Part shown: positions 1 through 64,000 of the stretch, in pieces
How the letters are laid out: every line of letters starts with the position of its first letter
How positions within the stretch are numbered: position 1 is the first letter of the stretch
Assembly (NCBI GenBank): GCA_963787355.1
Contig: CAWBCP010000005.1
Coordinates: 58,032 to 122,031 of the forward strand
Direction of reading: 5' to 3'
Source of the DNA: an uncultured Planctomycetaceae bacterium
Lineage (GTDB): Bacteria; Planctomycetota; Planctomycetia; Pirellulales; PALSA-1355
DNA length: 64,000 bases
Position numbers and translations under genes: made by a program
Notes under the pieces: model-generated
What the model was told of the DNA's origin: nothing
Databases searched by the model: none
The model's input: the letters and a program-made list of their open reading frames with translations, nothing else

Positions 1-1
1 A

Positions 2-877
2 GTGTCTGTGGATCCGACTCGAGGGCTTGGAGAAGCATTGGGAGCGCACCGAGTCGATGCCGAGATCGTCGATGAGCACCTGGTGCGGGTGGCGACCAAG
101 AATGTGTCGGCCCTTCGGATTGCGATGCCCAGCGGTGGGTGCCCGCTGGACAACACGCAGTGTCCGACGGTGCAGATCGACGGATACGAGCTCGAAGCAC
201 CGGCCGTGGAAACGGACCGCGGCTGGGTCGCCGAGTTCCATAAAGAGGCGGAGGGCTGGCGCGCCGGACTTCCCGCGGCCGACGATGCGCCGCGCAAAGT
301 ACCCGGATTGCAAGGTCCGATCGACGATGCCTTTTTGGACTCGTTCGTGATGGTACGCCCGACGGGCTCGGCTCGGCATGAGCAGACAGGGGCCTGGGTC
401 GAAGCGGAAATGGAGCATGCCATCGAGCATTGGCGAAAGCAATTTCGCGGTGACGCTCGAGTAAAGCTCGACACCACCATTACGGACGCGGATATCGGGC
501 AGAGCAATCTCGTCCTGTGGGGTGACCCCGAGAGCAATCACGTGCTGGCGCGGATCGCCGACAAACTTCCTATCCGCTGGCAAGAGGACAAGTTGATCGT
601 TGGCCATCAGTCCTACGCGGCCGACAAAGTGATGCCGGTGTTGATCTTTCCAAACCCGCTCAACCCCAGGCGCTACGTCGTGCTCAACAGCGGATTTACC
701 TTCCGCGAGTACGACTATTTGAACAATGCCCGGCAAGTGCCCAAGCTGCCGGATTGGGCGCTGGTCGACACGAGCAAGAAACCGACGAGCCGCGAACCTG
801 GCGAAATCGTCGCCGCCGGTTTTTTTGACGAACGATGGCGGCTGGTTGCGGGTCGAGCGCGACCAGGGACTCGATGA
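2..877 (+). CDS. hypothetical protein, C-terminal 291 aa (5' end lies outside window)
   Basis: Open frame from window edge to TGA at 875-877; protein-like composition; no family recognised by eye. Confidence 0.5.
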   Translation: MSVDPTRGLGEALGAHRVDAEIVDEHLVRVATKNVSALRIAMPSGGCPLDNTQCPTVQIDGYELEAPAVETDRGWVAEFHKEAEGWRAGLPAADDAPRKVPGLQGPIDDAFLDSFVMVRPTGSARHEQTGAWVEAEMEHAIEHWRKQFRGDARVKLDTTITDADIGQSNLVLWGDPESNHVLARIADKLPIRWQEDKLIVGHQSYAADKVMPVLIFPNPLNPRRYVVLNSGFTFREYDYLNNARQVPKLPDWALVDTSKKPTSREPGEIVAAGFFDERWRLVAGRARPGTR

Positions 878-1009
878 CCGGGCCAGGGTGGGGAGCGTTG
901 GCCGTCATCACGAAACCTTGGACCGTGATGAATTGCGGCTTGGCATACTTTGATGCCATCAGAGAACTTGCCGGCGGCTATGCCTTCAAGGACGTGCCCC
1001 CCGGGCGTG

Positions 1010-2789
1010 TCAGCTGCTCAGGCCCAGCTCGCGACGGCCTTTTTCCGTGAGCCGGTGCACGGTCCAGGGTGGGTTCCACGTGAGCTCGACCACGACATCG
1101 CGAACGCCGGGAATCTTCAGCACTCGCTCGCGGATGCCCGGCTCGATCCGGCCGCCGCCGGCAGAGACCAGAAAGTTGAACTCCGGCCGCCCCCGATGGG
1201 GCATAGTCACGAGCACCGAGACGACGCCCCCCTGCTCGCGAACGTCGTAGACGTAGCCGAGATCGACGATGCCTGCGTCGAGCTTGTAAAGCTGCTCGTC
1301 CTTGACCTCCGAGATCGCTTTCCAGATCGCCGGCTTCAAGGGTGCAGTCGGCTGCGTCTCGCCCGGGCGGGCCAAGGGGCGCGGCGCGCTCGTGGCGGTC
1401 ATGGTGCGCCCCTGGGCCAGGTGCACCTCGAGCGGGTGCAGCAATTGGTGTCGTAGCTGTTCGATGTGCGCGGCGGGCGCGGTGCCCTCGAAGCCGCCGA
1501 AGAAGTAGGCGTTGCGCTGGCGGATCGTCGTGCCGGCCTTCAGCCGCGTGTGCTGCGCCGGGTAGCGGCTCCAAAGCTGACCGTGACCGTCGTAGTGCAA
1601 CGTGGGCGCGCCGCCGTGCGCGATCTCGGTCCCCTCGGCCGCGTGCTCGAGCCACAAGGCGACGAACGCGTCGTGGCTCGTGCGGTTGAAAAAGCCGACG
1701 CCCCACAGGTTTTCGGCCTGCGCCCCTGATGGATTGCCCTGGTGCAGTTTGCCCTGGGCATCGAACCAGAGCGTGTCGGTAAACGAGTAGCCGGAGAAGA
1801 CCCATTCGTCGTCGCGCATCGCCTCGATGTCGACGTCCTTGACGACGTCGAAGCGGCTTTCCTTGATGAAGTAGGGCAGGCCCGCGTAGAACCGATAGGT
1901 CTGGTCCATATGGATCCGGCTGGGTGTGAACACCGGGTGCAGCGGGCTGTAGGGAAATCCCCAGCGGCGAATCGTCGCGCACACCGGCCCGGTGGTCGTC
2001 TCATAGTTCGGGCAGCTCGGCCAGTTTCGCATCCGCAGCTTCTGGAAGTGTTCCACGTCGACGTAGTCGTGCGCCCAGTCGATGCCCGCCGGCTCGCCGT
2101 GCCCCTTGCCGCCGGCATACAACTCCAAGCCGTGCTGCCGCTTGGAGGTCAGGCGTTCGAGTTGGCCCACTTGCCGTGAGAGCCGGGCCAGGTAGTGATG
2201 GTTTTCGATGTCGAGGCCGTACCCCTGGCCCCGCACTTGCAGATCCGTGGCATACTGGGTCCGCTCGGACCACGGATTGCCACAGAAGACGAAATACGTC
2301 GCTTGTTGGTGCCCCGCGACGTCGGCCGGAAACGTTAGGCGACAACTGCGCTCGCCGGCGCTCGCGGTTTCGCCCTCCACCTGGCAGGAGATTTCGACCA
2401 GTGTGTTCGACGGCCGGTCCCATCGTGCCATGCGCAGCTCGCGCAAGGTCGGAGGTGAGCTTGCTCGGCGCGGAGAGCGTGATCTCGACCGGCTCACCGC
2501 GTCGCTCGATGCCCACGGTCTCGAACACGTCCAGCGGCCGCACATGGGTCCAACCGTTCGACCATTCGGCCCAGGCCCCAGGAAGGTCACCGGCCACGAG
2601 CCACTGGTCGGCCGCCACGGTCGGCGCTGTGGTGGAAACCGCCAACTGCCGTTCGTAGCCGAGCGTGTCTTTGGCGGACTCCGCCAACGACATGGCCAGG
2701 TCGAGCTTGCCCGCGGCGTGCGCTGCTGCGAGCAATCGCAGTTTGTCCGACACGCCATCGGTGCGATCCGCGTATCGCGCAGCACTCAT
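1010..2789 (-). CDS. hypothetical protein with C-terminal DUF59/MIP18-family (SufT/PaaD-like Fe-S assembly) domain; apparent frameshift near 2430-2460
   Basis: ATG at 2789 preceded by GGAG; the N-terminal 110 aa are protein-like in frame A, then the sense frame switches to the 1010..2785 frame (alternative in-frame ATG at 2431). C-terminus ...GIVDLGYVYDV...VSVLVTMP...VELTWNPPW matches DUF59. Confidence 0.5.
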
Positions 2790-2979
2790 GACAACAACTC
2801 CCTGCTGGTGTGACGTATTCCACGAACGGTTCGGCAGAGTGGGTTTTTGACATGCTCCGGCGGAGGGAGAAAGAACGGGCGTACCCACGGGCCCACCATG
2901 GACATATCAATAGGCGCCAATGTATCATGAGGGCGGCCAAGAGGCGAGTTTTTGGTGATGTTTCGAGAAGGAACGTGCC

Positions 2980-4340
2980 ATGCTTTCGATTCTGGGACGG
3001 CGCCCCTCGCGGTTTTGCGACGGACACTCACGGCGGCATTTTCTGAAGATCGGCGGGCTGGCACTCGGCGGGCTGGCGCTGCCGGGGATTCTGCGGGCCG
3101 AAGAGAATTCGCCTACCACGCAAGGAAAGAATCTCTCGCACAAAGCCATCATCATGATCTATCTGTCCGGTGGTCCGTCGCACCAGGACATGTTCGACTT
3201 GAAGATGGACGCGCCGCTGGAGATTCGCGGATCGTTCAAGCCGATCCGGACCAACGTGCCGGGGATCCAGATCTGCGAGCACATGCCGCGGCTGGCGACG
3301 ATGATGGACAAGTTCGCCATCATTCGATCGTTGTACGGCTGCCCCGATCAGCACGCCTCGGACCTGTGCCTGAGCGGCTATCCGATCGGAGCCAGGGGGA
3401 ATCAGGACAATCATCCGTCGCTGGGCTCGGCGCTCTCCAAACTGCAAGGCCCGGTGGACCCGGCCGTGGCGCCGTTTGTGGGCCTGACGATCAAGACCGG
3501 GCACGCGCCGTATTCGAACCCCGGTATGCCGGGTTTCCTGGGAGCGGCCCATGCGCCGTTTCAGCCTGAGGGCGAAGGGATGGCCGACATGCGGCTCAAT
3601 GGCGTGACTCTCGATCAACTTCGCGATCGCCAAGCGCTGCTGTGCAATTTCGATGCATTTCGGCGGCAGATCGATACGCAGCCGGCCTATCGGGATGTCG
3701 ACGCGCTCACACAAAAGGCGTTCGACGTGCTGACGTCAAACAAGCTGGCCAAAGCCCTCGACCTGGAGCAGGAAGACCCGGCCGTGCGGGACCGCTATGG
3801 CCGCGGCAGCGCTGCCCCGGCATTCGGCGAAGACGCCGGTCCGCACTGGATGGATCAATTCCTGATGGCCCGGCGGCTGGTCGAGGCGGGCGTGCGCTGC
3901 GTGACCCTCTCGTTCGGCAGTTGGGACCGTCACGGCGGCGAATTTTGAGCGGTTGCCCGAGCAACTTGGAAAACTGGATCAAGCGATCACGGCACTGGTT
4001 GAAGACCTGCACGCGCGGCGGCCTGGACGAGGACGTGAGCGTGGTGGCCTGGGGCGAATTCGGACGCACCCCCCGGATCAACGCGGGCGGCGGTCGCGAT
4101 CACTGGCCGCAAGTGTCGTGCGCCCTATTGGCCGGCGGCGGGATGCGCATGGGCCAGGTTATCGGCTCCACGAACCGCCTCGGCGAAGTACCGCAAGACC
4201 GGCCCGTTCACTATCAAGACGTCTTCGCCACCCTCTACCGCCAACTCGGCATCGACGCGAATATCGCCACCATCCCCGACCACGCCGGCCGGCCGCAGTA
4301 CCTGCTGGACCGGCGCGAGCCGATCCGAGAGTTGATCTAG
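2980..4340 (+). pseudogene. DUF1501 domain protein (Tat signal RRHFLKIGGLALGGLA, sulfatase-like), interrupted by two +1 frameshifts
   Basis: N-terminal 322 aa in the 2980 frame ends ...SWDRHGGEF*. The conserved continuation [26 protein letters not shown] then [21 protein letters not shown]...GRDHWP is found in two other frames (shifts ~3945 and ~4025). Confidence 0.75.
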
Positions 4341-4570
4341 AGGTGGGGCTGGACGAGTTGCTCGTGGCGATTGGCGCCCCGCCCGAGGTGATGGTTCAAT
4401 GTGGCGGTCGATGTGACCGGATCACGATTTGCGGAAAGGGGGCGAATCTCAGAGTGCTCGCAGAGCGTTTGAGCGTTCGATATCTGATCGCGGATCGGGG
4501 AGCAAGAGATCGACGGCAGCATGTGACGCGGCAAAAACAGTCGTTCAAGAATCGCGCGGCACAAGATAGA

Positions 4571-6541
4571 ATGAGTGCTGCGACGACGAGAGTCGACCGA
4601 TCGCCGCGGGACAGAATCTTGTTGCTGGGAGACGGATTTATTGCTGTCGAGAGTTACTTCGACCAGTTCCATCGATGGCTCGACTTAGAGTCGGCTGCCG
4701 AAGCTCAAGAGTTGGCGGAACGCCGCCAGCTGCGCGCCCGCACGACGGCGGAACAAGGAGGCGAGGCCCTGTTGGACCTTGCGATCCAAGACCATCGCCC
4801 CGGCTTGGGGGGCCGGCATCTCTTCACGTTTGTCAAGCGGAACCGCACGTTGAGTTTACCCTGGAATCGGTTGCGCGTTGGCTCGCCCGTCGTGATCACT
4901 TCGCTGGACAATGCTGATGAGTCGCCGCGGAGCGGTGTCGTGAGCGCGCGAAAAATCGATTCGATCCAGGTTGCCGTCGACCATTGGATCTCGGGCGACC
5001 GTTTTGATCTGGACCTTTCGACGGACGAAGTGTCGCGCAATCGAGAGCGGGCCTCGCTGCAAAACGTTGCTGCGGTGCGCGGTCGTCTGGGCGAGCTACG
5101 GCAAATCGCCCTAGGGGATCGCGATCCAGGCTATGCGAAGCGCCGGCAGCCGAGGTTCGGCGAAGTCAGGCCGCTGGCCGGCGCCGATGGCCTCAACCCG
5201 TCGCAACGTGCAGCGATTGAATTCGCCCTGTCGGCCGAGGACATCGCGATCATCCATGGGCCGCCGGGCACCGGCAAGACCACGTCCGTGGCAGCGTTCA
5301 TTCGACAGGCCGCGCTCCGCGGCGAAAAGGTGCTGGCCTGCGCGCCGAGCAATACGGCGGTCGACAATCTGCTGGAACAGTTGGTCGACTACGGGCAGTC
5401 GGTCGTGCGCATCGGGCATCCGGCGCGTCAAGGACGCGTTGCGCAGCCACACGCTCGATGCTTTGGTCGAAACCCACGACAACATGCGCCTGGTGAAGGA
5501 CCTGTTGCGCCAGGCCGAGGATCTGTACCGGAAGGCGGATCGGTATACGCGCGCAAGCCGGCCCGCGGCGCCAAGCACGACATGCGGCGCGAAGCTCGGC
5601 AACTCAAGGCGGAAGCGCGCCAATTCGAACGGCAGGCGATCGATCACGTGCTCGACCGCGCCGATGTGATCTGCGCTACGACGTCGATCGACGACCTGGT
5701 GCTGGGGGATCGCTCGTTCGATTGGGTCGTGATCGACGAGGCGTGCCAGTGTACCGAATCCGCTAGCTGGGTACCGCTGCAGCGCGGCCGTCGCTTTCTG
5801 CTGGCCGGCGATCATTGTCAGCTTCCGCCGACAGTGATCTCGACAGTCGCGGCACGCGAAGGATATTCGCGGAGCATGCTCGAACGGCTGGTCGAGACTT
5901 TTGGCACGGCGATCACCCGACAACTGGACGTGCAATATCGCATGCACGTGGCGATCATGCGGTTCTCGTCCGGGCAGTTTTACGGCGACACGCTACAGGC
6001 CCATGAAACGGTGCGAAGCCACGTCTTGTCTGACTTGCCGAACGTGAGCTCGTCGCCGCTGACCGACGAGCCGATGGAGTATATCGATACGGCCGGCGCG
6101 AACTATGACGAGGAGGAGGAGCCGGACGGCTCCAGCAGGCGAAACCCGGCGGAAGGCCGTCTGGTGCTGTCAAAGGTCCGGCAGTTGCTCGAGGCGGGGC
6201 TGCCGGCCAGCGAGATCGCGGTGATCGCGCCCTATGCCGCGCAGGTCCGTTGGTTGCGCGAGCACGCGCCGGATAGCGGGCTCGAAATCGACACGGTCGA
6301 CGGTTTTCAAGGCCGCGAAAAGGAGGCCGTGGTCATCTCTCTCGTCCGTTCGAATCGCGAGGGGGAAATTGGATTCCTGCAGGATACGCGGCGGATGAAC
6401 GTTGCCCTGACGCGCGCCCGTCGTAAGTTGATCGTGGTAGGGGACAGCGCGACGCTTGGAGGAAATCCGTTTTACGCGGCACTCTTGGCGTACTTCGAAG
6501 CCACCGACAGTTACCACACCGTATGGGAAGAATCGAATTGA
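4571..6541 (+). CDS. Superfamily-1 DNA/RNA helicase, Upf1/IGHMBP2-like (AAA_11/AAA_12)
   Basis: Walker A GPPGTGKT; motifs DEACQ, VGDHCQLPP, VQYRMH and GFQGREKEAVVISLVRSN. The start is taken at ATG 4571 (alternative 4391); the upstream part of the long ORF is the DUF1501 tail in another frame. A 45-aa segment (~5425-5560) reads as conserved GHPAR..HTLDALVETHDNMRLVKDL only in the +1 frame, indicating a pair of compensating frameshifts. Confidence 0.75.
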   Translation: MSAATTRVDRSPRDRILLLGDGFIAVESYFDQFHRWLDLESAAEAQELAERRQLRARTTAEQGGEALLDLAIQDHRPGLGGRHLFTFVKRNRTLSLPWNRLRVGSPVVITSLDNADESPRSGVVSARKIDSIQVAVDHWISGDRFDLDLSTDEVSRNRERASLQNVAAVRGRLGELRQIALGDRDPGYAKRRQPRFGEVRPLAGADGLNPSQRAAIEFALSAEDIAIIHGPPGTGKTTSVAAFIRQAALRGEKVLACAPSNTAVDNLLEQLVDYGQSVVRIGHPARQGRVAQPHARCFGRNPRQHAPGEGPVAPGRGSVPEGGSVYARKPARGAKHDMRREARQLKAEARQFERQAIDHVLDRADVICATTSIDDLVLGDRSFDWVVIDEACQCTESASWVPLQRGRRFLLAGDHCQLPPTVISTVAAREGYSRSMLERLVETFGTAITRQLDVQYRMHVAIMRFSSGQFYGDTLQAHETVRSHVLSDLPNVSSSPLTDEPMEYIDTAGANYDEEEEPDGSSRRNPAEGRLVLSKVRQLLEAGLPASEIAVIAPYAAQVRWLREHAPDSGLEIDTVDGFQGREKEAVVISLVRSNREGEIGFLQDTRRMNVALTRARRKLIVVGDSATLGGNPFYAALLAYFEATDSYHTVWEESN

Positions 6542-6631
6542 GCGGGATGCAACCTGGAACGTCGCGTCGGACCGGCAAGCTCATCTGAAGCGCGGAAGCG
6601 GACCGCCTAGTCAAGGTTTGTAGTTTTTGTC

Positions 6632-8459
6632 ATGGCTCTGATCACCGTCAATCAACTTCGCATTGGATTTCGCGGGCCGCTGCTCTTGGACGATGTTTCC
6701 TGCCAGATCGAGGCGGGGCAGCGCATTGGGCTTCTCGGGCGCAATGGTGTGGGCAAGACGACGCTGCTTCGCATTCTCAGTGGCGAAGTCGAGCCCGACT
6801 CGGGCGAAGTGGCCTTCGCGCCGGGTACGACCGTGTCCTTGCTTCCCCAGGAAGTCCCGCAGGATTTCAGCGGGAGGGCCATCGACGTGGTGACGGGCGG
6901 TTCGCCCGATGAAGAGCCCGAGACCGTCTGGCGGGTCGAAAACCGGGCCAGGCATCTGCTTTCGAACGTGGGACTGGCGCCGGAGGTTGCCGTCGAATCG
7001 CTGTCTTCGGGGATGAAGCGGCGCGTGCTGCTGGCGCGGGCGTTGGTCTCGAATCCCGACGTGCTGCTACTTGACGAGCCGACGAACCATCTCGACGTGG
7101 AGACGATCGCGTGGCTGGAAGAGTTTCTGAGCCGATTTCGCACGACATTGGTTTTTGTGACTCACGATCGGAGGTTCTTGCAGACACTCGCTACGCGCAT
7201 TTTGGAAATCGATCGCGGACGGTTGTTCGATTGGTCGTGCGACTACGAAACATTTCTTGCCCGCAAAGCCGATTTGCTGGCGGCCGAGGAAAAACAAAAC
7301 GCGTTGTTCGACAAGCGGCTGGCCGAGGAAGAAGCCTGGATTCGACAAGGAATCAAGGCGCGACGAACCCGCAATGAAGGCCGAGTCCGGGCACTCGAAC
7401 AGATGCGCCGACAGCGCAGCCAGCGGCCAGCGCCAACATCGAAAGTGCAACTCGATATTCAAGAAGGCCAGCGGAGCGGAATGCTGGTCGCCGCTGCCGA
7501 ATCGATCGGCTTTGCCTACGGCGCGACGCAGGTCTTTCGCGATTTCTCGACCACCATCATGCGCGGCGACAAGATCGGCATCATCGGACCCAACGGCGCG
7601 GGAAAGACCACGCTGTTGCGAGTGCTGCTCGGTCAGTTGCCGCCGACCTCGGGCACGGTTCGATTGGGAACGAATCTGCAAATCGCCTATTTCGATCAGT
7701 TGCGCGGGCAGCTTGACCAAGATCGATCGGTCCAAGAGAACGTGGGGGATGGTTACGAAACCTTGCAAATCGGCGGCCGTTCGCGTCACGTCATCGGCTA
7801 TTTGCAAGAGTTCTTGTTCAGCCCCGAGCGAGCCCGCACGCCGGTTCGGTTCCTATCGGGCGGCGAGCGTAATCGTGTATTGCTGGCCAAGCTATTCGCA
7901 AAACCGGCCAACTTGATCGTGCTCGACGAGCCTACCAACGATTTGGACGCCGAGACGCTCGAGTTGCTGGAGGAACGGCTCGTGCAGTTCGAAGGGACCG
8001 TGTTGCTGGTCAGTCACGATCGCACGTTCTTGAACAATGTCGTCACCAGCACGATCGCATATGAAGACGGCGGCGTAATGGAATACGTGGGGGGCTATGA
8101 CGACTGGCTCCGCCAGCGCGACGCTCGATCGGCACGGCGCCGCGTCGCCGGATTCGGCGCAATCTTCTCGTGCCGCGGATAAGTCACGCGCGAAGGACGC
8201 GGAAAAGTGTGTTGGCGCCAGCGAGACCCGAAAACGCCGTCCAACGTTTAATCAACGCCAAGAGCGGGATGCGCTGCCCGCGTTGATCGAAAGGCTCGAG
8301 ACCGAGGTGGCCGCCTTGCATGTTGAAATGGCGAAGCCGCTGTACTATCGGCAATCGAAAGAACGCATCGCCGAGGAAGCCGCCCGCTTAAAGGAATTGG
8401 AAGGCGAACTCGCCAATGCGTACCAGCGTTGGGAGGAGCTGGACGAACTCGCCGATTGA
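6632..8459 (+). CDS. ABC-F family ATP-binding cassette protein (Uup/EttA-like), frameshift near 8110-8170
   Basis: Two ABC cassettes (GRNGVGKTT / GPNGAGKTT, LSGGE signature twice). The C-terminal coiled-coil ...KRRPTFNQRQERDALPALIERLE...YQRWEELDEL is typical of Uup but sits in a different frame (ORF 8097..8459). Confidence 0.75.
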
Positions 8460-8641
8460 GCCGGCGAGATCGCTGTAATCAACGGGCTTTTCTTGACGCC
8501 GGATTCCAATGCGTGACCGAAGCAGCGGGAATCTCCGGCATTGCGCGGCATCCAAGCCTGGACGCACCGTGCGTCGGGCCGACACACCGACTTGCGATTG
8601 GCTATGCCGTTGGCAGGTCAGATTCGCAATGAGGCGGAGCC

Positions 8642-8956
8642 TCAGTTACTCGACGGATCCCGACTGATCTTCCGGCCCGTCTTGACCGTCGAGGTGCGGG
8701 AGTTCGTATAGATGCCCGGCAGCTGCGCGCTCAAGCAGCGGCCGCTGGCCCAGCTTCGCAGCCGTTCGACCGACTCCCCGGCCGTGACCGCCACGGGCAC
8801 CACCTTCTGGGCAGCATGCACCAAGGGCAGGTCCAAGAGCGCCGCCAGCCGGCAGCAGGCCCGAATCTCGGCGCCGGTCCACTGCTCGTCGTTGGGCAGC
8901 CGCTGGTTGGCATCCAGCTTGAACTGCCTCGGTCTGGCCGGAACTGGCCACCCCGC
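8642..8956 (-). CDS. hypothetical; 104 sense-looking codons lacking any Met, in frame immediately after the TGA stop of the ECF sigma gene
   Basis: Translation ...RQFKLDANQRLPNDEQWTGAEIRACCRLAALLDLPLVHAAQKVVPVAVTAGESVERLRSW... is protein-like. It contains no ATG and only TTG/GTG candidate starts. The overlapping TTG-start ORF 8646..8960 is G/A/R-rich and looks spurious. Confidence 0.2.
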   Translation of the reverse strand, partial: AGWPVPARPRQFKLDANQRLPNDEQWTGAEIRACCRLAALLDLPLVHAAQKVVPVAVTAGESVERLRSWASGRCLSAQLPGIYTNSRTSTVKTGRKISRDPSSN

Positions 8957-9601
8957 TCAAGGCTTTTTCGCACTCGGCTCTTCACTTTGATAAGCCAGCC
9001 AGCTGGTCTCCAGCTCATGGCGCAGCTGGGAAATCCTCGCGCTGCTCAACTTGAACTGTCTCGCCACATCGCATGTCGATTCGCCCCTGGCCAGGCTCTT
9101 GGCAATGCGGCGGTTTCTGCGCGACAGTAAACGAAGCCAGGCGGCCAGATCGATCCGTGCAGCCGCAGTTTCCGCCGGCCCGGCACGCCGATCTTCCACC
9201 AGGGCAGCCCGCCAGTTGCCCTGCGTGTCGTCAAACGTGTCCAGCGACTCGACGACGTTCCCAGCACCGACGTCCCCCGAACCGAAACGCGCCGGTCGGG
9301 ACAGAACGTCGACGGTCCTCGAGCGGCCACCCGGTTGTCGTCCGGCCCGGACTTGGCGAATCGCGTAGCTTGCCAGTGGCGTGGCGAAGGCCGCGTGTGG
9401 CTTGCCGCGCTCGACTAACCGCAGGAAAGCGATATAGGCGCTGGCTACAACCGCCTGGACCAATTCAGCTTTGAGCTCCGACGGCAGACGGCGAAAGGCG
9501 TACCCCGCCTGCCCGCGAATCGCGGGAAGCATCTTCAGGAAGCGATCATTCGTGGCTGTGCGCCGATCGCGGCTTGGCTTCTCGACAATGGCGATCATCA
9601 T
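8957..9601 (-). CDS. ECF-family RNA polymerase sigma factor
   Basis: Sigma-70 region 2 and region 4 helix-turn-helix (LSRRNRRIAKSLARGESTCDVARQFKLSSARISQLRHEL); tandem ATG ATG at 9601/9598. Confidence 0.8.
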   Translation of the reverse strand: MMIAIVEKPSRDRRTATNDRFLKMLPAIRGQAGYAFRRLPSELKAELVQAVVASAYIAFLRLVERGKPHAAFATPLASYAIRQVRAGRQPGGRSRTVDVLSRPARFGSGDVGAGNVVESLDTFDDTQGNWRAALVEDRRAGPAETAAARIDLAAWLRLLSRRNRRIAKSLARGESTCDVARQFKLSSARISQLRHELETSWLAYQSEEPSAKKP

Positions 9602-9930
9602 GGCAGCGACCTCCTGGGAAAGAGACCGCCCCCAATCGGGCGGTCGTGTGGGAAAACACAACCGCCCGGGCACCGTGCCAAGGCGATACGCAAGACGCCG
9701 CCAGAGGGCGGCATGGCGAATGAAAAAGCCCCCAGAGCGACACGCTGTGTGTGGCCTGGGGGCTGGCGCCCGGCGTCGGTCAGACGCTAGGCGGAGTCCT
9801 CATCTAAGATGCCCGATATTCGGCGGGTATTAAGCTGAGTGCTCGGCTTGGCTTGCTCAGCGGCCTTTAAGAACTCGACGCCGGCCAGCAGAGCGGGCCC
9901 CACGGAGCTACCTTGGCCGCGAAGGGCGAT

Positions 9931-10944
9931 TTAACGTCGCCGCCGTCGCCAGGTCCAGGCGATGAGGCTGACGAGGGCAAAGGCAGCCAGCACTGCCGTA
10001 CTTGGCTCAGGGACGCTTGCCACGCGGAAGCCGAAGAGGTAGTACTCGAACGTCGGGCTAATGCCGCCCCGGTTCGAGGACTGCAAGGGGAGCGAGTCGT
10101 CGAGCCACGAACCGCCGCGCAAACCCCGATACGAACCGCTAATCAAGGCCTCGTTCCATTGAAACACGTTGCCTCCCATGTCATATACGCCGTAGGGGCT
10201 GGCCGACGCGGTGTAGGTGCCCACAGCAGTCAAATAGCTCTGACTGCTGCTGTAGCTCGTGGAGCCAGTCACCGCGAATGCACCACCGGGGCTCAGGAAG
10301 TTCCCCGTGTCAGGGGTGCTGCCCGGAGGTGCGGACGTTGGCACGGTGTTGCTGGAAAACGGGTACTGATTATAGGAACCGGCCGGGTTATAATAAGCCG
10401 CCTTGTACCACTCGCTTTCGCTGGGAATGAAGATCGTGGCGTCGGAATTACGCGTGAACGCGTTCAACGCGGCTTGTGAGGTGGCTCCGTTGAGCGTATA
10501 CGCGCCGGTTTCGGTCGTGCCCGGGCCTTCGGCTCCGGTTGGCTGTCCGTTTTGCAGCCAGTTGGAAAAGCGGGCCGCGTCGCCCCAATTCACGTAGGTG
10601 ATCGGCAGATTGGCCGAAGTGCCGATCACGCTGTACGTATAGCTGCCCGAAGAACCGCTGCGGGAGATGCCCTCGATGTTTTGGTCGGTGCCCATCGATG
10701 GGTTGTAGAGCCCGTAGGTGTCGGTGGCCGCCACGGAATTTAAGAACTCCGTGTACTGGCCGACCGTGACATCGTACTTGTCGATGCTGTAGTTGTAGGC
10801 CACCGCGCCGTAGAGATTGCCGGTGGCCGGGTCGTTGGCGTTGCCCGCATTGCCGACGGGCACCCAGTCGATCGTGACTGGGGTAGCCGAAGCCGGGAGG
10901 GCGGAGGCCAGCAAGGCGACACAGGCAGCCAGCGAAGCCGCCAA
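9931..10944 (-). CDS. Module 4: FGE/SUMF1-family (DUF323) domain with PEP-CTERM tail (paralog A, ~80% aa identity to module 1)
   Basis: Possible TTG start 10944, giving signal peptide (R)ALAASLAACVALLASALPASA. FGE motifs (ITYVNWGDAARFSNWLQNG, YDMGGNVFQWNE, RGLRGGSW); terminal VPEPSTAVLAAFALVSLIAWTWRRRRR then TAA at 9931-9933. Confidence 0.55.
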   Translation of the reverse strand: MAASLAACVALLASALPASATPVTIDWVPVGNAGNANDPATGNLYGAVAYNYSIDKYDVTVGQYTEFLNSVAATDTYGLYNPSMGTDQNIEGISRSGSSGSYTYSVIGTSANLPITYVNWGDAARFSNWLQNGQPTGAEGPGTTETGAYTLNGATSQAALNAFTRNSDATIFIPSESEWYKAAYYNPAGSYNQYPFSSNTVPTSAPPGSTPDTGNFLSPGGAFAVTGSTSYSSSQSYLTAVGTYTASASPYGVYDMGGNVFQWNEALISGSYRGLRGGSWLDDSLPLQSSNRGGISPTFEYYLFGFRVASVPEPSTAVLAAFALVSLIAWTWRRRRR

Positions 10945-13900
10945 GGCACGGCGCCGTCGTCGCAGGGCGACCAATAGCAGCGATAGCCCGCCCAAACCGG
11001 CCAGCACGGCCGTGCTTGGCTCGGGCACGAGCGAGATCGAGGTGATCGTGCCGTAGAACGCGTCGATATCCATGTGCGATTCATCGGTCAACACCAGGCT
11101 GAACTGGTTGATGGTCGGGAACAGATTGAGATCCGGAGCCACGGTCGGCAGCGCATCGCTGGCGTTGGCCGTCTTGCTGGCATCGGTGAGCATCAGGATT
11201 TGCGAGTCGACGACGTAACCATTATGAGGATCGTTCGCCGAATTCCAGATGCCATAGCGATCGTCGTTGAAGGGATCGTCGGCAAAGATCTCGATCCGGT
11301 TCTGTCCGCTTACATCGGCTGCCGTCTGGAAGACCATGCTGTTGATGGTCGTGGTCATCCCGAAAGCCCCACCGGTCGTGTAGCGGTACTCGCCCTGGGT
11401 TGCCGTCGCGTTGGAATCCGCCAGGGTCGAGTCGTACGTGTAGCTGCCGGTGAAGGTATCGCCCGCCGAGACGGTGTTGGCAAAAAAGCCGTTGTCGGTG
11501 TCGGCGAAGTCGACCGTGCCTTCGAACTGAACCGTGATCGGCGCGGCCGGTGCGCTCGTAGCGAGCAGCAGGAGCAGTCCCAGGCACAAAGTTGTCGCGA
11601 TCGAGCGAACCGCAATGCGAGCCCGACGCCGATGGCGCCGAGCGAACAACAGCAGGCCGACTGCACCGCAGGCAGCCAGCACGAGCGTCGACGGTTCGGG
11701 GACAGGCGTAAGCACGAACGCGCGCGTTTCGCCGCTGGGGTTGTCGCCGTACCCAACGATCTGCCCTGCGTTGTTGATGCCTTGAACGGATGAGAGCGTC
11801 CAGCCACTGCCCGAGGAGTCCAAAAGGCTACTGAGGTCAAGCCAACCGTCCGCGGGAGTCCAAAGTGATGGAACGAAAGGGTGACCAGTCAAGGCATTCA
11901 CTCCCACGATGTAGCCGTGGTCATTAATTGCGTAAGCGTAGCTTTGGCTGTATCCGGCCAGAACTCCAAGGTCTTGGAAGCCCGAAGACGTGGACCAAAG
12001 AAAAGCGTGCCCGTTGTTGCTCCACCCGACAACCTGTTCGAGTTCATTGATTCCGTACGCCGTGCTCGTGGTTGCGCCAGAAGGCACGCCAAGGTTTTGA
12101 ACCGTTCCGGCCGGCGTCCAAAGCACGGCGCGCTGCCCCCCCGTCGAATCGCTCCATCCAACGCTATACCCCGAATCATTGATGTCATATGCCTGGCTGC
12201 TGGCCCCCGCGACAAGGACAGGCAGTGGTTGCATGCCAGTGCTTGAAGTCCACTGAATCGCGCGAGGGGTCAAAGACGCCGAGTCGCTCACGCCGACGAG
12301 ACGGCCGCTCGAATTAATGTCGTCGCCGACTGCCAAACTGTCACCCGGCAGCTTGCCGATGTGTTGCAATCCCGAGGAGGCATCCCAAATAAAGACTTCC
12401 CCATCGGCTGTGCCGACAACCTGGCCGCAATCGCCTATTCCACGCGCATAGGTGACATTGCCCGTCCCGATTTCGGTCATGCCGCTCTGAGGCGACCAAA
12501 AAAAAGCTTCTTGAAACGAACCACCCAGTGCCGGCAACCTCTCCATCTTCGTTGATCCCGTATCCCCGGCTGACACTGATGCCGTTTTGAATTCCCGGCA
12601 GTTCCGCGATGCCGAGGTCGACGATGCTGTAGGTGATTGTTGTCGCCGCCGCCGGTGCCGAAAACAGCGCCACGGCAGTGACCGAAGTCGCCGCGCAGAG
12701 AACTTGGCGCGGCCAGGTCAAACGCTGGAATTGGCGAGGTTTTAATCGCCGCCGTCCGGCAAGCCACAGCAAACCGACTGCCCCGCAGGCGGCCAGTACA
12801 AACGTCGACGGCTCAGGGACCGATGCCACACGGAACCCGAAAATGCTGTTCTCGCCCGTCGGGAAGTTGATGATCCGGTACGAGGACTGCAAGGAGCTCG
12901 AGTAGTCGAGCCACGAACCCCCCCGCAGACCCCGATACGAACCGCTGATTAAGGTTTCGTTCCATTGCCATACGTCGCCGCCCATGTCGTACGCCCCGTA
13001 GGGGCCGGCCGACGCGGTGTAGGTGCCAACGGCCGTCAAATAGTTCTGGCTGCTGCTGTAGCTCGTGGAGTGCGTGACGGCGTAACCCGTCGTGGAATCA
13101 TAAAGGTTCCCGGTGTTGGGCGTGCTGCCTGGCACGGCCGAAGTCGGGACGGTGTTGCTAGAGAACGGGTACTGATAATACCCGCCCGCGCCGCTGTTGA
13201 GTGTTGGGTCGTAGTACGCCGCCTTGTACCACTCGCTCTCGCTGGGAATGAAGACCGTGGCGTCGGCGTTGCGCGTGATCGCGTTCAACGCGGCGTTGGA
13301 GGTTGCGCCGTTGAGCGTGTACGCACCGGTTTCCGTCGTGCCCGCGCCTTCGGCTCCGGTCGGCTGTCCGTTTTGCAGCCAGTTGGAAAATCGGGCCGCG
13401 CCGCCCCAATTGACGTACGTAATTGGCAGATTGGCCGACGAGCCGATGACGCTGTACGCATAGCTGCCTGAGGAGCCGCTGCGGGAAATGCCCGCGATGT
13501 TGAGGTTGCTGGCCATCGATGGGCTGTAGAGCCCGTAGGTGTCGGTGGCCGCCACGGCGTTCAGGAACTCGGTGTACTGGCCGACGGTCACATCATACTT
13601 GTCGATGCTGTAGTTGTAGGCGACTGCACCGTAGAGAGAGCCCGTGTTGGGATCGGCCGCATTGCCGGCGTTGCCGACTGGCACCCAGTCGATCGTGACT
13701 GGGGTAGCCGAAGCCGGTAGGGCGGAGGCGAGCAAGGCGACACAGGCAGCCAGCGAAGCCGCCAAGGTAAGGCGCCGTCGTCGCAGGGCGACCAATAGCA
13801 GCACCAGCCCGCCCAAACCGGCCAGCCCGAGTGAACTAAAGTTAGCGCCAGCCACCCCCGGCACGCCGCCGGGTCCGGATTGAACGATCGTCTGAGTGAT

Positions 13901-14131
13901 GCCCCATTGCGCATGGCTCGCAGAGACCGTGTAGGTGAAGCATAGCAATACCAAGACGATGCGACAGCAGACTCGACGAGGATGAAATTTGATGCGACGG
14001 GCATCCGCAAGCACGGCCGAATTTGTCCCCGTCATTGCTTGTCGAAGAGTCTGGGGCAAAACGGCCGGATCAGGTCCATTGGACTGGATTTGTGTGATCG
14101 TCACGGAGGTCGCTGGAAGCTCAAGGGTCAT
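9931..14131 (-). CDS. Composite multi-module PEP-CTERM reading frame as sequenced (FGE-like / HAF-repeat / unknown / FGE-like). It has no internal stop codons and one frame break at an A8 tract (12499-12506)
   Basis: Two overlapping long ORFs (12341..14131 and 9931..12576) joined by deleting one A in the homopolymer. There are four internal or terminal PEP-CTERM-like segments (VPEPST + TM + Arg cluster), each followed directly in frame by a signal-peptide-like segment. Confidence 0.45.
10948..11589 (-). CDS. Module 3: secreted domain of unknown family with PEP-CTERM tail
   Basis: Signal-like LCLGLLLLLATSAPAAP (possible TTG start 11589); ~190 aa Ser/Thr/Asp-rich domain; ends VPEPSTAVLAGLGGLSLLLVALRRRRR. 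Confidence 0.45.
11623..12720 (-). CDS. Module 2: HAF-family extracellular repeat domain with PEP-CTERM tail
   Basis: Repeated ~40-aa units (YGINE.GQVVG...HAFLW...G..DLG); possible TTG start at 12720; ends VPEPSTLVLAACGAVGLLLFARRHRRR; frameshift at the A8 tract. Confidence 0.5.
12745..14035 (-). CDS. Module 1: formylglycine-generating-enzyme (SUMF1/EgtB/PvdO, DUF323) family domain with PEP-CTERM tail (paralog B)
   Basis: Candidate start is ATG 14035, giving signal peptide RRVCCRIVLVLLCFTYTVSASHA. FGE-family motifs (ITYVNWGGAARFSNWLQNG, YDMGGDVWQWNE, RGLRGGSW); ends VPEPSTFVLAACGAVGLLWLAGRRR. The N-terminal ~80 aa carry a remnant PEP-CTERM-like TM segment. Confidence 0.5.
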
Positions 14132-14215
14132 TAGCGTTGCTCCTGAAAAGTGAACTGAGGTTCGAGCCAGCTGTCGTGCAAAATGCTGGAAAGCCCTTCC
14201 GGGATCACTGGCGAA

Positions 14216-14482
14216 TCACACACAGGGGCGTGCCCGTTGGCGGCGGCGCTGCCCAGCGCTCGAACCTTCGAGCGTGGCAGTTCCCGAAGTCGTGGTGATC
14301 GAGGTGCCCATCACGGTTGAACCGTCGTCGGCGGACACGCCAAGGGCTTGGCTGAGGTAGGCGCCGCCAGGCAGATCTACCAGGGGAGCAAATGAGTAGG
14401 TTGAGGCACGGACTTCCGACGAGGCGAACAAGATGAGAAGTGCCAAGGACGGAGGAATGAGTTCTGACCTGCTGCGGTGCAT
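14216..14482 (-). CDS. small secreted protein, HAF-like N-terminal fragment (possibly truncated or frameshifted)
   Basis: ATG 14482; signal peptide MHRSRSELIPPSLALLILFASSEVRA followed by a HAF-like start (YSFAPLVDLPGGAYLSQALGVSADDGSTVMGTS), then low-complexity sequence. Confidence 0.3.
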   Translation of the reverse strand: MHRSRSELIPPSLALLILFASSEVRASTYSFAPLVDLPGGAYLSQALGVSADDGSTVMGTSITTTSGTATLEGSSAGQRRRQRARPCV

Positions 14483-14826
14483 TAGCGGCCCCCAGTTTTT
14501 TTGCGGTTGAGTGGCGGGGTGTGCGTTGGAGTGCGCGACGAGTTGTCCCGCACGGTCATCCCCGAAGACTTCACCGCGAGCTGCGCGACCGCTTGAGTCC
14601 ACGGTCCGCCATCGAGTCGCCGCGCACTCCCACGTATCCAACAGGCACGCGGAAGCGGCCCAATCCGCCGCGCGGCAGAGAAAAACTTTCCGATTTGTCG
14701 TGATCGTCTGTTTGAGATGGCGAAAAAATGCTTGCGGGGCCGCCCAAGCCCGCTTAACCTGATAAGACTCATCTGCGGGACTGTCGGATTTCCGACGAGA
14801 GCGTGTCTATTGAGATAGGGTGATCG

Positions 14827-15451
14827 ATGGCTACCCGGCAGCCGGCGTCTTCGGTTTCGCAAGGCGAGGACCGCTTTGCCGAGCTATTGTCCCTCACCAG
14901 AGGGGGGTGCGGCGAGGCTTTGGGCGAGTTGTTGCAGGGCTGCCGGCGCTACCTCCTGTTGACCGCCAGCCGCGAGCTTGAGTCGTCCTTGCAGGCCAAA
15001 GAGGGCGCCTCGGACCTGGTGCAGAAAACATGCTTGCTTGCACCGCGATTTCCGGACCTTTCACGGCACGACGCCAGGCGAGCTGCTCGCTTGGCTGAAT
15101 CGCATTCTGGAGCGGCAGCTTGCCAACCACGTGCGCCACTACCGGTTCACGCTGATGCGCAATGTCGACCGCGAGGTTTCCCTTGATGACGAGCAGTTGG
15201 CGTCCAACGTGCAGTTGGTCGATCAGGGGCCCAGGCCCGGCGACGAAGCTGCGCTGGCTGACGACCAGCGCCGTTTGCGGATCGCGATCCAACGCTTGCC
15301 CGCCGATTATCGCCGCGTGCTTGAGCTGCGTGCCTGGGGGCGTTTGCCGTTTGTCGAAATCGGGCGGCAAATGGACCGCTCGGGCGACGCGGCCGAGAAG
15401 CTGTGGTTGCGAGCGCTCGAACGCCTGCAGGCGGATTTGAGGAGCGTGTGA
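14827..15451 (+). CDS. ECF-family RNA polymerase sigma factor, +1 frameshift near 15030-15050
   Basis: The N-part (14827 frame) ends ...DLVQKTCLLA; the region-2/region-4 sequence HRDFRTFHGTTPGELLAWLNRILE...LPADYRRVLELRAWGRLPFVEIGRQMDRSGDAAEKLWLRALERL continues in the 14978..15451 frame. Confidence 0.7.
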
Positions 15452-18400
15452 TGAGCGATCCCGGTGGCGAGTCCCGAGACCAGCTTCTCGCGTCACTGCT
15501 GATCGCTTATGATGAAACGCTCGACGACCCCTGCGCAGCCAGTCGCCACGACGTTACTCGACTCGGATGCCGACCTAGCCGAGCGGTTTCGCAATGCCCG
15601 CGAGTGTCTCGATCTGCTCGACCGGATGCGGCGCGTACGGCGGTGCGGCGTTGACACCGTGCGGGGAAGCCAACGAAGCGCAGTGTGAACATGAATGGCC
15701 CGCGACGATCGGCCGATTCCAAATTGAGCGCGAGGTAGGGCGCGGTGGCTTGGGTGTGGTGCTGCTGGCCCGCGACCCGCAACTGGGGCGCCGCGTGGCC
15801 ATCAAAATCCCCCGCCCGGAGATCGTCGGCGGCGAAGAGGCACGCCGGCGCTACCTCGCGAGGCCGAGGCCGCAGCGAGGCTGAATCACCCCTGTCTCGT
15901 CGCGCTGCACGAAGTCGGCCATCAAGGCTCCTTATGTTATCTCGTTTCGGAATACTGCACCGGCCCGACTTTGCGCAATGGCACAAGGACCATCCGGGCC
16001 CGGTGAATCCTCGGCAGGCCGCCGCGCTAGTCGAGCAGTTAGCCCTGGGCGTGCATCACGCGCACAATCGCGGCGTGCTGCACCGCGACATCAAGCCAAG
16101 CAATGTTCTGCTGGTTGGCCTGGCGGCCGTCAGCCCGGACGGCGTGGAAGCGTCCGCAATGCAGGCCGCGACATCTTCCGGCCAACCGAGCGACGGTCCC
16201 CTGGCGGCCGATCAACTCTGCCCCAAGCTGACCGACTTCGGCATGGCCAAGTTGGCCGAATCCCGGGGTGACGAAACGCGCTGGGAATGATCCTCGGCAC
16301 GCTGGCCTACATGGCGCCCGAGCAGGCCGAAGGTCGGCTCCGCGATCTCGACGCGCGGGTCGACGTCTATTCGCTGGGGGCTGTGCTCTATGAATTATTG
16401 ACCGGCACCGCGCCCTACCGCGGTGCGTCCGATGTCGACACGTTGCGGCAACTGCTGGTGAACGAACCGGTGCGGCCGCGAGCCGTGTCGAAGCATGTGC
16501 CGCGCGACTTGGAGGCGATCGCGCTGAAGTGCCTGGCCAAGGATCCCACGGGCCGATATGCCACGGCACAGCACTTGGCCGAGGATTTGCGGCGCTTCCT
16601 GGCCCGCCAGCCGACGCTCGCCCGCCCACTGGGCACGACGCGGCGGCTGTGGAAATGGGCACGGCGCAGGCCGGCAGTTGCCACGTTACTGGCGGTGTTG
16701 TGCGTCTCGGCGATCGGGCTGTTCGGCATCGCGGCGGCGTACAACGCGCGGCTGGGCGCGGCCTTGGAGGATTCTCGGCGATTGCTGTACGCGGCTGACA
16801 TGAAACTGGCATTCGATTCCTGGCACGCCGACAGCGCTCGCACCTTGGCGGAGCGCCTGGCCCGCTACGAGCCGAACGGTGGCCGGTCCGACGTACGGAC
16901 ATTTCCCTGGTACTTTTTATCCCGGCAAAGATACGGCGATCGGACGGACCTCTACCGGCACAAGGACACGGTTTACGCCGTGGCCTGGTCTCCGCGCGGC
17001 GACTTAATCGCCAGCGGCGGCGTCGGCGGATTGATCTACATTTGGGACGTGGCGGCACGAAAGGTTCGTAAGACGCTTGACGACCACCGTACCGACGTCA
17101 ACGGCGTTGCCTTTTCGGCTGATGGCACGCTGCTGGCGTCCTGCGGCGACGACTTGACGATCCGGATCTGGCAGATCGACAGCGACGAACCGCCGCGAAA
17201 ACTTAAGCTGGTGACCTTTAAAGACCTGAACTGCCTGGTTTTCTCGCCCGATGGGCGCTGGCTGGCCGCCGGCGGCGAGGACCAAAAGACGCGAATCTGG
17301 GACACGACAACGTGGAAGCTGAATCGCATGATTTCGGCGGCCGACGCTGCGGTCAATCGGATCGCCTTCTCACCCGATAGCAGGCGGCTGGCCATCACGC
17401 ATAGCAGTGGCGTCGGCGCGATCGTGGACGCCGAATCCGGGCAGGTTCTCCGCACGCTCGACCGACGCGAGGGGCGGGCGAGCGGCATGGGCGAGGTGGC
17501 CTTCTCCCGCGATGGACGCCTGCTGGCCGTAGCCAACTTCAAGTTGCAGCAAGTCGACCTTTGGGACCCCGACACGGGCGAGCGGCTCAGATCGCTCCAC
17601 AGCAACGGCAACTGGCTGCAAGCGCTGGCGTTTTCCCCCGACGATCGCCGCCTGTTGACCGGCTCGCAGGACGGCGCCCTGCGTGTGTGGGATGTCGAAA
17701 CGCTGGAGCTGGTGCATGTGCTGTTGGGACACGACAAGGACGTTCGCGACGTCGCCTTCTCGCCGTCCGGCGACGTCGTCGTCTCGGCAGGAAAGGATGG
17801 CACGGTGAAGCTGTGGGACTTGGCGGCCATCGAATATCGCCAGACCACCGTCAACTTCGCCGAAAAGGTCATGACGCTGGAGTTCCTTCCGGGCCAGCAA
17901 TTGCTGGCAATCGAAGAAAAATTTGGGCCGCTGCGGCTGATGAACGTCGTGACCCGAGACATCGTGTTCGAGAGCCGCGGCCCGCGGCAGAATGCCGACT
18001 GGATGATCGCCGTCTCACCGGACGGCAAGCGACTGGCCTATACCACGGGCGAGAGCCGCGAGATGCAATTGCTCGACGTGGCCGGGTGGCGCGCTCAAGC
18101 CGTACTCAAGTCGCAAAATGCCCGATTTCGTTGCGCCGCCTTTTCACTCCAAGGAGACTTCATCGCGACCGGCGATGAAGGGGGGTCGCTCGTTTTGTGG
18201 GACGCATCCTCGCTCAAACAACTCCGCACGTGTAACACTGGTCAAGGCAACGTACTGGCGCTCTGCTTCCTGCCGGGCGGCGAGCAGATTGTCGTGGCCG
18301 GGGACAAAGACGTTCGCGTGTGGGACCTCGGCGCTCGCGATCATGGCGTTCTGCTGCCGGCTAGCGACAAAATTTGGGACATGGCCGTATCGCCCGACGA

Positions 18401-18764
18401 AAGCCTGTTCGCGGCGAGCTGCGTCGACGGCAGCGTGCGGTTGTGGAGCCTGCCCGAATGCCAGCCCCGAGCGACGCTGGTGGGCCATCACGGCTGGTGC
18501 AACGGCATCAGCTTTTCACCCGACGGCACGACCCTGGCATCGGCGGGCAATGACGGCACCGTCCGCCTTTGGGACTTGCGGACCATGCAGGAAATCGGCG
18601 CCATCGCGACGAAGAAGGGCTATGAAATAAATAGCGTTTCGTTCTCTTCAGACGGCCAAACCCTGGCCGCCGCAGCCTCGGCGGATCGATCCGGCTTGAC
18701 CCTCCTTTGGTCGCAGGCCCGTCCGCGTTCAAACCCCACGCAAGAAGCCAGCTCGGCGCGTTAA
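15451..18764 (+). CDS. Ser/Thr protein kinase with C-terminal WD40 beta-propeller repeats; kinase domain broken by at least 3 frameshifts (15.56-16.29 kb)
   Basis: ATG 15451 overlaps the sigma stop (TGATG). Kinase subdomains are scattered over frames: GRGGLGVV..VAIK (15594 frame), HRDIKPSNVLL..DFGMAK (15745 frame) and APE..DVYSLG plus TM and WD40 repeats (16287 frame). Confidence 0.7.
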
Positions 18765-20039
18765 GGCCCATCGTCCGCGGGCGAACGCTTCGAGGCCCTT
18801 GCGGAGTTGCCTTCTTGCAGTTCACTCCTGTCAGCAGCGCATTCCAACGCGGCCTATCTGACCGAGCGCAAGAGCCCGTATAAGGCGATTGTCGTGTTTT
18901 CGGGCGAGCACGAAGACGGCGGCCGGCAGGTGACCGAAGCAACCCTCAACGGGTTCCCCAGTGCGGAGATCGTGGACTGGATTCAGGAGGACCCGTACCG
19001 GTTCCTGATCGTGGCCGACAAATTCCAGACCGGCTATGACGAGCCGCTGCTGCATACGATGTATGTGGACAAGCAGCTGTCGGGCATCAAGGCGGTGCAG
19101 ACTCTCTCGCGGCTCGACCGGGCGCACCCGCAGAAGACCGACACGTTCGTGCTGGACTTCATGAACCACGCCGACACGATTACCGACGCGTTTGCCGGCT
19201 ACTACCGCACGACGGTGCTGAGCGAAGAGACCGATCCGAACAAGCTCCATGACCTGAAGGGCGCCCTGGATGGCTATCAGGTCTACGCGCCCCAGCAGGT
19301 GCGGGAGTTGGTCGAACTGTTTCTTGGCGGCTCCGAGCGCGACAGACTGGACCCGATCCTCGACGCCTGCGTAGCCCGCTATATCACCGACCTGGACGAG
19401 GACGGACAAGTCGACTTCAAGGGCAAGGCCAAGGCATTCGTGCGGACCTACGAATTCCTGGCATCGGTCCTGCCGTACACGAATCGGGCGTGGGAGGAGC
19501 TGTCCGTTTTCCTGAACTTCCTCATCCCCAAGCTGCCGGCCCCGGTTGAGGAAGACCTCTCGAAGGGGATCCTCGAAGCCATCGACATGGACAGCTACCG
19601 CAACGAGGTGCGGGAGACGCTGAAGCTGACCTTGGCCGACGAGGAAGGCGAGGTGGGGCCCGTGCCCACCAGTGGCGGCGGGCGTAAGTCCGAGCCGGAA
19701 CTCGATCGGCTGAGCAACATCATCAGGGCCTTTAACGACCAGTTCGGCAATATCGACTGGAAAGACGCCGACCGCATCCGCCAGGTGATCGCCGAAGAAA
19801 TCCCCGGCAAGGTCGCCGCCGACAGGGCGTACCAGAACGCCCTGAAGAACAGCGACAAGGCGGCGGCCCGGCTGGAACACGACCGGGCACTGCGGGACGT
19901 GGTTGTCAGCATGCTGCGCGACCACACCGAACTGTTCAAGCAATTCAGCGACAACCCCGGCTTCAAGAAGTGGCTGGCCGATACGATCTTTTCAGTGACC
20001 TACGACGACAGCGCGGCCACCGCTTTTGGGAACACATGA
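18765..20039 (+). pseudogene. hsdR: Type I restriction enzyme R subunit (HsdR) C-terminal fragment (~420 aa), lacking the N-terminal nuclease and helicase domain 1
   Basis: KAIVVFSGEHED...DPYRFLIVADKFQTGYDEPLLHTMYVDKQLSGIKAVQTLSRLDRAHP...FVLDFMN resembles the HsdR helicase C-terminal and EcoR124I-like C-terminal region. The reading frame runs straight on from the kinase stop codon and has no ATG. Confidence 0.6.
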
Positions 20040-20323
20040 TGAAACTGCAAGCGATGACGCGTCTCGCCGACATTGCAAACCTTGCATTCATCGGCGGCAA
20101 GACCAATCGTGCGATCAGCGATGAGCGCCCGGTAGACTACTTTCCGGGTCTGATTTCCAATGTGGGTACGGGTCCGTTTGAAGCTCAGTGCATTCCGACA
20201 GACCGCGATTTGTTGAGCGCGGATCAATACAAGGTGTTTCTAAACGCGCGCCGAGAGACAATCGCCGTCAGGCTCAACGAGTTTTTGGGTTTTCAGGACG
20301 GAGCCGGCGGGGATCTGAAATGA
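20036..20323 (+). CDS. hypothetical protein (95 aa)
   Basis: ATGATG start at 20036; its stop overlaps the next start (ATGA at 20320). Confidence 0.45.
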   Translation: MMKLQAMTRLADIANLAFIGGKTNRAISDERPVDYFPGLISNVGTGPFEAQCIPTDRDLLSADQYKVFLNARRETIAVRLNEFLGFQDGAGGDLK

Positions 20324-21219
20324 CAAACGACCGCTTACAGTGTCTTGCCATTCGTCAGCCTTGGGCTTGGGCCGTCTGCATCGGGGCCAAGGACATCGAG
20401 AGCCGGACGTGGACCACGGAATACCGCGGGCTTTTGGCAATCCAGGCCAGCGCAGCCCGACAAGGCGTTAATGCGCTCGTCAAGAAGTCTAAAGGAAAGC
20501 TGCATCCCGACGAGATGCCCTGCGGCGCAATCATCGGCGTGGTGGAGCTCGTCGAAGTCGTGCCGATGGACGAAGCCCTGGAGAACAACGCTTGGGCAAC
20601 CGGACTATACTGCTGGCGGTTTGCACACGGCCGTTGCCTCGAAGAGCCCATCGCCTACAAAGGCGCCCTGCACCTGTATGAACTACCCGACGATGTTGCC
20701 AGCAACATCCGCGAGCAACTAACCCGAAAGCCACTGCCGCGGCCGAAGTTTGCTGATGACTGGTTATCGGCGATGGCGGACGACCCGTTCGATCTGCATG
20801 CCGACCGTTGCATGAGCTACCGGGACTTGCAGGACTGCGCCAGAATGGTCCGGGCGGCCTCGCAGATGATTCGATCGCGTCCTGATTTAAGCGACGCGTT
20901 CCGTCTTCGTGGCGCTGGGCATTTTTTTGGCGGGAACCTGGCAGCCGGCATCGTCGACTTGGTGGAAGCCGTCCGCCTCGACCCACAAGACGCCAACGCC
21001 CAATACCTGCTTGCCTGGGCCTATCGAGACGCAGGCGAGACGGCCCAGTCCGATGCACATACGCGCTCGAAGTGGCCTGGCTGGTCAGGTTGTACAAGAG
21101 ATCTGCCGAAAGACCGTCAAACGGACCGAGCTACTTTGCGCCGATTTGGCGGCGTGAGGGGTTTTTGGGACCATCCCCTCGAGTTTCCGGAAACTCCTCA
21201 CGCTCGTGATGCATCCTGA
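20320..21219 (+). CDS. ASCH domain protein with C-terminal TPR-like region
   Basis: LAIRQPWAWAVCIGAKDIESRTW...GVVELVEV...ALHLYEL is an ASCH/PUA-like fold signature. Confidence 0.55.
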   Translation: MTNDRLQCLAIRQPWAWAVCIGAKDIESRTWTTEYRGLLAIQASAARQGVNALVKKSKGKLHPDEMPCGAIIGVVELVEVVPMDEALENNAWATGLYCWRFAHGRCLEEPIAYKGALHLYELPDDVASNIREQLTRKPLPRPKFADDWLSAMADDPFDLHADRCMSYRDLQDCARMVRAASQMIRSRPDLSDAFRLRGAGHFFGGNLAAGIVDLVEAVRLDPQDANAQYLLAWAYRDAGETAQSDAHTRSKWPGWSGCTRDLPKDRQTDRATLRRFGGVRGFWDHPLEFPETPHARDAS

Positions 21220-21657
21220 CTGCCCCCATAACCGTCACAAGTTTCAGCCTTCTGCACTCGTCCGCGGCGGTGGTGAGGAGCTGGCCATGCAGTTCCTTGA
21301 CCACGCCAAACCGACTTTCAGGAAAAAAGTTTCTGCGAACCACCGAAACCTTTCCGGCGTCTAAGGTGTATAAGAGGGGTCGGGGCCGCGTGGGTGTCCG
21401 ATCGCTGTTTTGACGAGCTTTTACGAGTTGTTCCTTCCATGATGTTCTTACGGCCAAGACTGTTCCAAGAACGGATAGCCGGGAGTTATTGCGCGCAGCA
21501 CAAACGACAGCTGCAAGGTAATTCCCCCGCGCTACCGCTACGCTTGTGACGCTTGGCCTTTAGGTCTGCTGGCTGCCAAAGCCCGGTGTCACAAGGACAT
21601 CGGGCTTTTTTGTTGGCCTCATGTCGCGCGATAGCGGGAACCAAACAACAAACGAAT

Positions 21658-21729
21658 GGGTCGGTAGCTGAGACGGTTTAGCGGTGGCCTGAAAAGCCGC
21701 AGACGAGGATTCGAGCGCCTCCCGACCCA
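21658..21729 (+). tRNA. tRNA-Phe(GAA)
   Basis: Acceptor gggtcgg/ccgaccc; anticodon stem gtggc/gccgc, loop ctGAAaa; T-loop ttcgagc (A53:G61 mismatch). Confidence 0.7.
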
Positions 21730-21765
21730 CTGCGCTCAGCGTACGCGCTGACGGAAGACACACAC

Positions 21766-21838
21766 GGCTCGTTCGTCTATCGGTTCAGGATACTGCCCTT
21801 TCAAGGCGGAGAGGTGGGTTCGATTCCCACACGAGCTA
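21766..21838 (+). tRNA. tRNA-Glu(TTC)
   Basis: Acceptor ggctcgt/acgagct; anticodon loop ctTTCaa; T-arm gtggg-ttcgatt-cccac. Confidence 0.75.
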
Positions 21839-21857
21839 CTGCAGGGAGAAAACACAT

Positions 21858-21929
21858 CGGGAGGAAGAGGAACGGTGCCTCGCGTGCCTTGGGAGCACGA
21901 GATCGCGGGTTCGACTCCCGCCTTCCCGA
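21858..21929 (+). tRNA. tRNA-Pro(TGG)
   Basis: Acceptor cgggagg/cttcccg; D-stem gagg/cctc; anticodon stem cgtgc/gcacg, loop ctTGGga; T-arm gcggg-ttcgact-cccgc. Confidence 0.75.
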
Positions 21930-21930
21930 C

Positions 21931-22001
21931 TGTCCGGTGTTGTAACGGAAGCATAGCGATCTGATACGTCGCCGGCGGTGGTTCGACTCCACCTCGGACA
22001 A
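21931..22001 (+). tRNA. tRNA-Ile(GAT)-like (non-canonical D-arm)
   Basis: Acceptor tgtccgg/tcggaca; anticodon stem gcgat/gtcgc, loop ctGATac; T-arm ggtgg-ttcgact-ccacc; D-stem pairs poorly. The gene starts 1 nt after the previous tRNA. Confidence 0.5.
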
Positions 22002-22070
22002 CTGACCACGAGGAGAACTTCACATGATGCAGACCACGCCGACTCAAACGCATACGCCCACTCCACATTT

Positions 22071-22142
22071 GGGGTCGTGGCGTAACGGCAGCGCTTCCGC
22101 CTTTTAAGCGGGAAGGTAAGGGTTCGACTCCCTTCGGCCCCA
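22071..22142 (+). tRNA. tRNA-Lys(TTT)
   Basis: Acceptor ggggtcg/cggcccc; anticodon stem tccgc/gcggg, loop ctTTTaa; T-arm aaggg-ttcgact-ccctt. Confidence 0.7.
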
Positions 22143-22170
22143 CTGCGTTGGCTTTGGCCAGCGATCGCGG

Positions 22171-22244
22171 CGGCGCGTAGCTCAGTGGTTGAGAGCAGGT
22201 CTCTTATAAGGACCAGGTCGAGGGTTCGATTCCCTCCGCGCCGA
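22171..22244 (+). tRNA. tRNA-Ile(TAT) (unusual anticodon)
   Basis: Acceptor cggcgcg/cgcgccg; D-arm tagctcagtggttgagagc; anticodon stem ggtct/ggacc, loop ctTATaa; T-arm gaggg-ttcgatt-ccctc. Confidence 0.65.
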
Positions 22245-22286
22245 TGGTGCGCGCAGACACGACAACGAGAAGCAAAACACGAACAC

Positions 22287-22360
22287 GGGATCAAGGTGTT
22301 AGCGGCAGCATGCCTGGCTCTTAACCAGGTCGGTGAGGGTTCAAGTCCCTCTGATCCCAC
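22287..22360 (+). tRNA. tRNA-Lys(CTT)
   Basis: Acceptor gggatca/tgatccc; anticodon stem cctgg/ccagg, loop ctCTTaa; T-arm gaggg-ttcaagt-ccctc. Confidence 0.7.
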
Positions 22361-22371
22361 TTGAACGAAAG

Positions 22372-22455
22372 GCACTGGTCGTCCAGCGGCGAGGACTCCG
22401 CACCCGGGCACACCGTAGATCGGCGGCGACGTGGGTTCGAGTCCCACCCGGTGCT
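22372..22455 (+). tRNA. tRNA-like, type II length (84 nt), anticodon arm unresolved
   Basis: Acceptor gcactgg/ccggtgc; D-stem gtcc/ggac; T-arm gtggg-ttcgagt-cccac. The 34 nt between D and T arms do not fold into a canonical anticodon arm. Confidence 0.4.
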
Positions 22456-22487
22456 CTGATCTTTGACAATTCGACCAGCGATTCGAC

Positions 22488-22558
22488 GCGCCCATGATGT
22501 AGCGGTAGCCTGCTGCCTTGCCATGGCGGAAGTGCGGGTTCAACTCCCGCTGGGCGCT
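22488..22558 (+). tRNA. tRNA-Gly(GCC)
   Basis: Acceptor gcgccca/tgggcgc; anticodon stem ctgcc/ggcgg, loop ttGCCat; T-arm gcggg-ttcaact-cccgc. Confidence 0.65.
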
Positions 22559-22566
22559 TTTCGTTT

Positions 22567-22640
22567 CGGTGCGTGGGATAGCTTGGAAACCCGCGTGCTT
22601 CGGGAGCACGAGATCGGCGGTTCGAATCCGCCCGCCCCGA
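22567..22640 (+). tRNA. tRNA-Pro(CGG)
   Basis: Starts cggtg... like E. coli proK; anticodon stem cgtgc/gcacg, loop ttCGGga; T-arm ggcgg-ttcgaat-ccgcc; one acceptor mismatch. Confidence 0.7.
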
Positions 22641-22647
22641 CCTTTGC

Positions 22648-22721
22648 CAGGGTGTAGCGAAGCCTGGCATCGCGCAAGCTCGGGGAGCTTGAGATCGCAG
22701 GTTCAAATCCTGCCACCCTGA
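22648..22721 (+). tRNA. tRNA-Pro(GGG), with C at position 33
   Basis: Acceptor cagggtg/caccctg; D-stem gcga/tcgc; anticodon stem caagc/gcttg, loop tcGGGga; T-arm gcagg-ttcaaat-cctgc. Confidence 0.6.
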
Positions 22722-22728
22722 CTCATAT

Positions 22729-22803
22729 TGCGGTGGGGCCTGTGTTGGTACAGGCAGGCGCCTGTTAAGCGCCCCTTCGCAGGTTCGATTCCTGCCGCCG
22801 CAG
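22729..22803 (+). tRNA. tRNA-Asn(GTT)
   Basis: Acceptor tgcggtg/cgccgca; D-stem gcct/aggc; anticodon stem ggcgc/gcgcc, loop ctGTTaa; T-arm gcagg-ttcgatt-cctgc. Confidence 0.75.
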
Positions 22804-22823
22804 CTTTTTGCGAATGCAATACG

Positions 22824-22906
22824 GAAGGGCAAGCCAATGGGCGATGGCAGCTGTTTCGAAAACAGTCGAGCGATAAGCCTTGAGGGTTCGACTCCCTCTC
22901 CTTCCG
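22824..22906 (+). tRNA. tRNA-Ser(CGA), type II
   Basis: Acceptor ggaaggg/tccttcc; anticodon stem gctgt/acagt, loop ttCGAaa; long variable arm; T-arm gaggg-ttcgact-ccctc. Confidence 0.65.
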
Positions 22907-22910
22907 CTTC

Positions 22911-22982
22911 GTGCTCTTGGCCGATCGGCAAAGGCGTCAGCCTTCCAAGCTGAACAGGCGGGTTCGATTCCCGCAGAGCACT
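22911..22982 (+). tRNA. tRNA-Gly(TCC)
   Basis: Acceptor gtgctct/agagcac; anticodon stem tcagc/gctga, loop ctTCCaa; T-arm gcggg-ttcgatt-cccgc. Confidence 0.75.
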
Positions 22983-22995
22983 TTCGATCAATCAT

Positions 22996-23066
22996 TCGGG
23001 GATCGGCTAACGGTAGGCCGCCTGGCTTTGAATCAGGCTATGGAGGTTCGATTCCTTCTCCCCGAA
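22996..23066 (+). tRNA. tRNA-Gln(TTG)
   Basis: Acceptor tcgggga/tccccga; anticodon stem cctgg/tcagg, loop ctTTGaa; T-arm ggagg-ttcgatt-ccttc. Confidence 0.7.
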
Positions 23067-23082
23067 CTCCGCTGAAACACAT

Positions 23083-23157
23083 TCCGGGGTAGCTGCTGCT
23101 GGTAGTGGCGCCTGGCTCTGAACCAGGAGGTCGTTGGTTCGATTCCAACCCCCGGAA
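23083..23157 (+). tRNA. tRNA-Gln(CTG)
   Basis: Acceptor tccgggg/ccccgga; anticodon stem cctgg/ccagg, loop ctCTGaa; T-arm gttgg-ttcgatt-ccaac. Confidence 0.75.
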
Positions 23158-23176
23158 CTGAAACGGGAGCGACGGA

Positions 23177-23262
23177 CGCGAAACTCCGGCCGGATGAGGA
23201 GCCTGTCTTGAAAACAGGTGGCGGCCAAGCCGCTTGTGAGTTCGAGTCCGCACGCAGGCGGC
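23177..23262 (+). tRNA. tRNA-Ser(TGA)-like, degenerate (acceptor and T-stem do not pair)
   Basis: Clean anticodon arm cctgt-ctTGAaa-acagg and variable stem gcggc-caa-gccgc. The T-loop ttcgagt is flanked by the non-pairing gtgag/ccgca, and no complementary acceptor is found. Confidence 0.35.
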
Positions 23263-23281
23263 TTCCGCTCGCAAGACGATC

Positions 23282-23368
23282 GGGCTCATCGTCCAACAGG
23301 AAGACGCCAGCTCCGCACTGGCCCGTGTTCACTGTAGGACGCGGCGGGTGCAACTCCCGGTGAGTCCA
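23282..23368 (+). tRNA. tRNA-like pseudogene, paralog of the two tRNA-Ala genes (G3:U70 acceptor) with ~18-nt insertion
   Basis: Acceptor gggctca/tgagtcc is identical to tRNA-Ala(GGC) at 25451. The anticodon loop reads ctCCGca, there is extra sequence before the T-arm, and the T-loop is tgcaact (G at position 55). Confidence 0.4.
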
Positions 23369-23382
23369 CTCAAACAAAACAC

Positions 23383-23453
23383 AGTCCCGTGGTCCAACGG
23401 CACGACTTCTGGCTCACATCCAGACAACGATGGTTCAACTCCATCCGGGACTA
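23383..23453 (+). tRNA. tRNA-Val(CAC)
   Basis: Acceptor agtcccg/cgggact; anticodon stem tctgg/ccaga, loop ctCACat; T-arm gatgg-ttcaact-ccatc. Confidence 0.7.
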
Positions 23454-23459
23454 CTCGAT

Positions 23460-23536
23460 GCCCAGGTACGCCAATTGGCAGAGCGGCACGGCTAGACGAA
23501 CCCGCGCGGATGCCGGTTCGACTCCGGCCTTGGGCA
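23460..23536 (+). tRNA. tRNA-like (77 nt), anticodon arm unresolved (a ctagac motif suggests TAG)
   Basis: Acceptor gcccagg/cttgggc; T-arm gccgg-ttcgact-ccggc. The central region forms only a 4-bp stem with a 15-nt loop. Confidence 0.4.
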
Positions 23537-23545
23537 CTGGATGTG

Positions 23546-23908
23546 TTAGATGCTTGGCAGACAACTGCCGTACCGTTGCCAGGTCGGGTCTGCAACCTCT
23601 TCAAATTCGACTCGATAGTCTGGATGAGTACCCGTCAGCCTGGAAAGCACCTGAGATAAGTCTGCCGCATCCCCCAAATACACGTAGTACTCACGGATTC
23701 CGCGACTAGCAATTCGCATGACATAAACGGCCCAGCCGTGCCCGAGTTCGTCCCACAGCTTGATCAATGAATCTTCGACAGCATCGAGGCTCTGCGATTC
23801 GTCGGGATCCCAGAACGCTGTACCGGGATCGAGCTGACAATAGACACCGAACCATGCTAGAGCGCGGTAGCTCGTGTACTGGTGCCGAAGTGCGAAATCG
23901 ATCATCAA
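23546..23908 (-). CDS. hypothetical protein (120 aa) embedded in the tRNA array
   Basis: ATG-initiated ORF with protein-like composition and lower GC than flanks; no recognisable family. Confidence 0.45.
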   Translation of the reverse strand: MMIDFALRHQYTSYRALAWFGVYCQLDPGTAFWDPDESQSLDAVEDSLIKLWDELGHGWAVYVMRIASRGIREYYVYLGDAADLSQVLSRLTGTHPDYRVEFEEVADPTWQRYGSCLPSI

Positions 23909-24036
23909 TCAGAATCTGGGCCGATCGACCATCAATCTCCGAAATGCGATGTGACCAAGCCATAACGTGGATCTCACGACTGGGACCATCGGAATGCTCT
24001 CAACAGTATATACGCCCGTCATCGCAGCCAACAAGC

Positions 24037-24109
24037 GGCTCGGTAGGCAACGGCAGACCACTTTGGCTTAGACCCAGGGATGCTGTGGGTTCGAGTCCCA
24101 CCTGAGCCA
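24037..24109 (+). tRNA. tRNA with anticodon TAG (Leu-decoding) but type I architecture (73 nt, 5-nt variable loop)
   Basis: Acceptor ggctcgg/ctgagcc; anticodon stem tttgg/ccagg, loop ctTAGac; T-arm gtggg-ttcgagt-cccac. Confidence 0.6.
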
Positions 24110-24126
24110 CTTGAAACAAATCACTC

Positions 24127-24201
24127 GTCCTCGTGGAGCAGCCTGGAGTGCTCGCCAGCCTGTCACGGAGGAGATCACGGGTTCAAATCCCGTCGGGGAC
24201 G
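24127..24201 (+). tRNA. tRNA-Asp(GTC)
   Basis: Acceptor gtcctcg/cggggac; D-stem gagc/gctc; anticodon loop ctGTCac (stem has 2 mismatches); T-arm acggg-ttcaaat-cccgt. Confidence 0.65.
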
Positions 24202-24206
24202 CTTGC

Positions 24207-24280
24207 GGCACGGTACGCCAACTGGCTGAGCGGCGAAGCTCAAACCTTCGTGTCTGCGGGTTCGACTCCCGCCTGTGCCA
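24207..24280 (+). tRNA. tRNA with anticodon CAA (Leu-decoding) but type I architecture (74 nt)
   Basis: Acceptor ggcacgg/ctgtgcc; anticodon stem cgaag/cttcg, loop ctCAAac; T-arm gcggg-ttcgact-cccgc. Confidence 0.6.
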
Positions 24281-24286
24281 CTGATC

Positions 24287-24373
24287 GGGTTGTGCTCCTC
24301 GTGGCGGCCTGTAAAGCCGTCGTCACAAAACAAGCGAGGTGGGCGACGAGAGGTTCAATTCCTTCACAACCCA
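24287..24373 (+). tRNA. tRNA-Tyr(GTA), type II
   Basis: Acceptor gggttgt/acaaccc; anticodon stem cggc/gccg, loop ctGTAaa; long variable arm; T-arm gagag-gttcaatt-cc. Confidence 0.7.
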
Positions 24374-24383
24374 TTTTATTAAA

Positions 24384-24456
24384 GGCCCGTTCGTCTATCG
24401 GTTCAGGACACCAGCCTCTCAAGCTGGAAGGGCGGGTTCGATTCCCGCACGGGTCA
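24384..24456 (+). tRNA. tRNA-Glu(CTC)
   Basis: Acceptor ggcccgt/acgggtc; anticodon stem ccagc/gctgg, loop ctCTCaa; T-arm gcggg-ttcgatt-cccgc; paralog of the tRNA-Glu(TTC) at 21766. Confidence 0.75.
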
Positions 24457-24461
24457 CTCAT

Positions 24462-24544
24462 GGCCAAGTGGTGTAATTGGTAAACACGCGACGCTCAGAA
24501 CGTCGTGCCTTCATGGCGTGGGAGTTCGAGTCTCCCCTTGGTCA
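24462..24544 (+). tRNA. tRNA-Leu(CAG), type II
   Basis: Acceptor ggccaag/cttggtc; D-stem gtgt/acac; anticodon stem cgacg/cgtcg, loop ctCAGaa; 14-nt variable arm; T-arm gggag-ttcgagt-ctccc. Confidence 0.75.
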
Positions 24545-24652
24545 CTGAAATATTGGCAGGCAAGAACCTGTCGATTGACGCAGGCGAGCCAGTGCTCAGC
24601 TGGGCCTCATAAGCCCGGACCGTCGGGTGCGACACCCGAGCCTGCAACTTAC

Positions 24653-24728
24653 GGCCGGGTACGCAAACTGGTAAAGCGACGAGGTCGAGAGCCTCGTGAT
24701 TCTGTGAGTTCGACTCTCACCTCGGTCA
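24653..24728 (+). tRNA. tRNA with anticodon GAG (Leu-decoding), type I architecture (76 nt), C at position 33
   Basis: Acceptor ggccggg/ctcggtc; anticodon stem cgagg/cctcg, loop tcGAGag; T-arm gtgag-ttcgact-ctcac. Confidence 0.55.
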
Positions 24729-24735
24729 CTCAATC

Positions 24736-24808
24736 GATCCCGTGGTCCAACGGCTAAGACGCCTGGATGACACCCAGGAAAGAGATGGTTCAACTCCATC
24801 CGGGATCA
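24736..24808 (+). tRNA. tRNA-Val(GAC)
   Basis: Acceptor gatcccg/cgggatc; anticodon stem cctgg/ccagg, loop atGACac; T-arm gatgg-ttcaact-ccatc. Confidence 0.7.
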
Positions 24809-24901
24809 TTTTGAAAATCGGTCTGTAGGTGTTTTCGGCGGCACACCAGCAAGCGAGCACGGCTGCCAGGGCGGCAGCCGAGCGCAGTGCGGTAGTTCGC
24901 C

Positions 24902-25334
24902 CTACAGATTGGTGACTCCCGAACACACTAGCAGCAATGCGATGCCGAATATTCCAATTTGAATCAACACCGCGGTCCATTGTCGCGCGATCACGGCAAC
25001 ACTGAGGCCTGTGATCAGCGATACGGAATAAACGACAAGCAATCCCATGGCATCCGTCCAATCGTCCCCACTCAGAGTGATGATCGAACCCGATTGGCGC
25101 GAACAGAAACATGGCTGCCGCGAGCACCTGTAGTGAGGCGGCCACCACGATCGGAATCTCCTTCGGCCCTCGCCAAGCAGCCAACGCGAAGGCACCGCCA
25201 CACAGTATGGTGAGGTAGACAGCGCCGAAGCCAAGGCCGCGCCAGAATACCAGCGCAACGCATGTAAACGTAATGCATATGAGCAATCTGCCGAGACTGA
25301 ATTGAAACCAAGGGTGACTGGAAGACTCCTTCAT
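24902..25334 (-). CDS. small membrane protein (2-4 TM helices), frameshift near 25060; low GC
   Basis: ATG 25334 gives MKESSSHPWFQFSLGRLLICITFTCVALVFWRGLGFGAVYLTILCGGAFALAAW...; the hydrophobic C-terminal part (...LLVVYSVSLITGLSVAVIARQW...GIFGIALLLVCSGVTNL*) continues in another frame and ends at 24902. Confidence 0.4.
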
Positions 25335-25368
25335 GAAGGCATTGTAGTCAATTTCAAATCAAACAAAT

Positions 25369-25439
25369 GGGCTGCTCGTCCAACGGGAAGACGCCTGGCT
25401 TGCAACCAGGAAATCGGGGTTCGACTCCCCGGCGGTCCA
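25369..25439 (+). tRNA. tRNA-Ala(TGC)
   Basis: Acceptor gggctgc/gcggtcc with G3:U70; anticodon stem cctgg/ccagg, loop ctTGCaa; T-arm cgggg-ttcgact-ccccg. Confidence 0.7.
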
Positions 25440-25450
25440 CTGAACAAAAC

Positions 25451-25521
25451 GGGCTCATGGTCCAAAGGGAAGACATCAGGCTGGCAGTCTGAAGATCCGG
25501 GTTCAATTCCCGGTGAGTCCA
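25451..25521 (+). tRNA. tRNA-Ala(GGC)
   Basis: Acceptor gggctca/tgagtcc with G3:U70; anticodon stem tcagg/tctga, loop ctGGCag; T-arm ccggg-ttcaatt-cccgg. Confidence 0.7.
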
Positions 25522-25528
25522 CTGAAAC

Positions 25529-25615
25529 GGAAGGTAGCCGGATACGGTTGGCCGGGCCGCTCTGCTAAGGCGGTTCCCGCTCGTCGGGATGAGGGTTCGA
25601 ATCCCTTGCCTTCCG
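25529..25615 (+). tRNA. tRNA-Ser(GCT), type II
   Basis: Acceptor ggaaggt/gccttcc; anticodon stem ccgct/ggcgg, loop ctGCTaa; 17-nt variable arm; T-arm gaggg-ttcgaat-ccctt. Confidence 0.7.
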
Positions 25616-25633
25616 CTCGTGAACGATACGTGA

Positions 25634-25706
25634 GCCTCGATGGTGAAACGGACGATCACTCCTTGCTTCTAACAAGGCATTCCGGGTTCGAATCCTGGTC
25701 GGGGCA
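25634..25706 (+). tRNA. tRNA-Arg(TCT)
   Basis: Acceptor gcctcga/tcggggc; D-stem gtga/tcac; anticodon stem ccttg/caagg, loop ctTCTaa; T-arm ccggg-ttcgaat-cctgg. Confidence 0.75.
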
Positions 25707-25732
25707 TTTTTGAGGAATACGACAATATATAT

Positions 25733-25807
25733 GGCGTCCGTGGTGTAGCGGTTTCTGCACGTCTGGCTGTGAACCAGAAGGTGGCGGTTCAACTCCGCTC
25801 GGACACC
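25733..25807 (+). tRNA. tRNA-His(GTG) with G-1 (8-bp acceptor)
   Basis: 5' ggcgtccg / 3' cggacacc (one mismatch); anticodon stem tctgg/ccaga, loop ctGTGaa; T-arm ggcgg-ttcaact-ccgct. Confidence 0.65.
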
Positions 25808-25825
25808 CTGAAAGGAAGTGAAGCA

Positions 25826-26422
25826 ATGGTCGCAAAGGTACTGGAACATCCGACGCTGGTCTTGAACCGCAACTGGCAGCCGGTGAACGTGGCCACGGTG
25901 GCTCGGGCGCTGGTGCTGTTGTGGAACGAGTCGGCTCGCGTGGTGGACCCGGCGGACTACCGGCTCTACACCTGGGCCGATTGGTCGGAGCTGCGCCCGG
26001 GCGAAGGCGAGCAGTTCATCCAGGCCGTGCGGCTGCGGCTGCGCGTGCCCGAGGTGATCGTGCTGGCCGAGTACGACCGGCTGCCGACCGCCGCCGTGAG
26101 CTTCAGCCGCCGCAACGTATTCAAGCGGGACCATTGGGCCTGCCAGTACTGCGGCTGCCAGCCGGGCGGCGAAGAGTTGACGATCGACCACGTGATTCCG
26201 CGGTCGCAGGGTGGAACCTCGACTTGGGAGAACTGCGTGTTGGCGTGCATCGGCTGCAACAAGCGCAAGGCCGACCGCACGCCGCACCAGGCCGGCATGC
26301 GGCTCCGCAAGGTGCCGGTCCGGCCGACGTGGAAGCCGATCTACGCCCGCGACAGCGTGCGGATCGAAAGCTGGTCGAAGTTTATCAGCGAGACGTACTG
26401 GAACGTCCCGCTGGAGAAGTAA
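25826..26422 (+). CDS. HNH endonuclease
   Basis: ATG 25826 preceded by GGAAG; HNH motif ...DHWACQYCGCQ...LTIDHVIPRSQGG...ENCVLACIGCNKRK. Confidence 0.75.
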   Translation: MVAKVLEHPTLVLNRNWQPVNVATVARALVLLWNESARVVDPADYRLYTWADWSELRPGEGEQFIQAVRLRLRVPEVIVLAEYDRLPTAAVSFSRRNVFKRDHWACQYCGCQPGGEELTIDHVIPRSQGGTSTWENCVLACIGCNKRKADRTPHQAGMRLRKVPVRPTWKPIYARDSVRIESWSKFISETYWNVPLEK

Positions 26423-26477
26423 CTGAGTTGCCCGGCACAGCGGCACAAATCGCTGTGCCGGGCCTTTGGAGATACGG

Positions 26478-27021
26478 CATGCGAAAAATCAAGTTCACCT
26501 ACAGCAAGACCGACGCAGGCCGCAAGCACTACCTCAACGAGGATGACGTGCGGGTGTTGTTGTCGCGGCTGCCGGAGGAGCTCTGGGAAAAGCTGCAAGC
26601 GGTGCACTTCAACGATAGAGCGTGGGGCAGGCGATGCCTCGGCTACGTGACGAGGGGACACCGCGAGATCACGATTTGTGCTCTGCCAGGTCGGGTCAGC
26701 TTGTCGAGCTGCGTGACTCACCGCTCGATCAAACAGTATGGTGCGGTCCGCGGCCGACAGTGGCCAGAGACCGCGGTGCGCCGTTTCATGCTCTACGACG
26801 TGTTTTTGCATGAGCTGGGCCATTTGCAAGTGGTGCTGCCGAAGGCCGCGAGATTGGGACGCAAGTTTGCGAGCGAGACCAAGGCACAAGAGTTCGCCGA
26901 CTATTGGCGGGAACAACTTTGGCTGGATCGGCTCGACCATCCCGATCCAGTCCACAACGAGGCAGCTAACGAAGAACTGGAACGACTGAACCTCGATGCA
27001 GCAAACTGCCTCGTAACCTGA
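26478..27021 (+). CDS. hypothetical protein (~180 aa)
   Basis: ATG-initiated ORF MRKIKFTYSKTDAGRKHYLNEDDVRVLLSRLPEELWEK... directly downstream of the HNH gene; no family recognised. Confidence 0.45.
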
Positions 27022-27038
27022 GACGAAGTAACAAATAC

Positions 27039-27108
27039 ACGAGTGTGCTCCTGGGAGAGCAGTCAGTCTCCAAAGCTGACGGACGGGGTTCGACTCCTCG
27101 CGCTCGTG
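27039..27108 (+). tRNA. tRNA-Trp(CCA)
   Basis: Acceptor acgagtg/cgctcgt; anticodon stem tcagt/gctga, loop ctCCAaa; T-arm cgggg-ttcgact-cctcg. Confidence 0.6.
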
Positions 27109-27111
27109 CTT

Positions 27112-27185
27112 GCCGACGTGGCTCGAAACAGAAAGGCGCCTGTCTTGTAAACAGGTTGATGCTGGTGCGAATCCAGTCGTCGGCT
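27112..27185 (+). tRNA. tRNA-Thr(TGT), T-loop tgcgaat (G at position 55)
   Basis: Acceptor gccgacg/cgtcggc; anticodon stem cctgt/acagg, loop ctTGTaa; T-arm gctgg-tgcgaat-ccagt. Confidence 0.6.
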
Positions 27186-27198
27186 CTTGAGGATTTGA

Positions 27199-27271
27199 AT
27201 CCCGATGGTGTAGCGGATTTGCATCGGACCCTCCGAAGGTCCGGGCCCTGGTTCGAATCCAGGTCGGGATA
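27199..27271 (+). tRNA. tRNA-Arg(CCG)
   Basis: Acceptor atcccga/tcgggat; anticodon stem ggacc/ggtcc, loop ctCCGaa; T-arm cctgg-ttcgaat-ccagg. Confidence 0.7.
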
Positions 27272-27286
27272 CTTGCGAAGCAAAGC

Positions 27287-27359
27287 GTCTCGCGGGTGTG
27301 CCGGATGAGCACGGCAGTGTTCGAAACTGCAAGACGAGGTTCAATTCCTCGGCGAGGCA
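27287..27359 (+). tRNA. tRNA-Arg(TCG)
   Basis: Acceptor gtctcgc/gcgaggc; anticodon stem gcagt/actgc, loop gtTCGaa; T-arm cgagg-ttcaatt-cctcg. Confidence 0.6.
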
Positions 27360-27378
27360 CTGAAAGGCGACGAGTTGA

Positions 27379-28029
27379 ATGACGATGTTGCGAACAATCC
27401 TAACAGCACTGAGACGAGCTCTGTTTGGCCAGCCTGTGGCCGGCGGGGTGACGGCGAAGCCACCGTCGGCAGAGGCCGTCGCGTGTGCGGTCGTTCATTC
27501 GACGACCGCGGCGGATCGCAGCGAAGGGAGGCTTACCATGAACGCAGCCTATGACAAACTATGCGAACACCTGACCAACCAGAACGTCGGCTTTTGGTCG
27601 CGCAGCGAGGACCTGTCGATCTGCACGGACTTTCGGGGCGAGGTCGGCACGTACCGGATCTTCGCTCGGGTTGACGCTGACGACAGCTTGTTCCAGGTCT
27701 TCGGTCATTCGCCGGTTCGCGTTCCGCCAGGCTCGCGCCCGGCGATCGCCGAGGCCGTGGCGCGGATCAACTGCGGTCTGAAGGTCGGCAAGTTCGAGAT
27801 GGATTGTGACGAGGGCGAGCTGCGGTTTCAGGCGGCCCAGATTCTGCCCGACGACGATCTCGACGAGCAGACGATTCAGCGACTGATTGGTACGACGATG
27901 TCGATGTTGAACATTTACCTCCCGGCCATCCTGTCGGTCATCTACGGCAACGAACTGCCGAAGGATGCCGTCAGGCACGCAGAGCCCGGGCGGTATGTGT
28001 CCGACGAAAACGAGCGCGGTGAGGCCTGA
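27379..28029 (+). CDS. YbjN-domain protein (putative sensory-transduction regulator / T3SS-chaperone-like fold)
   Basis: The core from MNAAYDKLCEHLTNQNVGF...YRIFARVD...GKFEMDCDEGELRFQAAQIL fits the YbjN family. ATG 27379 adds a 53-aa extension; alternative start 27538. Confidence 0.55.
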   Translation: MTMLRTILTALRRALFGQPVAGGVTAKPPSAEAVACAVVHSTTAADRSEGRLTMNAAYDKLCEHLTNQNVGFWSRSEDLSICTDFRGEVGTYRIFARVDADDSLFQVFGHSPVRVPPGSRPAIAEAVARINCGLKVGKFEMDCDEGELRFQAAQILPDDDLDEQTIQRLIGTTMSMLNIYLPAILSVIYGNELPKDAVRHAEPGRYVSDENERGEA

Positions 28030-28043
28030 TCACCGCGCATTTG

Positions 28044-28115
28044 TCCTCGGGGTGTGCCGGATTCGCACGCGACCCTGCGAAGGTCGAGGACCAGGTTCAA
28101 TTCCTGGCGAGGACA
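28044..28115 (+). tRNA. tRNA-Arg(GCG)
   Basis: Acceptor gtcctcg/cgaggac; anticodon stem cgacc/ggtcg, loop ctGCGaa; T-arm ccagg-ttcaatt-cctgg; paralog of the Arg tRNAs at 27199 and 27287. Confidence 0.65.
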
Positions 28116-28457
28116 CTTGACGATGCTGCAAAGCTAATTGGAGAAATCGGTGCACAAGCTGCCCCGGACAAAGATGACCTTGGAGAAGAGAGTGGCCACC
28201 CTGCGCGATGCTAGCCAAGAGCGCAAGCGACACGAGACTTCTGAAGGCGGCAGAAAGAGTGCGTGACGCCAGAATCCAGGTTTTGCGAGCCACGATCGGC
28301 GAGATGCCGTCAGTCAAGCTTACGCCCCATCAACACAGGCGTATTGCGAAACTGGAAGGACAGATTGAGGTGCTTCGCGAAACGTTACCAATCGCAATCC
28401 TGGCAGAGTTTCGCGAAGAGCGACCGACAGAAATCGACGAATTCTAGCCTCGGCTCT

Positions 28458-28685
28458 ATGAAGGAGGTGCCTTATGTGCAGCAACGACTTCAACGACAGC
28501 GCGTTTTTTTCGAAACGATGAGCAAACGGCGGAAGGGCTTCCCATCGGAAACGAAAGTGAAACGCGGAGTCCGCAAGGTCCACGGCGACAAGCTCCTCGA
28601 AGAGAAGCTCGGCCGCAACGACCTGTGCCCGTGTGGCAGCGGAAAACGATTCAAGCAGTGCTGCCTTAAGTCAGGCCGCTTTTGA
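28458..28685 (+). CDS. SEC-C motif (SecA metal-binding-domain-like) small protein
   Basis: C-terminal [19 protein letters not shown]. The start is uncertain (28458, 28518, or the SD-preceded ATG at ~28474 in another frame that would join through a T7 homopolymer at ~28498). Confidence 0.5.
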
Positions 28686-28759
28686 TGGGGTCAACCGTGA
28701 CCACTACTTTTAGAGATTGAACAACTCGCGTCGCCCGCCAGTCCGGCGGGCGGCGCACT

Positions 28760-28831
28760 GACGCTGAAGCCAGACGGCATGGCAACTGCCTGCAAAGCAG
28801 TTCTTAGCGGGTTCGACTCCCGCCGGCGTCT
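28760..28831 (+). tRNA. tRNA-Cys(GCA)
   Basis: Acceptor gacgctg/cggcgtc; D-stem gcca/tggc; anticodon stem actgc/gcagt, loop ctGCAaa; T-arm gcggg-ttcgact-cccgc. Confidence 0.7.
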
Positions 28832-28923
28832 TTGATGATTCCCGCGTATAGGGAACGCTTGAAAAGGGCTCCCGAGATCACTAGACTTGGTGAAACGCCC
28901 GCAAGCAGATCACGGAGTAGCTC

Positions 28924-29949
28924 ATGAAATCGTTCGCTGCAGCCATTCTGATCGCAATGACGTTCGTGCGCGCGGCTGTTGCCGTGCAAATCCATGTGGG
29001 CGATATTGTCGCTCCTCAATTCGACAACGTTGGCACGATAGTTGTAGTTCACACTGACACGGGAAATCGAGAAGTCCTTTCTCACTATCCCGACGTTGGG
29101 CAGGGACCAGCAGAGTACCGACCGACGAGCATCGCGAGATTGCCGGAGGGAGATTTTCTTGTAACGGAGGCGTTTTTCAACCAAGCGCTTTATCGAATTA
29201 GTGCAACAACCGGCAATCGTACTCTCATCTCCGGGATCGCGGAAACGACTCGTGGATCCGGACCCATTGACCATCCTCAAACGGTGCTGTTTAGATCGTC
29301 GGGCGATGCGATCCTAACGAACTCGGCACATCTTAACTACAGCACCGGATTCGTTACTCGCGTGGATTTGACAACGGGAGACCGCACATTGATTTCCGGA
29401 TTGGGAGTGGGAAGCGGGCCGCAATTCGACTATCCCGCAGGTGGTGCAATTGACGCCGCTGGCAAGCTTATCGTTGCGGACAATGCATTACCGGCGATTT
29501 TTAGCGTAGACCTTACAACGGGCGCAAGAACTGTTATTTCCGGCCTGGGGCATGGCACCGGTCCGGCACTTCCAAACATCCAAGACCTTGTGATATTGCC
29601 CGGCGGCCAGATCATGACGGAAGGCAATCATCAGCTGCTTCGCATCGATCCCACAAGTGGGAATCGAACACTAATTTCAACGGCATCAAACGACTACGAG
29701 CGAATTGCACTTGGCGCGAACGGTAGCCTTCTTGCCTCTACGGTAGGAGCGATACTGTCAGTCGATCCCACAACCGGAATCGAAACCGTTGTCTCGGCGA
29801 ACGGGGTCAATAGTGGTCCGAATCTCTTCTGGGGAGATATGGTTGTCGTTCCGGAGCCGACCACTGGAATCCTTTTCGTGCTTGGGATATTTATTCTTGC
29901 GCTCAAACGGTCTGCACGGCTCGTACGTGAACCATCTGACATTGACTAA
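28924..29949 (+). CDS. PEP-CTERM-anchored secreted protein with ~7 imperfect 'TTG.RTLISG' repeats (beta-propeller-like); low GC (~50%)
   Basis: Signal peptide MKSFAAAILIAMTFVRAAVA; repeated (T/S)TG(N/D)RT(L/V)ISG(L/I)... units; C-terminal VVPEPTTGILFVLGIFILALKRSARL. Confidence 0.65.
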   Translation: MKSFAAAILIAMTFVRAAVAVQIHVGDIVAPQFDNVGTIVVVHTDTGNREVLSHYPDVGQGPAEYRPTSIARLPEGDFLVTEAFFNQALYRISATTGNRTLISGIAETTRGSGPIDHPQTVLFRSSGDAILTNSAHLNYSTGFVTRVDLTTGDRTLISGLGVGSGPQFDYPAGGAIDAAGKLIVADNALPAIFSVDLTTGARTVISGLGHGTGPALPNIQDLVILPGGQIMTEGNHQLLRIDPTSGNRTLISTASNDYERIALGANGSLLASTVGAILSVDPTTGIETVVSANGVNSGPNLFWGDMVVVPEPTTGILFVLGIFILALKRSARLVREPSDID

Positions 29950-30069
29950 CGTCGATGTATTGAAGGTTGATTCGGCCGGTTCCAGCGGCGCACGGCGGCT
30001 CGTCCTTGATGAGAGGCGATCGCCGCACGTGTGTTCCGCGAATGGGTTCTGCAGAAGGCTGCGTCTACC

Positions 30070-30145
30070 GTAACCAACAGATGGTTAGCTCAGTGGGTAG
30101 AGCACCAGACTTTGCATCTGGCTGTCACGGGTTCGACTCCCGTAC
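30070..30145 (+). tRNA. tRNA-like remnant (Ala/Gln-type body; acceptor strands not complementary)
   Basis: D-arm tagctcagtgggtagagca, anticodon arm ccaga-ctTTGca-tctgg, T-arm acggg-ttcgact-cccgt. The 5' strand cagatgg cannot pair with the 3' strand accaaac. Confidence 0.35.
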
Positions 30146-30625
30146 CAAACGCGGCGAAAGCCGCCCGTGGGCGCCGGTACACGCCGTCCAAACGCCCGCG
30201 GGGGCGGGCAAACGCAGGTCTGCCGTTGGCACAGCGTTGAAAGACGCAGGCTCGCGCGGTGCGAGAGCGCCGTGACGAGTCACATGCTGGCGGCAACACA
30301 AGACGGTGCCCTGCAGTGTGCAGATACCGCCTGTGCGAGTTCTTGGCAACGACAAAACGACGCCGACGGCAATGCAAGAGCATGCTCACGCAACGCCATC
30401 GGCTGAGCCAAACTGGCGCCTTGGATAGTACAAGCTCAAGCGCACTCCGCATACGGATGTGGGACCGACGTTTCGCTTCGCCCCCAACGGCATTTTTCGA
30501 CACGTCTTGGCGGTTGAATGGCACGAGATCTTTATGCGGACAGGCGTGTCGTGTAGCCAAGCGGTCGAGTAGACTGTGGGTGCGCGTCGGTTCCTGCAGT
30601 AATTGGCCTCGCAGCGAGTGGTACC

Positions 30626-31213
30626 GTGAATGACAACCTCCAAAAGCGGGCGTGGGCAACCACACTCTGCCTCTTCGCAACACTTAGCGCCTGGCTAATG
30701 ATATTTTTTGTGGGTCTCGAAGTTGATACGTCACGCTTCGAGCTCGACGAACAGCTGAAATTTGAGACGTTTATCGCGTACACCTGGACTAACGTGGGGC
30801 TTCTCTCTGTTTTGGCCGCCTTCATGGCATACTTTGCCAGATCACCTTCAATATTGCCACGGCTAACTGCCACTGGATTCTTAATCTACCTGCTGGTGAT
30901 GACGGGACAATCTGTGCTCGGCCTTGGGATTGGCGCAGAGGAGACTAAATCGATTGCCATTCAGGTATCGCGACAACAGTATCTTCGCGTCGCTGCTTCA
31001 ATCAGCCTACTGAGTTTTTTAGCGGTGTACGATCCGGCATTGCTGGGAAGTCTGATAAAGCTTCCGTTGACATTCATCGATCCTAACGACCGGCACAACA
31101 GAGGGCACGCGGTGAAAGTGGACGACGCCAAGTCCATCAAGACAACACGCGAAGCGAGCCCTTCGATTGCTTTGGACGCATCTCAAAGCACAAGGCCTTC
31201 GGACGACACGTAG
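30626..31213 (+). CDS. hypothetical integral membrane protein (4-5 TM), low GC
   Basis: ATG ORF with multiple hydrophobic segments (LCLFATLSAWLMIFFVGL..., GLLSVLAAFMAYFA..., GFLIYLLVMTG..., ISLLSFLAVY...). Confidence 0.5.
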   Translation: MNDNLQKRAWATTLCLFATLSAWLMIFFVGLEVDTSRFELDEQLKFETFIAYTWTNVGLLSVLAAFMAYFARSPSILPRLTATGFLIYLLVMTGQSVLGLGIGAEETKSIAIQVSRQQYLRVAASISLLSFLAVYDPALLGSLIKLPLTFIDPNDRHNRGHAVKVDDAKSIKTTREASPSIALDASQSTRPSDDT

Positions 31214-31444
31214 TAAATTCATAGAAGAGTCGCTTTGCCGGGCGCCCCTGCGGCGCAACTCTTTGCACATTGAACGCGAACTCGCTAGGCCTTCCCATCG
31301 TCGTTGCTCTGTCTGTCACGCTATCCTGGGATCAGGGTGATGCGCCGGCCATCGCCACTACACGACACACACTTTGATTCACGGTGAACCACAGCGACAG
31401 GTACGGCGTCTAATCCTCTATGCACTCAGAGGAATCTAGCGCCA

Positions 31445-32557
31445 ATGAACATCTACATCTCCAAGACAGTCAAGATCCGCAGCTACGAAATGGGTCTGTA
31501 CTTCCGCGACGGCGAGTTCAAGGGCTTGCTGCGCGAAGGTCGGCACTGGTTCGTGGACCCGCTGGGCAAGATCAAGGTCGAGGTCGTCTCGCAGCGTCAG
31601 CCTTGGTTGCAGCACGAGAAGCTCGACGTGATCTCGCGCTCGGGTGCGCTCAAGGACCGCGCGGCGGTGCTGGACCTGAAGGACTACCAGCGGGCTTTGG
31701 TCTGGATCGATGGTCGCTTCAGCCACATCCTGCCGCCGGGCCTGTACGCCTACTGGACTGCTCTGCGCGACGTGAAGGTTGAGGTGGTCGATGCCCGCAA
31801 GGTGCGGTTCGAGCACCCGGACCTGAAGGTCATTGTGCAGTCGCCGCTTGTCGAGCGCGTGCTGGAGTTGGCGACGGTGCAGCCGTTCAACATGGGCGTG
31901 CTGTTCATCGACGGCGACTTCGTCGAGACGTTGCCGCCGGGCCGCTACGCCTTCTGGAAGAACATGGCGCAGGTCAAGTTCGTCCAGGAGGACTTGCGCG
32001 AGGCCATGTTCGACGTGGCCGGCCAGGACATCATGACGGCCGATAAGGTGACGCTGCGGATGAACGCGGTCGTCACATATCGCGTCGCCGATGCCCGCCT
32101 GGCGGTCAGCACGGTCGACGACGTGCGGCAGGCACTGTACCGCGAGGCGCAGTTGGCGCTGCGTGCGGTGGTGGGTGCCCGTGAGCTCGACACGTTCCTG
32201 ACGGAGAAGGACGGCGTGGCGAGCGAACTGGCCGACATGGTGCGTGCGCGGGCCAAGACCTTGGGCGTGGAGCTGATTGCCGTGGGTATCCGCGACATCA
32301 TCCTGCCGGGCGAGATGAAGGACCTGATGAACCGTGTCACGGAGGCCAAGAAGGCCGCCGAGGCCAACCTCATCGCTCGCCGCGAGGAGACGGCCGCCAT
32401 GCGCAGCCAGGCCAACACCGCCAAGCTGCTGGCCGACAACCCGACCCTGATGCGCCTGCGCGAGCTGGAGGTGCTGGAGAAGGTCGCTGCCAACAGCAAG
32501 CTCAACGTCGTGTTGGGCGAGAAGGGCCTGACGGATCGGGTGATGAACGTGTTGTAA
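31445..32557 (+). CDS. SPFH/Band-7 (stomatin/prohibitin-like, slipin) domain protein
   Basis: The C-terminal 250 aa carry the SPFH signature (TADKVTLRMNAVVTYRV...ALRAVVGARELDTFLTEKD...ELIAVGIRDIILPGEMKDLMNRVTEAKKAAEANLIARREE) and a coiled-coil tail. Confidence 0.7.
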   Translation: MNIYISKTVKIRSYEMGLYFRDGEFKGLLREGRHWFVDPLGKIKVEVVSQRQPWLQHEKLDVISRSGALKDRAAVLDLKDYQRALVWIDGRFSHILPPGLYAYWTALRDVKVEVVDARKVRFEHPDLKVIVQSPLVERVLELATVQPFNMGVLFIDGDFVETLPPGRYAFWKNMAQVKFVQEDLREAMFDVAGQDIMTADKVTLRMNAVVTYRVADARLAVSTVDDVRQALYREAQLALRAVVGARELDTFLTEKDGVASELADMVRARAKTLGVELIAVGIRDIILPGEMKDLMNRVTEAKKAAEANLIARREETAAMRSQANTAKLLADNPTLMRLRELEVLEKVAANSKLNVVLGEKGLTDRVMNVL

Positions 32558-32566
32558 CGAGAAGCC

Positions 32567-32612
32567 CCGAGGGCCGGGTGGAAACCTGGCCCTCGGGGTC
32601 TTTGATCTTTCT
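32567..32612 (+). terminator. Rho-independent terminator after the SPFH gene
   Basis: GC hairpin ccccgagggcc-(12 nt loop)-ggccctcgggg followed by tctttgatcttt. Confidence 0.6.
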
Positions 32613-33189
32613 ACCTTGGAGACAGCGGGACTGCCATCGGCCGGTGCCTTCAGGGCCGTCTGGCGCGGCATTTTAGCGGTCGGGACGTGGCCACGGCCTT
32701 CGAGTTCCTAAAGACTCAGAATACCCAAACTGACATCTGTGTTCAGATCAAGGGGCCCAGCGATCGGACCCTCCAGGGAGCTGGCGCCGGTCGCGGCACT
32801 TCTTTGGCGGCTCGTCAATTGGATGTCGGGTGCGGGCTCATTAAAGACCATCACAAAGACGGCTGGTCTGGCGCACCCGTCCGCTGCAACGCCTAGTGGC
32901 CCGATAGGGGCAAGGCGTCGCACTAAGGGCTCAAGGGCATCGAATGCGGTTGAGCACGCTACGCATGCTCCTGGTGAACCGCTTGCCATGCCGCCTGTGG
33001 AAAACAGATTCGAACACTCCGCGATCGCGGTAAGGCCACGTAGCTCGTCACCTTCAATTGCGGTTGCGTCTACGGAAGAATACGGAGCTACGGCGCAGAC
33101 TACGACATTTCCTCGCAATATCTCGTGCGTCCTTGCAATGCCTTGCAATTCTGAATGAAGTGGCTAAATTGCTACTCATCAATGTCTTG

Positions 33190-33266
33190 GAGCTTTTGGC
33201 GAGCTTCGCAGAGAGTGCTTCCCAAGCTGGATGTCGCGAGTTCGAGTCTCGTCTCCCGCTCTCAAG
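33190..33266 (+). other. tRNA 3'-half-like fragment (Gly-TCC-like anticodon region plus T-arm gcgag-ttcgagt-ctcgt), no acceptor 5' strand
   Basis: The sequence ...gtgcttcccaagctggatgtcgcgagttcgagtctcgtctcccgct resembles the 3' two-thirds of a tRNA. It may be an integration-site remnant. Confidence 0.3.
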
Positions 33267-33549
33267 CACAACACCTGCCGAAATCTTGTCTTGGATTACC
33301 TGCCGGCAGTCGGCAGTGCGCCTTTTTCCGCGGACGCAAGCCAGTCATTGACCGGTTTGCGCCACTCGAGGAAAGGGGATCGCACCTGCCGCGGCTCGAG
33401 GATGCACCGCCTGCCGAAGCGATCGGTCGTTTCCTGCCGCTGGCCGCTGGCCTTTTTTATTATTCACGTTGATGCGCGTCGGCAACTCCAAGATGCGCGC
33501 GCAGTGCCGAACTACTCCGCGTGGCCCTTTTGCTGCGGGCAGATGAAAC

Positions 33550-34878
33550 ATGACAAGAATTGCCCAGTTGGTTTTGCTTTGCGTCGGTTTTGCGCTGCCA
33601 GGCCTGCAACCTCCGGCAAAGGCAGAACACCCTGCCACGACCACCGATGTTACTCGTCTGGGCAAGCTTGACGCGCGCTTTCAGGCCGCGCTCGACGCCA
33701 TTTGCGCGAAGTATGAACTGCCGGGCATGACGGCCGCTTATATCCTGCCCGACGACCGCGTGGTGGCCTTTGCCAGCGGGCTGGCTGACAAGGAAAGCGG
33801 CGCGAAAATGACCGTCGACGCACGCATGCCGGCCGGCAGTATCGGCAAGACGTTCGTCGCAGCCACGGTCATCGGCTTGGCACAAGACGGCAAGCTGTCG
33901 CTTGACGACAAGATCGAAAAGTGGCTCGGCAACGAGCCATGGTTCGGTGATCTGCCCAATGCGCGCGAGATCACGATTCGGCATCTGCTGATGCATCGGA
34001 GCGGGCTGGCCGATCACATCTACGATGCGAAGTGGATCGCAGAGGCCCAGCAAATGGTGCGGTCGCTCGACGTGGATCCTGACCGCTACTTCAAGCCGGC
34101 CGAGTTGGTCGCGTTCATCCTCAAACGCAAACCGCTTTTTCCATCCGGCCAGGGATTCAAATACACCGACACCGGCTATATCCTGCTGGGACTCATCATC
34201 GAGCGCGCGGGCGACGCGACCTACTACGATCAGGTTCGACAGCGCTTTTTGGAGCCATTGAAACTCAAATACACCGAGCCGGCCGATCATCGCGACATCC
34301 CAAACCTCGCCGCCGGATACCTGTCGGCGAAGAATCCGTTTGGCCTGCCCGAGAAGATTACCGCCCATGGCAAGCTACGATACAATCCGGCCACGGAATG
34401 GACCGGGGGCGGATTGGTCAGCAATCCACAGGATCTGGTTCGCTGGGCCAAGACGCTCTACGAAGGCCGAGCCTTGGAGAAACCGTACCTGGAAGATTTG
34501 CTCGCCTCGGATCCACGAGACGAAAACAAGTCCAGCAAGTATGGGCTAGGCGTCTATATCACGAAGAGCCCTCTTGGCACCAGCTACGGCCACGGCGGAT
34601 GGTCGGTCGGTTACCTGTCGCACGTCGACTACTACCCGGACCAGCGCGTGGCCGTGGCGGTGCAGACCAACACCGATGTCCGCGACGACATGCTCGGCGA
34701 CCTGATGGCGCTGATCAAGGACGTGCTGGACACCATCGGCCGGGCGCTAGCGTTGCCCATTCTCCGCAAGCACGACTGTCCGCCGGGGAGACGAAAGCCA
34801 TGCCGATCGATGAGCTTGCCGTGCCATCTCACGTGGTGTTGTAGGTCTGTAGCTTCCCAGCGATCGCCTCGCGCGTGA
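33550..34878 (+). CDS. serine hydrolase, beta-lactamase/penicillin-binding-protein family (class C-like)
   Basis: Signal peptide MTRIAQLVLLCVGFALPGLQPPAKA; S-x-x-K active site (PAGSIGKTF); the YxN-like and HGG(W) motifs lie later. The last ~45 aa look frame-shifted (C/R-rich). Confidence 0.65.
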   Translation: MTRIAQLVLLCVGFALPGLQPPAKAEHPATTTDVTRLGKLDARFQAALDAICAKYELPGMTAAYILPDDRVVAFASGLADKESGAKMTVDARMPAGSIGKTFVAATVIGLAQDGKLSLDDKIEKWLGNEPWFGDLPNAREITIRHLLMHRSGLADHIYDAKWIAEAQQMVRSLDVDPDRYFKPAELVAFILKRKPLFPSGQGFKYTDTGYILLGLIIERAGDATYYDQVRQRFLEPLKLKYTEPADHRDIPNLAAGYLSAKNPFGLPEKITAHGKLRYNPATEWTGGGLVSNPQDLVRWAKTLYEGRALEKPYLEDLLASDPRDENKSSKYGLGVYITKSPLGTSYGHGGWSVGYLSHVDYYPDQRVAVAVQTNTDVRDDMLGDLMALIKDVLDTIGRALALPILRKHDCPPGRRKPCRSMSLPCHLTWCCRSVASQRSPRA

Positions 34879-36442
34879 ATTTATAAAAGTGCCAGTGCGT
34901 CACGCACCGGTTCATGTATTGCGCGAAACCGATGATGTCTCGCCGAAACCGCAGGTTTCGGGTGAAGAAGTATTTCAGATAGACGAACCCAACCGTCCTC
35001 AGCGAGCCGTCGCGCCACAGCGCCCAGAACAGTGACCAAGACAGCGCCAGCCCATAGCAGAGGTTTGGCAGCCGTTTTCCTTCCTCGGCCCTCGTGCAAA
35101 TCTCGGCGCGTCGCTGGAGATACTCGGGCGACTCGTAGACCTTGAAGTAGCGATCGAAGAATGCTTCGGGGGTGTAAAGCCGCTCGACAAGTTTCCAATA
35201 TCCCTGGCGCAACTCGTCCCGGCTCATTTGTTTGGGGATGAAGTTGCAGTTGGGTTCGTTCTCGATGAGCCGCCCCTCGCGCTGGAGCCTGTCGTAGAGC
35301 GGCGTCTTGGGAATCGCCTGCAACATTCCGACCATCGCCAGCGTGATTCCGTTCTCTTGAATGAAGCGGAACTGATCGTCGAAAATCTCCTTGTCGTCGT
35401 TGTCGAACCCGACGATGAACCCGGCGTTGACGTCGAGGCCCGCATCGCGAATTCGCGACAGCTTGGCCTGCAACGTGTCGCCTCGGACGTTCTGAAATTT
35501 CTTGGTCTCGTTCAGCGATTCTCGACGCGGTGTCTCGATGCCGATGAATACGCTGCGGAAGTTGGCCCGATACATCAGCTCCAGCAGCTCGGAATCATTT
35601 GCCAGATCGATGCTGGCTTCGGTCGTCAAGTGCAGCGGGTAGTGGTGCTGTTCCATCCAGGGAATCAGTAGCTGCAACAGTGCCTTGGCCTTCTTCTTGT
35701 TCCCGATGAAGTTGTCGTCGACGATGAAGACGGAATGGAACCCAGCTCGGCGCATGTCGTCCAATTCGGCCACGAGCTGGGCCGGGTCTTTGACTCGCGG
35801 CTTGCGCCCAAAGATGACGATGATGTCGCAGAATTCGCACTCGAACGGGCATCCGCGCGAGTACTGCAGCGCCCCCGTCGCGTAGCGGTCGACCTTAAGG
35901 TGGTCGTAACGCGGACGCGGCACCTTGGTCATGTCGGTTGGCTGCGATTGCTCGTAGCGATACTCGGTGGGCTTGCCGCGTGCATAGTCGTCGAGAAACT
36001 GCGGCCAGGTGGTCTCGGCCTCTCCAATGAACTTTGCGTCGCACAAGCCGTCGAAGAACTCTTCCTTCACCGAGACGAACGGGCCACCCACCACGGTAAA
36101 CACCTTCAACTCGCGCAGCCTGGCTAGTATCTGGTGAATTCGTTCCTTTTGAACGTTCATTCCCGTGACGCCGACAATGTCGTAATTGCGGAGGGACTCC
36201 CAATCGATCTCCTCGACATTCTCGTCGAGCAAGCGTACCTGGTGATCGCCGCAGAGCCCGGCCACCGACGAGAGCGATCCGGAGATCATCGTGCTGCGCT
36301 TGTCCCCGGGGTAAAGCGGCAGCGCATACTCGAATCCCCAGTACGACGGGTCGAATCGCGGGTTGATCAGGCAAATCGAGAGCGTTCGCTGGGGCGATTC
36401 GGTCTCGCTGTCCTGTTCCCGCATTGGCAGCGTGGTACTCAT
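34829..36442 (-). CDS. B12-binding radical SAM protein with C-terminal DUF4070 (HpnR/BchE-like class B methyltransferase family)
   Basis: The N-terminal B12-binding region is followed by the radical SAM core CPFECEFC and then the DUF4070-like tail (...RYFKVYESPEYLQRRAEI...). Confidence 0.75.
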   Translation of the reverse strand: MSTTLPMREQDSETESPQRTLSICLINPRFDPSYWGFEYALPLYPGDKRSTMISGSLSSVAGLCGDHQVRLLDENVEEIDWESLRNYDIVGVTGMNVQKERIHQILARLRELKVFTVVGGPFVSVKEEFFDGLCDAKFIGEAETTWPQFLDDYARGKPTEYRYEQSQPTDMTKVPRPRYDHLKVDRYATGALQYSRGCPFECEFCDIIVIFGRKPRVKDPAQLVAELDDMRRAGFHSVFIVDDNFIGNKKKAKALLQLLIPWMEQHHYPLHLTTEASIDLANDSELLELMYRANFRSVFIGIETPRRESLNETKKFQNVRGDTLQAKLSRIRDAGLDVNAGFIVGFDNDDKEIFDDQFRFIQENGITLAMVGMLQAIPKTPLYDRLQREGRLIENEPNCNFIPKQMSRDELRQGYWKLVERLYTPEAFFDRYFKVYESPEYLQRRAEICTRAEEGKRLPNLCYGLALSWSLFWALWRDGSLRTVGFVYLKYFFTRNLRFRRDIIGFAQYMNRCVTHWHFYKFTREAIAGKLQTYNTT

Positions 36443-36768
36443 CCCGAGGATTCCCTGAAGATCGTTGTAGTGCCAAGGGACCGATGTGCGGAGCCTGCGC
36501 CGAATGGCGCAGGGGCGGTAGGCTACGGTACGCGGGGCAATTCCCCAAGATCAAACCTCCCGAACCACCGTGCAGAGTCTCCAGCCAGAGCAATCCTCCT
36601 TGGGCGGCTGGGCTCAAGCCTGGGGCCCACCACGTGCCGGCGATAGCAGAGCAAGCACCCCTTTTTGGATGTCGCCGACGGGGCATGCGGCCCCCGTCCA
36701 CGCGACTCGCGGCCAGTGCCAGCATGCCAAGGCCCAGCGGGGCGGCAACACCATTGACGCGGCCCACC

Positions 36769-37077
36769 AACCGCAGGGTTCATCGAAAGGGAGCCCTTTC
36801 GGCCGCATACGGCGAACCCGGCGTCATTCCCGGTTTCATGGGCACGGCGAGTTTTCACATCATCGGAGGCGGCGACGAAGAATCGTTTTGCTCCAGCTCG
36901 CATGGTGCGGGGCGCGAGTTCTGTCGCCGCGATGCGGCGAAGCGGATCAACGCGCGACGGCTGAAGCGAGAAATGCACGGAGTGTGGTTTGACCATCGGC
37001 GAGCGGCGATGCTGCGTGGCGAGGCTTTAGCCGCTTACAAAGATATTCATGCCGTGATGCAGCGCAGCGAGAGTTGA
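36769..37077 (+). pseudogene. rtcB: RNA ligase RtcB, C-terminal ~100-aa fragment
   Basis: ...VHRKGA...GVIPGFMGTASFHIIGGGDEESFCSSSHGAGR...AYKDIHAVM matches the RtcB C-terminus; the upstream part of the ORF is GC-rich nonsense. Confidence 0.5.
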
Positions 37078-37231
37078 CCAAGGTCGAGCGGCAATTACGG
37101 CCGCTCTTGAGCTACAAGGGAGTTTGAAGACGATCACGAGCCCCGACGGCCCTCCACGAGCGGAACCGGTCCCCGTCTTTTGGTATTCTGTAAGACGTCG
37201 TCTAACTCGCTCTCGTTTAGGCAGGCAAGCA

Positions 37232-38206
37232 ATGTCTCGCGCAAATTCGCATATTGAAGTCATCGTCGCCGCCGTCGCCATGTTTGCCACTGTCGCAGGC
37301 CAGGCCGCTGGGGGCGAGAGCCGCCAGCTCGATCGGGACCTGGTAAAGGTCGCGGCGGTTCAAATCAGCGGCTATGACAAGGGCGATCTCCCACGCGCGG
37401 GATACGACCCGACGATTCCGTTGGTCGCCTACATTGATCGTGCCGGAAAGGACCTTGCTCAACTGGTTGTTTTTCCGGAGTACGTTCTAGGGCGCATTAC
37501 CGTGCCCGGACCGTCCACCCAGAAGATTGCCGCCGCGGCCAAGGCAAACGCGATCTACGTCATTGTCGGCTGCTGGGAGGTGTTTGATGATGGCACCTTC
37601 GCGAACACGTCGCTGATCTTCGGCCGTAGCGGCGAGATCGTCGGCAAATACCGCAAGACGCACGCCGCGATCGACCATTACGAGGGTGAGCCGCCCTGGC
37701 AACATCCTCCGTCCGGACACACAACAGATTGGATGCTCGAGCACGATCCGGAATGGATCATGAAAGCCGGCGATGAATTGCCCGTGTTCGAGTTTGACTT
37801 CGGTACCGTGGGAGTTTTGACCTGCTACGACGGCTGGTTTCCCGAGCCGGCCCGAGTCCTGTCGCTCAAGGGGGCCGAGCTGCTGGTGTGGATCAACGGC
37901 CGAGGCGGTTCGGTTGAAGATTTCATCGTCAAGTCGACCATGTTTCAAAGCCACGTGGCCATGATCACCGCGAACCAGGCTTACGGAAGCGGGACGATGA
38001 TCGGCGACTGCTCCCAACGGCCGGCGAGAATCCTTGCCCGCTGTCCGGACAAGCAGGAATCGTACATTTCCGCGACCATCAACCTGAAGCAGATTCGGCA
38101 GGCAAGAGCGACGAGCCGCAATTTTCGTCAACGAAGGCCCGACCTGTACGGCACGCTGGTGGCCCCCAAAGAGAGTTTGCCGGTATTCGGGTCGCCGCGC
38201 AAGTGA
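37232..38206 (+). CDS. carbon-nitrogen hydrolase (nitrilase/amidase superfamily) protein, secreted
   Basis: Signal peptide MSRANSHIEVIVAAVAMFATVAGQAAG; the CN-hydrolase fold is signalled by VVFPEY... and ...VLTCYDGWFPE (catalytic Cys). Confidence 0.65.
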   Translation: MSRANSHIEVIVAAVAMFATVAGQAAGGESRQLDRDLVKVAAVQISGYDKGDLPRAGYDPTIPLVAYIDRAGKDLAQLVVFPEYVLGRITVPGPSTQKIAAAAKANAIYVIVGCWEVFDDGTFANTSLIFGRSGEIVGKYRKTHAAIDHYEGEPPWQHPPSGHTTDWMLEHDPEWIMKAGDELPVFEFDFGTVGVLTCYDGWFPEPARVLSLKGAELLVWINGRGGSVEDFIVKSTMFQSHVAMITANQAYGSGTMIGDCSQRPARILARCPDKQESYISATINLKQIRQARATSRNFRQRRPDLYGTLVAPKESLPVFGSPRK

Positions 38207-38337
38207 ACCACCACGATGGACCCCTCGATTGGTATCGGGCGTCACGAATCGCTATATTGGCGGCGTCACCTGGCGATGACGCGTCGGACGAACCTTACGG
38301 TTCCCGTGAACTCTCGGAAATCGAGAAACCCAACGCC

Positions 38338-39828
38338 ATGTTGCGAATCCTGGGCAATCGCAAGCTCCTGTGCGACGGGCTGACCCGCCGCGACCTGCTC
38401 CAGATCGGCGGGCTGGGAGCCTTCGGATTCATGCTCAGTGACTTCTTCGCCGCGCGGCGGCTCGCCGGCGCCGAGCCGGCCGAAGGGCGCGACAAGTTTG
38501 GCCGCGCGAAGTCCTGCATTCTGATCTACAAGTACGGCTCGCCGGCGCAGCATGAAACGTTCGATCCGAAGCCCGATGCCCCCGTCGAGGTGCAGGGCGA
38601 GCTGAAGGCGATTCCCACCAGCGTGCCCGGCATCCACATCGGCGAGCGGCTGCCAAAGATCGCCGCCATCATGGATCGCTTGACCGTGGTTCGCTCGCTC
38701 AACCACCCGTACCCTTTGCACGGCACCGTTTACGCCACGACAGGCATCCCCGAGGTCGACACGAAGATCGAGGCCCAGCCGCGCCACAAGCGGCAGTGGC
38801 CGTACATCGGTTCGATCGTCGATTACCTGGAGGACCGGCGCACCGGCGGCGTCTTGCCCGAGATGCCGCGAAACGTCGCGCTGCCGTTCGTGATGGGATC
38901 GAAGAATCCCTATCCGCCGCTGGCCGGCCCCTACGGCGCGATGCTCGGAATGCGGTACGATCCGGTCTTCACCGATTTCAATCACGAAGGCACCAGGCTC
39001 GCGCCGGAATTGGTGGCTGGCAAGGCCTTCAAAGACCCCTTGCTCGGCATCGAGCCCACGCAGCGACTGGAGTTGAGCGGCGGGCTGCCCGACGCGGAGA
39101 CGATCCAGCGCCTCGGGCTGAGGCGTTCGCTGCTCGAACAGTTCAATCGAATCCGCCGCGACTTCGAGGCCCACGAGCAGGTGGGTACGTATGGGCAGCA
39201 GCAACAAATGGCGCTGTCGCTGCTGACGACAGGCAAGATGCACGATGCCTTGGACTACACGCGCGAATCGCTCGCGCTGCGCGAAGCCTACGGCATGACC
39301 CTGTTCGGGCAATCGTGTCTTGCCGCACGGCGCTTGATCGAAGCCGGCTCGAAATTCGTCACCGTCTTCTGGGATGCCTACGGGCTCAATGCCGGGTCGT
39401 GGGACACGCACCACAATCATTTCGGCCGGCTGAAAGAGTTCTTGCTGCCCGTCTTCGACCAGGCCTTTAGCGCTCTCATCCTGGACCTCGAGCAGCGGGG
39501 CTTGCTGGACGAGACGCTGGTGCTGGTGCTGAGTGAGCACGGCCGAACGCCGCAAATCGATTCCAAGCCGAAGGGCGCCGGCCGCGGTCATTGGTCGCGT
39601 GCCTATTGTCAGGTGTATGCCGGGGGCGGGATGGGCCAGGGAAACCTCGTCGGCCGCACCGACAAGATTGCCGGCGACGTTGTCGACACGCCGATCTCGC
39701 CAAAGGACATCCTGGCCACGGCCTTTTACCTGCTCGGCGTGGATCCGGACACGACGTTCCCCGATCCCCAGGGCCGGCCCTTGCCGGTCACCGGCACCGG
39801 CACGCTCCGCCGGGAGTTGCTGGGTTGA
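38338..39828 (+). CDS. DUF1501 domain protein (Tat signal), intact
   Basis: Tat signal RRDLLQIGGLGAFGFM; conserved ...SWDTHHNHF...EHGRTPQID...GRGHW...; uninterrupted frame. Confidence 0.8.
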   Translation: MLRILGNRKLLCDGLTRRDLLQIGGLGAFGFMLSDFFAARRLAGAEPAEGRDKFGRAKSCILIYKYGSPAQHETFDPKPDAPVEVQGELKAIPTSVPGIHIGERLPKIAAIMDRLTVVRSLNHPYPLHGTVYATTGIPEVDTKIEAQPRHKRQWPYIGSIVDYLEDRRTGGVLPEMPRNVALPFVMGSKNPYPPLAGPYGAMLGMRYDPVFTDFNHEGTRLAPELVAGKAFKDPLLGIEPTQRLELSGGLPDAETIQRLGLRRSLLEQFNRIRRDFEAHEQVGTYGQQQQMALSLLTTGKMHDALDYTRESLALREAYGMTLFGQSCLAARRLIEAGSKFVTVFWDAYGLNAGSWDTHHNHFGRLKEFLLPVFDQAFSALILDLEQRGLLDETLVLVLSEHGRTPQIDSKPKGAGRGHWSRAYCQVYAGGGMGQGNLVGRTDKIAGDVVDTPISPKDILATAFYLLGVDPDTTFPDPQGRPLPVTGTGTLRRELLG

Positions 39829-40310
39829 ATCGTCGGGGCCCCGTAGGCGCCATCGCAACCACCACCCCTCGCGGCGAGGCCCCCGACGCATCCTGGCGGC
39901 CTTGCGCCTGGCGCCTCGATGCTGGGCATGAATGGCCCGGAGGCGCGGAGCGTGCCGGATTTGACGCAGGCTCTTCACGTGCAGGGTCGGCTCGATAAAA
40001 TGGGTTGCTTTCCAGGCGTTCGCTGCCGGCGCTTGGCGATCCAGCCGCTGAAAAGGCTATATTTGCCCCCGCTTGGCGACGCCCCCCGAAAATACGAGTC
40101 AACGTGCCAGCCGATACCGGCACTAAGTTCAACAAGGATCGCCTTGGCCCGTTTCCGCGTTGCGCCCAATCGGGGGCCAAAACGATCGGCAGCGGCCGAC
40201 AGTTCACCAAAGATGCACTAGTCTTGAGGAACGTGAGACGCGAGGTCGCCCTGGGGGCACTGCCAGGAAGATCGTAGCCGGGCTCGCCTGGCGGACGAGC
40301 TCGCTGGTGC

Positions 40311-41408
40311 GTGGGGAGAACAGTCAGACACCTTATGGCAAGACATCGTCGGAAGCACGCCCCCCGCGGCAAGACAACAAACCGTCGCCGGAGCAGCGAG
40401 CCAGCCTGGGCCACATTGCCGGACAACGAGCTGCTCGCCTGGCGGTTGTGCGACTTGGGATTGGATATCGAGGGGTCGATCCTCGAAGAGCGGATCGAAC
40501 GGCTGTACGACGAGCTGGAATACCGCGGCCTGCGCTTCCGCCCGCATTACTGGCTGGCGGACGAATGGTTCTCTCCGGACGGTGTGCCGGGAATCGCGAT
40601 TCCCTTCTATCTGGCCCACCCGCGGCTGGCTGCGCTGGAGCGCAAGCAAATGCTCGAAGTCGAAGGAGGAACCGAAGACTGGTGCCTGCAGATTCTGCGG
40701 CACGAGGCGGGGCACGCCTTCGACACGGCGTATCGATTGCACCGCCGCGAGCGGTATCGCAAGATTTTCGGCAAGTACACCGCACCTTATCCCGACAACT
40801 ATCGTCCCCGGCCTTACAGCAAGAACTACGTAGTGCACCTCGAGCCCTACTACGCCCAGCGCACCCGGCCGAGGACTTTGCCGAGACGTTCGCCGTGTGG
40901 CTCAAGCCGCGTTCGAAGTGGCGCGCGCAGCTACGGCCAGTGGCCGGTGATCAAGAAGCTTGAGTACGTTGCGGCGTTGATGGAGGAAATTGCCGAGGCC
41001 AAGCCGCTGGTCGCCTCGCGCGAGCACGTCGATTCGGTGCGGACGTTGCGGATCACGTTGGGCGAGCATTACGCCAAGAAGCGCGAGCTGTACGGCATCA
41101 ATCTGCCCAATTTGTACGACGAGCATTTGCGCAAGCTGTTTTCCGACGCGGCCGAGTATGCCACGCAGCCGTCGGCGGCCGCGTTCCTGCGGCGCAATCG
41201 GGCTGACTTGAGAAAACTGGTCGCCCGCTGGACGGGCGAGTATCAATACATTATCGATCAGGTGCTCGAGGAAATGATCGACCGCTGCCGCGAGTTGAAC
41301 TTGCGGCTCGATCGCCCCGTCGACCAGACGCAGCGCGACGCGCTGGTGCTGGTGACCGTCCAAACCATGAACTACTTGCACGGCGGCTATCATCGGGTAT
41401 CGCTTTGA
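40311..41408 (+). CDS. putative zinc-dependent metallopeptidase (HEAGHAFD motif; Mx/DUF-type, typically partnered with an ATP-grasp), with internal frameshifts ~40.86-40.93 kb
   Basis: HExxH within LQILRHEAGHAFDTAY; the conserved segment HPAEDFAETFAVWLKPRSKW is present only in the alternative frame (ORF 40160..40963). Confidence 0.6.
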   Translation: MGRTVRHLMARHRRKHAPRGKTTNRRRSSEPAWATLPDNELLAWRLCDLGLDIEGSILEERIERLYDELEYRGLRFRPHYWLADEWFSPDGVPGIAIPFYLAHPRLAALERKQMLEVEGGTEDWCLQILRHEAGHAFDTAYRLHRRERYRKIFGKYTAPYPDNYRPRPYSKNYVVHLEPYYAQRTRPRTLPRRSPCGSSRVRSGARSYGQWPVIKKLEYVAALMEEIAEAKPLVASREHVDSVRTLRITLGEHYAKKRELYGINLPNLYDEHLRKLFSDAAEYATQPSAAAFLRRNRADLRKLVARWTGEYQYIIDQVLEEMIDRCRELNLRLDRPVDQTQRDALVLVTVQTMNYLHGGYHRVSL

Positions 41409-42466
41409 CCAAAACAAAAGCCAAGCATCTCAAAGTGAAGAAGCTGCGAGTCGTCGTGCTGGTGCACGAGGATCTCGTGCCACCCGAGTCGATGGAGGGC
41501 TACAGCGACAAGCAGATCCTGGAATGGAAATCCGAATACGACGTCATCACCACGCTGAAGGAGCTGGGTCACGAAGTGCGGGTGCTTGGCGTGTGGGACG
41601 ACTTGAGCAAGATCCGCAAGGAAATCGAGGAATGGAAGCCCCACATTGCCTTCAACATGCTCGAGGAATTCCACGGCATCGCCGTCTACGACCAGCACGT
41701 CGTCAGCTACCTCGAGCTGTTGCGGCAACCCTACACCGGCTGCAACCCGCGCGGGTTGCTGCTGGCGCACGACAAGGCGCTGTGCAAGCAGATTCTGGCC
41801 TACCACCGCATTCTGACGCCCAAGTTTCTGGTCTGTCCGCTCAAGCGGACCGTCAAGCCCACGCGGCGGCTGAACTATCCGCTGGTCGTCAAGAGCGTCA
41901 GCGAGGAGGCCTCGCTGGGCCTCTCGCAAGCCTCGATCGTCACCAACGACGAGAAGCTGAAAGACCGCGTCGAGTTCGTCCACCAGCACATCCAATCCGA
42001 CGCGCTGGTCGAAGAGTACATCGAAGGCCGAGAACTCTACGTCGGCATCCTCGGCAACCAGCGCCTGCGGACTTTTCCCATCTGGGAACTGCAGTTCACC
42101 AAGAGCGGCGACAACGTGCCGTTGATCGCCACGGCCAAGGTGAAGTGGGACGTCAAATATCAAAAGAAAATCGGCGTCGAAACCAGCGCCGCCAAAGACC
42201 TGCCCGACGGTGCCGCGTCGGCGATCGTCAAACAGTGCGTGCGCGCGTACCGCGCCCTGTTCCTGACCGGCTATGCCCGCATCGATCTGCGGATGGGCGA
42301 GGACGGCCGAGCTTACGTGCTCGAAGCCAACCCCAACCCGAACCTCGCCTACGGCGAGGACTTCGCCGAGTCGGCCGAGGCCGCTGGCGTGAGCTACGAA
42401 GCTCTGTTGCACCGCATCGTGACCTTGGGCCGCAGCTACAAGGCCGCCTGGCGCGCCGACACGTGA
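41405..42466 (+). CDS. ATP-grasp domain protein, D-alanine--D-alanine ligase / RimK-like family
   Basis: ATG overlaps the upstream stop (ATGA). The ATP-grasp fold is signalled by ...LVVKSVSEEASLGLSQASIV..., EEYIEGRELYVGILGN and ...YARIDLRMGEDGRAYVLEANPNP. Confidence 0.75.
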   Translation: MTKTKAKHLKVKKLRVVVLVHEDLVPPESMEGYSDKQILEWKSEYDVITTLKELGHEVRVLGVWDDLSKIRKEIEEWKPHIAFNMLEEFHGIAVYDQHVVSYLELLRQPYTGCNPRGLLLAHDKALCKQILAYHRILTPKFLVCPLKRTVKPTRRLNYPLVVKSVSEEASLGLSQASIVTNDEKLKDRVEFVHQHIQSDALVEEYIEGRELYVGILGNQRLRTFPIWELQFTKSGDNVPLIATAKVKWDVKYQKKIGVETSAAKDLPDGAASAIVKQCVRAYRALFLTGYARIDLRMGEDGRAYVLEANPNPNLAYGEDFAESAEAAGVSYEALLHRIVTLGRSYKAAWRADT

Positions 42467-42580
42467 ATCGCTCCCGGCAGGCCCCCCGGCTCGCGGATGC
42501 CCATTCTGTTGACTCCCCTGGCAATGCGCCCTCACAATGGCTTGAGGGGCAGGCGAGTATCATGACCGAGGTTTCCTCTC

Positions 42581-43077
42581 ATGAAGTTGCGGTGCTCGGT
42601 CGCGCGAGTTGGCCTGCTGGCCGCTGTCTGCCTTGCTCCCGCCGTGCTGTTGGCGGACGGGTCCGATAGCCAGCCTTCGCCCCAGAATCTCGTGCGCGCG
42701 GCACTGCGCACGGAGTTGGCCGGGCCATCCGATTCGCGCAAGTCGCTGCTGAACCAGGCCCTCAAGATCGATCCCGGTTTCAAGCCCGCGCTTTGGCAGT
42801 CGGGTCGCGTGCGCTGGGACGACCAGTGGCTTACGCTGGAGCAGGCCGCCCGCCAGGCCGACGAGGATCCGACCTGGGCAGCGTATCGCAAGCTGCGCGA
42901 CGAAATGATCGACTCGGCCGACGGCCACCGGAAGCGCCTGCGGCGAAGCCTACAATCTGGTGGTCGTCGATTTCGACACCTACTTCGTCGGCGACAAGCG
43001 AATTCTGGTCCACGACAACCAGCCGCTGGCCGAAACCGCGGCCGCGGTGCCCGGCCTGAACAAGCAGGAAGCGAACT
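42581..43077 (+). CDS. secreted hypothetical protein; C-terminal part continues in +1 frame with a Hint-domain-like terminal motif (speculative)
   Basis: Signal peptide [27 protein letters not shown]; after ~42950 the +1 frame reads ...[25 protein letters not shown]..., reminiscent of a Hint C-terminal block. Confidence 0.35.
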
Positions 43078-43167
43078 GAAGCGGCCATTCGCGCATCCAG
43101 GAGATCGACGCTCGCGAGTGAAGCGGCTCGGCATGCGACTCGCAACCGTGCCAGCGCGTGGCCAGTC

Positions 43168-44605
43168 TAGGCGATGATCTCCCGCACGACGCGGCCCTTC
43201 ACGTCGGTCAGGCGAAACTGCCGGCCCTGGTAGCGGAACGTCAGCCGCTCGTGGTCGATGCCCATCAGGTGCAACAGCGTGGCGTTGAAGTCGTGGACGT
43301 GTACCGGGTTCTCGGCGATGTGATAGCCGAGCTCGTCGGTCTGGCCGTAGCACGTGCCGCCCTTGGTTCCGCCGCCGGCAACCCACGCGCGTAAACGCGT
43401 CCTTGTGGTGGTCGCGGCCGATTTTGGTGCCCTCGCCGTTGCCGTTGGTGCCCTGTCCGAACGGGGTGCGGCCGAATTCGGCGGACCAGACCACCAGCGT
43501 CTCGTCGAGCAATCCGCGCTGGCGAAGGTCGCGAACGAGCGCCGCGATCGGCCGGTCGACCTGATTCGTTTTTTCCGCCAGTTGTGCGAAGACGCTGCTG
43601 TGCGTGTCCCAGCCCTCGTCGAACAGTTGCACGAAGCGCACGCCCCGCTCGACCAGCCGCCTGGCCAGCAGGCAGTTGTTGGAAAAGCTGACTTTGCCGG
43701 GCGCGGTGCCGTACATTTCGTGAATGCTCGGCGGCTCGGACGAGATGTCCATCAAATCCGGCACGCTGGTCTGCATGCGATAGGCCAGTTCGTACTGGGC
43801 GATTCGCGTGGCGATCTCCGGATCGCCCACGTCGGCCAGCTGCGCCTGGTTCAACTGGTTGACCGCCTCGACGATCCGCTTGCCGCGACGGCGGGCCAAT
43901 GCCCGCGGGATTCGACAAAAACAGCACGGGGTCGCCCTTGCTGCGGAACTCGACGCCCTGGTAGGTAGTCGGCAGGAAGCCGCTGCCCCAGGCCGGGCTG
44001 CCGGCGCCCAGCACTTTGCCGGTGATCAACACCACGAAGCCCGGCAGGTCCTGGTTGGGCGTGCCCAGGCCATAATTCAGCCACGAGCCGATGCTCGGCC
44101 GCCCAAACCGGCCAAAGCCGGTGAGCATGAACATCTGTGCCGGACCGTGATTGAACTCGTCGGTGTGCAGCGACTTGATCAACGTCAACTCATCGGCGAC
44201 GGTTTGCAAGTGCGGCAACAGGTTGGAAATCGGCAAACCGGAGGCGCCGCTGGGCGTGAACTGGTGTTGCTTGTCGGCTGGGGTTCCCAGCAGAGTCGGC
44301 AGCTCGCGCACGAAGGCGAACTTGCCCGACTCGAACAACTCGCGAGGGCAGTCCTGGCCGCTGCGCTTTTGCAGCTCGGGCTTGAGGTCGAACAAATCGA
44401 GGTGCGACGGGCCGCCGACCAGGTGGATGTAAATGACGCTCTTGGCCTTGGCTGCGAAATGTGGCTGCTTGGGTGCCAATGTGCCGTCGCCCTCCGCGGC
44501 GGCTGCGTCCCGCTCTAGCAATTGCGCCAACGCGAACCCGCCCAGCCCCAGGCCGACCTTCTGAAACAAGGCACGGCGGCCAATCGTGGTGGAGTGCGGG
44601 TCCAT
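43168..44605 (-). pseudogene. DUF1501 domain protein with at least two frameshifts
   Basis: The N-part (44605 frame: Tat-like signal ...[19 protein letters not shown]...) runs to ~43900. The middle (...EGWDTHSS...[12 protein letters not shown]...DHHKDAFT) is in a second frame and the end (...[10 protein letters not shown]...[32 protein letters not shown]...REIIA*) in a third. Confidence 0.7.
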
Positions 44606-44677
44606 GATGTGAGTTCGCCAGACGTCGTCTGTTTGCTACCGATTGCCAGGAATGTTCGCGTGGTGATCGAAACGTGC

Positions 44678-47219
44678 TACGGCGTCATCGTTTCGTCCAG
44701 GTTCAACAGCACGTTCGCCACGGCGCACCAGGCCGCCAGCTCCGCCCTGTCGTGCGTCATCAATTTCATCTTCGGAATCGCCGGCCGGGTGCGGGCCTCG
44801 CTCAGCGTTTCGCTCGCCGCCATGGCGTCGCGTTCATCAGCCAGCAGTTTCGCCAGCAGATCGATCTCCTGCCGCGTGCCGCGCTGCGCGACGGCCAGGC
44901 GAATGGCATAGTCGATTCGCGACGCGTCCGTCGGCTCCGGCGCCCGTCAACACCCGATCGGCCAGCGCCAGGGCCATCTCGGCGTAAGCCGGATCGTTGA
45001 GCAGCGTCAAAGCCTGCAGCGGCGTGTTCGTTCTCGGCCGGTTCACCGTGCAACTGCCGCGGTCGGGAGCGTCGAAATTCGTGAAGCTCGGATACGGCGC
45101 GGCACGCTTCCAGACAACGTACACCCCGCGGCGAAACCGGCTGGCGTCCTGGGCCGCTTGCCACTTCGGCTGGTTGCGGCCAATGCTCCGCCAGAAGTCT
45201 TCAGGCTGATACGGCATCACCGGTGGGCCATACATCTCGTCCGAAAGCAGCCCGCTGATGGCCAGCGCGTTGTCGCGCACCAGTTCGGCCGGCAGTCGGA
45301 AACGCGGGCCGCGGGCCAGCAGCCGGTTATCCGGGTCGGCTTCCAACAGCTCGGGTGTGGTCCGCGGCTTTGCCGGTAGGTTGCCGAAGTGACGATCAGC
45401 TTGTGAACGTGCTTCATCGACCAGCCCGAGTCGATCAATTCGGCCGCCAGCCAGTCGAGCAATTGCGGATGGCTGGGAAACTCGCCCTCGCGCCGAAATC
45501 TTCGGGCGTGCTGACGATCGCCGTGCCGAACAGCTCGCCCCACCAGCGATTGACGGCGACGCGCGCCAGCAGGGGATTCTGGGGCGAGGCCAGCCAGCGA
45601 GCCAATTCGAGCCGATCGCCCCTGGGCTCGATGCCTCGCGGCGGCGGCAGCGCCGCGGGCGTGGCGGGGGCGACTTCTTCGCCGGGCCGGTCGTAATCGC
45701 CACGCACCAACACGAAAGTCTCGCGCGGCTTGTCCATTTCGACCATCACCAGCGTCGTGTCGGGCTTTAGCGGGCTGGCCTCTTTCGTGGCGCGTGCAAT
45801 CTGCTTGTCGAGTCGAGCGAACTCCGGGTTGCGCACGTCGAACGCGGCACGCAGCCTCTTGGTTTCTTCCGCATCGCGCGTTTCCTTCGACGCCAGGTCG
45901 ACAGTCACCTCGTCGGACTCGTTGCTCTCGCGCATCGATTCCCGCCAATGCTCGAAGTCCTGCTGGCTGGCATTGGCCGCTTCCGCGCGTCGTAACTTGA
46001 GCGCGGCCAGCTTCGCCTCGAGCGCGGCGTAGCGGCGCTCGGCCGCCGCGCCGCGCGGCAGCTCCATCGTGGGCCCGTAAAAGTCCCACGTCACGCCCGC
46101 GGTGTTCTTCACCTCCAACGGCGTGTTGTTGAAGTAGGCGAACATTCGGTAGTAGTCTTTTTGCGTGAACGGGTCGTACTTGTGATCGTGACACTGGGCG
46201 CATTCGAGCGTGGTGCCCAGAAAGACCGTGGCGGTCGTGTTGACGCGGTCGACGACCTGGTTCACGCGGTTGGCTTCCGGATGGACGCCGGCCTCGACGT
46301 TGCAGGTCGTCATGCGATGAAAGCCGGTGGCGATCTTCTGGTCGATCGTGGCATTCAGGAGCAAGTCGCCGGCAATCTGGTCGATCACGAATTGATCGAA
46401 CGGCATGTCCGCGTTGAACGCGCGAATCAGCCAGTCGCGATAGGCCCAATTGTCGCGGATCTGATCCGCCTGGTACCCGTTGCTGTCGGCGTAGCGAGCC
46501 AGGTCGAGCCACGGCAGCGGCCCACCGCTCGCCGTAGTGCTGGGAGGCGAGCAGCCGGTCGACCACTCTCTCGTAAGCGTCCGGCGACGCGTCGTTGACG
46601 AACCGTTCGACTTCTTCGGGCGTCGGTGGCAGCCCGACCAGCGCCAGCGATACGCGCCGAATCAATCGCGCCGATCGGCCGGCGGCGAAGGCTCGAGCCC
46701 CGCGTGCTTCAAGCGGCGAAGAATGAAATGGTCGATCGGCGCGGCCTCGGCAACCGGTTGCGCGAGCTCGGGCACTCGGGGGCGCACGATCGGGCGATAG
46801 GCCCAGTGCGTCGGCTCGGCCAGTTCGTCGGGCCACGGTGCTCCCTCGTCGATCCACCGTCGCAACGTCTCGATTTCACGCTCGGCCAGCCGCCGCCCAT
46901 CGAGCGGCATCAAATCGCCGCACGATTCGTCGGTCAGCCGCTTGATGAGCAGGCTGTCGAGCGGACGATGCTTGACGACGATCGGCTCGCCGGAATCGGC
47001 CCGGCCATATACCGACTCGCGGCAGTCGAGCTGCAGGGAGGCCTCCTGCTTTTTCGGCCCATGACAGCGAAAGCAATTGCGGCGCAGGATCGGCTGCACG
47101 TCGTACACGAAATCAATCGCGTGCGGCGAGCTTGATTCAGGATCTGCCGCCCGCGAGTTATTCGAGATGCCCGCCGCGAGCAGGCCGGCCACGACGAAAG
47201 CAAGCGAAACGGTCTTCAT
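44678..47219 (-). pseudogene. PSCyt1/DUF1549/DUF1553 (planctomycete cytochrome-c-domain) protein with at least four frameshifts
   Basis: ATG 47219; signal peptide; CxxCH-like CFRCHG. DUF1549 ([19 protein letters not shown]...YGERWA) and DUF1553 (...[31 protein letters not shown]...) are spread over four frames. The true C-terminus ...RAELAAWCAVANVLLNLDETMTP* ends at 44678. Confidence 0.7.
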
Positions 47220-47429
47220 TGCGAGCAAGTCGCGGGGGGAGGGTGAGCCGGGCGCGAAGCCGTGGAACCGCCAGATGGAATCGATCTTACCGCCGCGCCG
47301 GGCGACCTGCAATCGGACGTCCGCGAGCGGACTTCGCCCCAGCGGAGACCAGCGAATCGGGCCAAAAGTCGACTGCCCCGCGCACCATTGGTACACTCCA
47401 ACACATGACTTCGTCCGTCTTCGAGGAGC

Positions 47430-48650
47430 TTGAGAATGTATCGCCTGATTGCCCTGCTGGTCGTCGCGGTCCTGGCGGCCGCTGTCTCGTCGAGCTTGCC
47501 CCGCGGAGCCGCCTATCAGCCGCAGGCCGCCTTGCCTGGGTCGCTGGCGGTGGTCGATGCCAGCCGGTTCCCGACCATCCAGGCGGCGCTCGACGCCGTG
47601 CCCAAGCAAGGCGGCATCGTGCGACTGCCGCCCGGCACGTTCGAAATCAGCCAACCGCTGCGCATCCGCGGCGACGACATCTGCCTCGAAGGCTGCGGCA
47701 CGGCCACGCACATCAAGAACACGAACGCCGCCGGCCAGCCCGCGATCGTGCTCGCCCATCCTGAACATCCGCTTGCCGGCAACGACCAGAAACACGAGCT
47801 GTGGCGCATCCGCCTGGCCAATTTCCGCCTCACGGGCAACGAGCGCAGCGGACCGGGCATCGTTGCCCACAACGTCAACGAGATCTTCCTGCACGGCGTC
47901 ACGGTCAGCTACCACGGCGGCGACGGCATTCTCCTCAGCTATTGCTACGAGGATCCGAGGGTGTGCGAGTCGCTGATTACCTACAACAAGGGGACGGGGC
48001 TCAACCTGCAAGGATGTCACGACATCGTCGTCTCGGCCAACCAGTTCGAGGAGAACCAGGACGCGCTGCACTGCTTCGACGGCTTCAATCTGTGCATGAC
48101 CGGCAATTGCCTCGACGATCATCTCGGCGGCGGCGTGCTCATCGAGAACACCTATGGCAGCGTGGTGTCGGGCAACATGATCGAAGAGTGCGCTGGCGCG
48201 GCCATCGCGCTCGACCGCGACTGCTACGGCATCACGATTTCGGCCAACGTGATCGCGCACAACGGGGCCGGCATCGACCTGCGCGACGCCCACGGCTGCG
48301 CCGTATCGGCCAATACGCTGACGATCATCAAACGCGACGCGTTGCGCGTCGGCCCGGCGAGCGGCCGCATCGCCGTCAGCGGCAACGCAGTTTCCAGCAG
48401 CTACATCGGCCAGGGACGCGACAAACGGGCCCAGGACGACCGCACGGCCGCCGGTGTCGTGCTCGACGCCGCCTCGGGAGTGCTGCTGGACGGGAATGTC
48501 TTCAGCGGCGTCGACGCGCAAGCCATCGAGCTCACGGGTGGCGCCGAGAAGTCGTCGGTGATTTCCAACAACCTGTTGATCGACGCCAGGCCAGGCGTGC
48601 CGACCGTCAAGCCATCCGGGCCGATCAAAGAACTCAACTACGCCCCATAG
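47430..48650 (+). CDS. right-handed parallel beta-helix repeat protein (pectate-lyase fold/NosD-like), secreted
   Basis: Signal peptide MRMYRLIALLVVAVLAAAVSSS; repeated G/N-rich beta-helix turns (...SGN.I..N...GI.L...). Confidence 0.65.
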   Translation: MRMYRLIALLVVAVLAAAVSSSLPRGAAYQPQAALPGSLAVVDASRFPTIQAALDAVPKQGGIVRLPPGTFEISQPLRIRGDDICLEGCGTATHIKNTNAAGQPAIVLAHPEHPLAGNDQKHELWRIRLANFRLTGNERSGPGIVAHNVNEIFLHGVTVSYHGGDGILLSYCYEDPRVCESLITYNKGTGLNLQGCHDIVVSANQFEENQDALHCFDGFNLCMTGNCLDDHLGGGVLIENTYGSVVSGNMIEECAGAAIALDRDCYGITISANVIAHNGAGIDLRDAHGCAVSANTLTIIKRDALRVGPASGRIAVSGNAVSSSYIGQGRDKRAQDDRTAAGVVLDAASGVLLDGNVFSGVDAQAIELTGGAEKSSVISNNLLIDARPGVPTVKPSGPIKELNYAP

Positions 48651-48672
48651 CGCCTCGCGCGAGGATTAGATC

Positions 48673-49590
48673 ATGCCGTCGCGACAAGTCTACCTGTCGG
48701 GCCAGATGGTGCCCGAAGCGGATGCCAAGATCTCGATCTTCGACAGCGCCGTGCTGCTGGGCGACACCGTGACCGAGTCGACCCGCACGTTCGGCCACAA
48801 GCCATTCAAGCTCGAAGGCCACGTCGACCGCCTGTTCAAGTCGCTCAAAGTGACCCGCATCGATCCGGGCTGCGACGCGACGGCGATGGTGCGCATCTCT
48901 CGCGAAGTCGTCGAGGCCAACCTGCCCTGCTATCGCGCGCACGAGGACTGCTGGCTGGTGCACAATATCTCGCGCGGCACGAGCGTCGCGGGCCCCGACC
49001 CCACGATCCAGCGCGGGCCAGCGACCGTGATGATCTACACGCTGCCGATGGACCTGCGCGGCTGGGCCGCCTTCTACCAGCGCGGCTGCCACGCCGTGAC
49101 GGCGATGAGCCGCATCATCCCCTCGCAATCGCTCGACGCGCGGATCAAGAACCGCAGCCGCATGGCCTACACGCTGGCCGAGATGGAAGTCAAGCTCGTC
49201 GATCCCGAGGCCCAGGGCATCCTGCTCGACATCCACGGCAACGTGGCGGAGAACAAAGGCGGCAACGTGTTCCTGGTCGCCGACGGCCAATTGAAAACGC
49301 CCGACCCGTCGAACTGCCTGGCCGGCATCAGCCGCGAAACCGTGCTCGAACTGGCGGCCGGGCTGGGCATCCCCGCCTGCGAAACGCGATTGCAACCCTA
49401 CGACTTGTACACCGCCGACGAAATCTTCTTCACCAGCACGCCCTACTCGATCATGCCCGCCACGAAATTCAACGGGCTGCCGGTCGGCGACGGCACGATC
49501 GGCCCCATCACGCGGCAATTGCTGGCCGCCTGGAGCGAACTGGTCGGCATCGACATCGTCGCCCAGGCCTTGGATCAACTGGCGGCGTGA
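48673..49590 (+). CDS. class IV (branched-chain/D-amino-acid) aminotransferase family protein
   Basis: 305-aa fold-type IV PLP enzyme pattern (…EGHVDRL...RISREVVEANL...NVFLVADGQLKTP...GISRETVLELA...). Confidence 0.65.
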   Translation: MPSRQVYLSGQMVPEADAKISIFDSAVLLGDTVTESTRTFGHKPFKLEGHVDRLFKSLKVTRIDPGCDATAMVRISREVVEANLPCYRAHEDCWLVHNISRGTSVAGPDPTIQRGPATVMIYTLPMDLRGWAAFYQRGCHAVTAMSRIIPSQSLDARIKNRSRMAYTLAEMEVKLVDPEAQGILLDIHGNVAENKGGNVFLVADGQLKTPDPSNCLAGISRETVLELAAGLGIPACETRLQPYDLYTADEIFFTSTPYSIMPATKFNGLPVGDGTIGPITRQLLAAWSELVGIDIVAQALDQLAA

Positions 49591-50555
49591 CCATTCGACT
49601 CGGTCGCCTGCATCAACCCGCGCAGGTAACCGAAGGCGAACAGCCGGCCCTTCATCGTGTAGCCCGGCTCGCCGTCGTCTTCGCCGACCAGTTGCGGCAC
49701 ATGATCCGGCCGGATCGGCCCGTCGAAACCCGCCTCGCGATAGGCCCGCACGGCCGCGACCATGTCAGTTTGGCCATTGTCGTGAAACGTCTCGGCGAAC
49801 GAATTCGCGGTGCCGCGGATGTCGCGAAAGTGAACGTAGCCAATGTGGCGGCCCAGGCGGCGAATCGTTGCCGGAATATCGACGCCCATTTCGGCGAACG
49901 TCCCCTGGCAGAAGCAGATCGCGTTGGCCGGGCTGGGAACCAGCTCGACCAGGTGCTCGAAGCTCTCCACCGAGCTCATGATCCGCGCCTTGCCCATGAA
50001 CTCCGCCAGCGGCGGATCGTCGGGATGCATGGCCAGCGTGACCCCGCATTGCTCGGCCACGGGCACGAGCTCCTTGAGCAACCCTTCGAGGTTCCTCCAC
50101 AGCGCGTCCGCCGAAATCCGCTCGCCACCCACGTCGGGCATCGTGCTGGCCCCGTCGTGTCCCAGCAGGATGGCCCGCTGTGCGTCGTCAAGGTTGAAGG
50201 CCGTGACCTTGGCCCCGCCACGTTCCGGCACGTCGAGCCTGGTGCGCACCCAATCGGTGCCGGCCATGAAGTTGTAGCAAAGAATCGGAACTCCGGCCGC
50301 GCCCATGTTGCGCACCAGGGTCTTCAGCTCGCCGAGCTCCGAGCCGTCGTCACGGCCGAGCTTGATGTTCTCCAGTGGCAGGTAACCCTCGATCACCGCC
50401 AGCCGCAGCCCGAACGCTTCGACGCGCCGCTTCTCTGCCAGCAGATCGTCCAGCTCGGGACCCGGATAGCGCGTGACGACGTCGCTAACGCCGCACTGCG
50501 CGGCCAGCGTCAGGTTCTCGTCCGACATCGGCGTCAGCACCGTGGCCAGCCGCAT
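49575..50555 (-). CDS. mannonate dehydratase (UxuA)-like xylose-isomerase-fold TIM-barrel enzyme
   Basis: ...AMHPDDPP...RIMSSVE...YVHFRDIRG...FHDNGQTDM...RPDHVP... matches the UxuA family. Confidence 0.65.
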   Translation of the reverse strand: MRLATVLTPMSDENLTLAAQCGVSDVVTRYPGPELDDLLAEKRRVEAFGLRLAVIEGYLPLENIKLGRDDGSELGELKTLVRNMGAAGVPILCYNFMAGTDWVRTRLDVPERGGAKVTAFNLDDAQRAILLGHDGASTMPDVGGERISADALWRNLEGLLKELVPVAEQCGVTLAMHPDDPPLAEFMGKARIMSSVESFEHLVELVPSPANAICFCQGTFAEMGVDIPATIRRLGRHIGYVHFRDIRGTANSFAETFHDNGQTDMVAAVRAYREAGFDGPIRPDHVPQLVGEDDGEPGYTMKGRLFAFGYLRGLMQATESNGHAAS

Positions 50556-50603
50556 GCGATTCTCCCGAAGTCTCGACAAACGTTGTGTAAGGGACCAACT
50601 CGC

Positions 50604-51716
50604 TCAACCTGCGGCCGCCACCGCCTGCAACAGGCCCTTGATATAGCCGTAGCTGAAAGCGAACGCCTGCCGCCCGTCGGGATCGTCCGGATGACCGGGC
50701 ACGTGATCGGGCATCACCATGTACGGGTAGTCGACCTCGGCCAGCGTGCGCATCACGGCCAGCATGTCCATGTCGCCGTTGTCGAGGTAGACTTCCTGGA
50801 AGTCGTCGCGGTGGCCGCGGATGTTGCGAAAGTGGATGTTGAAGATCTTCTGCCGCGCGCCGAAGTAGCGGATCACGTCGTGAATTTCGACGGCCGGGTC
50901 GGCCAGCATTTCGGCCGTCGTGCCCAGGCACAGGTTCAGCCCGTGATAAGGGCTCTCCTGAATCGACACGAAGCGCTTCAGCCCCTCCACCGTCCCCAGC
51001 ACGCGCGAGATTCCCTGAAAGCCCTCCGGCGGCATGCCCGGGTCGTGCGGGTGGCAGGCGGCGCGGATTTTGTATTCGTTACAGACCGGGATCACGCGGT
51101 CGAGGAAATAAGTGATTCGCTCCCAGGCCATGTCCTCCGTGACGCGTCCGGCGCGGGTCAGCGGTGGGTCCGCTTTGGCCTGCTTGAGCTTCCAGGTGCT
51201 GTAGCGCGAGCCGCCGCGGCCGCTGGTGGAAGTGGTTCGCGGGACGCCCAGCAGGCTCATGTTGTACTTGATCGCCGGGATGCCCGCCTTGGCGCAATTC
51301 GCGATCATGATGTTGACATACTCGATGTCGCGATCGCGCTGGGGGCTTTGGCCCAGCATGATCGCCCCGCGCCGCTCGCGATCGATGTGGCTGGACGACA
51401 AAAAGGGCAAGGCCACGATGTCGAGCGCCACGTCGTGCCGTTCGCACAGATCGCGAGTCTTCTCCAGGTCTTCGACCCTCCAATAGCCCCGCGCACCGGG
51501 ATCGGGCGGGTAGCCGCAGGCGTGATCCACGCCGTGCCGCTTGAAGTATTGAAGCGTCTCGGCCGTGGTGGGCCCGCGCTGCGTGCCGACGACCATCCGC
51601 ACGGTCCGATGCTTCGGCTTGGCGCCGGCCTCGGGCGGCGCGGCCTGCAGCGTCTCGACCGAGCCCAGGACCGTCGCCGCGCCGCTCAATGACAGGAAAC
51701 GACGTCGTCTCATCAT
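50604..51716 (-). CDS. mannonate dehydratase (UxuA)-like enzyme with Tat signal peptide (paralog of previous)
   Basis: Tat signal MMRRRRFLSLSGAATVLG; ...ACHPHDPGMPPEGF...FNIHFRNIRGHRDDFQEVYLDNGDMDM...MPDHVPGHPDDP. Confidence 0.65.
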   Translation of the reverse strand: MMRRRRFLSLSGAATVLGSVETLQAAPPEAGAKPKHRTVRMVVGTQRGPTTAETLQYFKRHGVDHACGYPPDPGARGYWRVEDLEKTRDLCERHDVALDIVALPFLSSSHIDRERRGAIMLGQSPQRDRDIEYVNIMIANCAKAGIPAIKYNMSLLGVPRTTSTSGRGGSRYSTWKLKQAKADPPLTRAGRVTEDMAWERITYFLDRVIPVCNEYKIRAACHPHDPGMPPEGFQGISRVLGTVEGLKRFVSIQESPYHGLNLCLGTTAEMLADPAVEIHDVIRYFGARQKIFNIHFRNIRGHRDDFQEVYLDNGDMDMLAVMRTLAEVDYPYMVMPDHVPGHPDDPDGRQAFAFSYGYIKGLLQAVAAAG

Positions 51717-51874
51717 GATGCCAACTCCAGAATAGAGCCGCGACGAAACCTGCCAGCTTCGTAACGCGTGAGCGTCGAACTAAACAGTTGGAATCGGGCC
51801 TCGCGCTGGCTTATGCTAACACCCGAAAGCCTGGGCAACCCGTCGCCACGCTGTCATGCGAAAGGAAAGCACTC

Positions 51875-52273
51875 ATGGCCACGAAACCCGCTGTCGAATC
51901 GATTGCTACGCAGTCCGAGTTGGAAACGCCCCCGGCCGCAACGCGTCCCGCCAAGGCGAAGCGTCGCCGCCGGAAGGCCAGCAAGCAGCGTACCACAACA
52001 AAGTCGGTGGCAAAACCAGCCGCCAAACAGGTCCGCAAGAAGCGGCCGACCAAGAAGCGCGGGCCGAAAAAGGCCCGCAAGAAAGCAAGTAAGATGGCGA
52101 CGGCAACCAGGCGACCAAAGAAACGTTCCGCGAAAAGACTTGCGGCGCCCACCGACGGGCGAAGCCATGCCCTGAGTCTCGACGACCTGGTCGAGGTCAA
52201 AAAAATCGCGGACCAGCTCGGCGGCATCCAACGACTCGACGAAGCCTTGCAGGCACTAAAGAAACTGCTGTAG
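51875..52273 (+). CDS. Lys/Arg-rich histone-H1-like basic protein with conserved C-terminal domain
   Basis: ATG 51875 with GAAAGGAAAG upstream; ~90-aa K/R/A/P-rich low-complexity region followed by ...LSLDDLVEVKKIADQLGGIQRLDEALQALKKLL. Confidence 0.55.
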   Translation: MATKPAVESIATQSELETPPAATRPAKAKRRRRKASKQRTTTKSVAKPAAKQVRKKRPTKKRGPKKARKKASKMATATRRPKKRSAKRLAAPTDGRSHALSLDDLVEVKKIADQLGGIQRLDEALQALKKLL

Positions 52274-52274
52274 G

Positions 52275-53138
52275 TTGGCCAGGCCCATGAAACGATCGGC
52301 CAAGTTGTGGGCATGGGTCCTCGTGCTGGGCGTTGCCTCGCCGCTCGGGGCGCTCGCCGACGATCATCTTTCGATTTCAACCGCGACGCGCGACGACGAC
52401 GGACTGCTGGTCCACGAAGTGCGATCCGACCTGCAGGGCGGCAAGACCCGGATTCGCGTGTTGACTCCGAGCGACGTGGTTGCCGGGCGTCGCTACCCGG
52501 TCGTCTACGTTCTGCCGGTCGAGCCGCCGGGCGGCCATCGCTACGGCGACGGCATGCTCGAGGTCAAGCAGCAGGCACTTCACGGCAAGCACCGGGCGAT
52601 TTTCGTCGGCCCCGATTTTTCCCGCCTCCCCTGGTACGCCGATCACCCTACCGATCCGACGATTCGCCAGGAGCGCTACTTCATCGAGGTCGTGGTCCCG
52701 TTCATCGAGCGCACCTATCCAGCAATTGCGGAACCCAACGGCCGATTTCTCCTCGGCTTCAGCAAGTCGGGCTGGGGCGCGTGGAGCCTGATGTTGCGCC
52801 ATCCGGACAGCTTCGAGCGCGCCGCCGCCTGGGACGCCCCGCTGATGATGGACCGCATTGGCAAGTACGGCTCGGCCGAAATACTTGGCACCGAGGAAAA
52901 CTTTGCCGCCTACCAGCTCACCACGCTCGTGCGCCAGCGGGCCAGCACGCTCGGCGATCGCCCACGCTTGTTGCTGTTAGGCTACAGCGGCTTTCGCCAC
53001 GACCACCAGCAGATGCACGCCCTGCTCGACGAGCTGCGCATTGGGCACATCTACCGCGATGGCCCCCAGCGCAAGCACGACTGGCACAGCGGCTGGCTCG
53101 CCGAAGCCGTCGAACTGCTGCTGGGCGGCGAACCCTGA
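52275..53138 (+). CDS. esterase family protein (alpha/beta hydrolase, esterase-D-like), secreted
   Basis: Signal peptide; GxSxG (GFSKSGWGA); pattern similar to putative esterase PF00756. Confidence 0.65.
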   Translation: MARPMKRSAKLWAWVLVLGVASPLGALADDHLSISTATRDDDGLLVHEVRSDLQGGKTRIRVLTPSDVVAGRRYPVVYVLPVEPPGGHRYGDGMLEVKQQALHGKHRAIFVGPDFSRLPWYADHPTDPTIRQERYFIEVVVPFIERTYPAIAEPNGRFLLGFSKSGWGAWSLMLRHPDSFERAAAWDAPLMMDRIGKYGSAEILGTEENFAAYQLTTLVRQRASTLGDRPRLLLLGYSGFRHDHQQMHALLDELRIGHIYRDGPQRKHDWHSGWLAEAVELLLGGEP

Positions 53139-53222
53139 CCGCCCTGTCGAGCGGGTGCACGGTTGCCCGATCGGGGTTAAGATGGGGCGAGCAGAATCCC
53201 TGAGCCGGAGCGAGTTGCAGCG

Positions 53223-56200
53223 ATGAGAAGAGGACGATTGGCGTTGGTCGTGGCGGTCTCGTTGCTCGTTTTGGCGGTGACCGATGGCCCCCCGAGACGG
53301 CTAGCGGCCGAGGACGCCCCTGCCAAGCCCGCCGGCGCAGGCGCTGTCGGGCGCGAGCAACGCCAAGCCGGTCGATTTCGCGCCGTTGGCGGCCGACTTT
53401 TCCGGCACGGCCCAGCCGCTGGTCAAGCAGTTCTGCCTGGAGTGCCACTCGACCGACGCCCAGGAAGGGGAGCTCGACCTGGAGCGCTTCGCGCGGTTCG
53501 ACGACGTGCGGCGCGACACGAAAGCCTGGATGAAGGTCCAGGAAATGCTCGACAACGGCGAGATGCCCCCCAAGGACGCCGAGCAACCCTCGGCCGACCA
53601 GCGCAAGCAACTGCGCGGCTGGGTCGAACGATATCTGCACGCCGAAGGCCTGGCCGCTGCCGGCGATCCGGGGCCCGTCGTGCTCCGCCGACTGAGCAAT
53701 GCCGAGTACACCTACACGGTCCGCGATCTGACCGGCGTGCCGCTCGACCCCGCCAAGGAGTTTCCCGCGGATAGCGCCTCGGGCGAAGGCTTCGCCAACA
53801 CGGGCAACTCGCTCGTGATGTCGCCCGCGCTGTTGACCAAATATCTCGATGCCGGCAAGGACATCGCCGACCACGCCGTGCTGCTGCCCGATGGCTTCCG
53901 CTTTTCGCCCTTCAGCACGCGGCGCGATTGGACCAACGAAATCCTGGCCGAGATTCGCGATTTCTACCGCCGCTACAGCACCGTGGGCGGGGCCGAGACG
54001 GTCGTCCAACAGGGCATCGAGCTCGACAAGAACAAGGGGGGCGCGCTGCCTTTGCAAGCGTACCTGACGGCGTCGCTCGAATTGCGCGAGCCCGGGAAGA
54101 GCGTCGAGGCCGTGGCCAAACAGCAGGGCTTGAGCGCGAAGTATCTCGGCTCGCTGGTCGCGCTTCTCAAGAGCGATCGCCCCTCGCCCTTGCTCGACGG
54201 CCTGCGGGCTCACTGGCGCACGGCGAAGAGCGACGACGTGGCCGCGATGGTGGCCGAGATTGGCCAATGGCAGCAGGCGCTGTGGAAGTTCAACAGCGTC
54301 GGCCACATCGGCAAGGTGAACGGCCCGAAATCGTGGATGGAGGGCGTCACCCCGCTGGTGGCCCAGCAGGAGTTCCGCCTCAAGCTCGCGCCGCCGGCAA
54401 GCGGCAACGAAGTCATTGCGTATTTCGTCGCCGGCGACGCGGGCGATGGCCACGACGCCGACTTTGTCGTCTGGCAGCAGCCCCGATTGCTGATTCCCGG
54501 CCGAGCGCCGATCTTGCTGCGAGACGTGCGCGAGGTCGTCCGCGAGCTGACGGCGCGCCGCCAGCGGATTTTTGCCGCCACCGAGAAATCGCTGGCCGCG
54601 GCCGCCGAAGCCATCGCGGCGACTGATAACATTGACGTGGCCGCGCTCGCCCAGCATCACGGCGTGGAGGCCGATGTGCTCAAAGCCTGGTTCGATTACC
54701 TGGGTATTGGCCCGGGCGAGGAAATCAAGCTTGACCATTTCATGACGCCCATTCCCCGCTCGGGCGACTACGATTTCGTCAAGGGCTGGGGCTCGCCCGA
54801 CCTGCCGTCGCTGGTGGCTAACTCGTCCGACCAGCACGTGCGAATCCCCGGCAACATGAAGCCTCATGGCGTCGTCGTCCACCCCACGCCCAAGTTGGCG
54901 GCCGCGGTGGGTTGGCGAAGCCCCGTCAAAGCCGTCCTGCGGATCGAAGGCAAGGTGACGCACGCGCATCCGGAATGCGGCAACGGCGTCACCTGGTCGC
55001 TCGAGCTGCGACACGCCAAGACCCGGCAGCGGCTGGCCGGCGGCGTGGCGCACGGCGGGAACCCGGTCGCGTTCGGCCCAATCGAAAACATCGCGGTGCA
55101 TCCGGGCGACCTTGTTTCGCTGGTGATCGGCCCGCGCGACGGCAATCACTCGTGCGATCTCACGGACCTGGAGTTGGACCTTTCCAGCTCGGGCGACAAG
55201 CCGGAGCATTGGTCGCTCACGCGCGAGGTCTCGCCCGACGTGCTGGCAGGCAATCCCCACGCCGACGCCGCCGGCCGCGCCGGCGTGTGGCACTTTTATT
55301 CCGAGCCGGTGCAAGGCACGAGCGGGCCCGTGCTGCCGGCCGGATCGCTATTGGCCCGCTGGCAAGCCGCCGACGACGCGGCCGAGAAGCAGCAACTGGC
55401 TGGGGCCGTGCAAAAGCTGCTGAGCTCTCCGCCGCCCGAGGGAGACGGCCCCGACGCGGCCCTCTATCGCCAGTTGACTTCGCTGGCGGGCCCGTTGTTT
55501 TCCGGAGCGCCGGCGAATCCTCCACCCGCGGACAATACCGCGCCTGTTCCCTGGGGATTGGACGCGTCGCAGTTTGGCAAGCATCCGGCCGCCGACGCGC
55601 CGAGCGATTCGATCGCGGCCGACAGCTTGTGCGTCCAGGCGCCTTCGATCCTCGAAATCCGCCTGCCGGCCGACCTGGTCGCCGGCAGCGAGCTGGTCAC
55701 CACCGGCGAGCTCGACAAGACCGCGGGCCGCGAAGGCAGCGTGCAATTGCAAGTGACAACGACCAGGCCCCCGCTTCCGTCGGGCTTGCAGCCCAGCGGC
55801 ACCAAGATCGGCACCGCCGCCGGAACCTGGAGCGCCAACAACCAGACGGTGTCTTACGCCACCCCCGTCGTCGTCAACGACGGCAGCCAGGCGCGCAAGC
55901 GCTACGAGACGTGCTTCGCCGAATTCCGCGAAATGTTTCCGGCCGCGTTGTGCTACACCAAGATCGTGCCGGTCGACGAAGTGGTGACGCTCACGCTGTA
56001 CCATCGCGAGGACGACTACTTGTCGCGGTTGATCCTCGACGATGCCCAGAAGGCCGAGCTCGACCGGCTGTGGGACGAGCTGCATTTCGTCAGCCAGGAC
56101 GCGCTGAAGCTGGTCGACGCCTTCGAACAGTTGTGGCAATTCGCCACGCAGGATGCCGATCCGGCCGCGTTCGAACCGCTGCGCAAGCCGATCAACGATC

Positions 56201-57522
56201 GGGCCGCGGCCTTTCGCATCGCGCTGGTCGAGGCCGAGCCCAAGCAGGTCGACGCCCTGGTCGACTTCGCCGCGCGAGCCTACCGCCGTCCGCTGGCCAC
56301 TGCCGAGGCCGACAAGCTGCGGGCCCTGTATAGTTCGCTCCGCCAGCAGGAATTGTCGCACGACGAGGCATTGCGCTTCATGCTGGCCCGCATTTTTGTC
56401 GCACCGGCATTCTTGTATCGCCTGGAAGAGGCGCCCGACACCGCTGGGTCCGCTCCGGTGAGCGACTGGGAGTTGGCCAGCCGGCTGAGCTATTTCCTCT
56501 GGTCGTCGCAGCCCGACGAGGAGCTGCGCGCCGCCGCGGCGGCGGGCCGCTTGCACGAGCCGGAAGTGCTCGAGGCCCAGGCGAAGCGGATGCTGGCCGA
56601 TCCGAAGATTCGCCGGCTGGCCACCGAGTTCGCCTGCCAGTGGCTGCACATCTATGAGTTCGACGCGCTCGACGAGAAGAGCGAGCAGCACTTTCCCGAA
56701 TTTGCCGGGCTGCGCGGCGCGATGTACGAGGAAGCGATCCGGTTCTTCACCGACTTGTTCCAGCGCGACGGCAGCCTGCTGGGCGTGCTCGATGCGGACC
56801 ACACGTTCGTCAACGACAAGCTGGCCAGCTTCTACGGCATCCCAGGCGTCAAGGGCGGCCAGTGGCGGCGCGTCGACGGCGTCCAGAAATATGGCCGCGG
56901 CGGCATTCTCGGCCTGGCGGCCACGCTGGCCAAGCAATCGGGCGCGTCGCGCACCAGCCCGATCTTGCGCGGCAACTGGATGTGCGAAGTCGTGCTCGGC
57001 GAAAGACTGCCCAAGCCGCCCAAGGGCGTGCCGGTGCTGCCCGACGACGAGACAGCCACCGACGGGCTGACCGTTCGGCAAATGGTCGAGCAGCACACGA
57101 GCGACCCCAAATGCCTGGGCTGCCACCGGAGGATCGACCCCTTCGGCTTTGCCCTGGAGGCTTTCGACGCGGTCGGCCGGCGCCGCGAGGTCGATCTGGC
57201 CAAGCGGCCAATCGACACCAAGACGTCGCTTCCCGACGGTACGCCGGTCGACGGCCTGACGGCCTGCGCAACTACCTGGTCGGATACGCGGCGCGAGGCT
57301 TTCCTCCGCCAGTTCTGCCGCAAGCTGCTGGGTTATGCCCTGGGCCGTGCCGTGCAGCTCTCCGACGAGCCGCTGCTCGACGAAATGCGCCAGCAACTGG
57401 CCAAGAACGATTACCGCTTCTCGGTGGCCGTCGATGCGATCATCCGCAGCCGCCAGTTTCGCGAGATCCGCGGCAAGGCGGCCCAAGTTGCCGAATCGCC
57501 GCTAAGCTTTGCTAAAATAAAC
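53223..57522 (+). CDS. DUF1592-family (with DUF1587/DUF1595/DUF1588/DUF1585-like regions) planctomycete secreted heme-motif protein; N-terminal frameshift and missing in-frame stop
   Basis: Signal peptide in the 53223 frame; after ~53380 the body (CLECHS..., ~1380 aa) is in the 53386 frame. The 3' end is approximate: as sequenced the frame runs on into the DUF1552 gene with no stop, while both other frames carry TAA near 57500-57515. Confidence 0.6.
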
Positions 57523-57570
57523 TCGATCCACCCGATCATCCCGCCAACTTTTCCCGCCCAAAGGCCGACC

Positions 57571-59043
57571 ATGAAAGCGCACCATTTTTCCCGTCGCACG
57601 TTTCTCCGCGGCGTGGGCGTGACGATGGCGCTGCCCTGGATGGAGTCGCTCTGCGTCTGGGGCGACGAGGCCACTAGCACGCTCGAGCCCGCCAGCCAGG
57701 CGCCCGTGCGGCTGGCCGTGCTGTTCTCCGGCAACGGCTTTCACAGCAAGGAGTGGTGGGCCAAGGGCGAAGGCAAGCAGATGGAGCTCGGCAAGGTGCT
57801 CGCGCCCTTGACCGACTTCCGCGAGAAGATGCTCTTCATCCGCGGGCTGTACAACGAAGAGGCCCTCAAGGGAAACATCCACAGCTCGCAGACCGGCAAC
57901 CTGCTGTCCGGGGCCCCGCTGGCCTCGGGCGGCGAAATCCGGTCGGGCACCAGCATCGACCAGCTCCTGGCCCAGCGGCATGGCCACTCGACCAAGGTGC
58001 CCAGCCTGGTGCTGGGCTGCGAGAAGTCGAACCCGTCGGTCCACAAGAACTACTCGATGCTCTACAGCTCGCACATCTCGTGGAGCTCGCCGACCACGCC
58101 GACGCCGCTGGAGCTTTATCCGGCGCTGGCGTTCGACCGGCTGTTCAAGGACGAAGTGCAGCGGGGCGACAAGAGCGTGCTCGACGCGGTGCTCGAAGAC
58201 GCCACGAGCTTTCGCCAGACCATCAGCCGTCCGATCAACGCAAGCTCGACGAGTACCTCGACTCGGTCCGCGAGGTCGAAGCAGCGCATCGACCAGGCCG
58301 GCAAGCGGGGCGAGCTGCAGGGCTGGCGGCCGACGCTCGACAAGCCCAACATCGCCGCGTCCGGCCGACGGCATCCCGCAGAACATCGCCGACCACATGC
58401 GGCTGATGTGCGACATCCTCGTGCTGGGCTTCCAGACCGATACGACGCGCGTCTGCACGCTCAAGCTGAACAACGATCACAGCGCGCTGCGGTTCCCGCA
58501 CCTGGGCGTCGACTACATGATCCACCACCTGCTGTCGCACTCCGACACGGCCGACTGGCTGAAGGTGAACCAGTTCTTCCTGGAGCAACTGGCCTACATC
58601 GCCCGCAAGCTGGACGCGATCCAGGAAGGCGAGCGCACGGCGCTGGACAACTCGATGATCCTGTACTGCTCCAGCATGCTCACCGGCAGCCACGATGCCA
58701 CGAAGCTGCCCGTGGTCCTGCTTGGGCGGCGCCGGCGGGCAGATTCAGCGGGGGCCGGGTGCTCGACTATCTCGATAAGCCCAACCGCAAGATGTGCAGC
58801 CTCTACCTGTCGATGCTCGACAAGTGCGGCGTCCACCTGGACGCGTTCGGCGACTCGAAAAAGCACTGGCCGAGGTGTGAGTGGCGCGAACGGCCCGGTT
58901 CGCGCGACAGGTGTCGCGCAACGAAGAGGCTGTTTCAGAACCGGAAGGTGGCGCAGCGTCGGGTGCCGCTGCTAGCTTGTCTAGCACGGTCTATCGCGGT
59001 GATTGCACTGCTGGGCGAGCCAGGGTGTCCGGGAATTCGATAA
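57571..59043 (+). pseudogene. DUF1552 domain protein (Tat-like signal), multiple frameshifts
   Basis: ATG 57571 gives MKAHHFSRRTFLRGVGVTMALPW.... Conserved blocks DQRKLDEYLDSVREVE, ...HMRLMCDILVLGFQTDTTRVCTLKLNNDHSALRFPHLGVDYMIHHLLSH... and ...VLDYLDKPNRKMCSLYLSMLDKCGVHLDAFGDS lie in three different frames. Confidence 0.65.
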
Positions 59044-59231
59044 AGTGCACGCCGAAGGCGTGAAACAAGTCAGCCCAGGGCAACGCCGGCGTTGCCCTGG
59101 GCTGCCATGTGACGACGCTTGCAGCGTCGGTGACAAGAGCACGCGAGAACGCGGCACCAATTCACGCTTGAATTCCCGGACACCCTCGGACGAGCCAGCA
59201 GTGGTACCCAGATTCGGTTTTGAAACCCCCT

Positions 59232-60314
59232 CTAGATCAACCCCTGCAGTTGGGCGGCTTCCTCGCGCAGCCGATCGGGTCCGCCAAGCAACTGCCGGTT
59301 CGCCCCGATCCGCTTGAACCACAGGTGCAGCCCCAGTTCGGCCGTGAAGCCGATGCCGCCGTGGACTTCGATGGCCTTGCGCGCGACGACGGTCCCCACT
59401 TCGCTGAGGTGGGCCTTGGTGTGACAAGCGGTCAGCCGCGCTTCGTCGGCGATGGCCTCGAAGGCATGAGCGGCATACCACAGCATGGCGCGGCCAGGCT
59501 CCAGCTCGGCCGCCATTTCCGCGCACAGGTGCTTGACCGCCTGGAACGAACCGATCGGACGGCCAAACTGCACGCGGCCTTTCGAGTAGGCCACCGCCCG
59601 ATCGAGCATGTGCTGCGCCGCGCCCAGCGTGTCGGCTGCCAGCATGACGCGTCCCACGTCGAGCACGTCGGCGCACACCGCCGGATCGCTGCTCTTCGGC
59701 AACCGCTCCGCGGCGACGTTCTCGAAGCGCAATTCGCCCACGCGGCGCGTCTTGTCGATTGTCGAGAGCGGCTGGCGCGTGAGCCCCCGCGCGTCGGCTT
59801 CGACGAGGTACAGGGCACGACGTGTGTCGGCCACCAGATAAACGTTGGCGTCGAAGTCCAGCACGAACAGCGCCCGTCCGTTGAGCGTCGAGCCGTCGGA
59901 TTCCACTCGGGCGCCGTCGCGCGAACTTACCGCCTCGCCCAGCGCCGCGCCGGCGATGACGCGGCCTTCGGCCAGTTCCCCCAGCCAGCGCGACTGTTGT
60001 GCTGATGTGCCGGCCAAGGCGATCGCGGCCGGCACCATGGCCACGCTGGCCGCGAAGGGCGCCGGAGCGACGTGGGCGCCAAACACCTCGGCCACCAGCG
60101 CCGCGTCGAGCAGGCTCAGACCGATGCCGCCGTGTTGTTCCGCGATCAGCATTCCCGGAATGCCCAGCTCGCATAGCCCCGCCCACACATCCGCGGCCGA
60201 CGGCGCGTCGTCGTTGACATAGCGCTGGACGCGCTCCAAGGGGGCCTGACGCTGGAGATACCGGCCGACGCTCTCCTGCAACAGTGCCTGCTCTTTGGAA
60301 AGTCCAAAGTCCAT
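59232..60314 (-). CDS. acyl-CoA dehydrogenase family protein (second gene of a likely heteromeric ACAD pair)
   Basis: 360 aa; ACAD C-terminal helical domain pattern (...GRVQFGRPIGSFQAVKHLCAEMAAELE...). Confidence 0.7.
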   Translation of the reverse strand: MDFGLSKEQALLQESVGRYLQRQAPLERVQRYVNDDAPSAADVWAGLCELGIPGMLIAEQHGGIGLSLLDAALVAEVFGAHVAPAPFAASVAMVPAAIALAGTSAQQSRWLGELAEGRVIAGAALGEAVSSRDGARVESDGSTLNGRALFVLDFDANVYLVADTRRALYLVEADARGLTRQPLSTIDKTRRVGELRFENVAAERLPKSSDPAVCADVLDVGRVMLAADTLGAAQHMLDRAVAYSKGRVQFGRPIGSFQAVKHLCAEMAAELEPGRAMLWYAAHAFEAIADEARLTACHTKAHLSEVGTVVARKAIEVHGGIGFTAELGLHLWFKRIGANRQLLGGPDRLREEAAQLQGLI

Positions 60315-60324
60315 GGGTCCCCCG

Positions 60325-61509
60325 CTAGGCTTTGAGCTTCGGTTCGCGTGGCATGCCCAGGCCGCGCTCGCTGACGATGTTCTTTTGAATCTGCGAGGTG
60401 CCGCCGCCGATGATCAGGCCCAGGTAGAGCATATACATGAACTGCCAGGAGCCGCCGTCGCGCAGGTGGGGGCCGTCGCCATAAAGAATACCGAGATCAC
60501 CCAGGGCATCGATGGCCAGGCCTTCGAGTTCGTGGCGCAGCTCGGTGCCTTGCAGCTTCACGATCATGGCCGCCAGCGCCGCGTCCTTGTGATTCAACCG
60601 CGGCCTGAGCAGCCGCAGATCGTTGAAACGCATCGCCATCACGCGGCCTTGGATTCGCATCAGCCGGTCGCGGAACACCGGGTTGTCGATCACGCGCTGC
60701 CCGTCGACGGTCTCGTTCTTCATCAGCTCCACCAGGGCGTTGAACCGGCTGAGCGTCGCGTCGGGATCGCCCAGATCGTCGCGTTCGTGCAGCAGGACCG
60801 CGTTGGCCACCTGCCAGCCTTGTCCGCGCTGGCCCAGGATTTGATCCTTGGGCACGCGAACGTCGGTGAAGAACACCTCGTTGAAGTGCGAGTCGCCGGT
60901 CATGGTTGCGAGCGGCCGTACGCGGATGCCCGGCGTCCGCATCGAGAACAACAGGAAGCTCAGGCCCTGGTGCTTGGGGACTTGGGGCTCGGAGCGCACC
61001 AGGCAAAACATCCAGTCGGCGCTTTCCGCCGTGCTCGTCCAGATCTTCTGACCGTTGATGACCCACTGGTCGCCTTCGAGCACCGCGGACGTCGTCAGGC
61101 TGGCCAGGTCGCTGCCGGCGTTGGGTTCGGAATAACCCTCGCACCAGATGATTTCGCCGCGCAGCGTCGGCCCGACGAAGCGGCGCTTCTGCTCCTCGGT
61201 TCCCATCTCCAACAACACCGGCAACAGGTAGGCGATGCCCTGGCCGCCCAGCCCCGGCGAAACCTGCGCCCGGGCGAATTCCTCGGCGATGATCCGCGAC
61301 TTGAGCAGGTCGACGTCGGCCCCGCTGCCGCCGTATTCCTTGGGGATGCCGCGGGCGATGTAGCCCTTGTCGATCAGCAGCTCTTGCCACTTCTGGATCT
61401 GCTCGCGGTCGAACTCTCGTCCGCACGGCGCCAAGCGACCGTTGGCTTTGAGGAACCGCCGCGTCTCTTGGCGGAAGACCTCGTAATCGCTGCCGTAAGA
61501 CAGGTCCAT
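60325..61509 (-). CDS. acyl-CoA dehydrogenase
   Basis: ATG 61509 with GGAG upstream; ...CEGYSEPNAGSDLASLTTSA...WINGQKIWTS... and the C-terminal ...GGGTSQIQKNIVSERGLGMP are typical of ACAD. Confidence 0.75.
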   Translation of the reverse strand: MDLSYGSDYEVFRQETRRFLKANGRLAPCGREFDREQIQKWQELLIDKGYIARGIPKEYGGSGADVDLLKSRIIAEEFARAQVSPGLGGQGIAYLLPVLLEMGTEEQKRRFVGPTLRGEIIWCEGYSEPNAGSDLASLTTSAVLEGDQWVINGQKIWTSTAESADWMFCLVRSEPQVPKHQGLSFLLFSMRTPGIRVRPLATMTGDSHFNEVFFTDVRVPKDQILGQRGQGWQVANAVLLHERDDLGDPDATLSRFNALVELMKNETVDGQRVIDNPVFRDRLMRIQGRVMAMRFNDLRLLRPRLNHKDAALAAMIVKLQGTELRHELEGLAIDALGDLGILYGDGPHLRDGGSWQFMYMLYLGLIIGGGTSQIQKNIVSERGLGMPREPKLKA

Positions 61510-61672
61510 GTTGTTGGCTCCAGTGGAACAACCTGGCGGCCGGGCCCGCTCGTCAACCGTCCGCGGCCCGCGCGAATGGCGCCATCCTAGAGGGCGAGTA
61601 CGGCGCTGAAAAGGCGCAAAGCCAGAGGCCCGTACCGGGACAGCACCATGGCGGCCGGTCCCACGACGCCGA

Positions 61673-62281
61673 CTAGCCCCGCTTGATGGTCGCGAACCAC
61701 GCGTGCGGGCCGCCCTCGGAGAACAGGTCCGTGAACTCGGGGGCTGTTTGGAATCGCGTCGGCTCGATGGATTCGATCTTCCAGCCGTCGGCAAAGGCCG
61801 CTTTAAGCTCCGCCTTGGAGATCCGCCGCGGTCCGGCGATGCCCGGCTCGGCGTCGCTGAAGCACATCAGCAGCAGCCGCCCGCCGGGGTTGACGACCGT
61901 GGCCAGGCCTTTGACGTACTGCTGGCGGTCGGTGTCGCTGAAAACGTGAAACAGCCCGCAGTCGATCGCGCTGTCGAAGAGTTGTGGCAGAACGCCGAGC
62001 CGCAAAGCATCCATCACCAGAAAGTTGACCGACAGCCCGCGCTGGTCGGCTTTCTGTTTTGCGCGGCGGATCGGCTCTTCGAGAAAATCGATGCCGGTCA
62101 CCTCGTGCCCGCGCTGGGCGAAGAACAGCGCGTTCTCGCCCGTGCCGCAGCCGGCGTCGAGAACCGATCCGGCGACGCGATCGGCCGCGGCCACGAAGGC
62201 GGGTTGCGGGCCGGCAATGTCCCAGGGGGCCTTGTCGGCATACGCCTTGACGAAGTGGTCTTTCGTAGGGATGTCGCTCAT
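61673..62281 (-). CDS. class I SAM-dependent methyltransferase
   Basis: Motif I VLDAGCGTGENALFFA; ~200 aa. Confidence 0.7.
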   Translation of the reverse strand: MSDIPTKDHFVKAYADKAPWDIAGPQPAFVAAADRVAGSVLDAGCGTGENALFFAQRGHEVTGIDFLEEPIRRAKQKADQRGLSVNFLVMDALRLGVLPQLFDSAIDCGLFHVFSDTDRQQYVKGLATVVNPGGRLLLMCFSDAEPGIAGPRRISKAELKAAFADGWKIESIEPTRFQTAPEFTDLFSEGGPHAWFATIKRG

Positions 62282-62885
62282 GGGACGAAGAGCTGCTTGG
62301 GCCAGGTGCCGATGTTCACATGGCACCATTCTGCCGGATAGCGGCCCTGGCGGCCAGCCTTGGCTGCGCGAAAAGGGCCGCATCGGCCGCCAATCAGACG
62401 TCCCACATCGTGAAGCGCACCGGCGGATCGGTCGATTCGTCGCCGTCGGCCGCGTCGACTCGGTCCATTTCGTCGACATCGAACCGGCCAAAGCTCTGGG
62501 CAACGTCTTGCCGCGCCAGTTCGGTCGTGCTGATTCTCGTCGCGTGAAAGTCGCTTTGCCCTTGGGGTTCTTGTGCAGGCATGGATTCATCCTCCCGGAA
62601 GGTGGCCATGGGGCTCGGTCGAAAATCGGCCTCTTATAGATTTGTTCGATCAGACCCGCAACGCCGGTTGAATCCGATTGCCGAATCCCCCTACGATGGT
62701 GATATTCCCGCTGGCGCAACTTGCCTGACCGATTCAGTTTGTCCCAGACAGCACGATTTGCGGCAGTGCAGCCCGTAGCCGCCATGTCTACCAGCCAGAC
62801 GATGCAATCGCTGTCCCCGAACTTCCATTTCTTCCTGGTGCACGACCATATTTCCTACTCACGCAAAGCAGAGGAGTAACCGCCG

Positions 62886-63617
62886 GTGCGATCCTTGCAG
62901 CGAGCGTTTTTCGTCACCGTCCTGTGCCTCGTCCAACTTGCCGGAGCCGTCCTGCCGGTCTCGGCGCAAGACAAGAGCGTCAACCCAGGCATCAACAAGC
63001 AGTTCGAGAAGCCTAAAGTCTCCGACTTCATCGGCCGGTTCGAGCGCGAGGGTCGCGACTCGTTCGACCACCGCTACGAGATCGTCAAGGAGTGTCGCGT
63101 TCAGCCCGGCATGACCGTGGCCGACATCGGGGCCGGCACCGGGTTGTTCACCCGCTTGTTCTCGCCGCTGGTCGGCCCCAAGGGGCGCGTCTATGCCGTC
63201 GACATCTCCGACGCGTTCGTCAAACACGTCGAGCAGGCCGCCAGACAAGAGGGCTTGAACAACGTGGTGGGCGTGGTCTGCGAAGCCGACTCGGTCAAGC
63301 TGCCCGAAGCGTCAGTCGACCTGGCCTTCATCTGCGACGTGTATCACCACTTCGAGTTTCCCCAGCGGACGCTCGCGTCGATCCGTCGGGCGCTCAAGCC
63401 AGGCGGGTCGCTGGTGCTGATCGACTTCCATCGCATTCAAGGCAAGAGCTCGGCCTGGATTATGAGCCACGTCCGCGGCGGCAAGGAAGTGTTCGCCAAG
63501 GAGATCCTCGAAGCCGGCTTCCGGCAGGTCGACGAGAAAGACGACCTGCTGAAGGAGTCGTACTTCATCCGCTTCGAGAAGGCGGCGCAGGCTGGCCAGG
63601 CCGCGGCACGGAAGTGA
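62886..63617 (+). CDS. class I SAM-dependent methyltransferase with N-terminal signal peptide
   Basis: Signal MRSLQRAFFVTVLCLVQLAGAVLPVSAQ; motif I VADIGAGTGLFT; post-I acidic VYAVDISD. Confidence 0.7.
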   Translation: MRSLQRAFFVTVLCLVQLAGAVLPVSAQDKSVNPGINKQFEKPKVSDFIGRFEREGRDSFDHRYEIVKECRVQPGMTVADIGAGTGLFTRLFSPLVGPKGRVYAVDISDAFVKHVEQAARQEGLNNVVGVVCEADSVKLPEASVDLAFICDVYHHFEFPQRTLASIRRALKPGGSLVLIDFHRIQGKSSAWIMSHVRGGKEVFAKEILEAGFRQVDEKDDLLKESYFIRFEKAAQAGQAAARK

Positions 63618-63640
63618 ATCGCTCGTTGCCGCGCTTTGCG

Positions 63641-64000
63641 CTACTCGCCCGTGAAGTTCGGCTTGCGCTTTTCGGAAAACGCGCGCAGCCCTTCCTGGTA
63701 GTCGTGGCTCGTATAGACCTGCCGCCTGAGGGCCTGCACGCGCTCGAAGTCCTGGGCCGTCAGGCTGTTCGACTCGGAGAGCATCCGCAGCTCTTCCTTG
63801 CTGACCGCGACCGACAGCGGCGACGTTTGGCAAATCCGCCCGGCTAGCTCGTAGGCGAACGTCTCGAGATCCGGCTTGGCGACGACGTGATTCAACATGC
63901 CGGCCGCCAGCGCTCGTTCGGCCGAGATCGGGCTGGCGGTGAACATCATCTCCTTGAGCAGCGGCAGGCCGATCACCTTCAGAAAGTTGAGCACGCCCGA
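63641..64000 (-). CDS. enoyl-CoA hydratase/isomerase (crotonase) family protein, C-terminal part (gene continues beyond window)
   Basis: ...ALAAGMLNHVV...LAGRICQTSPLSVAVSKEELR...GLRAFSEKRKPNFTGE is the crotonase C-terminus. Confidence 0.65.
   Translation of the reverse strand, partial: SGVLNFLKVIGLPLLKEMMFTASPISAERALAAGMLNHVVAKPDLETFAYELAGRICQTSPLSVAVSKEELRMLSESNSLTAQDFERVQALRRQVYTSHDYQEGLRAFSEKRKPNFTGE

What the first reader, a model, noticed from the sequence alone, without database searches (positions are those of the whole stretch)
9931..14131. Four PEP-CTERM modules fused in one reading frame with no stop codons between them
Reading the minus strand from 14131 to 9931, each module ends with a canonical exosortase sorting signal (VPEPST + hydrophobic helix + Arg cluster). 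The same frame then continues straight into a signal-peptide-like segment of the next module. The junctions read ...GRRRLKPRQFQRLTWPRQVLCAATSVTAVALFSAPAAA..., ...ARRHRRRARIAVRSIATTLCLGLLLLLATSAPAAP... and ...LRRRRRALAASLAACVALLASALPASATP.... No in-frame stop occurs until the terminal TAA at 9931, and no ATG lies at any internal junction; only TTG codons are available. Either these are separate genes with TTG starts whose upstream stops are all missing (unlikely to happen four times by chance), or the locus encodes a polyprotein in which the Arg-rich PEP-CTERM tail doubles as the n-region of the next signal peptide. Modules 1 and 4 are ~80% identical FGE/SUMF1-like domains, so recombination or assembly collapse among repeats is also possible.
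Basis: seen in the sequence. Interest (0 to 1): 0.75.

Follow-up and report, generated by a model that had tools for sequence, protein, structure and literature searches.

The report
Secreted polyprotein of fused PEP-CTERM modules
Four complete "signal peptide – domain – PEP-CTERM anchor" units are joined end to end with no stop codons between them, and the same arrangement (up to 11 units per reading frame) recurs in many Planctomycetota genomes, so it probably encodes a secreted polyprotein that I found described in no paper.

Summary
The three stop-less junctions are real. Each has VPEPS, a hydrophobic helix and an Arg cluster, then runs straight into a signal-peptide core ending in A-x-A. 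The "single reading frame" is not real. The locus is two minus-strand ORFs (14131..12341 and 12576..9931) offset by +1. The switch lies in the only 8-base homopolymer of the window (12498-12505). Removing one T gives one 1,399-codon ORF and restores a HAF repeat.

The fusion is neither chance nor mis-assembly. 38 tight junctions occur in relatives of about 45% identity. A junction profile scanned against 1.84 billion proteins found 116 of the top 146 clusters with internal junctions, up to 11 modules per ORF. One five-module protein is identical on 12 independently assembled contigs. Internal PEP-CTERMs score as well as terminal ones. 7 of 17 junctions have no possible start codon.

Best reading: a polyprotein whose linkers are helix–Arg–helix hairpins, so every domain is exported. 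Signal peptidase I would cut after A-x-A and exosortase at PEP. Cleavage is inferred, not shown.

This copy carries a frameshift, probably an assembly indel, and has a scrambled 5' end. I rate it a new variant of a known kind, with no report found in the literature.

The parts
13910..14035 (-). Likely N-terminal signal peptide of the whole polyprotein (MTGTNSAVLADARRIKFHPRRVCCRIVLVLLCFTYTVSASHA). It starts at the second ATG; the first ATG of the ORF is at 14131.
   Evidence: Read by eye from the sequence: basic n-region, hydrophobic core, SHA at -3..-1. No SignalP-type tool was available.
13772..13909 (-). Stub: a 26-aa loop, then a degenerate anchor (LGLAGLGGLVLLLVALRRRR) that lacks the PEP motif. 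It is the remnant of an upstream module lost by recombination.
   Evidence: DNA similarity to the module 3/4 junction begins at about 13832 / 11010, inside the anchor helix.
13706..13771 (-). Internal signal-peptide-like segment 1 (LTLAASLAACVALLASALPASA).
   Evidence: 92-97% DNA identity to the copy at 10885-10947. It ends in A-S-A.
12821..13705 (-). Module 1 passenger: FGE-sulfatase-fold domain without cysteines.
   Evidence: PF03781, E 3.5e-21. 0 Cys. dN/dS 0.21 against module 4.
12746..12820 (-). PEP-CTERM 1 (VPEPSTFVLAACGAVGLLWLAGRRR), internal, with no stop after it.
   Evidence: PF07589 at residues 437-462 of the 596-aa ORF.
12644..12745 (-). Junction 1-2: linker plus signal-peptide-like segment 2 (LKPRQFQRLTWPRQVLCAATSVTAVALFSAPAAA).
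   Evidence: The only candidate in-frame start is one TTG.
11704..12643 (-). Module 2 passenger: HAF-repeat domain, split between two frames in this assembly.
   Evidence: TIGR02913 HAF_rpt, 4.7e-27. After removing one T, a HAF repeat match (24.3 bits, cut-off 22.65) spans the repaired site.
12498..12505 (-). T8 homopolymer (A8 on the + strand) where the reading frame shifts by +1. T7 would give one continuous ORF.
   Evidence: It is the only run of 8 in the window.
11623..11703 (-). PEP-CTERM 2 (VPEPSTLVLAACGAVGLLLFARRHRRR), internal.
11545..11622 (-). Signal-peptide-like segment 3 (ARIAVRSIATTLCLGLLLLLATSAPA).
11029..11544 (-). Module 3 passenger: about 172-aa domain of unknown family, predicted mostly beta.
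   Evidence: No Pfam or NCBIfam hit outside its tail. No homologues found. AlphaFold2 on the single sequence gave pLDDT 41.
10948..11028 (-). PEP-CTERM 3 (VPEPSTAVLAGLGGLSLLLVALRRRRR), internal.
   Evidence: TIGR02595 at 517-543 of the 881-aa ORF.
10885..10947 (-). Signal-peptide-like segment 4 (ALAASLAACVALLASALPASA). It follows the Arg cluster with no linker.
10015..10884 (-). Module 4 passenger: FGE-sulfatase-fold domain without cysteines, paralogue of module 1.
   Evidence: PF03781, 9.9e-22. Nearest solved structures are PvdO 5hha and SUMF2 1y4j. 0 Cys.
9931..10014 (-). PEP-CTERM 4 (VPEPSTAVLAAFALVSLIAWTWRRRRR) followed directly by TAA. This is the only canonical, terminal sorting signal of the array.
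   Evidence: PF07589 at 854-879.

Best explanation
The locus is one gene for a secretory polyprotein, a member of a class that is widespread in Planctomycetota. In this assembly it is interrupted by a single-base indel.

The gene strings together complete exosortase-substrate units: signal peptide, passenger domain, PEP-CTERM anchor. Here the order is a short stub, an FGE-fold domain, a HAF-repeat domain, an orphan domain, and a second FGE-fold domain.

Each linker is a membrane hairpin. The PEP-CTERM helix crosses the membrane from outside to inside. The Arg/Lys cluster stays in the cytoplasm. The next hydrophobic core crosses back out. Every passenger domain therefore ends up in the periplasm.

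Inferred, not shown: signal peptidase I cuts after the A-x-A that ends each hairpin, and exosortase cuts at each PEP. One translation product would then yield several separate surface or secreted proteins plus small leftover hairpins.

The near-identical junction DNA probably also serves as the site of unequal recombination that duplicates, deletes and shuffles modules.
For: Shown:
1. Three junctions in the window have no stop and no spacer, and keep canonical VPEPS, helix, Arg cluster, hydrophobic core and A-x-A.
2. The same architecture occurs in divergent relatives. 15 of the best hits to the 881-aa ORF are HAF–PEP-CTERM–signal peptide–FGE–PEP-CTERM fusions at 34-51% identity; P0002 has 3 modules and P0004 has 4.
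3. Fused ORFs occur in the Planctomycetota loci L002, L037 (5 modules, 2,605 codons), L042, L044, L045, L050, L056 and L071.
4. 38 tight junctions align with PEP invariant and the -1 Ala at 90% or more.
5. An exhaustive profile scan of 1.84e9 cluster representatives gave 346 hits at E<=1e-10. Of the top 146, 116 have at least one internal junction and 35 have two or more, 175 junctions in all. P0241 has 11 modules in 2,500 aa.
6. It is not an assembly artefact. P0253 (5 modules) is identical on 12 contigs from JGI, NCBI and Logan assemblies.
7. Internal PEP-CTERMs are not degenerate. Their median score is 43.1 bits, against 33.6 bits for held-out terminal ones, using an HMM trained on terminal ones.
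8. Separate initiation is often impossible. 7 of 17 junctions with DNA have no in-frame ATG/GTG/TTG, and only 3 have ATG. Only 59 of 175 have a Met near the next core.
9. The loop between the two hydrophobic segments has a net charge of +3 to +7, median +5. This fits the positive-inside rule.
10. In fused modules the mature domain starts at the same distance after A-x-A as in stand-alone genes with a Met-initiated signal peptide.
11. Both FGE paralogues in the window are under purifying selection: dN/dS 0.21, dS 0.67.
12. Removing one T restores a HAF repeat across the frameshift.
Against: - No experimental evidence exists for either cleavage; both are inferred from motif conservation.
- No exosortase gene lies in the window. 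A crude transmembrane count found no 8-TM ORF, and the rest of the genome could not be examined.
- As assembled, this copy is frameshifted, has a scrambled 5' end (a stub without PEP) and sits next to a gene fragment. This particular locus could be decaying.
- No signal-peptide predictor was available. Literal A-x-A is present in only 120 of 175 junctions of the wider set.
- Most relatives of the FGE module are ordinary single-module genes: 57 of 72.
Confidence: 0.65

Rival explanations
1. The ORF encodes an uncleaved multi-pass membrane protein. The helix–Arg–helix hairpins would simply tether several periplasmic domains to the inner membrane, and the PEP and A-x-A motifs would be inherited relics.
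For: The topology argument is identical. No cleavage data exist. 55 of 175 junctions lack a literal A-x-A.
Against: PEP is invariant and the -1 Ala is at 90% or more across junctions of unrelated passenger domains. Internal PEP-CTERMs score at least as high as terminal ones. Relics without function should drift, as Haft et al. 2006 assumed for atypically placed copies (PMC1569441).
Confidence: 0.15
2. In this genome the array is a decaying pseudogene cluster. Recombination among paralogous PEP-CTERM genes fused them, a real T7-to-T8 mutation broke the frame, and nothing downstream of module 2 is made.
For: The frameshift at 12498-12505. A stub module without PEP and a truncated HAF-like gene fragment at 14216-14641. 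Duplication boundaries inside PEP-CTERM segments. A second split gene (the kinase) at about 16280.
Against: dN/dS between FGE modules 1 and 4 is 0.21 with dS 0.67, so both were kept functional for most of their history. No other stop or frameshift occurs in 4.2 kb. The indel sits in the only 8-base homopolymer of the window, which is typical of an assembly error. Intact fused ORFs are common elsewhere.
Confidence: 0.15
3. These are four separate genes with TTG starts, whose upstream stop codons are missing through sequencing error or mis-assembly of repeats.
For: One in-frame TTG lies near the start of each internal hydrophobic core in the window. The junction repeats are 92-97% identical over about 150 nt.
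Against: There is no room for a stop, spacer and start; in junction 3-4 the Arg cluster abuts the hydrophobic core. Three independent stop losses would be needed. Relatives show the same fusion with no start codon at all in 7 of 17 cases. The same fused protein is found identical in 12 contigs. Mis-joining at the junction repeat would keep the frame and could not delete stops.
Confidence: 0.03

Closest known systems
PEP-CTERM / exosortase (EpsH, Xrt) protein-sorting system (TIGR02595, PF07589; Haft et al. 2006, PMC1569441)
   Same: Each module has the tripartite signal: PEP, a hydrophobic helix and a basic cluster. Each is preceded by a signal-peptide-like segment and carries a passenger domain typical of PEP-CTERM proteins (HAF repeats, FGE fold, LamG). 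The last module is a textbook example ending 0 residues before the stop.
   Different: The family is defined as C-terminal: 87% of members have fewer than 10 residues after the domain, and the rare internal copies were suspected to be non-functional. Here 3 of 4 signals (and up to 10 of 11 in relatives) are internal, well conserved, and fused to the next signal peptide.
Viral envelope polyproteins processed by host signal peptidase (for example the flavivirus C-prM-E-NS1 region and pestivirus Erns-E1-E2). General knowledge; the papers listed deal with these systems.
   Same: A single ORF in which a membrane anchor is followed by an internal signal sequence. Successive ectodomains are translocated and separated by signal peptidase on the far side of the membrane.
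   Different: Those are eukaryotic ER systems in viruses, with no second sorting protease. Here the upstream end of each hairpin carries a second predicted cleavage and attachment signal (PEP) for exosortase, and the host is a bacterium.
Bradyrhizobium japonicum FbcH cytochrome b–c1 precursor (own knowledge: Thöny-Meyer and co-workers, about 1989-1991; not retrieved here)
   Same: A bacterial polyprotein in which an internal signal sequence after a membrane segment is cleaved to release a second, periplasm-facing protein.
   Different: It has a single junction, in a respiratory complex. It has no sorting signal and no modular repetition.
Formylglycine-generating enzyme family (PF03781) and its non-catalytic relatives PvdO and SUMF2/pFGE
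   Same: Modules 1 and 4 match PF03781 (E about 1e-21). Their nearest solved structures are PvdO 5hha and SUMF2 1y4j.
   Different: The mature modules contain no cysteine. By established knowledge they therefore cannot carry the catalytic Cys pair of copper-dependent FGE. They share the fold, not the enzyme activity.

Membership tests
PEP-CTERM sorting domain (TIGR02595 / PF07589) | PEP motif, then a hydrophobic helix of about 13-20 residues, then a cluster of Arg/Lys | tested here: met
   Four copies. PF07589 total 45.6 bits with 3 stretches in the 881-aa ORF and 19.6 bits in the 596-aa ORF. TIGR02595 30.6 bits.
PEP-CTERM sorting domain (TIGR02595 / PF07589) | Located at the extreme C-terminus (87% of members have fewer than 10 residues after it; Haft 2006) | tested here: not met
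   Only the copy at 9934-10014 is terminal. The other three are followed by 134 to 567 further codons.
PEP-CTERM sorting domain (TIGR02595 / PF07589) | An N-terminal signal peptide on the same polypeptide | tested here: inconclusive
   Signal-peptide-like segments (basic region, hydrophobic core, A-x-A) precede every module, and one lies at the N-terminus of the ORF. They were judged by pattern only, because no predictor was available.
PEP-CTERM / exosortase system | An exosortase (EpsH/Xrt) gene in the same genome | not testable with these tools
   Only the 64-kb window is available. No multi-TM ORF was seen in it. The source contig could not be retrieved.
HAF repeat proteins (TIGR02913) | Several copies of the 39-residue HAF repeat | tested here: met
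   E 4.7e-27, 3 stretches reported. One more repeat spans the repaired frameshift.
Formylglycine-generating enzyme (catalytic FGE) | FGE-sulfatase fold (PF03781) | tested here: met
   E 3.5e-21 and 9.9e-22.
Formylglycine-generating enzyme (catalytic FGE) | Pair of catalytic, copper-binding cysteines | tested here: not met
   Zero cysteines in either mature module. The nearest solved relatives are PvdO and SUMF2.
Signal-peptidase-processed polyprotein | One ORF with membrane anchors, each followed by an internal signal sequence with small residues at -3 and -1 | tested here: met
   A-x-A ends 27 of 30 aligned junctions.
Signal-peptidase-processed polyprotein | Demonstrated cleavage into separate mature proteins | not testable with these tools
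   This needs proteomics or tagged expression.

The most novel reading that the evidence does not exclude
Planctomycetota use a so far undescribed gene organisation: 'beads-on-a-string' secretory polyproteins of 2 to at least 11 modules. Their linkers are dual-cleavage membrane hairpins formed by a PEP-CTERM anchor and the next signal peptide, with the Arg cluster shared as cytoplasmic loop and n-region. Signal peptidase I and exosortase together would release many different cell-surface proteins from one translation product. The conserved junction DNA would act as a recombination cassette boundary that lets modules be duplicated and shuffled.
Probability: 0.55. Interest if true: 0.8.

Novelty: new variant of a known kind. 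Interest (0 to 1): 0.72.

Why it matters
PEP-CTERM/exosortase sorting is defined as a C-terminal signal on single proteins, and internal copies were dismissed as probably non-functional.

A conserved class of ORFs that chains up to 11 complete export-and-sorting units would be a rare bacterial case of a secretory polyprotein. It would have several consequences:
- Gene callers and annotators currently label these ORFs as one "PEP-CTERM sorting domain-containing protein". That label would need rethinking.
- It would give a natural test bed for exosortase and signal peptidase specificity, because both cut sites sit about 45 residues apart on one hairpin.
- It would suggest how planctomycetes diversify their cell-surface proteins by shuffling modules.

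The idea is directly testable by proteomics on any cultured carrier.

Tried and rejected
- Retrieving the source contig through the identical protein P0001 failed: no record and no names.
- A word-index search with the junction alignment A1 returned only short, ordinary terminal PEP-CTERM fragments. It was replaced by the exhaustive profile scan.
- The homologue search for module 3 found nothing. AlphaFold2 on the single sequence gave pLDDT 41, so no fold search was made.
- I tested whether the unusually conserved junction DNA hides an RNA structure. z-scores were -1.5 to +0.07, so there is no support. Gene conversion is the simpler reading.
- I considered a programmed frameshift at the T8 run. 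Going from frame A to frame B needs a +1 shift. The run is not a classical -1 slippery heptamer in the right register, and a second, unrelated frameshift in the window (kinase gene) points to indel errors. It is not excluded.
- Alternative genetic code: rejected, because there are no stop codons of any kind at the junctions (table 11 translations).
- Exosortase in the window: a crude transmembrane count found no candidate. Flanking genes are an ECF sigma factor, a Ser/Thr kinase with WD40 repeats, an ABC-F protein, a helicase and DUF1501.
- Literature searches found nothing describing fused or internal functional PEP-CTERM units. The terms were PEP-CTERM combined with polyprotein, internal signal peptide, fused, or tandem.


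Full report
**1. What is in the sequence**

On the minus strand between 14131 and 9931 there are two long ORFs, not one. They are 14131..12341 (596 aa) and 12576..9931 (881 aa, TAA at 9931-9933).

Pfam and NCBIfam give this order:
- FGE-sulfatase fold (PF03781, 3.5e-21) with PEP-CTERM;
- HAF repeats (TIGR02913, 4.7e-27) with PEP-CTERM;
- a stretch of about 172 aa with no family, with PEP-CTERM;
- FGE-sulfatase fold (9.9e-22) with PEP-CTERM.

Each has VPEPS, a hydrophobic helix and an Arg cluster. It then runs without a stop into a hydrophobic core ending in APAAA, APA or ASA. No in-frame ATG or GTG lies at any junction, only TTG.

The two ORFs are offset by +1 and overlap at 12341-12576. The switch lies in a T8 run (12498-12505), which is the only homopolymer of length 8 in the 64-kb window. 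Deleting one T fuses everything into one ORF of 1,399 codons from the ATG at 14131. The HAF-repeat model then matches across the repaired site (24.3 bits, cut-off 22.65).

So the stop-less junctions are confirmed, and the single frame is not.

**2. The 5' end and the internal duplication**

Upstream of module 1 the same ORF carries three elements:
- a plausible N-terminal signal peptide (13910-14035);
- a 26-aa loop;
- an anchor without a PEP motif that runs into signal peptide 1.

DNA similarity between this region and the module 3/4 junction starts inside the anchor helix (about 13832 / 11010). It ends inside the next PEP-CTERM (about 12810 / 10000). The duplicated unit is therefore [anchor helix – RRRR – signal peptide – FGE domain – VPEPS].

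The two FGE copies are 82% identical in protein. Their dN/dS is 0.21 and dS is 0.67, so both were under purifying selection. The 45 junction codons have dS of only 0.07. RNA folding gives no signal there (z -1.5 to 0.07). Gene conversion or recent recombination at the junction is the simplest reading.

Further upstream, 14216-14641 holds a signal peptide plus about 60 aa of a HAF-like gene that then breaks off.

**3. Is the fusion real biology?**

*Homologues of the 881-aa ORF.* P0001 is the identical public protein; it was called from an internal ATG. Next come 15 proteins at 34-51% identity from other metagenomes. Each is a single ORF with HAF repeats, PEP-CTERM, Arg cluster, hydrophobic core, A-x-A, FGE domain and PEP-CTERM. 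P0002 has three modules and P0004 has four.

*Related genomic loci.* A scan of one genome per species gave 80 loci with relatives of the FGE module. Six-frame analysis found 124 PEP-CTERM motifs. 72 have a stop within 5 codons of the basic cluster. 18 read on for at least 60 codons. The tight cases are in L002, L037 (five modules in a 2,605-codon ORF), L042, L044, L045, L050, L056 and L071. Their passenger domains are unrelated to one another: Kelch-like, pentapeptide repeats with dockerin, LamG-like, NHL-like and Gly-rich.

*Stand-alone genes are the norm.* Of 72 ORFs with the FGE motif, 57 are ordinary single-module genes with a Met-initiated signal peptide. All eight loci with tight fusions are from Planctomycetota: 8 of 45, against 0 of 35 from Verrucomicrobiota and other phyla (Fisher p = 0.008).

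**4. Anatomy of the junction**

38 non-redundant tight junctions were compiled. In the alignment PEP is invariant and the last residue before the mature domain is Ala in at least 90%. The loop between the two hydrophobic segments has a net charge of +3 to +7, median +5.

Internal PEP-CTERMs score higher, not lower, than held-out terminal ones against an HMM trained on terminal ones: median 43.1 against 33.6 bits, p = 0.0013. This contradicts the expectation in Haft et al. 2006 that atypically placed copies are degenerate (PMC1569441).

Of 17 junctions for which DNA is available, 7 have no in-frame ATG, GTG or TTG between the end of the anchor helix and the sixth residue of the next core. Only 3 have ATG. 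Those downstream modules can only be made as part of the long product.

In fused modules the conserved start of the mature domain follows A-x-A at the same distance as in stand-alone genes. Examples are AQA|DVFNMGG and ASA|TPVTIDWVPVGN.

**5. How widespread**

A profile of the junction (A2, 51 positions) was scored against all 1.84 billion cluster representatives. It gave 24,046 hits at E<=1e-3, mostly ordinary PEP-CTERM tails, and 346 hits at E<=1e-10. The best hits have 2-10 matched stretches at internal positions.

Of the top 146 proteins:
- 116 have at least one tight internal junction;
- 35 have two or more;
- there are 175 junctions in total, 60 of them with no residue between the basic cluster and the core;
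- only 59 junctions have a Met nearby.

P0241 (2,500 aa) has 11 modules. P0242 has a HAF domain plus three repeats of a 200-aa domain. P0245 and P0254 have about six LamG-type modules each.

All those that carry a source name are Planctomycetales MAG proteins annotated simply as 'PEP-CTERM sorting domain-containing protein' or 'LamG domain-containing protein'.

P0253 (1,659 aa, five modules) is encoded identically on 12 contigs from JGI, NCBI and Logan assemblies. This rules out an assembly artefact.

A looser class also exists. There the next unit keeps its own Met and n-region, but the stop is still missing (P0027, P0108, L022, L074). This suggests a path from adjacent genes to tight fusions.

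**6. Mechanism**

Shown: a single ORF, conserved junction motifs, a positively charged loop, and absence of start codons.

Inferred: the PEP-CTERM helix (outside to inside), the Arg cluster (cytoplasm) and the next core (inside to outside) form a hairpin. All passenger domains are therefore exported by Sec. Signal peptidase I cuts after A-x-A and exosortase cuts at PEP. This releases separate proteins and leaves hairpins of about 45 residues. The idea rests on the positive-inside rule and the -3/-1 rule (established knowledge), and on the conservation of both motifs.

The closest working analogies are viral envelope polyproteins cut by signal peptidase, and the B. japonicum cytochrome b–c1 precursor (own knowledge).

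The FGE-fold modules have no cysteine. Their nearest solved relatives are PvdO and SUMF2. They are therefore not formylglycine-generating enzymes.

**7. The frameshift**

The indel is in the longest homopolymer of the window. A second gene in the window, the Ser/Thr kinase with WD40 repeats, is also split by a 1-nt shift near 16280. The source contig is 878 kb. Together these suggest a long-read assembly with residual indels.

I put about 60-70% on an assembly error. The rest is shared between a recent real mutation and a slippage-prone tract. Only the reads can tell.

**8. Novelty**

Full-text searches found no description of fused or functional internal PEP-CTERM units. The terms were PEP-CTERM combined with polyprotein, internal signal peptide, fused, or tandem. 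The founding paper treats such cases as rare and probably non-functional.

I therefore rate the finding a new variant of a known kind. The components are known; the polyprotein organisation and the dual-use hairpin linker are not described.

**9. Limits**

- No cleavage data.
- No exosortase seen, because only the window is available.
- No signal-peptide predictor.
- Module 3 remains an orphan.

Noticed in passing
window 15745-18764 (+): A Ser/Thr protein kinase with WD40 repeats is split into two ORFs by a 1-nt frameshift near 16275-16290. The first ORF ends ...DFGMAKLAESRGDETRWE*; the second starts GMILGTLAYMAPEQ.... The shift is not at a long homopolymer. As a second frameshift in 64 kb, it bears on assembly quality.
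   Followed up: partly
window 14216-14641 (-): Gene fragment: a signal peptide plus about 60 aa of a HAF-like protein (MHRSRSELIPPSLALLILFASSEVRA|STYSFAPLVDLPGG...). It then degenerates and ends at a TGA in the same frame as the polyprotein ORF that starts at 14131.
   Followed up: partly
window 13664-13813 vs 10843-10992 (-): The two copies of the anchor–RRRR–signal-peptide junction are 92-97% identical in DNA (dS 0.07). The adjoining FGE domains have dS 0.67. No RNA structure was detected. Gene conversion or recombination at the junctions is suspected.
   Followed up: partly
window 2980-6541 (+): A DUF1501 ORF covers only profile positions 2-259 of 390. It is followed directly by an SF1 helicase (AAA_11/AAA_12) ORF. 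This may be another disrupted gene.
   Followed up: no
window 28924-29949 (+): A fifth PEP-CTERM protein (DUF6923 repeat) of the ordinary kind. It has its own Met-initiated signal peptide, and a stop 12 codons after the basic cluster.
   Followed up: partly
L081 6135-7760 and 7860-9236: A second fused ORF sits 500 bp downstream of the HAF–FGE fusion P0005 and next to an IS66 transposase. It has three units: an N-terminal module, then a short dockerin-containing module, then an FGE module.
   Followed up: no
P0027, P0004 C-terminus, P0108, L022, L074: 'Loose' junctions. The stop codon after the PEP-CTERM is missing, but a spacer follows and the next unit keeps its own Met and n-region (for example ...WKKRKGDLHMKRFLILGVY...). 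These may be intermediates between adjacent genes and tight fusions.
   Followed up: partly
window 11029-11544 (-): The module 3 passenger domain has no detectable homologue or family and no confident structure prediction. It is an orphan domain embedded in the array.
   Followed up: yes

Follow-up and report, generated by a model that had tools for sequence, protein, structure and literature searches.

Background

The L-array of Anabaena offers a described parallel to the locus studied here: it is silent, translational stress induces it, and an HNH gene, RtcB and a slipin (SPFH) protein share its regulation (PMC8421152, PMC10272220). Planctomycetes are already listed among the array-bearing phyla (PMC4758250, PMC8421152), and their 'degenerate tRNA gene clusters' were described by Kim et al. 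2016 (PMC4807772). In that study cultured planctomycetes with clusters had 76-96 tRNA genes vs about 46-54 in those without, and canonical tRNA-Ile-UAU was reported only inside the clusters. A spare tRNA set of this kind is already known from planctomycetes.

The window, the whole stretch of DNA analysed here, comprises 64,000 nucleotides from an uncultured Planctomycetaceae bacterium of the order Pirellulales. On balance, positions 21337-32599 are probably one copy of a conserved Pirellulales cassette, an accessory tRNA operon of the L-array type that would be switched on by ribosome stalling. An HNH gene and an SPFH-type partner are found in both systems, and the HNH protein of the window has a homologue next to the Anabaena trn operon (36% identity, E 4e-32). 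The order of the cassette is promoter, leader ORF with a four-segment attenuator, about 34 tRNA genes, HNH gene, six tRNA genes, a ~450-nt structured RNA with a tRNA mimic, SPFH/Band_7 gene and terminator (Table 1).

Table 1. Features of the cassette and of its variable cargo, in window positions.
Feature	Position	Strand	Remarks
Promoter-like element	21337..21363	+	GAAC-N17-CGTCTA; left edge of conserved cassette
Leader ORF, 36 codons	21439..21549	+	MMFLRPRLFQERIAGSYCAQHKRQLQGNSPALPLRL; UGA stop
Attenuator segment 1	21450..21458	+	ACGGCCAAG; leader codons 4-7; predicted to pair with segment 2 (anti-antiterminator)
Attenuator segment 2	21543..21560	+	CTTGTGACGCTTGGCCTT; leader stop codon inside; predicted to pair with segment 1 or terminator 5' arm (antiterminator)
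Intrinsic terminator, segments 3+4, U tract	21578..21613	+	13 pairs (terminator scan); 45 nt upstream of tRNA-Phe
tRNA block 1	21658..25808	+	Phe-GAA to His-GUG; 29 ARAGORN genes and five degenerate units
tRNA-Ile-UAU	22171..22244	+	top-scoring tRNA of the array, Rfam 70.4 bits
Degenerate Thr-CGU unit	22372..22456	+	12-nt insertion; blastn matches to 33 Thr-CGU genes of related arrays, up to 85% identity
Degenerate Ser-UGA unit	23185..23254	+	94-97% identity to Ser-UGA of related arrays; weak Rfam match, 24 bits
Aberrant 88-nt unit	23282..23369	+	ARAGORN 'Arg-CCG'; Ala-CGC-derived, with insertion
Degenerate Leu-UAA unit	23460..23537	+	91% identity to Leu-UAA of L003; ARAGORN relaxed mode only
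DUF695 ORF, inserted	23546..23908	-	variable cargo; Pfam E 1e-12; GC3 0.59
Tyr-GUA-like degenerate unit	24287..24372	+	25 bits, long-arm tRNA-Sec model (weak Rfam support only)
Met-CAU-like unit	24579..24647	+	80-84% identity to Met-CAU of 14 related arrays; uncalled by ARAGORN
Inserted ORF without family match	24726..25334	-	within 514-nt window-specific insertion; GC3 0.57
HNH endonuclease-family protein, 201 aa	25817..26422	+	Pfam HNH E 4e-15
tRNA block 2	27039..28831	+	Trp, Thr-UGU, Arg-CCG, Arg-UCG, Arg-GCG, Cys (six ARAGORN genes)
YbjN-family ORF	27379..28029	+	occasional cargo; Pfam E 4e-10; between Arg-UCG and Arg-GCG
SEC-C motif ORF	28263..28685	+	occasional cargo; Pfam E 2e-9; in 2 other loci
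DUF6923/NHL/PEP-CTERM ORF	28924..29949	+	GC3 0.51; in window-specific insertion 28836-29963
Structured RNA, ~450 nt	30039..30498	+	5' domain 30082-30147 is a tRNA mimic
ORF without family match	30626..31213	+	GC3 0.59; in window-specific insertion 30497-31436
SPFH/Band_7 protein, 370 aa	31445..32557	+	Pfam Band_7 E 1e-32
Strong intrinsic terminator	32564..32599	+	16-pair hairpin; right edge of conserved cassette

Extent and content of the tRNA array

The earlier note had described a dense array of some 40 tRNA or tRNA-like genes on the plus strand and had named fewer than about 20 tRNAs as the limit against it. ARAGORN, run on the whole window, called 35 tRNA genes, all on the plus strand at 21658-28831, and none in the remaining ~57 kb. 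The density in block 1 is 7.0 ARAGORN genes per kb. RF00005 at the gathering score backs 29 of the 35, and the Rfam E-value mode added two further units above 29 bits (24653-24728 with 41.3 bits and 22730-22802 with 31.5 bits), so that 31 array tRNAs lie at or above the Rfam tRNA threshold. The four weaker ARAGORN calls are a class II Ser-GCU at 25529 (38 bits against the tRNA-Sec model), Arg-UCG at 27287 (24.4 bits), Arg-GCG at 28043 (26.1 bits) and the aberrant 'Arg-CCG'. Adding one tRNA-like element and the five or six degenerate units gives ~41 units, in agreement with the ~40 of the earlier note. The anticodons listed earlier are essentially right, except that Tyr and the third Ser are degenerate units.

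None of the array genes encodes CCA, and N73-C-U is found directly 3' of all of them. Both Ala tRNAs have G3:U70; tRNA-His has C73, with a G preceding the gene. In alignments across 47-60 species compensatory changes were found at 11 of 18 pairs in tRNA-His and at 11 of 21 pairs in tRNA-Leu-CAA. The array tRNAs are real genes under structural selection.

The gene order of block 1 is common to related loci, and that of block 2, after the HNH gene, to most of them. Gaps of ~100 nt in the array contain degenerate units whose orthologues in related arrays are intact tRNA genes. The Thr-CGU unit was not called by ARAGORN. In the Tyr-GUA-like unit the loop CTGTAAA is visible and the same position holds Tyr-GUA in related arrays; blastn found no match to this unit. 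Assignment of the aberrant unit to Arg-CCG was rejected: its top blastn matches are Ala-CGC, Ala-GGC and Ala-UGC genes, and its acceptor stem is the same as that of Ala-GGC. With these units, and with insertions on both sides of the structured RNA, towards tRNA-Cys and towards the SPFH gene, this copy of the array may be partly decaying.

An accessory tRNA set

The array could have been simply the main tRNA locus of the organism, as the earlier note had considered. For Met and Tyr the array has at most degenerate genes, several anticodons are missing, and the array tRNAs score below canonical tRNAs. Canonical tRNAs with the same anticodons adjoin the array in related loci, with 78.7 bits for the canonical vs 57.5 bits for the array Lys-UUU, 71.7 vs 49.7 bits for Arg-CCG, and a length of 84 nt vs 75 nt for Leu-CAA, these housekeeping copies being those seen in related genomes. 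In L001, whose HNH protein is 97% identical to that of the window, about 20 array tRNAs have been lost and a transposase lies inside the array. The array is a second, divergent and incomplete tRNA set and not the housekeeping set.

Distribution and genomic context of the cassette

A protein closely related to the embedded HNH is encoded in at least 563 species-representative genomes, nearly all of them from Pirellulales or other Planctomycetia. At least 10 same-strand tRNAs in strongly conserved order were found in 59 of the 83 loci examined, a sample that was retrieved via the HNH protein and is biased towards arrays containing it. The earlier suggestion that planctomycete genomes have no characteristic array of this kind does not agree with these numbers, nor with the literature.

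Arrays 90-97% identical to that of the window are bordered on either side by unrelated DNA. The homology shared with L001 and L003 starts exactly at the promoter-like element, and that shared with L001 and L004 stops at the strong terminator. One instance of two cassette copies on a single contig was found, and one array copy lies on an IMG/VR contig with a terminase gene 5.5 kb away. The cassette recurs in the same order in many species and in differing genomic contexts, and it behaves as a discrete unit that can be transferred.

In composition only one part agrees with the horizontal acquisition proposed earlier. GC drops modestly across the region (0.57-0.60 vs 0.62-0.67 in the flanks). The small interleaved ORFs look foreign, with GC3 of 0.51-0.66; the HNH gene has 0.90, equal to host genes, and the core was probably not acquired recently from a donor of foreign composition. 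The DUF695 ORF is absent from all related loci, and the YbjN-family ORF is found at the same position in 7 loci.

The HNH, YbjN-like and SEC-C ORFs that had been noted between the tRNA genes were all recovered with Pfam. An incidental insertion of the HNH gene was rejected on its position, which is always between tRNA-His and tRNA-Trp, its conservation, the highest in the array, and its host-like codon usage. The protein has 4656 homologues, with identities of 77-98% among the best 120 clusters listed. The HNH gene is the core and most conserved component of the array.

The 3' end of the cassette

The structured RNA was found at full length in 31 loci with nhmmer and matched no Rfam family. 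Its tRNA-like domain is near-complete, with 51 bits over model positions 4-67 of RF00005. The acceptor stem of this mimic has 3-4 bp and the anticodon loop is unconstrained, with 23 distinct loops in 28 sequences and U33 not conserved. Outside the tRNA domain there are 46 pairs, 93.4% paired vs 35-45% in slid controls, and 22 pairs have double changes, a number reached in 0 of 500 shuffles. This covariation-supported RNA at the 3' end of the array appears to be undescribed. The SPFH gene (GC3 0.91) follows the array in 27-31 loci with 66-94% identity; the conserved SPFH gene and terminator after the structured RNA also appear undescribed.

Candidate promoter, leader and attenuator

In 46 of 55 loci the attenuator is preceded, at a distance of 150-215 nt, by the motif GAAC-N16/17-[CT]GTCTA, for which the background rate is 0.03 per 300 nt. 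On its resemblance to the AAC/CGT consensus of ECF sigma-factor promoters, the element is put forward as a putative ECF-like promoter.

The leader ORF has 31-45 codons and is conserved in about 39 loci, with the C-terminus [HY]-P-L-R-[LVTM]-UGA. The peptide is conserved despite synonymous codon turnover, with Pro at -4 encoded by CCT (8), CCG (8), CCC (7) or CCA (9) and Leu at -3 by CTG (10), CTA (2) or TTG (25). The reading frame is rich in codons that are rare in the host (TTA 1%, ATA 1%, AGA 3%, CTA 3%, AGT 5%).

An nhmmer profile of the attenuator found 55 loci with one plus-strand copy each. Pairing of segments 1 and 2 is possible in 79.7% of cells vs 19-42% in slid controls (0 of 1000 shuffles as high), and one pair varies between A-T (7), G-C (10) and C-G (6). 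The antiterminator is paired in 84.7% of cells vs 27-42% in slid controls and is the minimum-free-energy fold of the nascent RNA in 37 of 37 loci (-15 to -42 kcal/mol). Its covariation support is modest, as both strands of the helix are highly conserved; for segment 2 the coding sequence and the terminator are further constraints. The terminator is paired in 96.3% of cells, with three covarying pairs. In many loci the gap from the U tract to tRNA-Phe is 3-7 nt, with no room for a promoter between them. In L016, a locus without an array, the same attenuator directly precedes the HNH gene. An ECF-like promoter, leader ORF and four-segment terminator/antiterminator directly upstream of the first tRNA appear to be undescribed.

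Proposed regulation

The leader would act as a terminator, antiterminator and anti-antiterminator switch, every regulatory step of which we infer from the sequence. The cassette would be a single plus-strand transcription unit from the ECF-like promoter to the final terminator, with a transcription start about 70 nt before the leader ORF and, as a rule, a stop at the terminator just ahead of tRNA-Phe. Smooth translation of the leader to its UGA would let the ribosome cover segment 2, leaving segments 3 and 4 to fold into the terminator; the same hairpin would arise when no ribosome is present and segment 1 pairs with segment 2. Segment 1 would be masked only if a ribosome stalls within the leader, with its many very rare codons (UUA and AUA among them), and segment 2 would then pair with segment 3, giving read-through into the array. 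The conserved PLRL-stop motif could instead cause a regulated arrest at the stop codon, and the direction of control would then be reversed.

If stalling inside the leader opens the operon, RNase P and a 3' endonuclease would process the polycistronic RNA, and CCA would then be added, because no array gene encodes it. Faltering elongation, with tRNA depletion or cleavage, starvation or ribosome-targeting antibiotics as possible triggers, would thus release a burst of spare tRNAs with the HNH protein, structured RNA and SPFH protein, and the attenuator would shut the operon again as translation recovers. The translation supplement proposed in the earlier note is plausible, but the conserved leader suggests a conditional rather than a constitutive supply. 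The putative ribosome-sensing switch in the leader and the 3' structured RNA suggest how such tRNA arrays are turned on.

tRNA content of the array

ARAGORN called 35 tRNA genes, all on the plus strand and none elsewhere in the 64-kb window. They form a first block of 29 genes and a second block of six (the coordinates of all features are collected in the table). The density is 4.9 genes per kb over the whole array (35 genes in 7174 nt) and 7.0 per kb in the first block (29 genes in 4151 nt). Both the number and the density place the array among the tRNA array units, defined as at least 20 tRNA genes at two or more per kb (Tran et al. 2016). The intergenic spacers are mostly 1-40 nt and the gene order is non-periodic, which corresponds to the layout of L-arrays. 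When degenerate units and a tRNA-like element are counted with the ARAGORN calls there are about 41 units, in agreement with the approximately 40 tRNA or tRNA-like genes of the earlier note.

The Rfam tRNA model supported 29 of the 35 genes at its gathering score, and two more exceeded the threshold with laxer filters. It also matched a nearly complete tRNA-like unit downstream of the array, over model positions 4-67 only. Gaps of about 100 nt in the tight spacing hold degenerate orthologues of Thr-CGU, Ser-UGA, Leu-UAA and Met-CAU, all of which are intact in related arrays, and a further gap is occupied by a Tyr-GUA-like unit. The gene that ARAGORN named Arg-CCG is an insertion-bearing gene derived from Ala-CGC. 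The approximately 35 genes with anticodons, all in a single orientation, cover 19 amino acids. No intact Met gene (initiator or elongator) or Tyr gene is present, and Val-UAC, Thr-GGU, Thr-CGU, Ser-UGA, Ser-GGA and Leu-UAA are missing as well. The Rfam scores range from 34 to 70 bits with Ile-UAU at the top (70.4 bits). Low-scoring tRNAs together with one canonical tRNA-Ile-UAU are the mark of the degenerate clusters of planctomycetes, and the array shares it.

None of the 35 genes encodes CCA and all 35 are followed by N73-C-U. The same trailer is found in 1390 of 1656 genes (84%) across all related arrays, with CCA in only 10, which implies endonucleolytic 3' processing and CCA addition. The trailer is absent from two of three canonical flank tRNAs examined.

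Bacterial tRNA-Leu normally has a long variable arm. Three of the four Leu isoacceptors in the window (UAG, CAA and GAG) are 74-77 nt long and lack this arm, and the same is true across species, with lengths of 73-80 nt for these three and for the UAA gene of relatives (also noted for loci L086 and L103). The Leu tRNAs of the Anabaena array are likewise without the long arm (75-78 nt). The occurrence of short-arm tRNA-Leu also in the Nostoc and Anabaena arrays hints that L-arrays of different phyla share ancestry.

Identity elements are present in the array tRNAs: G3:U70 in both Ala tRNAs, C73 and the preceding G in tRNA-His, and A73 in tRNA-Leu. Among orthologues of 47-60 species compensatory changes were found at 11 of 18 stem pairs in tRNA-His and at 11 of 21 in tRNA-Leu-CAA. 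Such changes show that the genes evolve as functional tRNAs and not as decaying sequence.

Features of the window, in window positions
Feature	Position	Strand	Remark
ECF-like sigma factor (region 4), Ser/Thr kinase fragment, WD40 protein	14978-18764	+	WD40 protein of 825 aa
HsdR-like ORF	18807-20039	+	410 aa
Rejected divergent regulator ORF	21131-21457	-
Region of nucleotide homology to closest relatives	21337-32599	+	cassette
Promoter-like motif, leader ORF, four-segment terminator/antiterminator	21337-21613	+
tRNA array	21658-28831	+	35 genes
tRNA block 1	21658-25808	+	29 genes
ARAGORN Arg-CCG	23282-23369	+	derived from Ala-CGC
Short Leu genes	24037-24110, 24207-24281, 24653-24729	+	long variable arm absent
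tRNA block 2	27039-28831	+	six genes
3' RNA	30039-30498	+	full length
tRNA-like unit	30082-30147	+	tRNA mimic
RtcB-like ORF	36424-37077	+	C-terminal ~110 residues of RtcB
Acido-Lenti-1 RNA	59048-59101	-	37.4 bits

Related loci and boundaries of the cassette

Among the 83 related loci, 59 carry at least 10 same-strand tRNA genes, 47 carry at least 20 and nine carry none; many of those with fewer tRNAs end at contig edges. The largest related arrays have 40 genes, and the order is conserved: Phe, Glu, Pro, Ile, Lys, Ile-UAU, Lys, Thr, Gly, Pro, Asn, Ser, Gly, Gln, Gln, Ser, Val, Leu, Leu, Asp, Leu, Tyr, Glu, Leu, Met, Leu, Val, Thr, Ala, Ala, Ser, Arg, His, HNH, Trp, Thr, Arg, Arg, Arg, Cys. Relatives of the embedded HNH protein occur in at least 563 species-representative genomes. 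The claim that arrays of this kind are not characteristic of planctomycetes can thus not be upheld, and the phylum had already been listed as array-bearing in two surveys (PMC4758250, PMC8421152). In nine arrays (L026, L027, L034, L038, L039, L047, L049, L055 and L066) the tRNA-His adjoining HNH belongs to another, more canonical sequence type, which indicates that single tRNA genes are replaced within the conserved order.

Nucleotide homology to the closest relatives (L001, L003 and L004) spans the whole cassette, and their arrays are 85-97% identical to that of the window. Beyond the cassette edges the genes are completely different among relatives; in L001, for example, the upstream side holds a Kdp operon, and HEPN, BrxL and DUF3987 genes follow on the downstream side. 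No upstream gene recurs in more than four loci, and conserved protein neighbours are limited to HNH and the downstream SPFH/Band_7 protein (27-31 loci), in a comparison where tRNA-overlapping ORFs were excluded from the clustering and targeted tblastn searches were added. No flanking repeats were found at the edges, which consist of the promoter-like element and a terminator. A Pfam scan of the ORFs lying up to about 12 kb before and about 7 kb after the cassette gave no integrase, phage or transposase gene that would point to a prophage or an integrative element.

Two complete arrays are located 48 kb apart on contig CAWDRV010000004.1 (L018 and L031), each with HNH, SPFH and an identical leader peptide. 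Two copies were also seen in two other MAGs (L036/L040 and L045/L065). One IMG/VR contig carries the full cassette with a terminase gene 5.5 kb away, and in locus L002 a resolvase gene and many small unknown ORFs lie upstream. The unrelated flanks around near-identical arrays, the contig with two copies and the copy on a viral contig are the signs of horizontal transfer expected of L-arrays. The array is also very widespread in Pirellulales, so that much of its inheritance may be vertical.

The HNH, YbjN-like and SEC-C ORFs that the earlier note had placed between the tRNA genes each have a Pfam match. Several segments of the window are insertions not found in relatives, with ORFs of DUF695, membrane-like and DUF6923/PEP-CTERM types and others. 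These small ORFs do have the low GC content attributed to them, with GC3 values of 0.51-0.66 vs 0.90-0.91 for the HNH and SPFH genes, the latter being like those of host genes.

Probable accessory nature of the array

In related loci canonical tRNA genes adjoin the array and score far higher than its copies of the same anticodon (Lys-UUU 78.7 vs 57.5 bits; Arg-CCG 71.7 vs 49.7 bits), and a class II Leu-CAA gene of 84 nt is found beside the 75-nt array form. Most of the array is gone in the close relatives L001, L038 and L040; L001 has lost about 20 array genes and gained a transposase. According to Kim et al. 2016 (PMC4807772), cultured planctomycetes with clusters have 76-96 tRNA genes vs approximately 46-54 in those without, and the cluster-bearing ones keep a canonical Trp-tuf-Thr-Gly-Tyr-Thr cluster elsewhere.

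L-arrays are defined by a single orientation, co-transcribable spacing and non-periodic order, by supernumerary genes whose isodecoders are redundant to a separate housekeeping set and by horizontal spread with patchy distribution and variable context, and they are silent in standard conditions and induced by translational stress (Santamaria-Gomez et al. 2021). The array of the window is very probably an accessory L-array of this known kind. For the organism of the window itself the accessory status would follow from the pattern in related genomes and in cultured planctomycetes. The attenuator predicted at the head of the array is consistent with stress-induced behaviour.

Leader region

The 320 nt upstream of tRNA-Phe are conserved together with the array. 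The extent given to the array in the earlier note leaves out the part with the promoter-like motif, the leader ORF and the four-segment terminator/antiterminator. The motif GAAC-N16/17-CGTCTA is present in 46 of the 55 loci, the background being 0.03 per 300 nt; it emerged only when loci were compared, and a scan for sigma-70 promoters gave no match near the array start. It appears to resemble ECF sigma-factor promoters, which have AAC in the -35 element and CGT in the -10 element at a suitable spacing. A recurring motif, GGAATAAATCGAC, is found approximately 60-70 nt upstream of the GAAC element in five loci (L024, L032, L046, L052 and L079). An ECF-like sigma factor is itself encoded in the window, in a neighbourhood about 3-6 kb upstream of the array where it is followed by the kinase fragment and the WD40 protein. 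This neighbourhood is of interest given the ECF-like promoter and is not conserved in other loci.

An ORF on the minus strand was considered as a divergent regulator and rejected, since the conserved frame is that of the leader ORF on the plus strand. The leader ORF has 31-45 codons and is present in about 39 loci; its start region is conserved, and so is its end, [HY]-P-L-R-[LVTM]-UGA. Pro at position -4 is encoded by all four codons about equally and Leu at -3 by CTN or TTG, a synonymous turnover that points to selection on the peptide. Codons that are among the rarest of the host abound in the ORF; in 16 of 39 loci the fourth codon is TTA or ATA. It corresponds to the short upstream ORF of a leader-peptide attenuator and is predicted to be translated.

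An intrinsic terminator (96% paired, three covarying pairs) is found between the leader ORF and the tRNA genes. Its U tract ends 3-96 nt before tRNA-Phe, with 45 nt in the window and only 3-7 nt in many loci, and in the latter the array must therefore be transcribed through the terminator. The antiterminator (2:3) helix is formed by the stop-codon segment and the 5' arm of the terminator. Pairing in this helix reaches 84.7% (slid controls 27-42%), and in each of the 37 loci folded it is the structure of minimum free energy for the nascent RNA. The anti-antiterminator (1:2) helix, between leader codons 4-7 and the stop-codon segment, is 79.7% paired vs 19-42% in controls, a value not equalled in any of 1000 shuffles, and one of its pairs occurs in three Watson-Crick forms (A-T, G-C and C-G). 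The two helices are mutually exclusive and overlap the leader ORF, as they do in attenuators. A profile of the element gave exactly one plus-strand copy per locus in 55 loci, always at the head of the array.

The layout is that of the trp, his and pheA attenuators and of the antibiotic-sensing ones of bmrCD, vmlR and mef/mel: a short leader ORF followed by exclusive 1:2, 2:3 and 3:4 helices, the last being the terminator. As in the classical cases, rare codons are located in segment 1 and the stop codon in segment 2. Unlike them, the leader precedes tRNA genes and not genes for biosynthetic or resistance proteins, and it has no run of codons for a single amino acid. The leader peptide itself is conserved, most clearly in the C-terminal PLRL-stop, which hints at an effect of the nascent chain. 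Rfam has no family matching the element, and full-text literature searches found no tRNA operon with such a leader. Taken together, the leader is likely a genuine ribosome-dependent attenuator.

The HNH protein

For the HNH protein (201 aa) 4656 homologues were found; among the best 120 clusters listed, identity to it is 77-98%. The best 80 relatives in species-representative genomes are 71-95% identical and come nearly all from MAGs of Pirellulales or other Planctomycetia. Full-length homologues with 31-40% identity were found in 94 plasmids and in 369 phage records, jumbo phages included. Among the records checked, a homologue stands beside or inside a tRNA array in two Nostoc plasmids, in Anabaena pCC7120delta (36% identity to the window protein, BLASTP E value 4e-32) and in a jumbo phage, Tunturiibacter phage Tunturi_5, where it is inside a 19-tRNA array with genes for a CCA-adding enzyme and RtcB nearby. 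The homologues of Acaryochloris plasmid pREB6 and of one uncultured 595-kb phage have no adjoining array, so that the association between HNH and arrays is frequent but not universal.

In locus L016 (positions 9794-10597) there are no tRNA genes and the attenuator is directly upstream of the HNH gene, which suggests that HNH is itself a regulated product of the operon. The AlphaFold2 model of the protein is poor (mean pLDDT 48) because the homologues available to it were all at least 77% identical. In PADLOC the SPFH and YbjN proteins had no match, and HNH matched only generic HNH domains (PtuB, Cas9 and restriction enzymes); in NCBIfam only sub-threshold matches were found, to the HNH domain of IscB/Cas9 and to HflK. 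Searches for identical sequences gave no record of the HNH, YbjN and beta-lactamase-like ORFs of the window and one of its SPFH protein, from an ENA metagenome contig. Upstream of the cassette, the sole match of one ORF is to domain 3, at the C-terminus of type I restriction R subunits (HsdR); the ORF is possibly a remnant of a defence locus.

The probable 3' structured RNA and the SPFH gene

In relatives a tRNA mimic is found about 120 nt 3' of tRNA-Cys; an insertion displaces the copy of the window. Hardly any variation is seen in its D arm, anticodon stem and T arm, and its acceptor stem is only 3-4 bp long. The anticodon loop is unconstrained, with 23 different loops in 28 sequences, an entropy of 1.7-2.0 bits at positions 33-36 and U33 in 12 of the 28. 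The unit of the window accordingly lacks the features of a decoding tRNA, namely an acceptor stem of 7 bp and conservation of U33 and of the anticodon. The earlier note had described a tRNA remnant here; a tRNA-like sequence is indeed present, and it is not a remnant but the 5' head of a conserved RNA of about 450 nt.

The mimic heads a conserved non-coding region of approximately 350-400 nt. Related loci have no conserved ORF between the tRNA-like unit and the SPFH gene, and the region was therefore treated as RNA. RNAalifold predicted long-range helices. Beyond the tRNA domain there are 46 pairs, which are 93% paired vs 35-45% in slid controls, and 22 of them show changes on both sides, a number equalled in none of 500 shuffles; the structure was derived from the same alignment. 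Full-length copies were found in 31 loci, including the window and the viral contig. The region is most likely a genuine structured RNA.

It has no Rfam family: the YrlA model gave 19.5 bits where 69 are required, and neither GOLLD nor ROOL matched at E values up to 10. YrlA, a bacterial Y RNA, and other tRNA mimics are alike in having a tRNA-like module with D and T arms and a short acceptor stem, a further structured domain and a genomic link to RNA repair (RtcB). Unlike YrlA, the RNA of the window keeps the anticodon stem and has a much larger attached domain, and no rsr/Ro gene was found. A further Rfam match in the window, to the Acido-Lenti-1 RNA (gathering score 37 bits), is unrelated to the array.

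Downstream of the 3' RNA follow the SPFH gene and a strong terminator. An ORF 3.8 kb downstream of the cassette matches RtcB in its C-terminal part only (Pfam E value 5e-24) and is probably a fragment of an RtcB gene.

Comparison with known arrays

The trn operon of plasmid delta in Anabaena/Nostoc sp. PCC 7120 is likewise a long, same-strand, supernumerary array with an incomplete set. It is silent and induced by translational stress; its repressor, TrcR, also represses an HNH gene, RtcB and a slipin (SPFH) gene (PMC8421152, PMC10272220). A homologous HNH gene (all8564) adjoins the Anabaena array on the same strand, as in the two Nostoc plasmid arrays and in the window. The array, HNH, RtcB and SPFH are co-regulated in Anabaena; in the window the array, HNH and SPFH are linked physically, with the RtcB fragment further downstream. 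The gene order differs, HNH being upstream of the array in Anabaena and inside it in the window. Control also differs: Anabaena uses the RHH repressor TrcR at a motif in the -10 box, the window a predicted leader-peptide attenuator and a predicted ECF-like promoter, and nothing convincingly like the TrcR operator of Anabaena (TGTAGTAT) was found at the window cassette. Finally, the Anabaena array is plasmid-borne, while that of the window is chromosomal and has a 3' RNA headed by a tRNA-like unit.

The 'degenerate tRNA gene clusters' of Kim et al. 2016 (PLoS One, PMC4807772) come from the same phylum and are alike in their low-scoring tRNAs, in a canonical tRNA-Ile-UAU found only in the cluster, in duplicated clusters within one genome and in the dispensability and horizontal transfer proposed for them. 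They are described as having 2-28 genes, weak similarity, disrupted synteny and mostly degraded genes. In the family of the window, in contrast, the order is strongly conserved over many species, the arrays have up to 40 genes and the stems covary. As far as the accessible text and supplements of that paper go, HNH is not mentioned and no leader or 3' RNA is described.

Array units of Mycobacterium genomes, plasmids and phages are dense, with at least 20 tRNAs, and HNH is their most widespread CDS (Morgado and Vicente 2018, PMC5966550); HNH homologues of mycobacteriophages match the HNH protein of the window. To judge from a title cited in PMC12286853, the Mycobacterium arrays have the large structured RNA GOLLD embedded, whereas the RNA of the window matches neither GOLLD nor ROOL nor any Rfam family. 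They also differ in phylum, in gene order and in the XRE regulator commonly associated with them.

The array itself is of a known kind; the predicted attenuator, the ECF-like promoter, the fixed position of HNH, the tRNA-mimic RNA and the linkage to SPFH were not found in Rfam or in the literature searched.

Alternative explanations

The 19 amino acids covered, the approximately 35 genes with anticodons in the same orientation and the absence of any further tRNA from the 64-kb window could be those of the main tRNA locus of the organism, a housekeeping operon with the only copies. This is highly improbable given the lack of intact Met and Tyr genes and of several anticodons, covariance scores that fall short of those of the same-anticodon canonical tRNAs flanking related arrays, the loss of most of the array in L001, L038 and L040, and the canonical copies outside the clusters of cultured planctomycetes in Kim et al. 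2016 (PMC4807772). A functionless, decaying relic of an old horizontal acquisition, with at most tRNA-Ile-UAU still in use and corresponding to the 'degenerate tRNA gene cluster' of earlier work, would account for the low scores, the five or six degenerate units in the window and the deletions and IS insertions in relatives; tRNA-Ile-UAU scores best, as in Kim et al. 2016 (PMC4807772). The copy in the window does itself show decay. A relic would not be expected to keep its order over dozens of species-level genomes, to accumulate many compensatory stem substitutions while retaining identity elements and a nearly universal N73-C-U trailer, or to conserve the promoter-like motif, the leader peptide and the attenuator together with highly conserved HNH and SPFH genes of host-like codon usage, and we regard this explanation as unlikely.

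An array of phage or prophage origin is possible. It would serve phage translation or replace host tRNAs destroyed by anticodon nucleases, as phage tRNAs have been proposed to evade tRNA-targeting defences (PMC10264068), and HNH would be a homing endonuclease by which the array spreads. The many phage homologues of HNH, jumbo phages among them, the Tunturi_5 array with its CCA-adding enzyme and RtcB, the planctomycete cassette near a terminase on the IMG/VR contig and the resolvase and small unknown ORFs of L002 all agree with this, and a phage-like context is real for some related copies. The context of the window does not support it: the scanned flanks are free of phage, integrase and transposase genes, the edges are a promoter-like motif and a terminator and not att repeats, and the core protein genes have host-like GC3. 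Moreover, the conservation of HNH (71-98%) is far above that usual for homing endonucleases, and L016 keeps HNH under the attenuator without tRNAs. A phage array is about as unlikely as a relic. Somewhat less likely still is that the leader ORF and hairpin make up a separate small gene with a terminator of its own, or an sRNA, the array being constitutive or driven otherwise. The peptide is conserved at the amino acid level and could be a functional small protein, the terminator is strong, and the U tract of the window is 45 nt away from tRNA-Phe. This gap is just 3-7 nt in many loci, however, the position of the element is invariant across loci, and the stop codon lies within the helix that competes with the terminator, with early codons pairing and covarying with the same segment in the classical attenuator layout.

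Proposed function and significance

The cassette is a conserved and structurally constrained accessory tRNA operon with a leader, an HNH gene, a 3' RNA and an SPFH gene. In the mechanism proposed for it, transcription would normally be terminated before tRNA-Phe. A ribosome stalled in the leader, and nothing else, would free the stop-codon segment to form the antiterminator, and the array would be expressed when elongation falters and be off again as translation recovers. We lean slightly towards this direction of control, with stalling in the leader turning the array on. More tentatively, the cassette may be a self-contained translation-surveillance operon in which an ECF-type promoter and an attenuator sensing stalls at rare codons gate a divergent, nearly complete backup set of tRNAs, with an HNH-family nuclease, an SPFH membrane protein and a tRNA-mimic RNA of about 450 nt, free to vary in its anticodon loop, expressed alongside. 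The recurrence of HNH and SPFH with arrays in two phyla, co-regulated in cyanobacteria and linked in planctomycetes, suggests that they are working parts and not selfish passengers.

Since the first surveys it has been asked what makes bacteria retain long tRNA arrays that seem to be silent. To our knowledge, functional data on silent arrays come from Anabaena only, where control is by a repressor under translational stress. The present family, conserved across hundreds of Pirellulales species, offers an independent and testable logic, that of an array placed behind a sensor of ribosome stalling, and its predictions can be tested in cultured array-bearing planctomycetes such as Rhodopirellula. 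There is good support for the 3' RNA, headed by the tRNA mimic, as a candidate new RNA class whose structure and function merit study. If the cassette is such a surveillance operon, this would be the first tRNA operon under translation-coupled attenuation, a mechanism for 'cryptic' arrays and a new class of large bacterial RNA, and the supply of spare tRNAs in these planctomycetes would be tied to the state of translation itself.

Follow-up and report, generated by a model that had tools for sequence, protein, structure and literature searches.

To our knowledge, reviews hold that tRNA-Leu's long variable arm is kept in all organisms save animal mitochondria, and they treat U33 as near-universal. 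Two kinds of described system come close to the locus reported here, namely long arrays of tRNA genes and tRNA-Leu species with a short variable loop (type I). By Kim et al. (2016, PMC4807772), the tRNA clusters of planctomycetes are judged to be degraded, rapidly evolving, weakly syntenic and probably dispensable. The long array of Anabaena, which has a homing endonuclease adjoining it, is induced by translational stress and aids survival (PMC8421152). The type I tRNA-Leu(CAA) of Streptomyces coelicolor receives leucine from the LeuRS of that species (Fan et al., 2019, PMC6614811), and phage tRNAs have been proposed to evade anticodon nucleases through changes in their loops (PMC10264068). 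Here we describe a tRNA array in a window of 64,000 nucleotides from an uncultured Planctomycetaceae bacterium of the order Pirellulales, in which most tRNA-Leu genes are of the short-armed type.

The array occupies positions 21658-28831 of the plus strand and comprises 35 tRNA genes called by ARAGORN in 7.2 kb, all co-oriented, together with several uncalled or decayed members; a few ORFs interrupt it. It lies within the density by which long arrays (L-arrays) are recognized (at least 20 co-oriented tRNA genes, at least two per kb), and resembles those of Anabaena, Acidithiobacillus and mycobacteria in having at least 20 co-oriented genes at more than two per kb, in its putatively supernumerary isodecoders, in the HNH or homing endonuclease that adjoins it and in the deviant D, anticodon and variable regions of its members (PMC8421152, PMC4758250, PMC12803027). 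Of 80 genome loci fetched, about 60, from Pirellulales, show an array with the same gene order, in which some 40 slots, covering nearly all amino acids, follow a fixed sequence and enclose an HNH gene; the contigs that carry it reach 8.3 Mb and include long-read chromosomes of 7-8 Mb. In the window this HNH endonuclease gene (25826-26422, plus strand) lies between tRNA-His and tRNA-Trp and is a marker of the array family. Homologues of its protein number more than 7,900; among the matches listed, the top 120 are 77-98% identical, and those with names among these 120 belong to Pirellulales/Planctomycetota. A lookup of the exact protein sequence gave no record, and a domain search with the protein returned only a generic IscB/Cas9/PtuB-like HNH domain, with all matches under the family cut-offs. 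On the 3' side, an SPFH/Band 7 gene (31445-32557, plus strand) is a conserved neighbor, and this gene (mostly 74-94% amino acid identity) and the slot order are common to 33 Pirellulales loci, where array and gene are syntenic; the upstream flank is not conserved among the loci. The initial annotation had taken the locus for a mobile tRNA array. The link to mobile elements stands to the extent that similar short tRNA-Leu genes occur in phages, but unlike the L-arrays, which are sporadic and spread horizontally via plasmids, integrative elements and phages, the Pirellulales array is chromosomal and keeps its neighbor in those 33 loci.

A comparison with the clusters of Kim et al. highlights both likeness and difference. 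The array comes from the same phylum and likewise combines many low-scoring tRNAs with one highly canonical tRNA-Ile(UAU), and some genomes contain two clusters, as seen here for the loci L016 and L031, which lie on one contig. Unlike those clusters, however, the slot order, the HNH gene and the non-canonical characters of the present array are conserved in about 60 Pirellulales loci; a keyword search of the main text and supplement S2 found no mention of short-arm tRNA-Leu, C33 or G55. The closest relative of the window's array is that of locus L001, in which 29 of the 32 shared tRNAs (up to Arg(UCG)) are 92-100% identical, the others being Pro(UGG), Pro(CGG) and Trp, and the spacers between tRNAs are 47-100% identical. 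Clusters of this kind are also reported from Rhodopirellula genomes.

Four of the five Leu slots in the array are type I. As the initial annotation had reported, three genes combine Leu anticodons with short variable loops; they measure 74-77 nt and have variable regions of 5-7 nt. The tRNA-Leu(UAG) gene (24037-24110, plus strand, 74 nt) has a weak 2-bp D stem and A73 and scores 38.8 bits against the Rfam tRNA model; tRNA-Leu(CAA) (24207-24281, plus strand, 75 nt, 47.6 bits) has A73, U48 and a Leu-like D arm with a 3-bp stem and the pattern A14 A15 .. G18G19 .. A20a; and tRNA-Leu(GAG) (24653-24729, plus strand, 77 nt, 41.3 bits) carries C33 in the loop UCGAGAG. Positions 44-48 span 6, 5 and 7 nt in these genes, respectively, and the variable region measures 5-10 nt across the type I Leu orthologues. 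ARAGORN draws a cloverleaf for all three, and all exceed the RF00005 gathering score of 29 bits (E-values of 1.7e-5 to 6e-8 in a 9-kb region), as does tRNA-Leu(CAG) (24462-24545, plus strand, 58.0 bits). The latter, also noted at the outset as type II, is 84 nt long with a 3-bp variable stem and is the sole Leu gene of the array with the stemmed variable arm of more than 10 nt that defines this type; across the loci, ARAGORN calls of Leu(cag) are 83-86 nt long in 46 of 51 cases. In the loci L018 and L061, Leu(CAA) and Leu(UAG) genes of the canonical 84-nt form were seen outside the array, and in L069 a Leu(CAG) body has lost its arm through a separate deletion.

Alignments of orthologues follow the cloverleaf closely in all three short-arm families. 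Paired cells amount to 98.6% in Leu(CAA) (n=46), 99.5% in Leu(GAG) (n=38) and 97.5% in Leu(UAG) (n=20), with double changes at 9, 11 and 6 pairs, respectively. In each family, none of 500 shuffles matched the observed paired cells, double-change pairs and cells or covariation score, and pairing dropped to 21-57% in slid controls. Positions U8, A14, G18G19, U48, T54 and C56 are invariant throughout, position 15 is A without exception in the CAA and GAG families and varies in the UAG family, A20a is present in 43/46 (CAA), 38/38 (GAG) and 19/20 (UAG) sequences, and A73 in 45/46, 38/38 and 20/20, or 103 of 104 overall. The putative D stem of the Leu(UAG) family, with its 2 bp and a C.A mismatch, shows no variation across the 20 sequences. 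A partly different fold of this region, favored by RNAalifold, was set aside; the cloverleaf fits 97.5% of the cells of that alignment. Anticodons are invariant within each orthologous family of the array. The short Leu tRNAs have identities of 0.76-0.96 to their orthologues, compared with 0.68-0.91 for the third positions of codons in the neighboring HNH gene, and are as well conserved as the remaining array members. The marks of a tRNA pseudogene, broken helices or loops and a lack of constraint in orthologues, are absent from the genes at 24037, 24207 and 24653. These are genuine tRNA genes under selection, not decaying oddities.

Bodies of the two short-Leu types carry Leu anticodons in 130 of 136 calls (102/106 and 28/30 by body sequence), the six exceptions being over-long ARAGORN calls of 93-97 nt; where the anticodon of such a body has switched, it has stayed within leucine (UAG to CAG twice, UAG to CAA, and CAA to CAG), and G3:U70 is absent. 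The determinants of E. coli LeuRS are A73, U8:A14, G18G19, A20a and A15:U48-type positions, with the long arm excluded (PMC9976931). The short genes keep A73, U8:A14, the elbow between G18G19 and the T loop, A20a and U48, with A15 restricted to the CAA and GAG families. Ranking D-arm similarity to array or host tRNAs did not discriminate between isotypes, performed worst for Leu(UAG) and was dropped.

Short-armed tRNA-Leu species are unusual but not unprecedented, because similar ones occur in phages and Streptomyces. The type I tRNA-Leu(CAA) of S. coelicolor (PMC6614811) is likewise bacterial, has a short variable loop (5 nt there), keeps U8:A14 and coexists with type II tRNA-Leu. That tRNA is the product of a single stand-alone gene and is demonstrably charged, whereas in the array four of five Leu slots are type I, with charging as a prediction, and the Leu(GAG) species here has a fixed C33. 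The S. coelicolor tRNA is charged neither by E. coli LeuRS nor by one Streptomyces LeuRS (PMC6614811), and therefore loss of the arm is not automatically tolerated. The tRNAL2 of the T5 group (AJ604531.1; 77 nt including CCA), according to whose record a derivative with CUA suppresses amber codons effectively, the product of gene 9 of mycobacteriophage Bxz2 and tRNAs of viral contigs share a 7-bp acceptor, U8 A9, a 3-bp D stem, an 11-nt D loop with G18G19, a variable loop of 4-5 nt and A73. The 5' end of the Bxz2 tRNA-Leu, GGCTCGGTAGGCAA, is that of the window's Leu(UAG), and for the short tRNA-Leu of Acinetobacter phage Aci05 the comparison covered its annotated length of 77 nt. These genes differ in being phage-borne, in that some encode CCA, and in a GC content of 38-45%; their identity to the array genes reaches only about 75-79%, along portions of the gene. 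Animal mitochondrial tRNA-Leu also does without the long arm, and a LeuRS of bacterial type reads it at A73 and A14 (PMC9976931); this tRNA is organellar and structurally relaxed, whereas the array tRNAs keep the full elbow of G18G19, T54 and C56.

The departures at positions 33 and 55 noted in the initial annotation were found as described, and are not noise. The loop of Leu(GAG) reads TCGAGAG, with C33 in 38/38 orthologues and in 41/41 Leu(gag) calls overall, and that of tRNA-Pro(GGG) (22648-22722, plus strand) reads TCGGGGA, with C33 in 14/15 orthologues; across array tRNAs position 33 is C or U, and a purine occurs in 6 of about 1,600. The T-loop of tRNA-Thr(UGU) (27112-27186, plus strand) is TGCGAAT, which places G55 in it, and a TGC T-loop recurs in 34/38 orthologues. 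G55 is also found in the T-loop TGCAACT of an 88-nt Ala(CGC)-type gene (23282-23369, plus strand), which has G3:U70 and C33 and is disrupted past the anticodon loop, where 16 nt have been inserted; L001 lacks this gene. The label Arg(ccg) given to it by ARAGORN was rejected in view of its Ala(CGC)-type body and the insertion. The Ile-type tRNA with anticodon UAU (22171-22244, plus strand) was confirmed as fully canonical; at 70.4 bits it has the top Rfam tRNA score of the window, and it was found in 23 arrays. The statement that the array has no Met or initiator tRNA was mistaken, as a CAU-anticodon tRNA-like gene of 70 nt lies at 24579-24648 (plus strand), with the anticodon loop CTCATAA, the T-loop TGCGACA (G55), a C1xA72 mismatch, a 4-bp D stem and a 4-nt D loop. 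It was missed by ARAGORN and Rfam, apart from a weak Rfam tRNA-like match at 24581-24649. Its orthologues are called tRNA-Met(cat) by ARAGORN in 11 related loci (counting both sequence types, 19 loci have a Met(cat) call), and its fold has 8 compensatory pairs among 13 sequences. Both departures are fixed characters, each of particular array families: C33 marks Leu(GAG) and Pro(GGG), and G55 marks Thr(UGU), Ala(CGC) and the CAU tRNA.

Other members of the array are decayed, in agreement with the earlier view of a long array with non-canonical and partly non-functional members. Four slots are broken relative to L001. In the type I tRNA-Leu(UAA) (23460-23537, plus strand) the loop CTTAAAC of the L001 counterpart (gene at 7899-7974) has become the 10-nt CTAGACGAAC; tRNA-Thr(CGU) (22372-22456, plus strand, approximate ends) has a 12-nt insertion in the anticodon loop; tRNA-Ser(UGA) (23178-23270, plus strand, approximate ends) has a 7-nt insertion in the T arm; and only a 5' remnant of tRNA-Thr(GGU) is left (24820-24848, plus strand), its 3' half replaced by an insertion with an ORF at 24726-25334 on the minus strand. 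These four and the Ala(CGC)-type gene have the broken helices or loops and the lack of constraint of pseudogenes; the broken members number four to six in all, and several genes of the array stay under 40 bits or have no call. An aberrant element with a GUA anticodon in the Tyr slot (24287-24372, plus strand) is without a normal D arm and is 87% identical to L001 over the slot. A further tRNA-like element lies beyond the Cys end of the array (30082-30147, plus strand). Its D arm, anticodon stem and T arm are conserved, its acceptor has 3-4 bp and its 7-nt anticodon loop is hypervariable, so that it cannot be a decoder. It stands 1.25 kb from the Cys gene here and about 100-230 nt in relatives; its interpretation as the remnant of an integration site was rejected, since 20 other loci keep the element close to the array's Cys end.

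We consider it probable that the short Leu genes are selected, functional spare isoacceptors of type I within a supernumerary chromosomal tRNA array of many Pirellulales. Their form would correspond to the acceptor, D and T architecture of a leucine tRNA with the long arm shrunk to 5-7 nt; the host LeuRS would charge them with leucine, and they would read UUG, CUN and CUY beside the long-arm tRNA-Leu genes of canonical type that such genomes carry at other sites. Individual array members would be dispensable; several are decayed here. A quite different account, that these are decaying pseudogenes of a horizontally acquired and dispensable cluster in which damage has built up as short arms, C33 and G55, draws on the degenerate planctomycete clusters and their low Cove scores described by Kim et al. 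(PMC4807772), on the four broken slots and the ORFs inserted in the array, and on Rfam scores of 39-48 bits for the three Leu genes compared with 52-70 bits for most other array tRNAs. The same characters, however, are shared by 20-46 distinct orthologues in which stem changes compensate one another and tertiary positions do not vary. This, the rarity of purines at position 33 and a conservation above that of the neighboring HNH third codon positions make the account improbable as a whole, and for the three Leu genes it is already contradicted. That alternative folds or assembly indels have created the short arms and odd loop positions is a reading we regard as virtually without prospect: the partly different RNAalifold fold of the D region in Leu(UAG) is set against anticodon stems and 7-nt loops fixed by covariation, and against an identical architecture in dozens of independent assemblies, long-read chromosomes among them. 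It is thus already refuted.

The initial annotation had further raised the possibility of mis-charged decoders, in which Leu codons would be read with another amino acid. These genes do lack the long arm that typifies bacterial tRNA-Leu, and some LeuRS enzymes reject type I tRNA-Leu (PMC6614811). Mis-charging is nevertheless unsupported, because Leu anticodons are the only ones on such bodies, with changes confined to the Leu box; the E. coli-type LeuRS positions are retained without G3:U70, the established identity rules reveal no other recognizable foreign set, and ambiguous decoding of three Leu codon families, genome-wide and maintained throughout an order, would presumably be strongly deleterious, so that we hold this reading to be very improbable. 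More serious, though still doubtful, is the proposal that the array encodes conserved tRNA-shaped RNAs that do not decode and act as toxin decoys or sponges, as regulators, or as processing punctuation of an operon transcript. U33 is almost universal among working tRNAs, and a fixed C33 could therefore mean a role other than decoding; the fixed G55, the minimal D arm of the CAU tRNA and the hypervariable loop of the element beyond the Cys gene point the same way. Long arrays are, moreover, reportedly poorly expressed in the few cases studied (PMC8421152). Against this, anticodons invariant within families and near-full amino acid coverage in a fixed order form the pattern predicted by selection for decoding, from which the one clear non-decoder departs in its anticodon loop, and the type I tRNA-Leu of phage T5 and S. 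coelicolor act in translation or charging.

By analogy, the array as a whole may act as a reserve of tRNAs when translational or tRNA-targeting stress sets in. More speculatively, it would supply alternative tRNAs when translational stress or tRNA-targeting nucleases have compromised the housekeeping pool, and its departures from universal tRNA features might help it to escape such nucleases. A stronger form of this idea, possible but rather unlikely, is that the array has been retained vertically as a near-complete 'shadow' set of tRNAs, selected to differ where tRNA-targeting enzymes read; its four arm-less Leu genes, C33 in several families, G55, and the minimal D arm and mismatched 1:72 pair of the CAU tRNA would then all be such differences. 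With the normal pool disabled by toxins, phage-triggered nucleases or antibiotics, translation could in that case go on, and the array would be a chromosomal counterpart of phage anti-defense tRNAs and a proof from nature that bacterial ribosomes can work with C33 and with arm-less tRNA-Leu.

The novelty of short-armed tRNA-Leu as such is modest, given those known from phages and Streptomyces. What the array adds is an order-wide bacterial gene family that breaks the long-arm and U33 rules under clear purifying selection, which corrects the view of planctomycete tRNA clusters as merely degrading imports. It offers a natural test bed for LeuRS function without the arm, for the effect of C33 on decoding and for the purpose of cryptic long tRNA arrays. 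For annotation, it contains conserved members that ARAGORN and Rfam overlook or label wrongly, among them the CAU tRNA and the Ala(CGC) derivative; ARAGORN calls made with relaxed thresholds and introns were mostly spurious and were discarded. A search of plasmids with Leu(CAA) as query gave no match. In a scan of the array for promoters and terminators, signals were at chance level with the exception of one strong terminator at 21578-21608, immediately upstream of the array.

The tRNA array of the window includes type I tRNA-Leu genes that are conserved, with C33 and G55 as fixed characters, and is one copy of a long chromosomal array found across the order; the oddities listed in the initial annotation are real and more orderly than was supposed there. 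ARAGORN places 35 tRNA genes in the window at 21658-28831, every one on the + strand, with a strong terminator (21578-21608) before the array; the Rfam tRNA model gives 30 matches at its gathering score and a few extra with a relaxed threshold. In the ARAGORN structures Leu(UAG) (24037-24110, +, 74 nt), Leu(CAA) (24207-24281, +, 75 nt) and Leu(GAG) (24653-24729, +, 77 nt) each combine a 7-nt anticodon loop with a variable region that is short, bearing out the description of Leu anticodons on type I bodies. The type II Leu(CAG) reported alongside them (24462-24545, +, 84 nt) keeps its small variable stem, and the Ile(UAU) gene at 22171 is present with the top tRNA score in the window (70.4 bits).

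The window has a GC content of 55-67% and a Planctomycetota-typical gene content, with DUF1501, PEP-CTERM, FGE-sulfatase and WD40 proteins encoded. Its array is interrupted by a DUF695 ORF (23546-23908, -), an unannotated ORF (24726-25334, -), an HNH endonuclease ORF (25826-26422, +), an ORF with an HExxH motif (26479-27021) and a YbjN-like ORF (27379-28029). The ORFs at 23546-23908, 24726-25334, 26479-27021 and 28924-29949 are insertions missing in the closest relative (L001) and mostly missing in other arrays; they lie within and just after the array, which therefore acts as a site where small cargo genes land.

The HNH protein is unusually conserved: among its more than 7,900 homologues, the best 120 listed share 77-98% protein identity with it, and the named ones among these are from Pirellulales or Planctomycetota. 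We fetched 80 genome loci around HNH homologues and scanned them for tRNAs. About 60 of the 80 hold the same ordered array, Phe-Glu-Pro-Ile-Lys-Ile(UAU)-Lys-Thr-Gly-Pro-Pro-Asn-Ser-Gly-Gln-Gln-Ser-Val-Leu(UAA)-Leu(UAG)-Asp-Leu(CAA)-Tyr-Glu-Leu(CAG)-Met-Leu(GAG)-Val-Thr-Ala-Ala-Ser-Arg-His-[HNH]-Trp-Thr-Arg-Arg-Arg-Cys, and the array-bearing loci include 7-8 Mb contigs labelled chromosome. An SPFH/Band 7 gene lies downstream in 33 loci, mostly with 74-94% amino-acid identity; no conserved upstream neighbour was seen across the compared loci. The shared order, the chromosome contigs and the downstream SPFH gene point to a chromosomal, largely syntenic array and not to a sporadic mobile insertion, so that of the mobile tRNA array previously proposed the long array stands, but not its mobility in Pirellulales. 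Some genomes have two arrays (L016 and L031 share one contig). Within the array the HNH gene always sits between tRNA-His and tRNA-Trp; about 10 of the 80 loci have it with no tRNAs. The one domain recognised in its product is a generic HNH domain, IscB/Cas9/PtuB-like, and the N-terminal 100 residues are unassigned. A Pirellulales-type array of 25 tRNAs in the same order, short Leu genes included, is also found on a contig that IMG/VR classes as viral (L084, IMGVR_UViG_3300007072_000340, 94 kb, GC 0.62); this is either a copy carried by a prophage or a piece of chromosome that was wrongly classed.

Alternative folds that place other triplets in the anticodon, or indel errors that shorten the variable arm, had been named as ways in which the short Leu genes could be artefacts. 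Across arrays, lengths of 73-80 nt are seen for Leu(UAA), Leu(UAG), Leu(CAA) and Leu(GAG), two mis-sized calls excepted, and the Leu(CAG)-slot gene measures 83-86 nt (46 of 51 Leu(cag) calls). The remaining five Leu(cag) calls, all shorter, are short-arm bodies from other slots, the tRNA-like element at the array end, or an arm deletion in one locus (L069). Scored on a type I cloverleaf, 98.6% of cells are paired in Leu(CAA) (46 sequences, 9 pairs changed on both sides), 99.5% in Leu(GAG) (38 sequences, 11 pairs) and 97.5% in Leu(UAG) (20 sequences, 6 pairs). None of 500 shuffles matches any of the three families in cells paired, in pairs or cells changed on both sides, or in covariation score, and sliding the 3' partners lowers pairing to 21-57%. 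Leu(UAG) is the weakest family: its D stem has 2 bp, there is a C.A mismatch, position 15 varies, and RNAalifold gives it another local fold. The window tRNAs have per-locus mean identities of 0.78-0.96 to their orthologues; the individual Leu genes (0.76-0.96) are conserved at the array mean, and in the neighbouring HNH gene third codon positions reach 0.68-0.91. Of the 32 genes shared with L001 as far as Arg(UCG), all but Pro(UGG), Pro(CGG) and Trp (29 genes) are 92-100% identical, and short spacers are 47-100% identical. Taken together, covariation, controls and conservation show that the short Leu tRNAs are kept by selection and exclude both alternative folds and indel errors. The 75-nt Leu(CAG) of L069, whose body is type II everywhere else, has its arm replaced by TTGT and is an independent, recent conversion from type II to type I.

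The short Leu genes had further been suggested to be mis-charged decoders. U8, A14, G18G19, U48, T54 and C56 are invariant in all three families, as is A15 in CAA and GAG; A20a is kept in 43/46 CAA, 38/38 GAG and 19/20 UAG genes, and A73 in 45/46, 38/38 and 20/20. These positions match the reported recognition elements of E. coli LeuRS, from which the long arm is explicitly excluded (PMC9976931), and the D arm drawn by ARAGORN, a 3-bp stem with an 11-nt loop, is built like that of type II tRNA-Leu from E. coli and the host. When calls are grouped by body and not by anticodon, 102 of 106 with the TACGC.AA body and 28 of 30 with the TAGGCAA body have Leu anticodons; the six exceptions are over-long ARAGORN calls (93-97 nt), and anticodon switches within short Leu bodies stay inside the Leu box. 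The retained positions, the D-arm layout and the Leu-only anticodons favour leucine identity and argue against mis-charging, with charging itself predicted to depend on the host LeuRS: a type I tRNA-Leu of S. coelicolor is charged by the Streptomyces enzyme and rejected by E. coli LeuRS (PMC6614811). The most likely mechanism is that the genes would act as spare isoacceptors in ordinary leucine decoding.

C33 in the Pro(GGG) loop TCGGGGA and the Leu(GAG) loop TCGAGAG, and G55 in the T-loops at 27112 (TGCGAAT) and 23282 (TGCAACT), are as first described, and are family characters of the array tRNAs. Counted over all of these (about 1,600 genes), C33 occurs in Leu(GAG) (41/41), Pro(GGG) (14/15), Glu(CUC) (32/41), Thr(CGU) (23/35), Ala(GGC) (13/26) and Val(UAC) (16/35), and in none of the Lys, Ile, Asn, Trp, Cys, Phe or other type I Leu families; position 33 is a purine in about six genes. 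G55, seen as T-loop TGC, is found in 34 of 38 Thr(UGU) genes, 11 of 22 CAU genes and 4 of 6 Ala(CGC)-slot orthologues. The 88-nt gene at 23282 aligns with the last of these; its Ala-type body (G3:U70) with a 16-nt insertion rules out an Arg tRNA. The UCGAGAG loop recurs in a short Leu(GAG) gene of a viral contig (L082).

The array does not lack a CAT tRNA, as had been thought: a CAU-anticodon gene lies at 24579-24648 (+, loop CTCATAA), uncalled here by ARAGORN and Rfam. It aligns base for base with same-slot genes that ARAGORN calls tRNA-Met(cat) in related arrays, and its fold has compensatory changes in 8 of 21 pairs (13 sequences). Its 1:72 pair is always mismatched (C.A in the window), like that of bacterial initiator tRNAs; its D arm consists of a 4-bp stem and a 4-nt loop, and its T-loop carries G55. 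In other arrays there is another CAU family, whose T-loop has the normal TTC, and three loci have both.

Relative to L001, several slots of the window copy have decayed. Thr(CGU) has a 12-nt insertion in the anticodon loop and Ser(UGA) a 7-nt insertion in the T arm; the type I Leu(UAA) (23460-23537) has its CTTAAAC loop changed to CTAGACGAAC, and only the 5' part of Thr(GGU) is left, beside an inserted ORF. In both copies the element in the Tyr slot (24287-24372) is aberrant. These decayed slots indicate that individual members are expendable, which fits a supernumerary tRNA set; two other loci (L018, L061) have canonical 84-nt Leu(CAA) and Leu(UAG) genes outside the array.

The kind of array is already known, and this member and its conserved peculiarities are new within the literature searched. 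Kim et al. 2016 (PMC4807772) reported 'degenerate tRNA gene clusters' in planctomycetes that contain a canonical Ile(UAU), array units were surveyed by Tran et al. 2015, and the long Anabaena array adjoins a homing endonuclease and is induced by translational stress (Santamaria-Gomez et al. 2021, PMC8421152). Recent reviews still hold that the long arm of tRNA-Leu is kept everywhere except in animal mitochondria (PMC9976931). Short-arm tRNA-Leu extends beyond this array to phage contigs of 38-57% GC, where a D-arm pattern scan with ARAGORN gave Leu(UAG/CAA/UAA/GAG) genes of 75-77 nt, to annotated phages, namely the T5 group (tRNAL2, 77 nt with CCA, whose record notes an effective amber-suppressor CUA derivative), mycobacteriophage Bxz2 (Leu(CAG), 74-75 nt) and Acinetobacter phage Aci05 (Leu(UAG), 77 nt), and to the charged type I tRNA-Leu(CAA) of S. 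coelicolor (PMC6614811). By analogy with the Anabaena and phage tRNAs (PMC8421152, PMC10264068), the array might serve as a stress or anti-nuclease backup pool.

A tRNA-like element (30082-30147, +) follows the array beyond its Cys end; relatives have it about 100-230 nt from tRNA-Cys, and in the window an inserted ORF moves it to 1.25 kb. It recurs in L002, L009, L011, L012, L016, L020, L021, L023-L026, L029-L031, L035, L044, L055, L060, L069 and L080. Its acceptor stem has just 3-4 bp, its 7-nt 'anticodon' loop differs in nearly every genome and the ARAGORN isotype changes from one to the next. Instead of a decoder, the element may be a processing or terminal structure. About 1.6 kb upstream of the array, an ORF (18807-20039, +) matches only the C-terminal domain 3 of type I restriction HsdR and is probably a fragment. 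Elsewhere in the window, an Upf1-like SF1 helicase (AAA_11/AAA_12; 3953-6541, +) is a match at E = 1e-92 to MkoA of the Mokosh defence system (PADLOC model), and an Acido-Lenti-1 RNA match (59048-59101, -) barely passes its gathering score (37.4 bits against 37).
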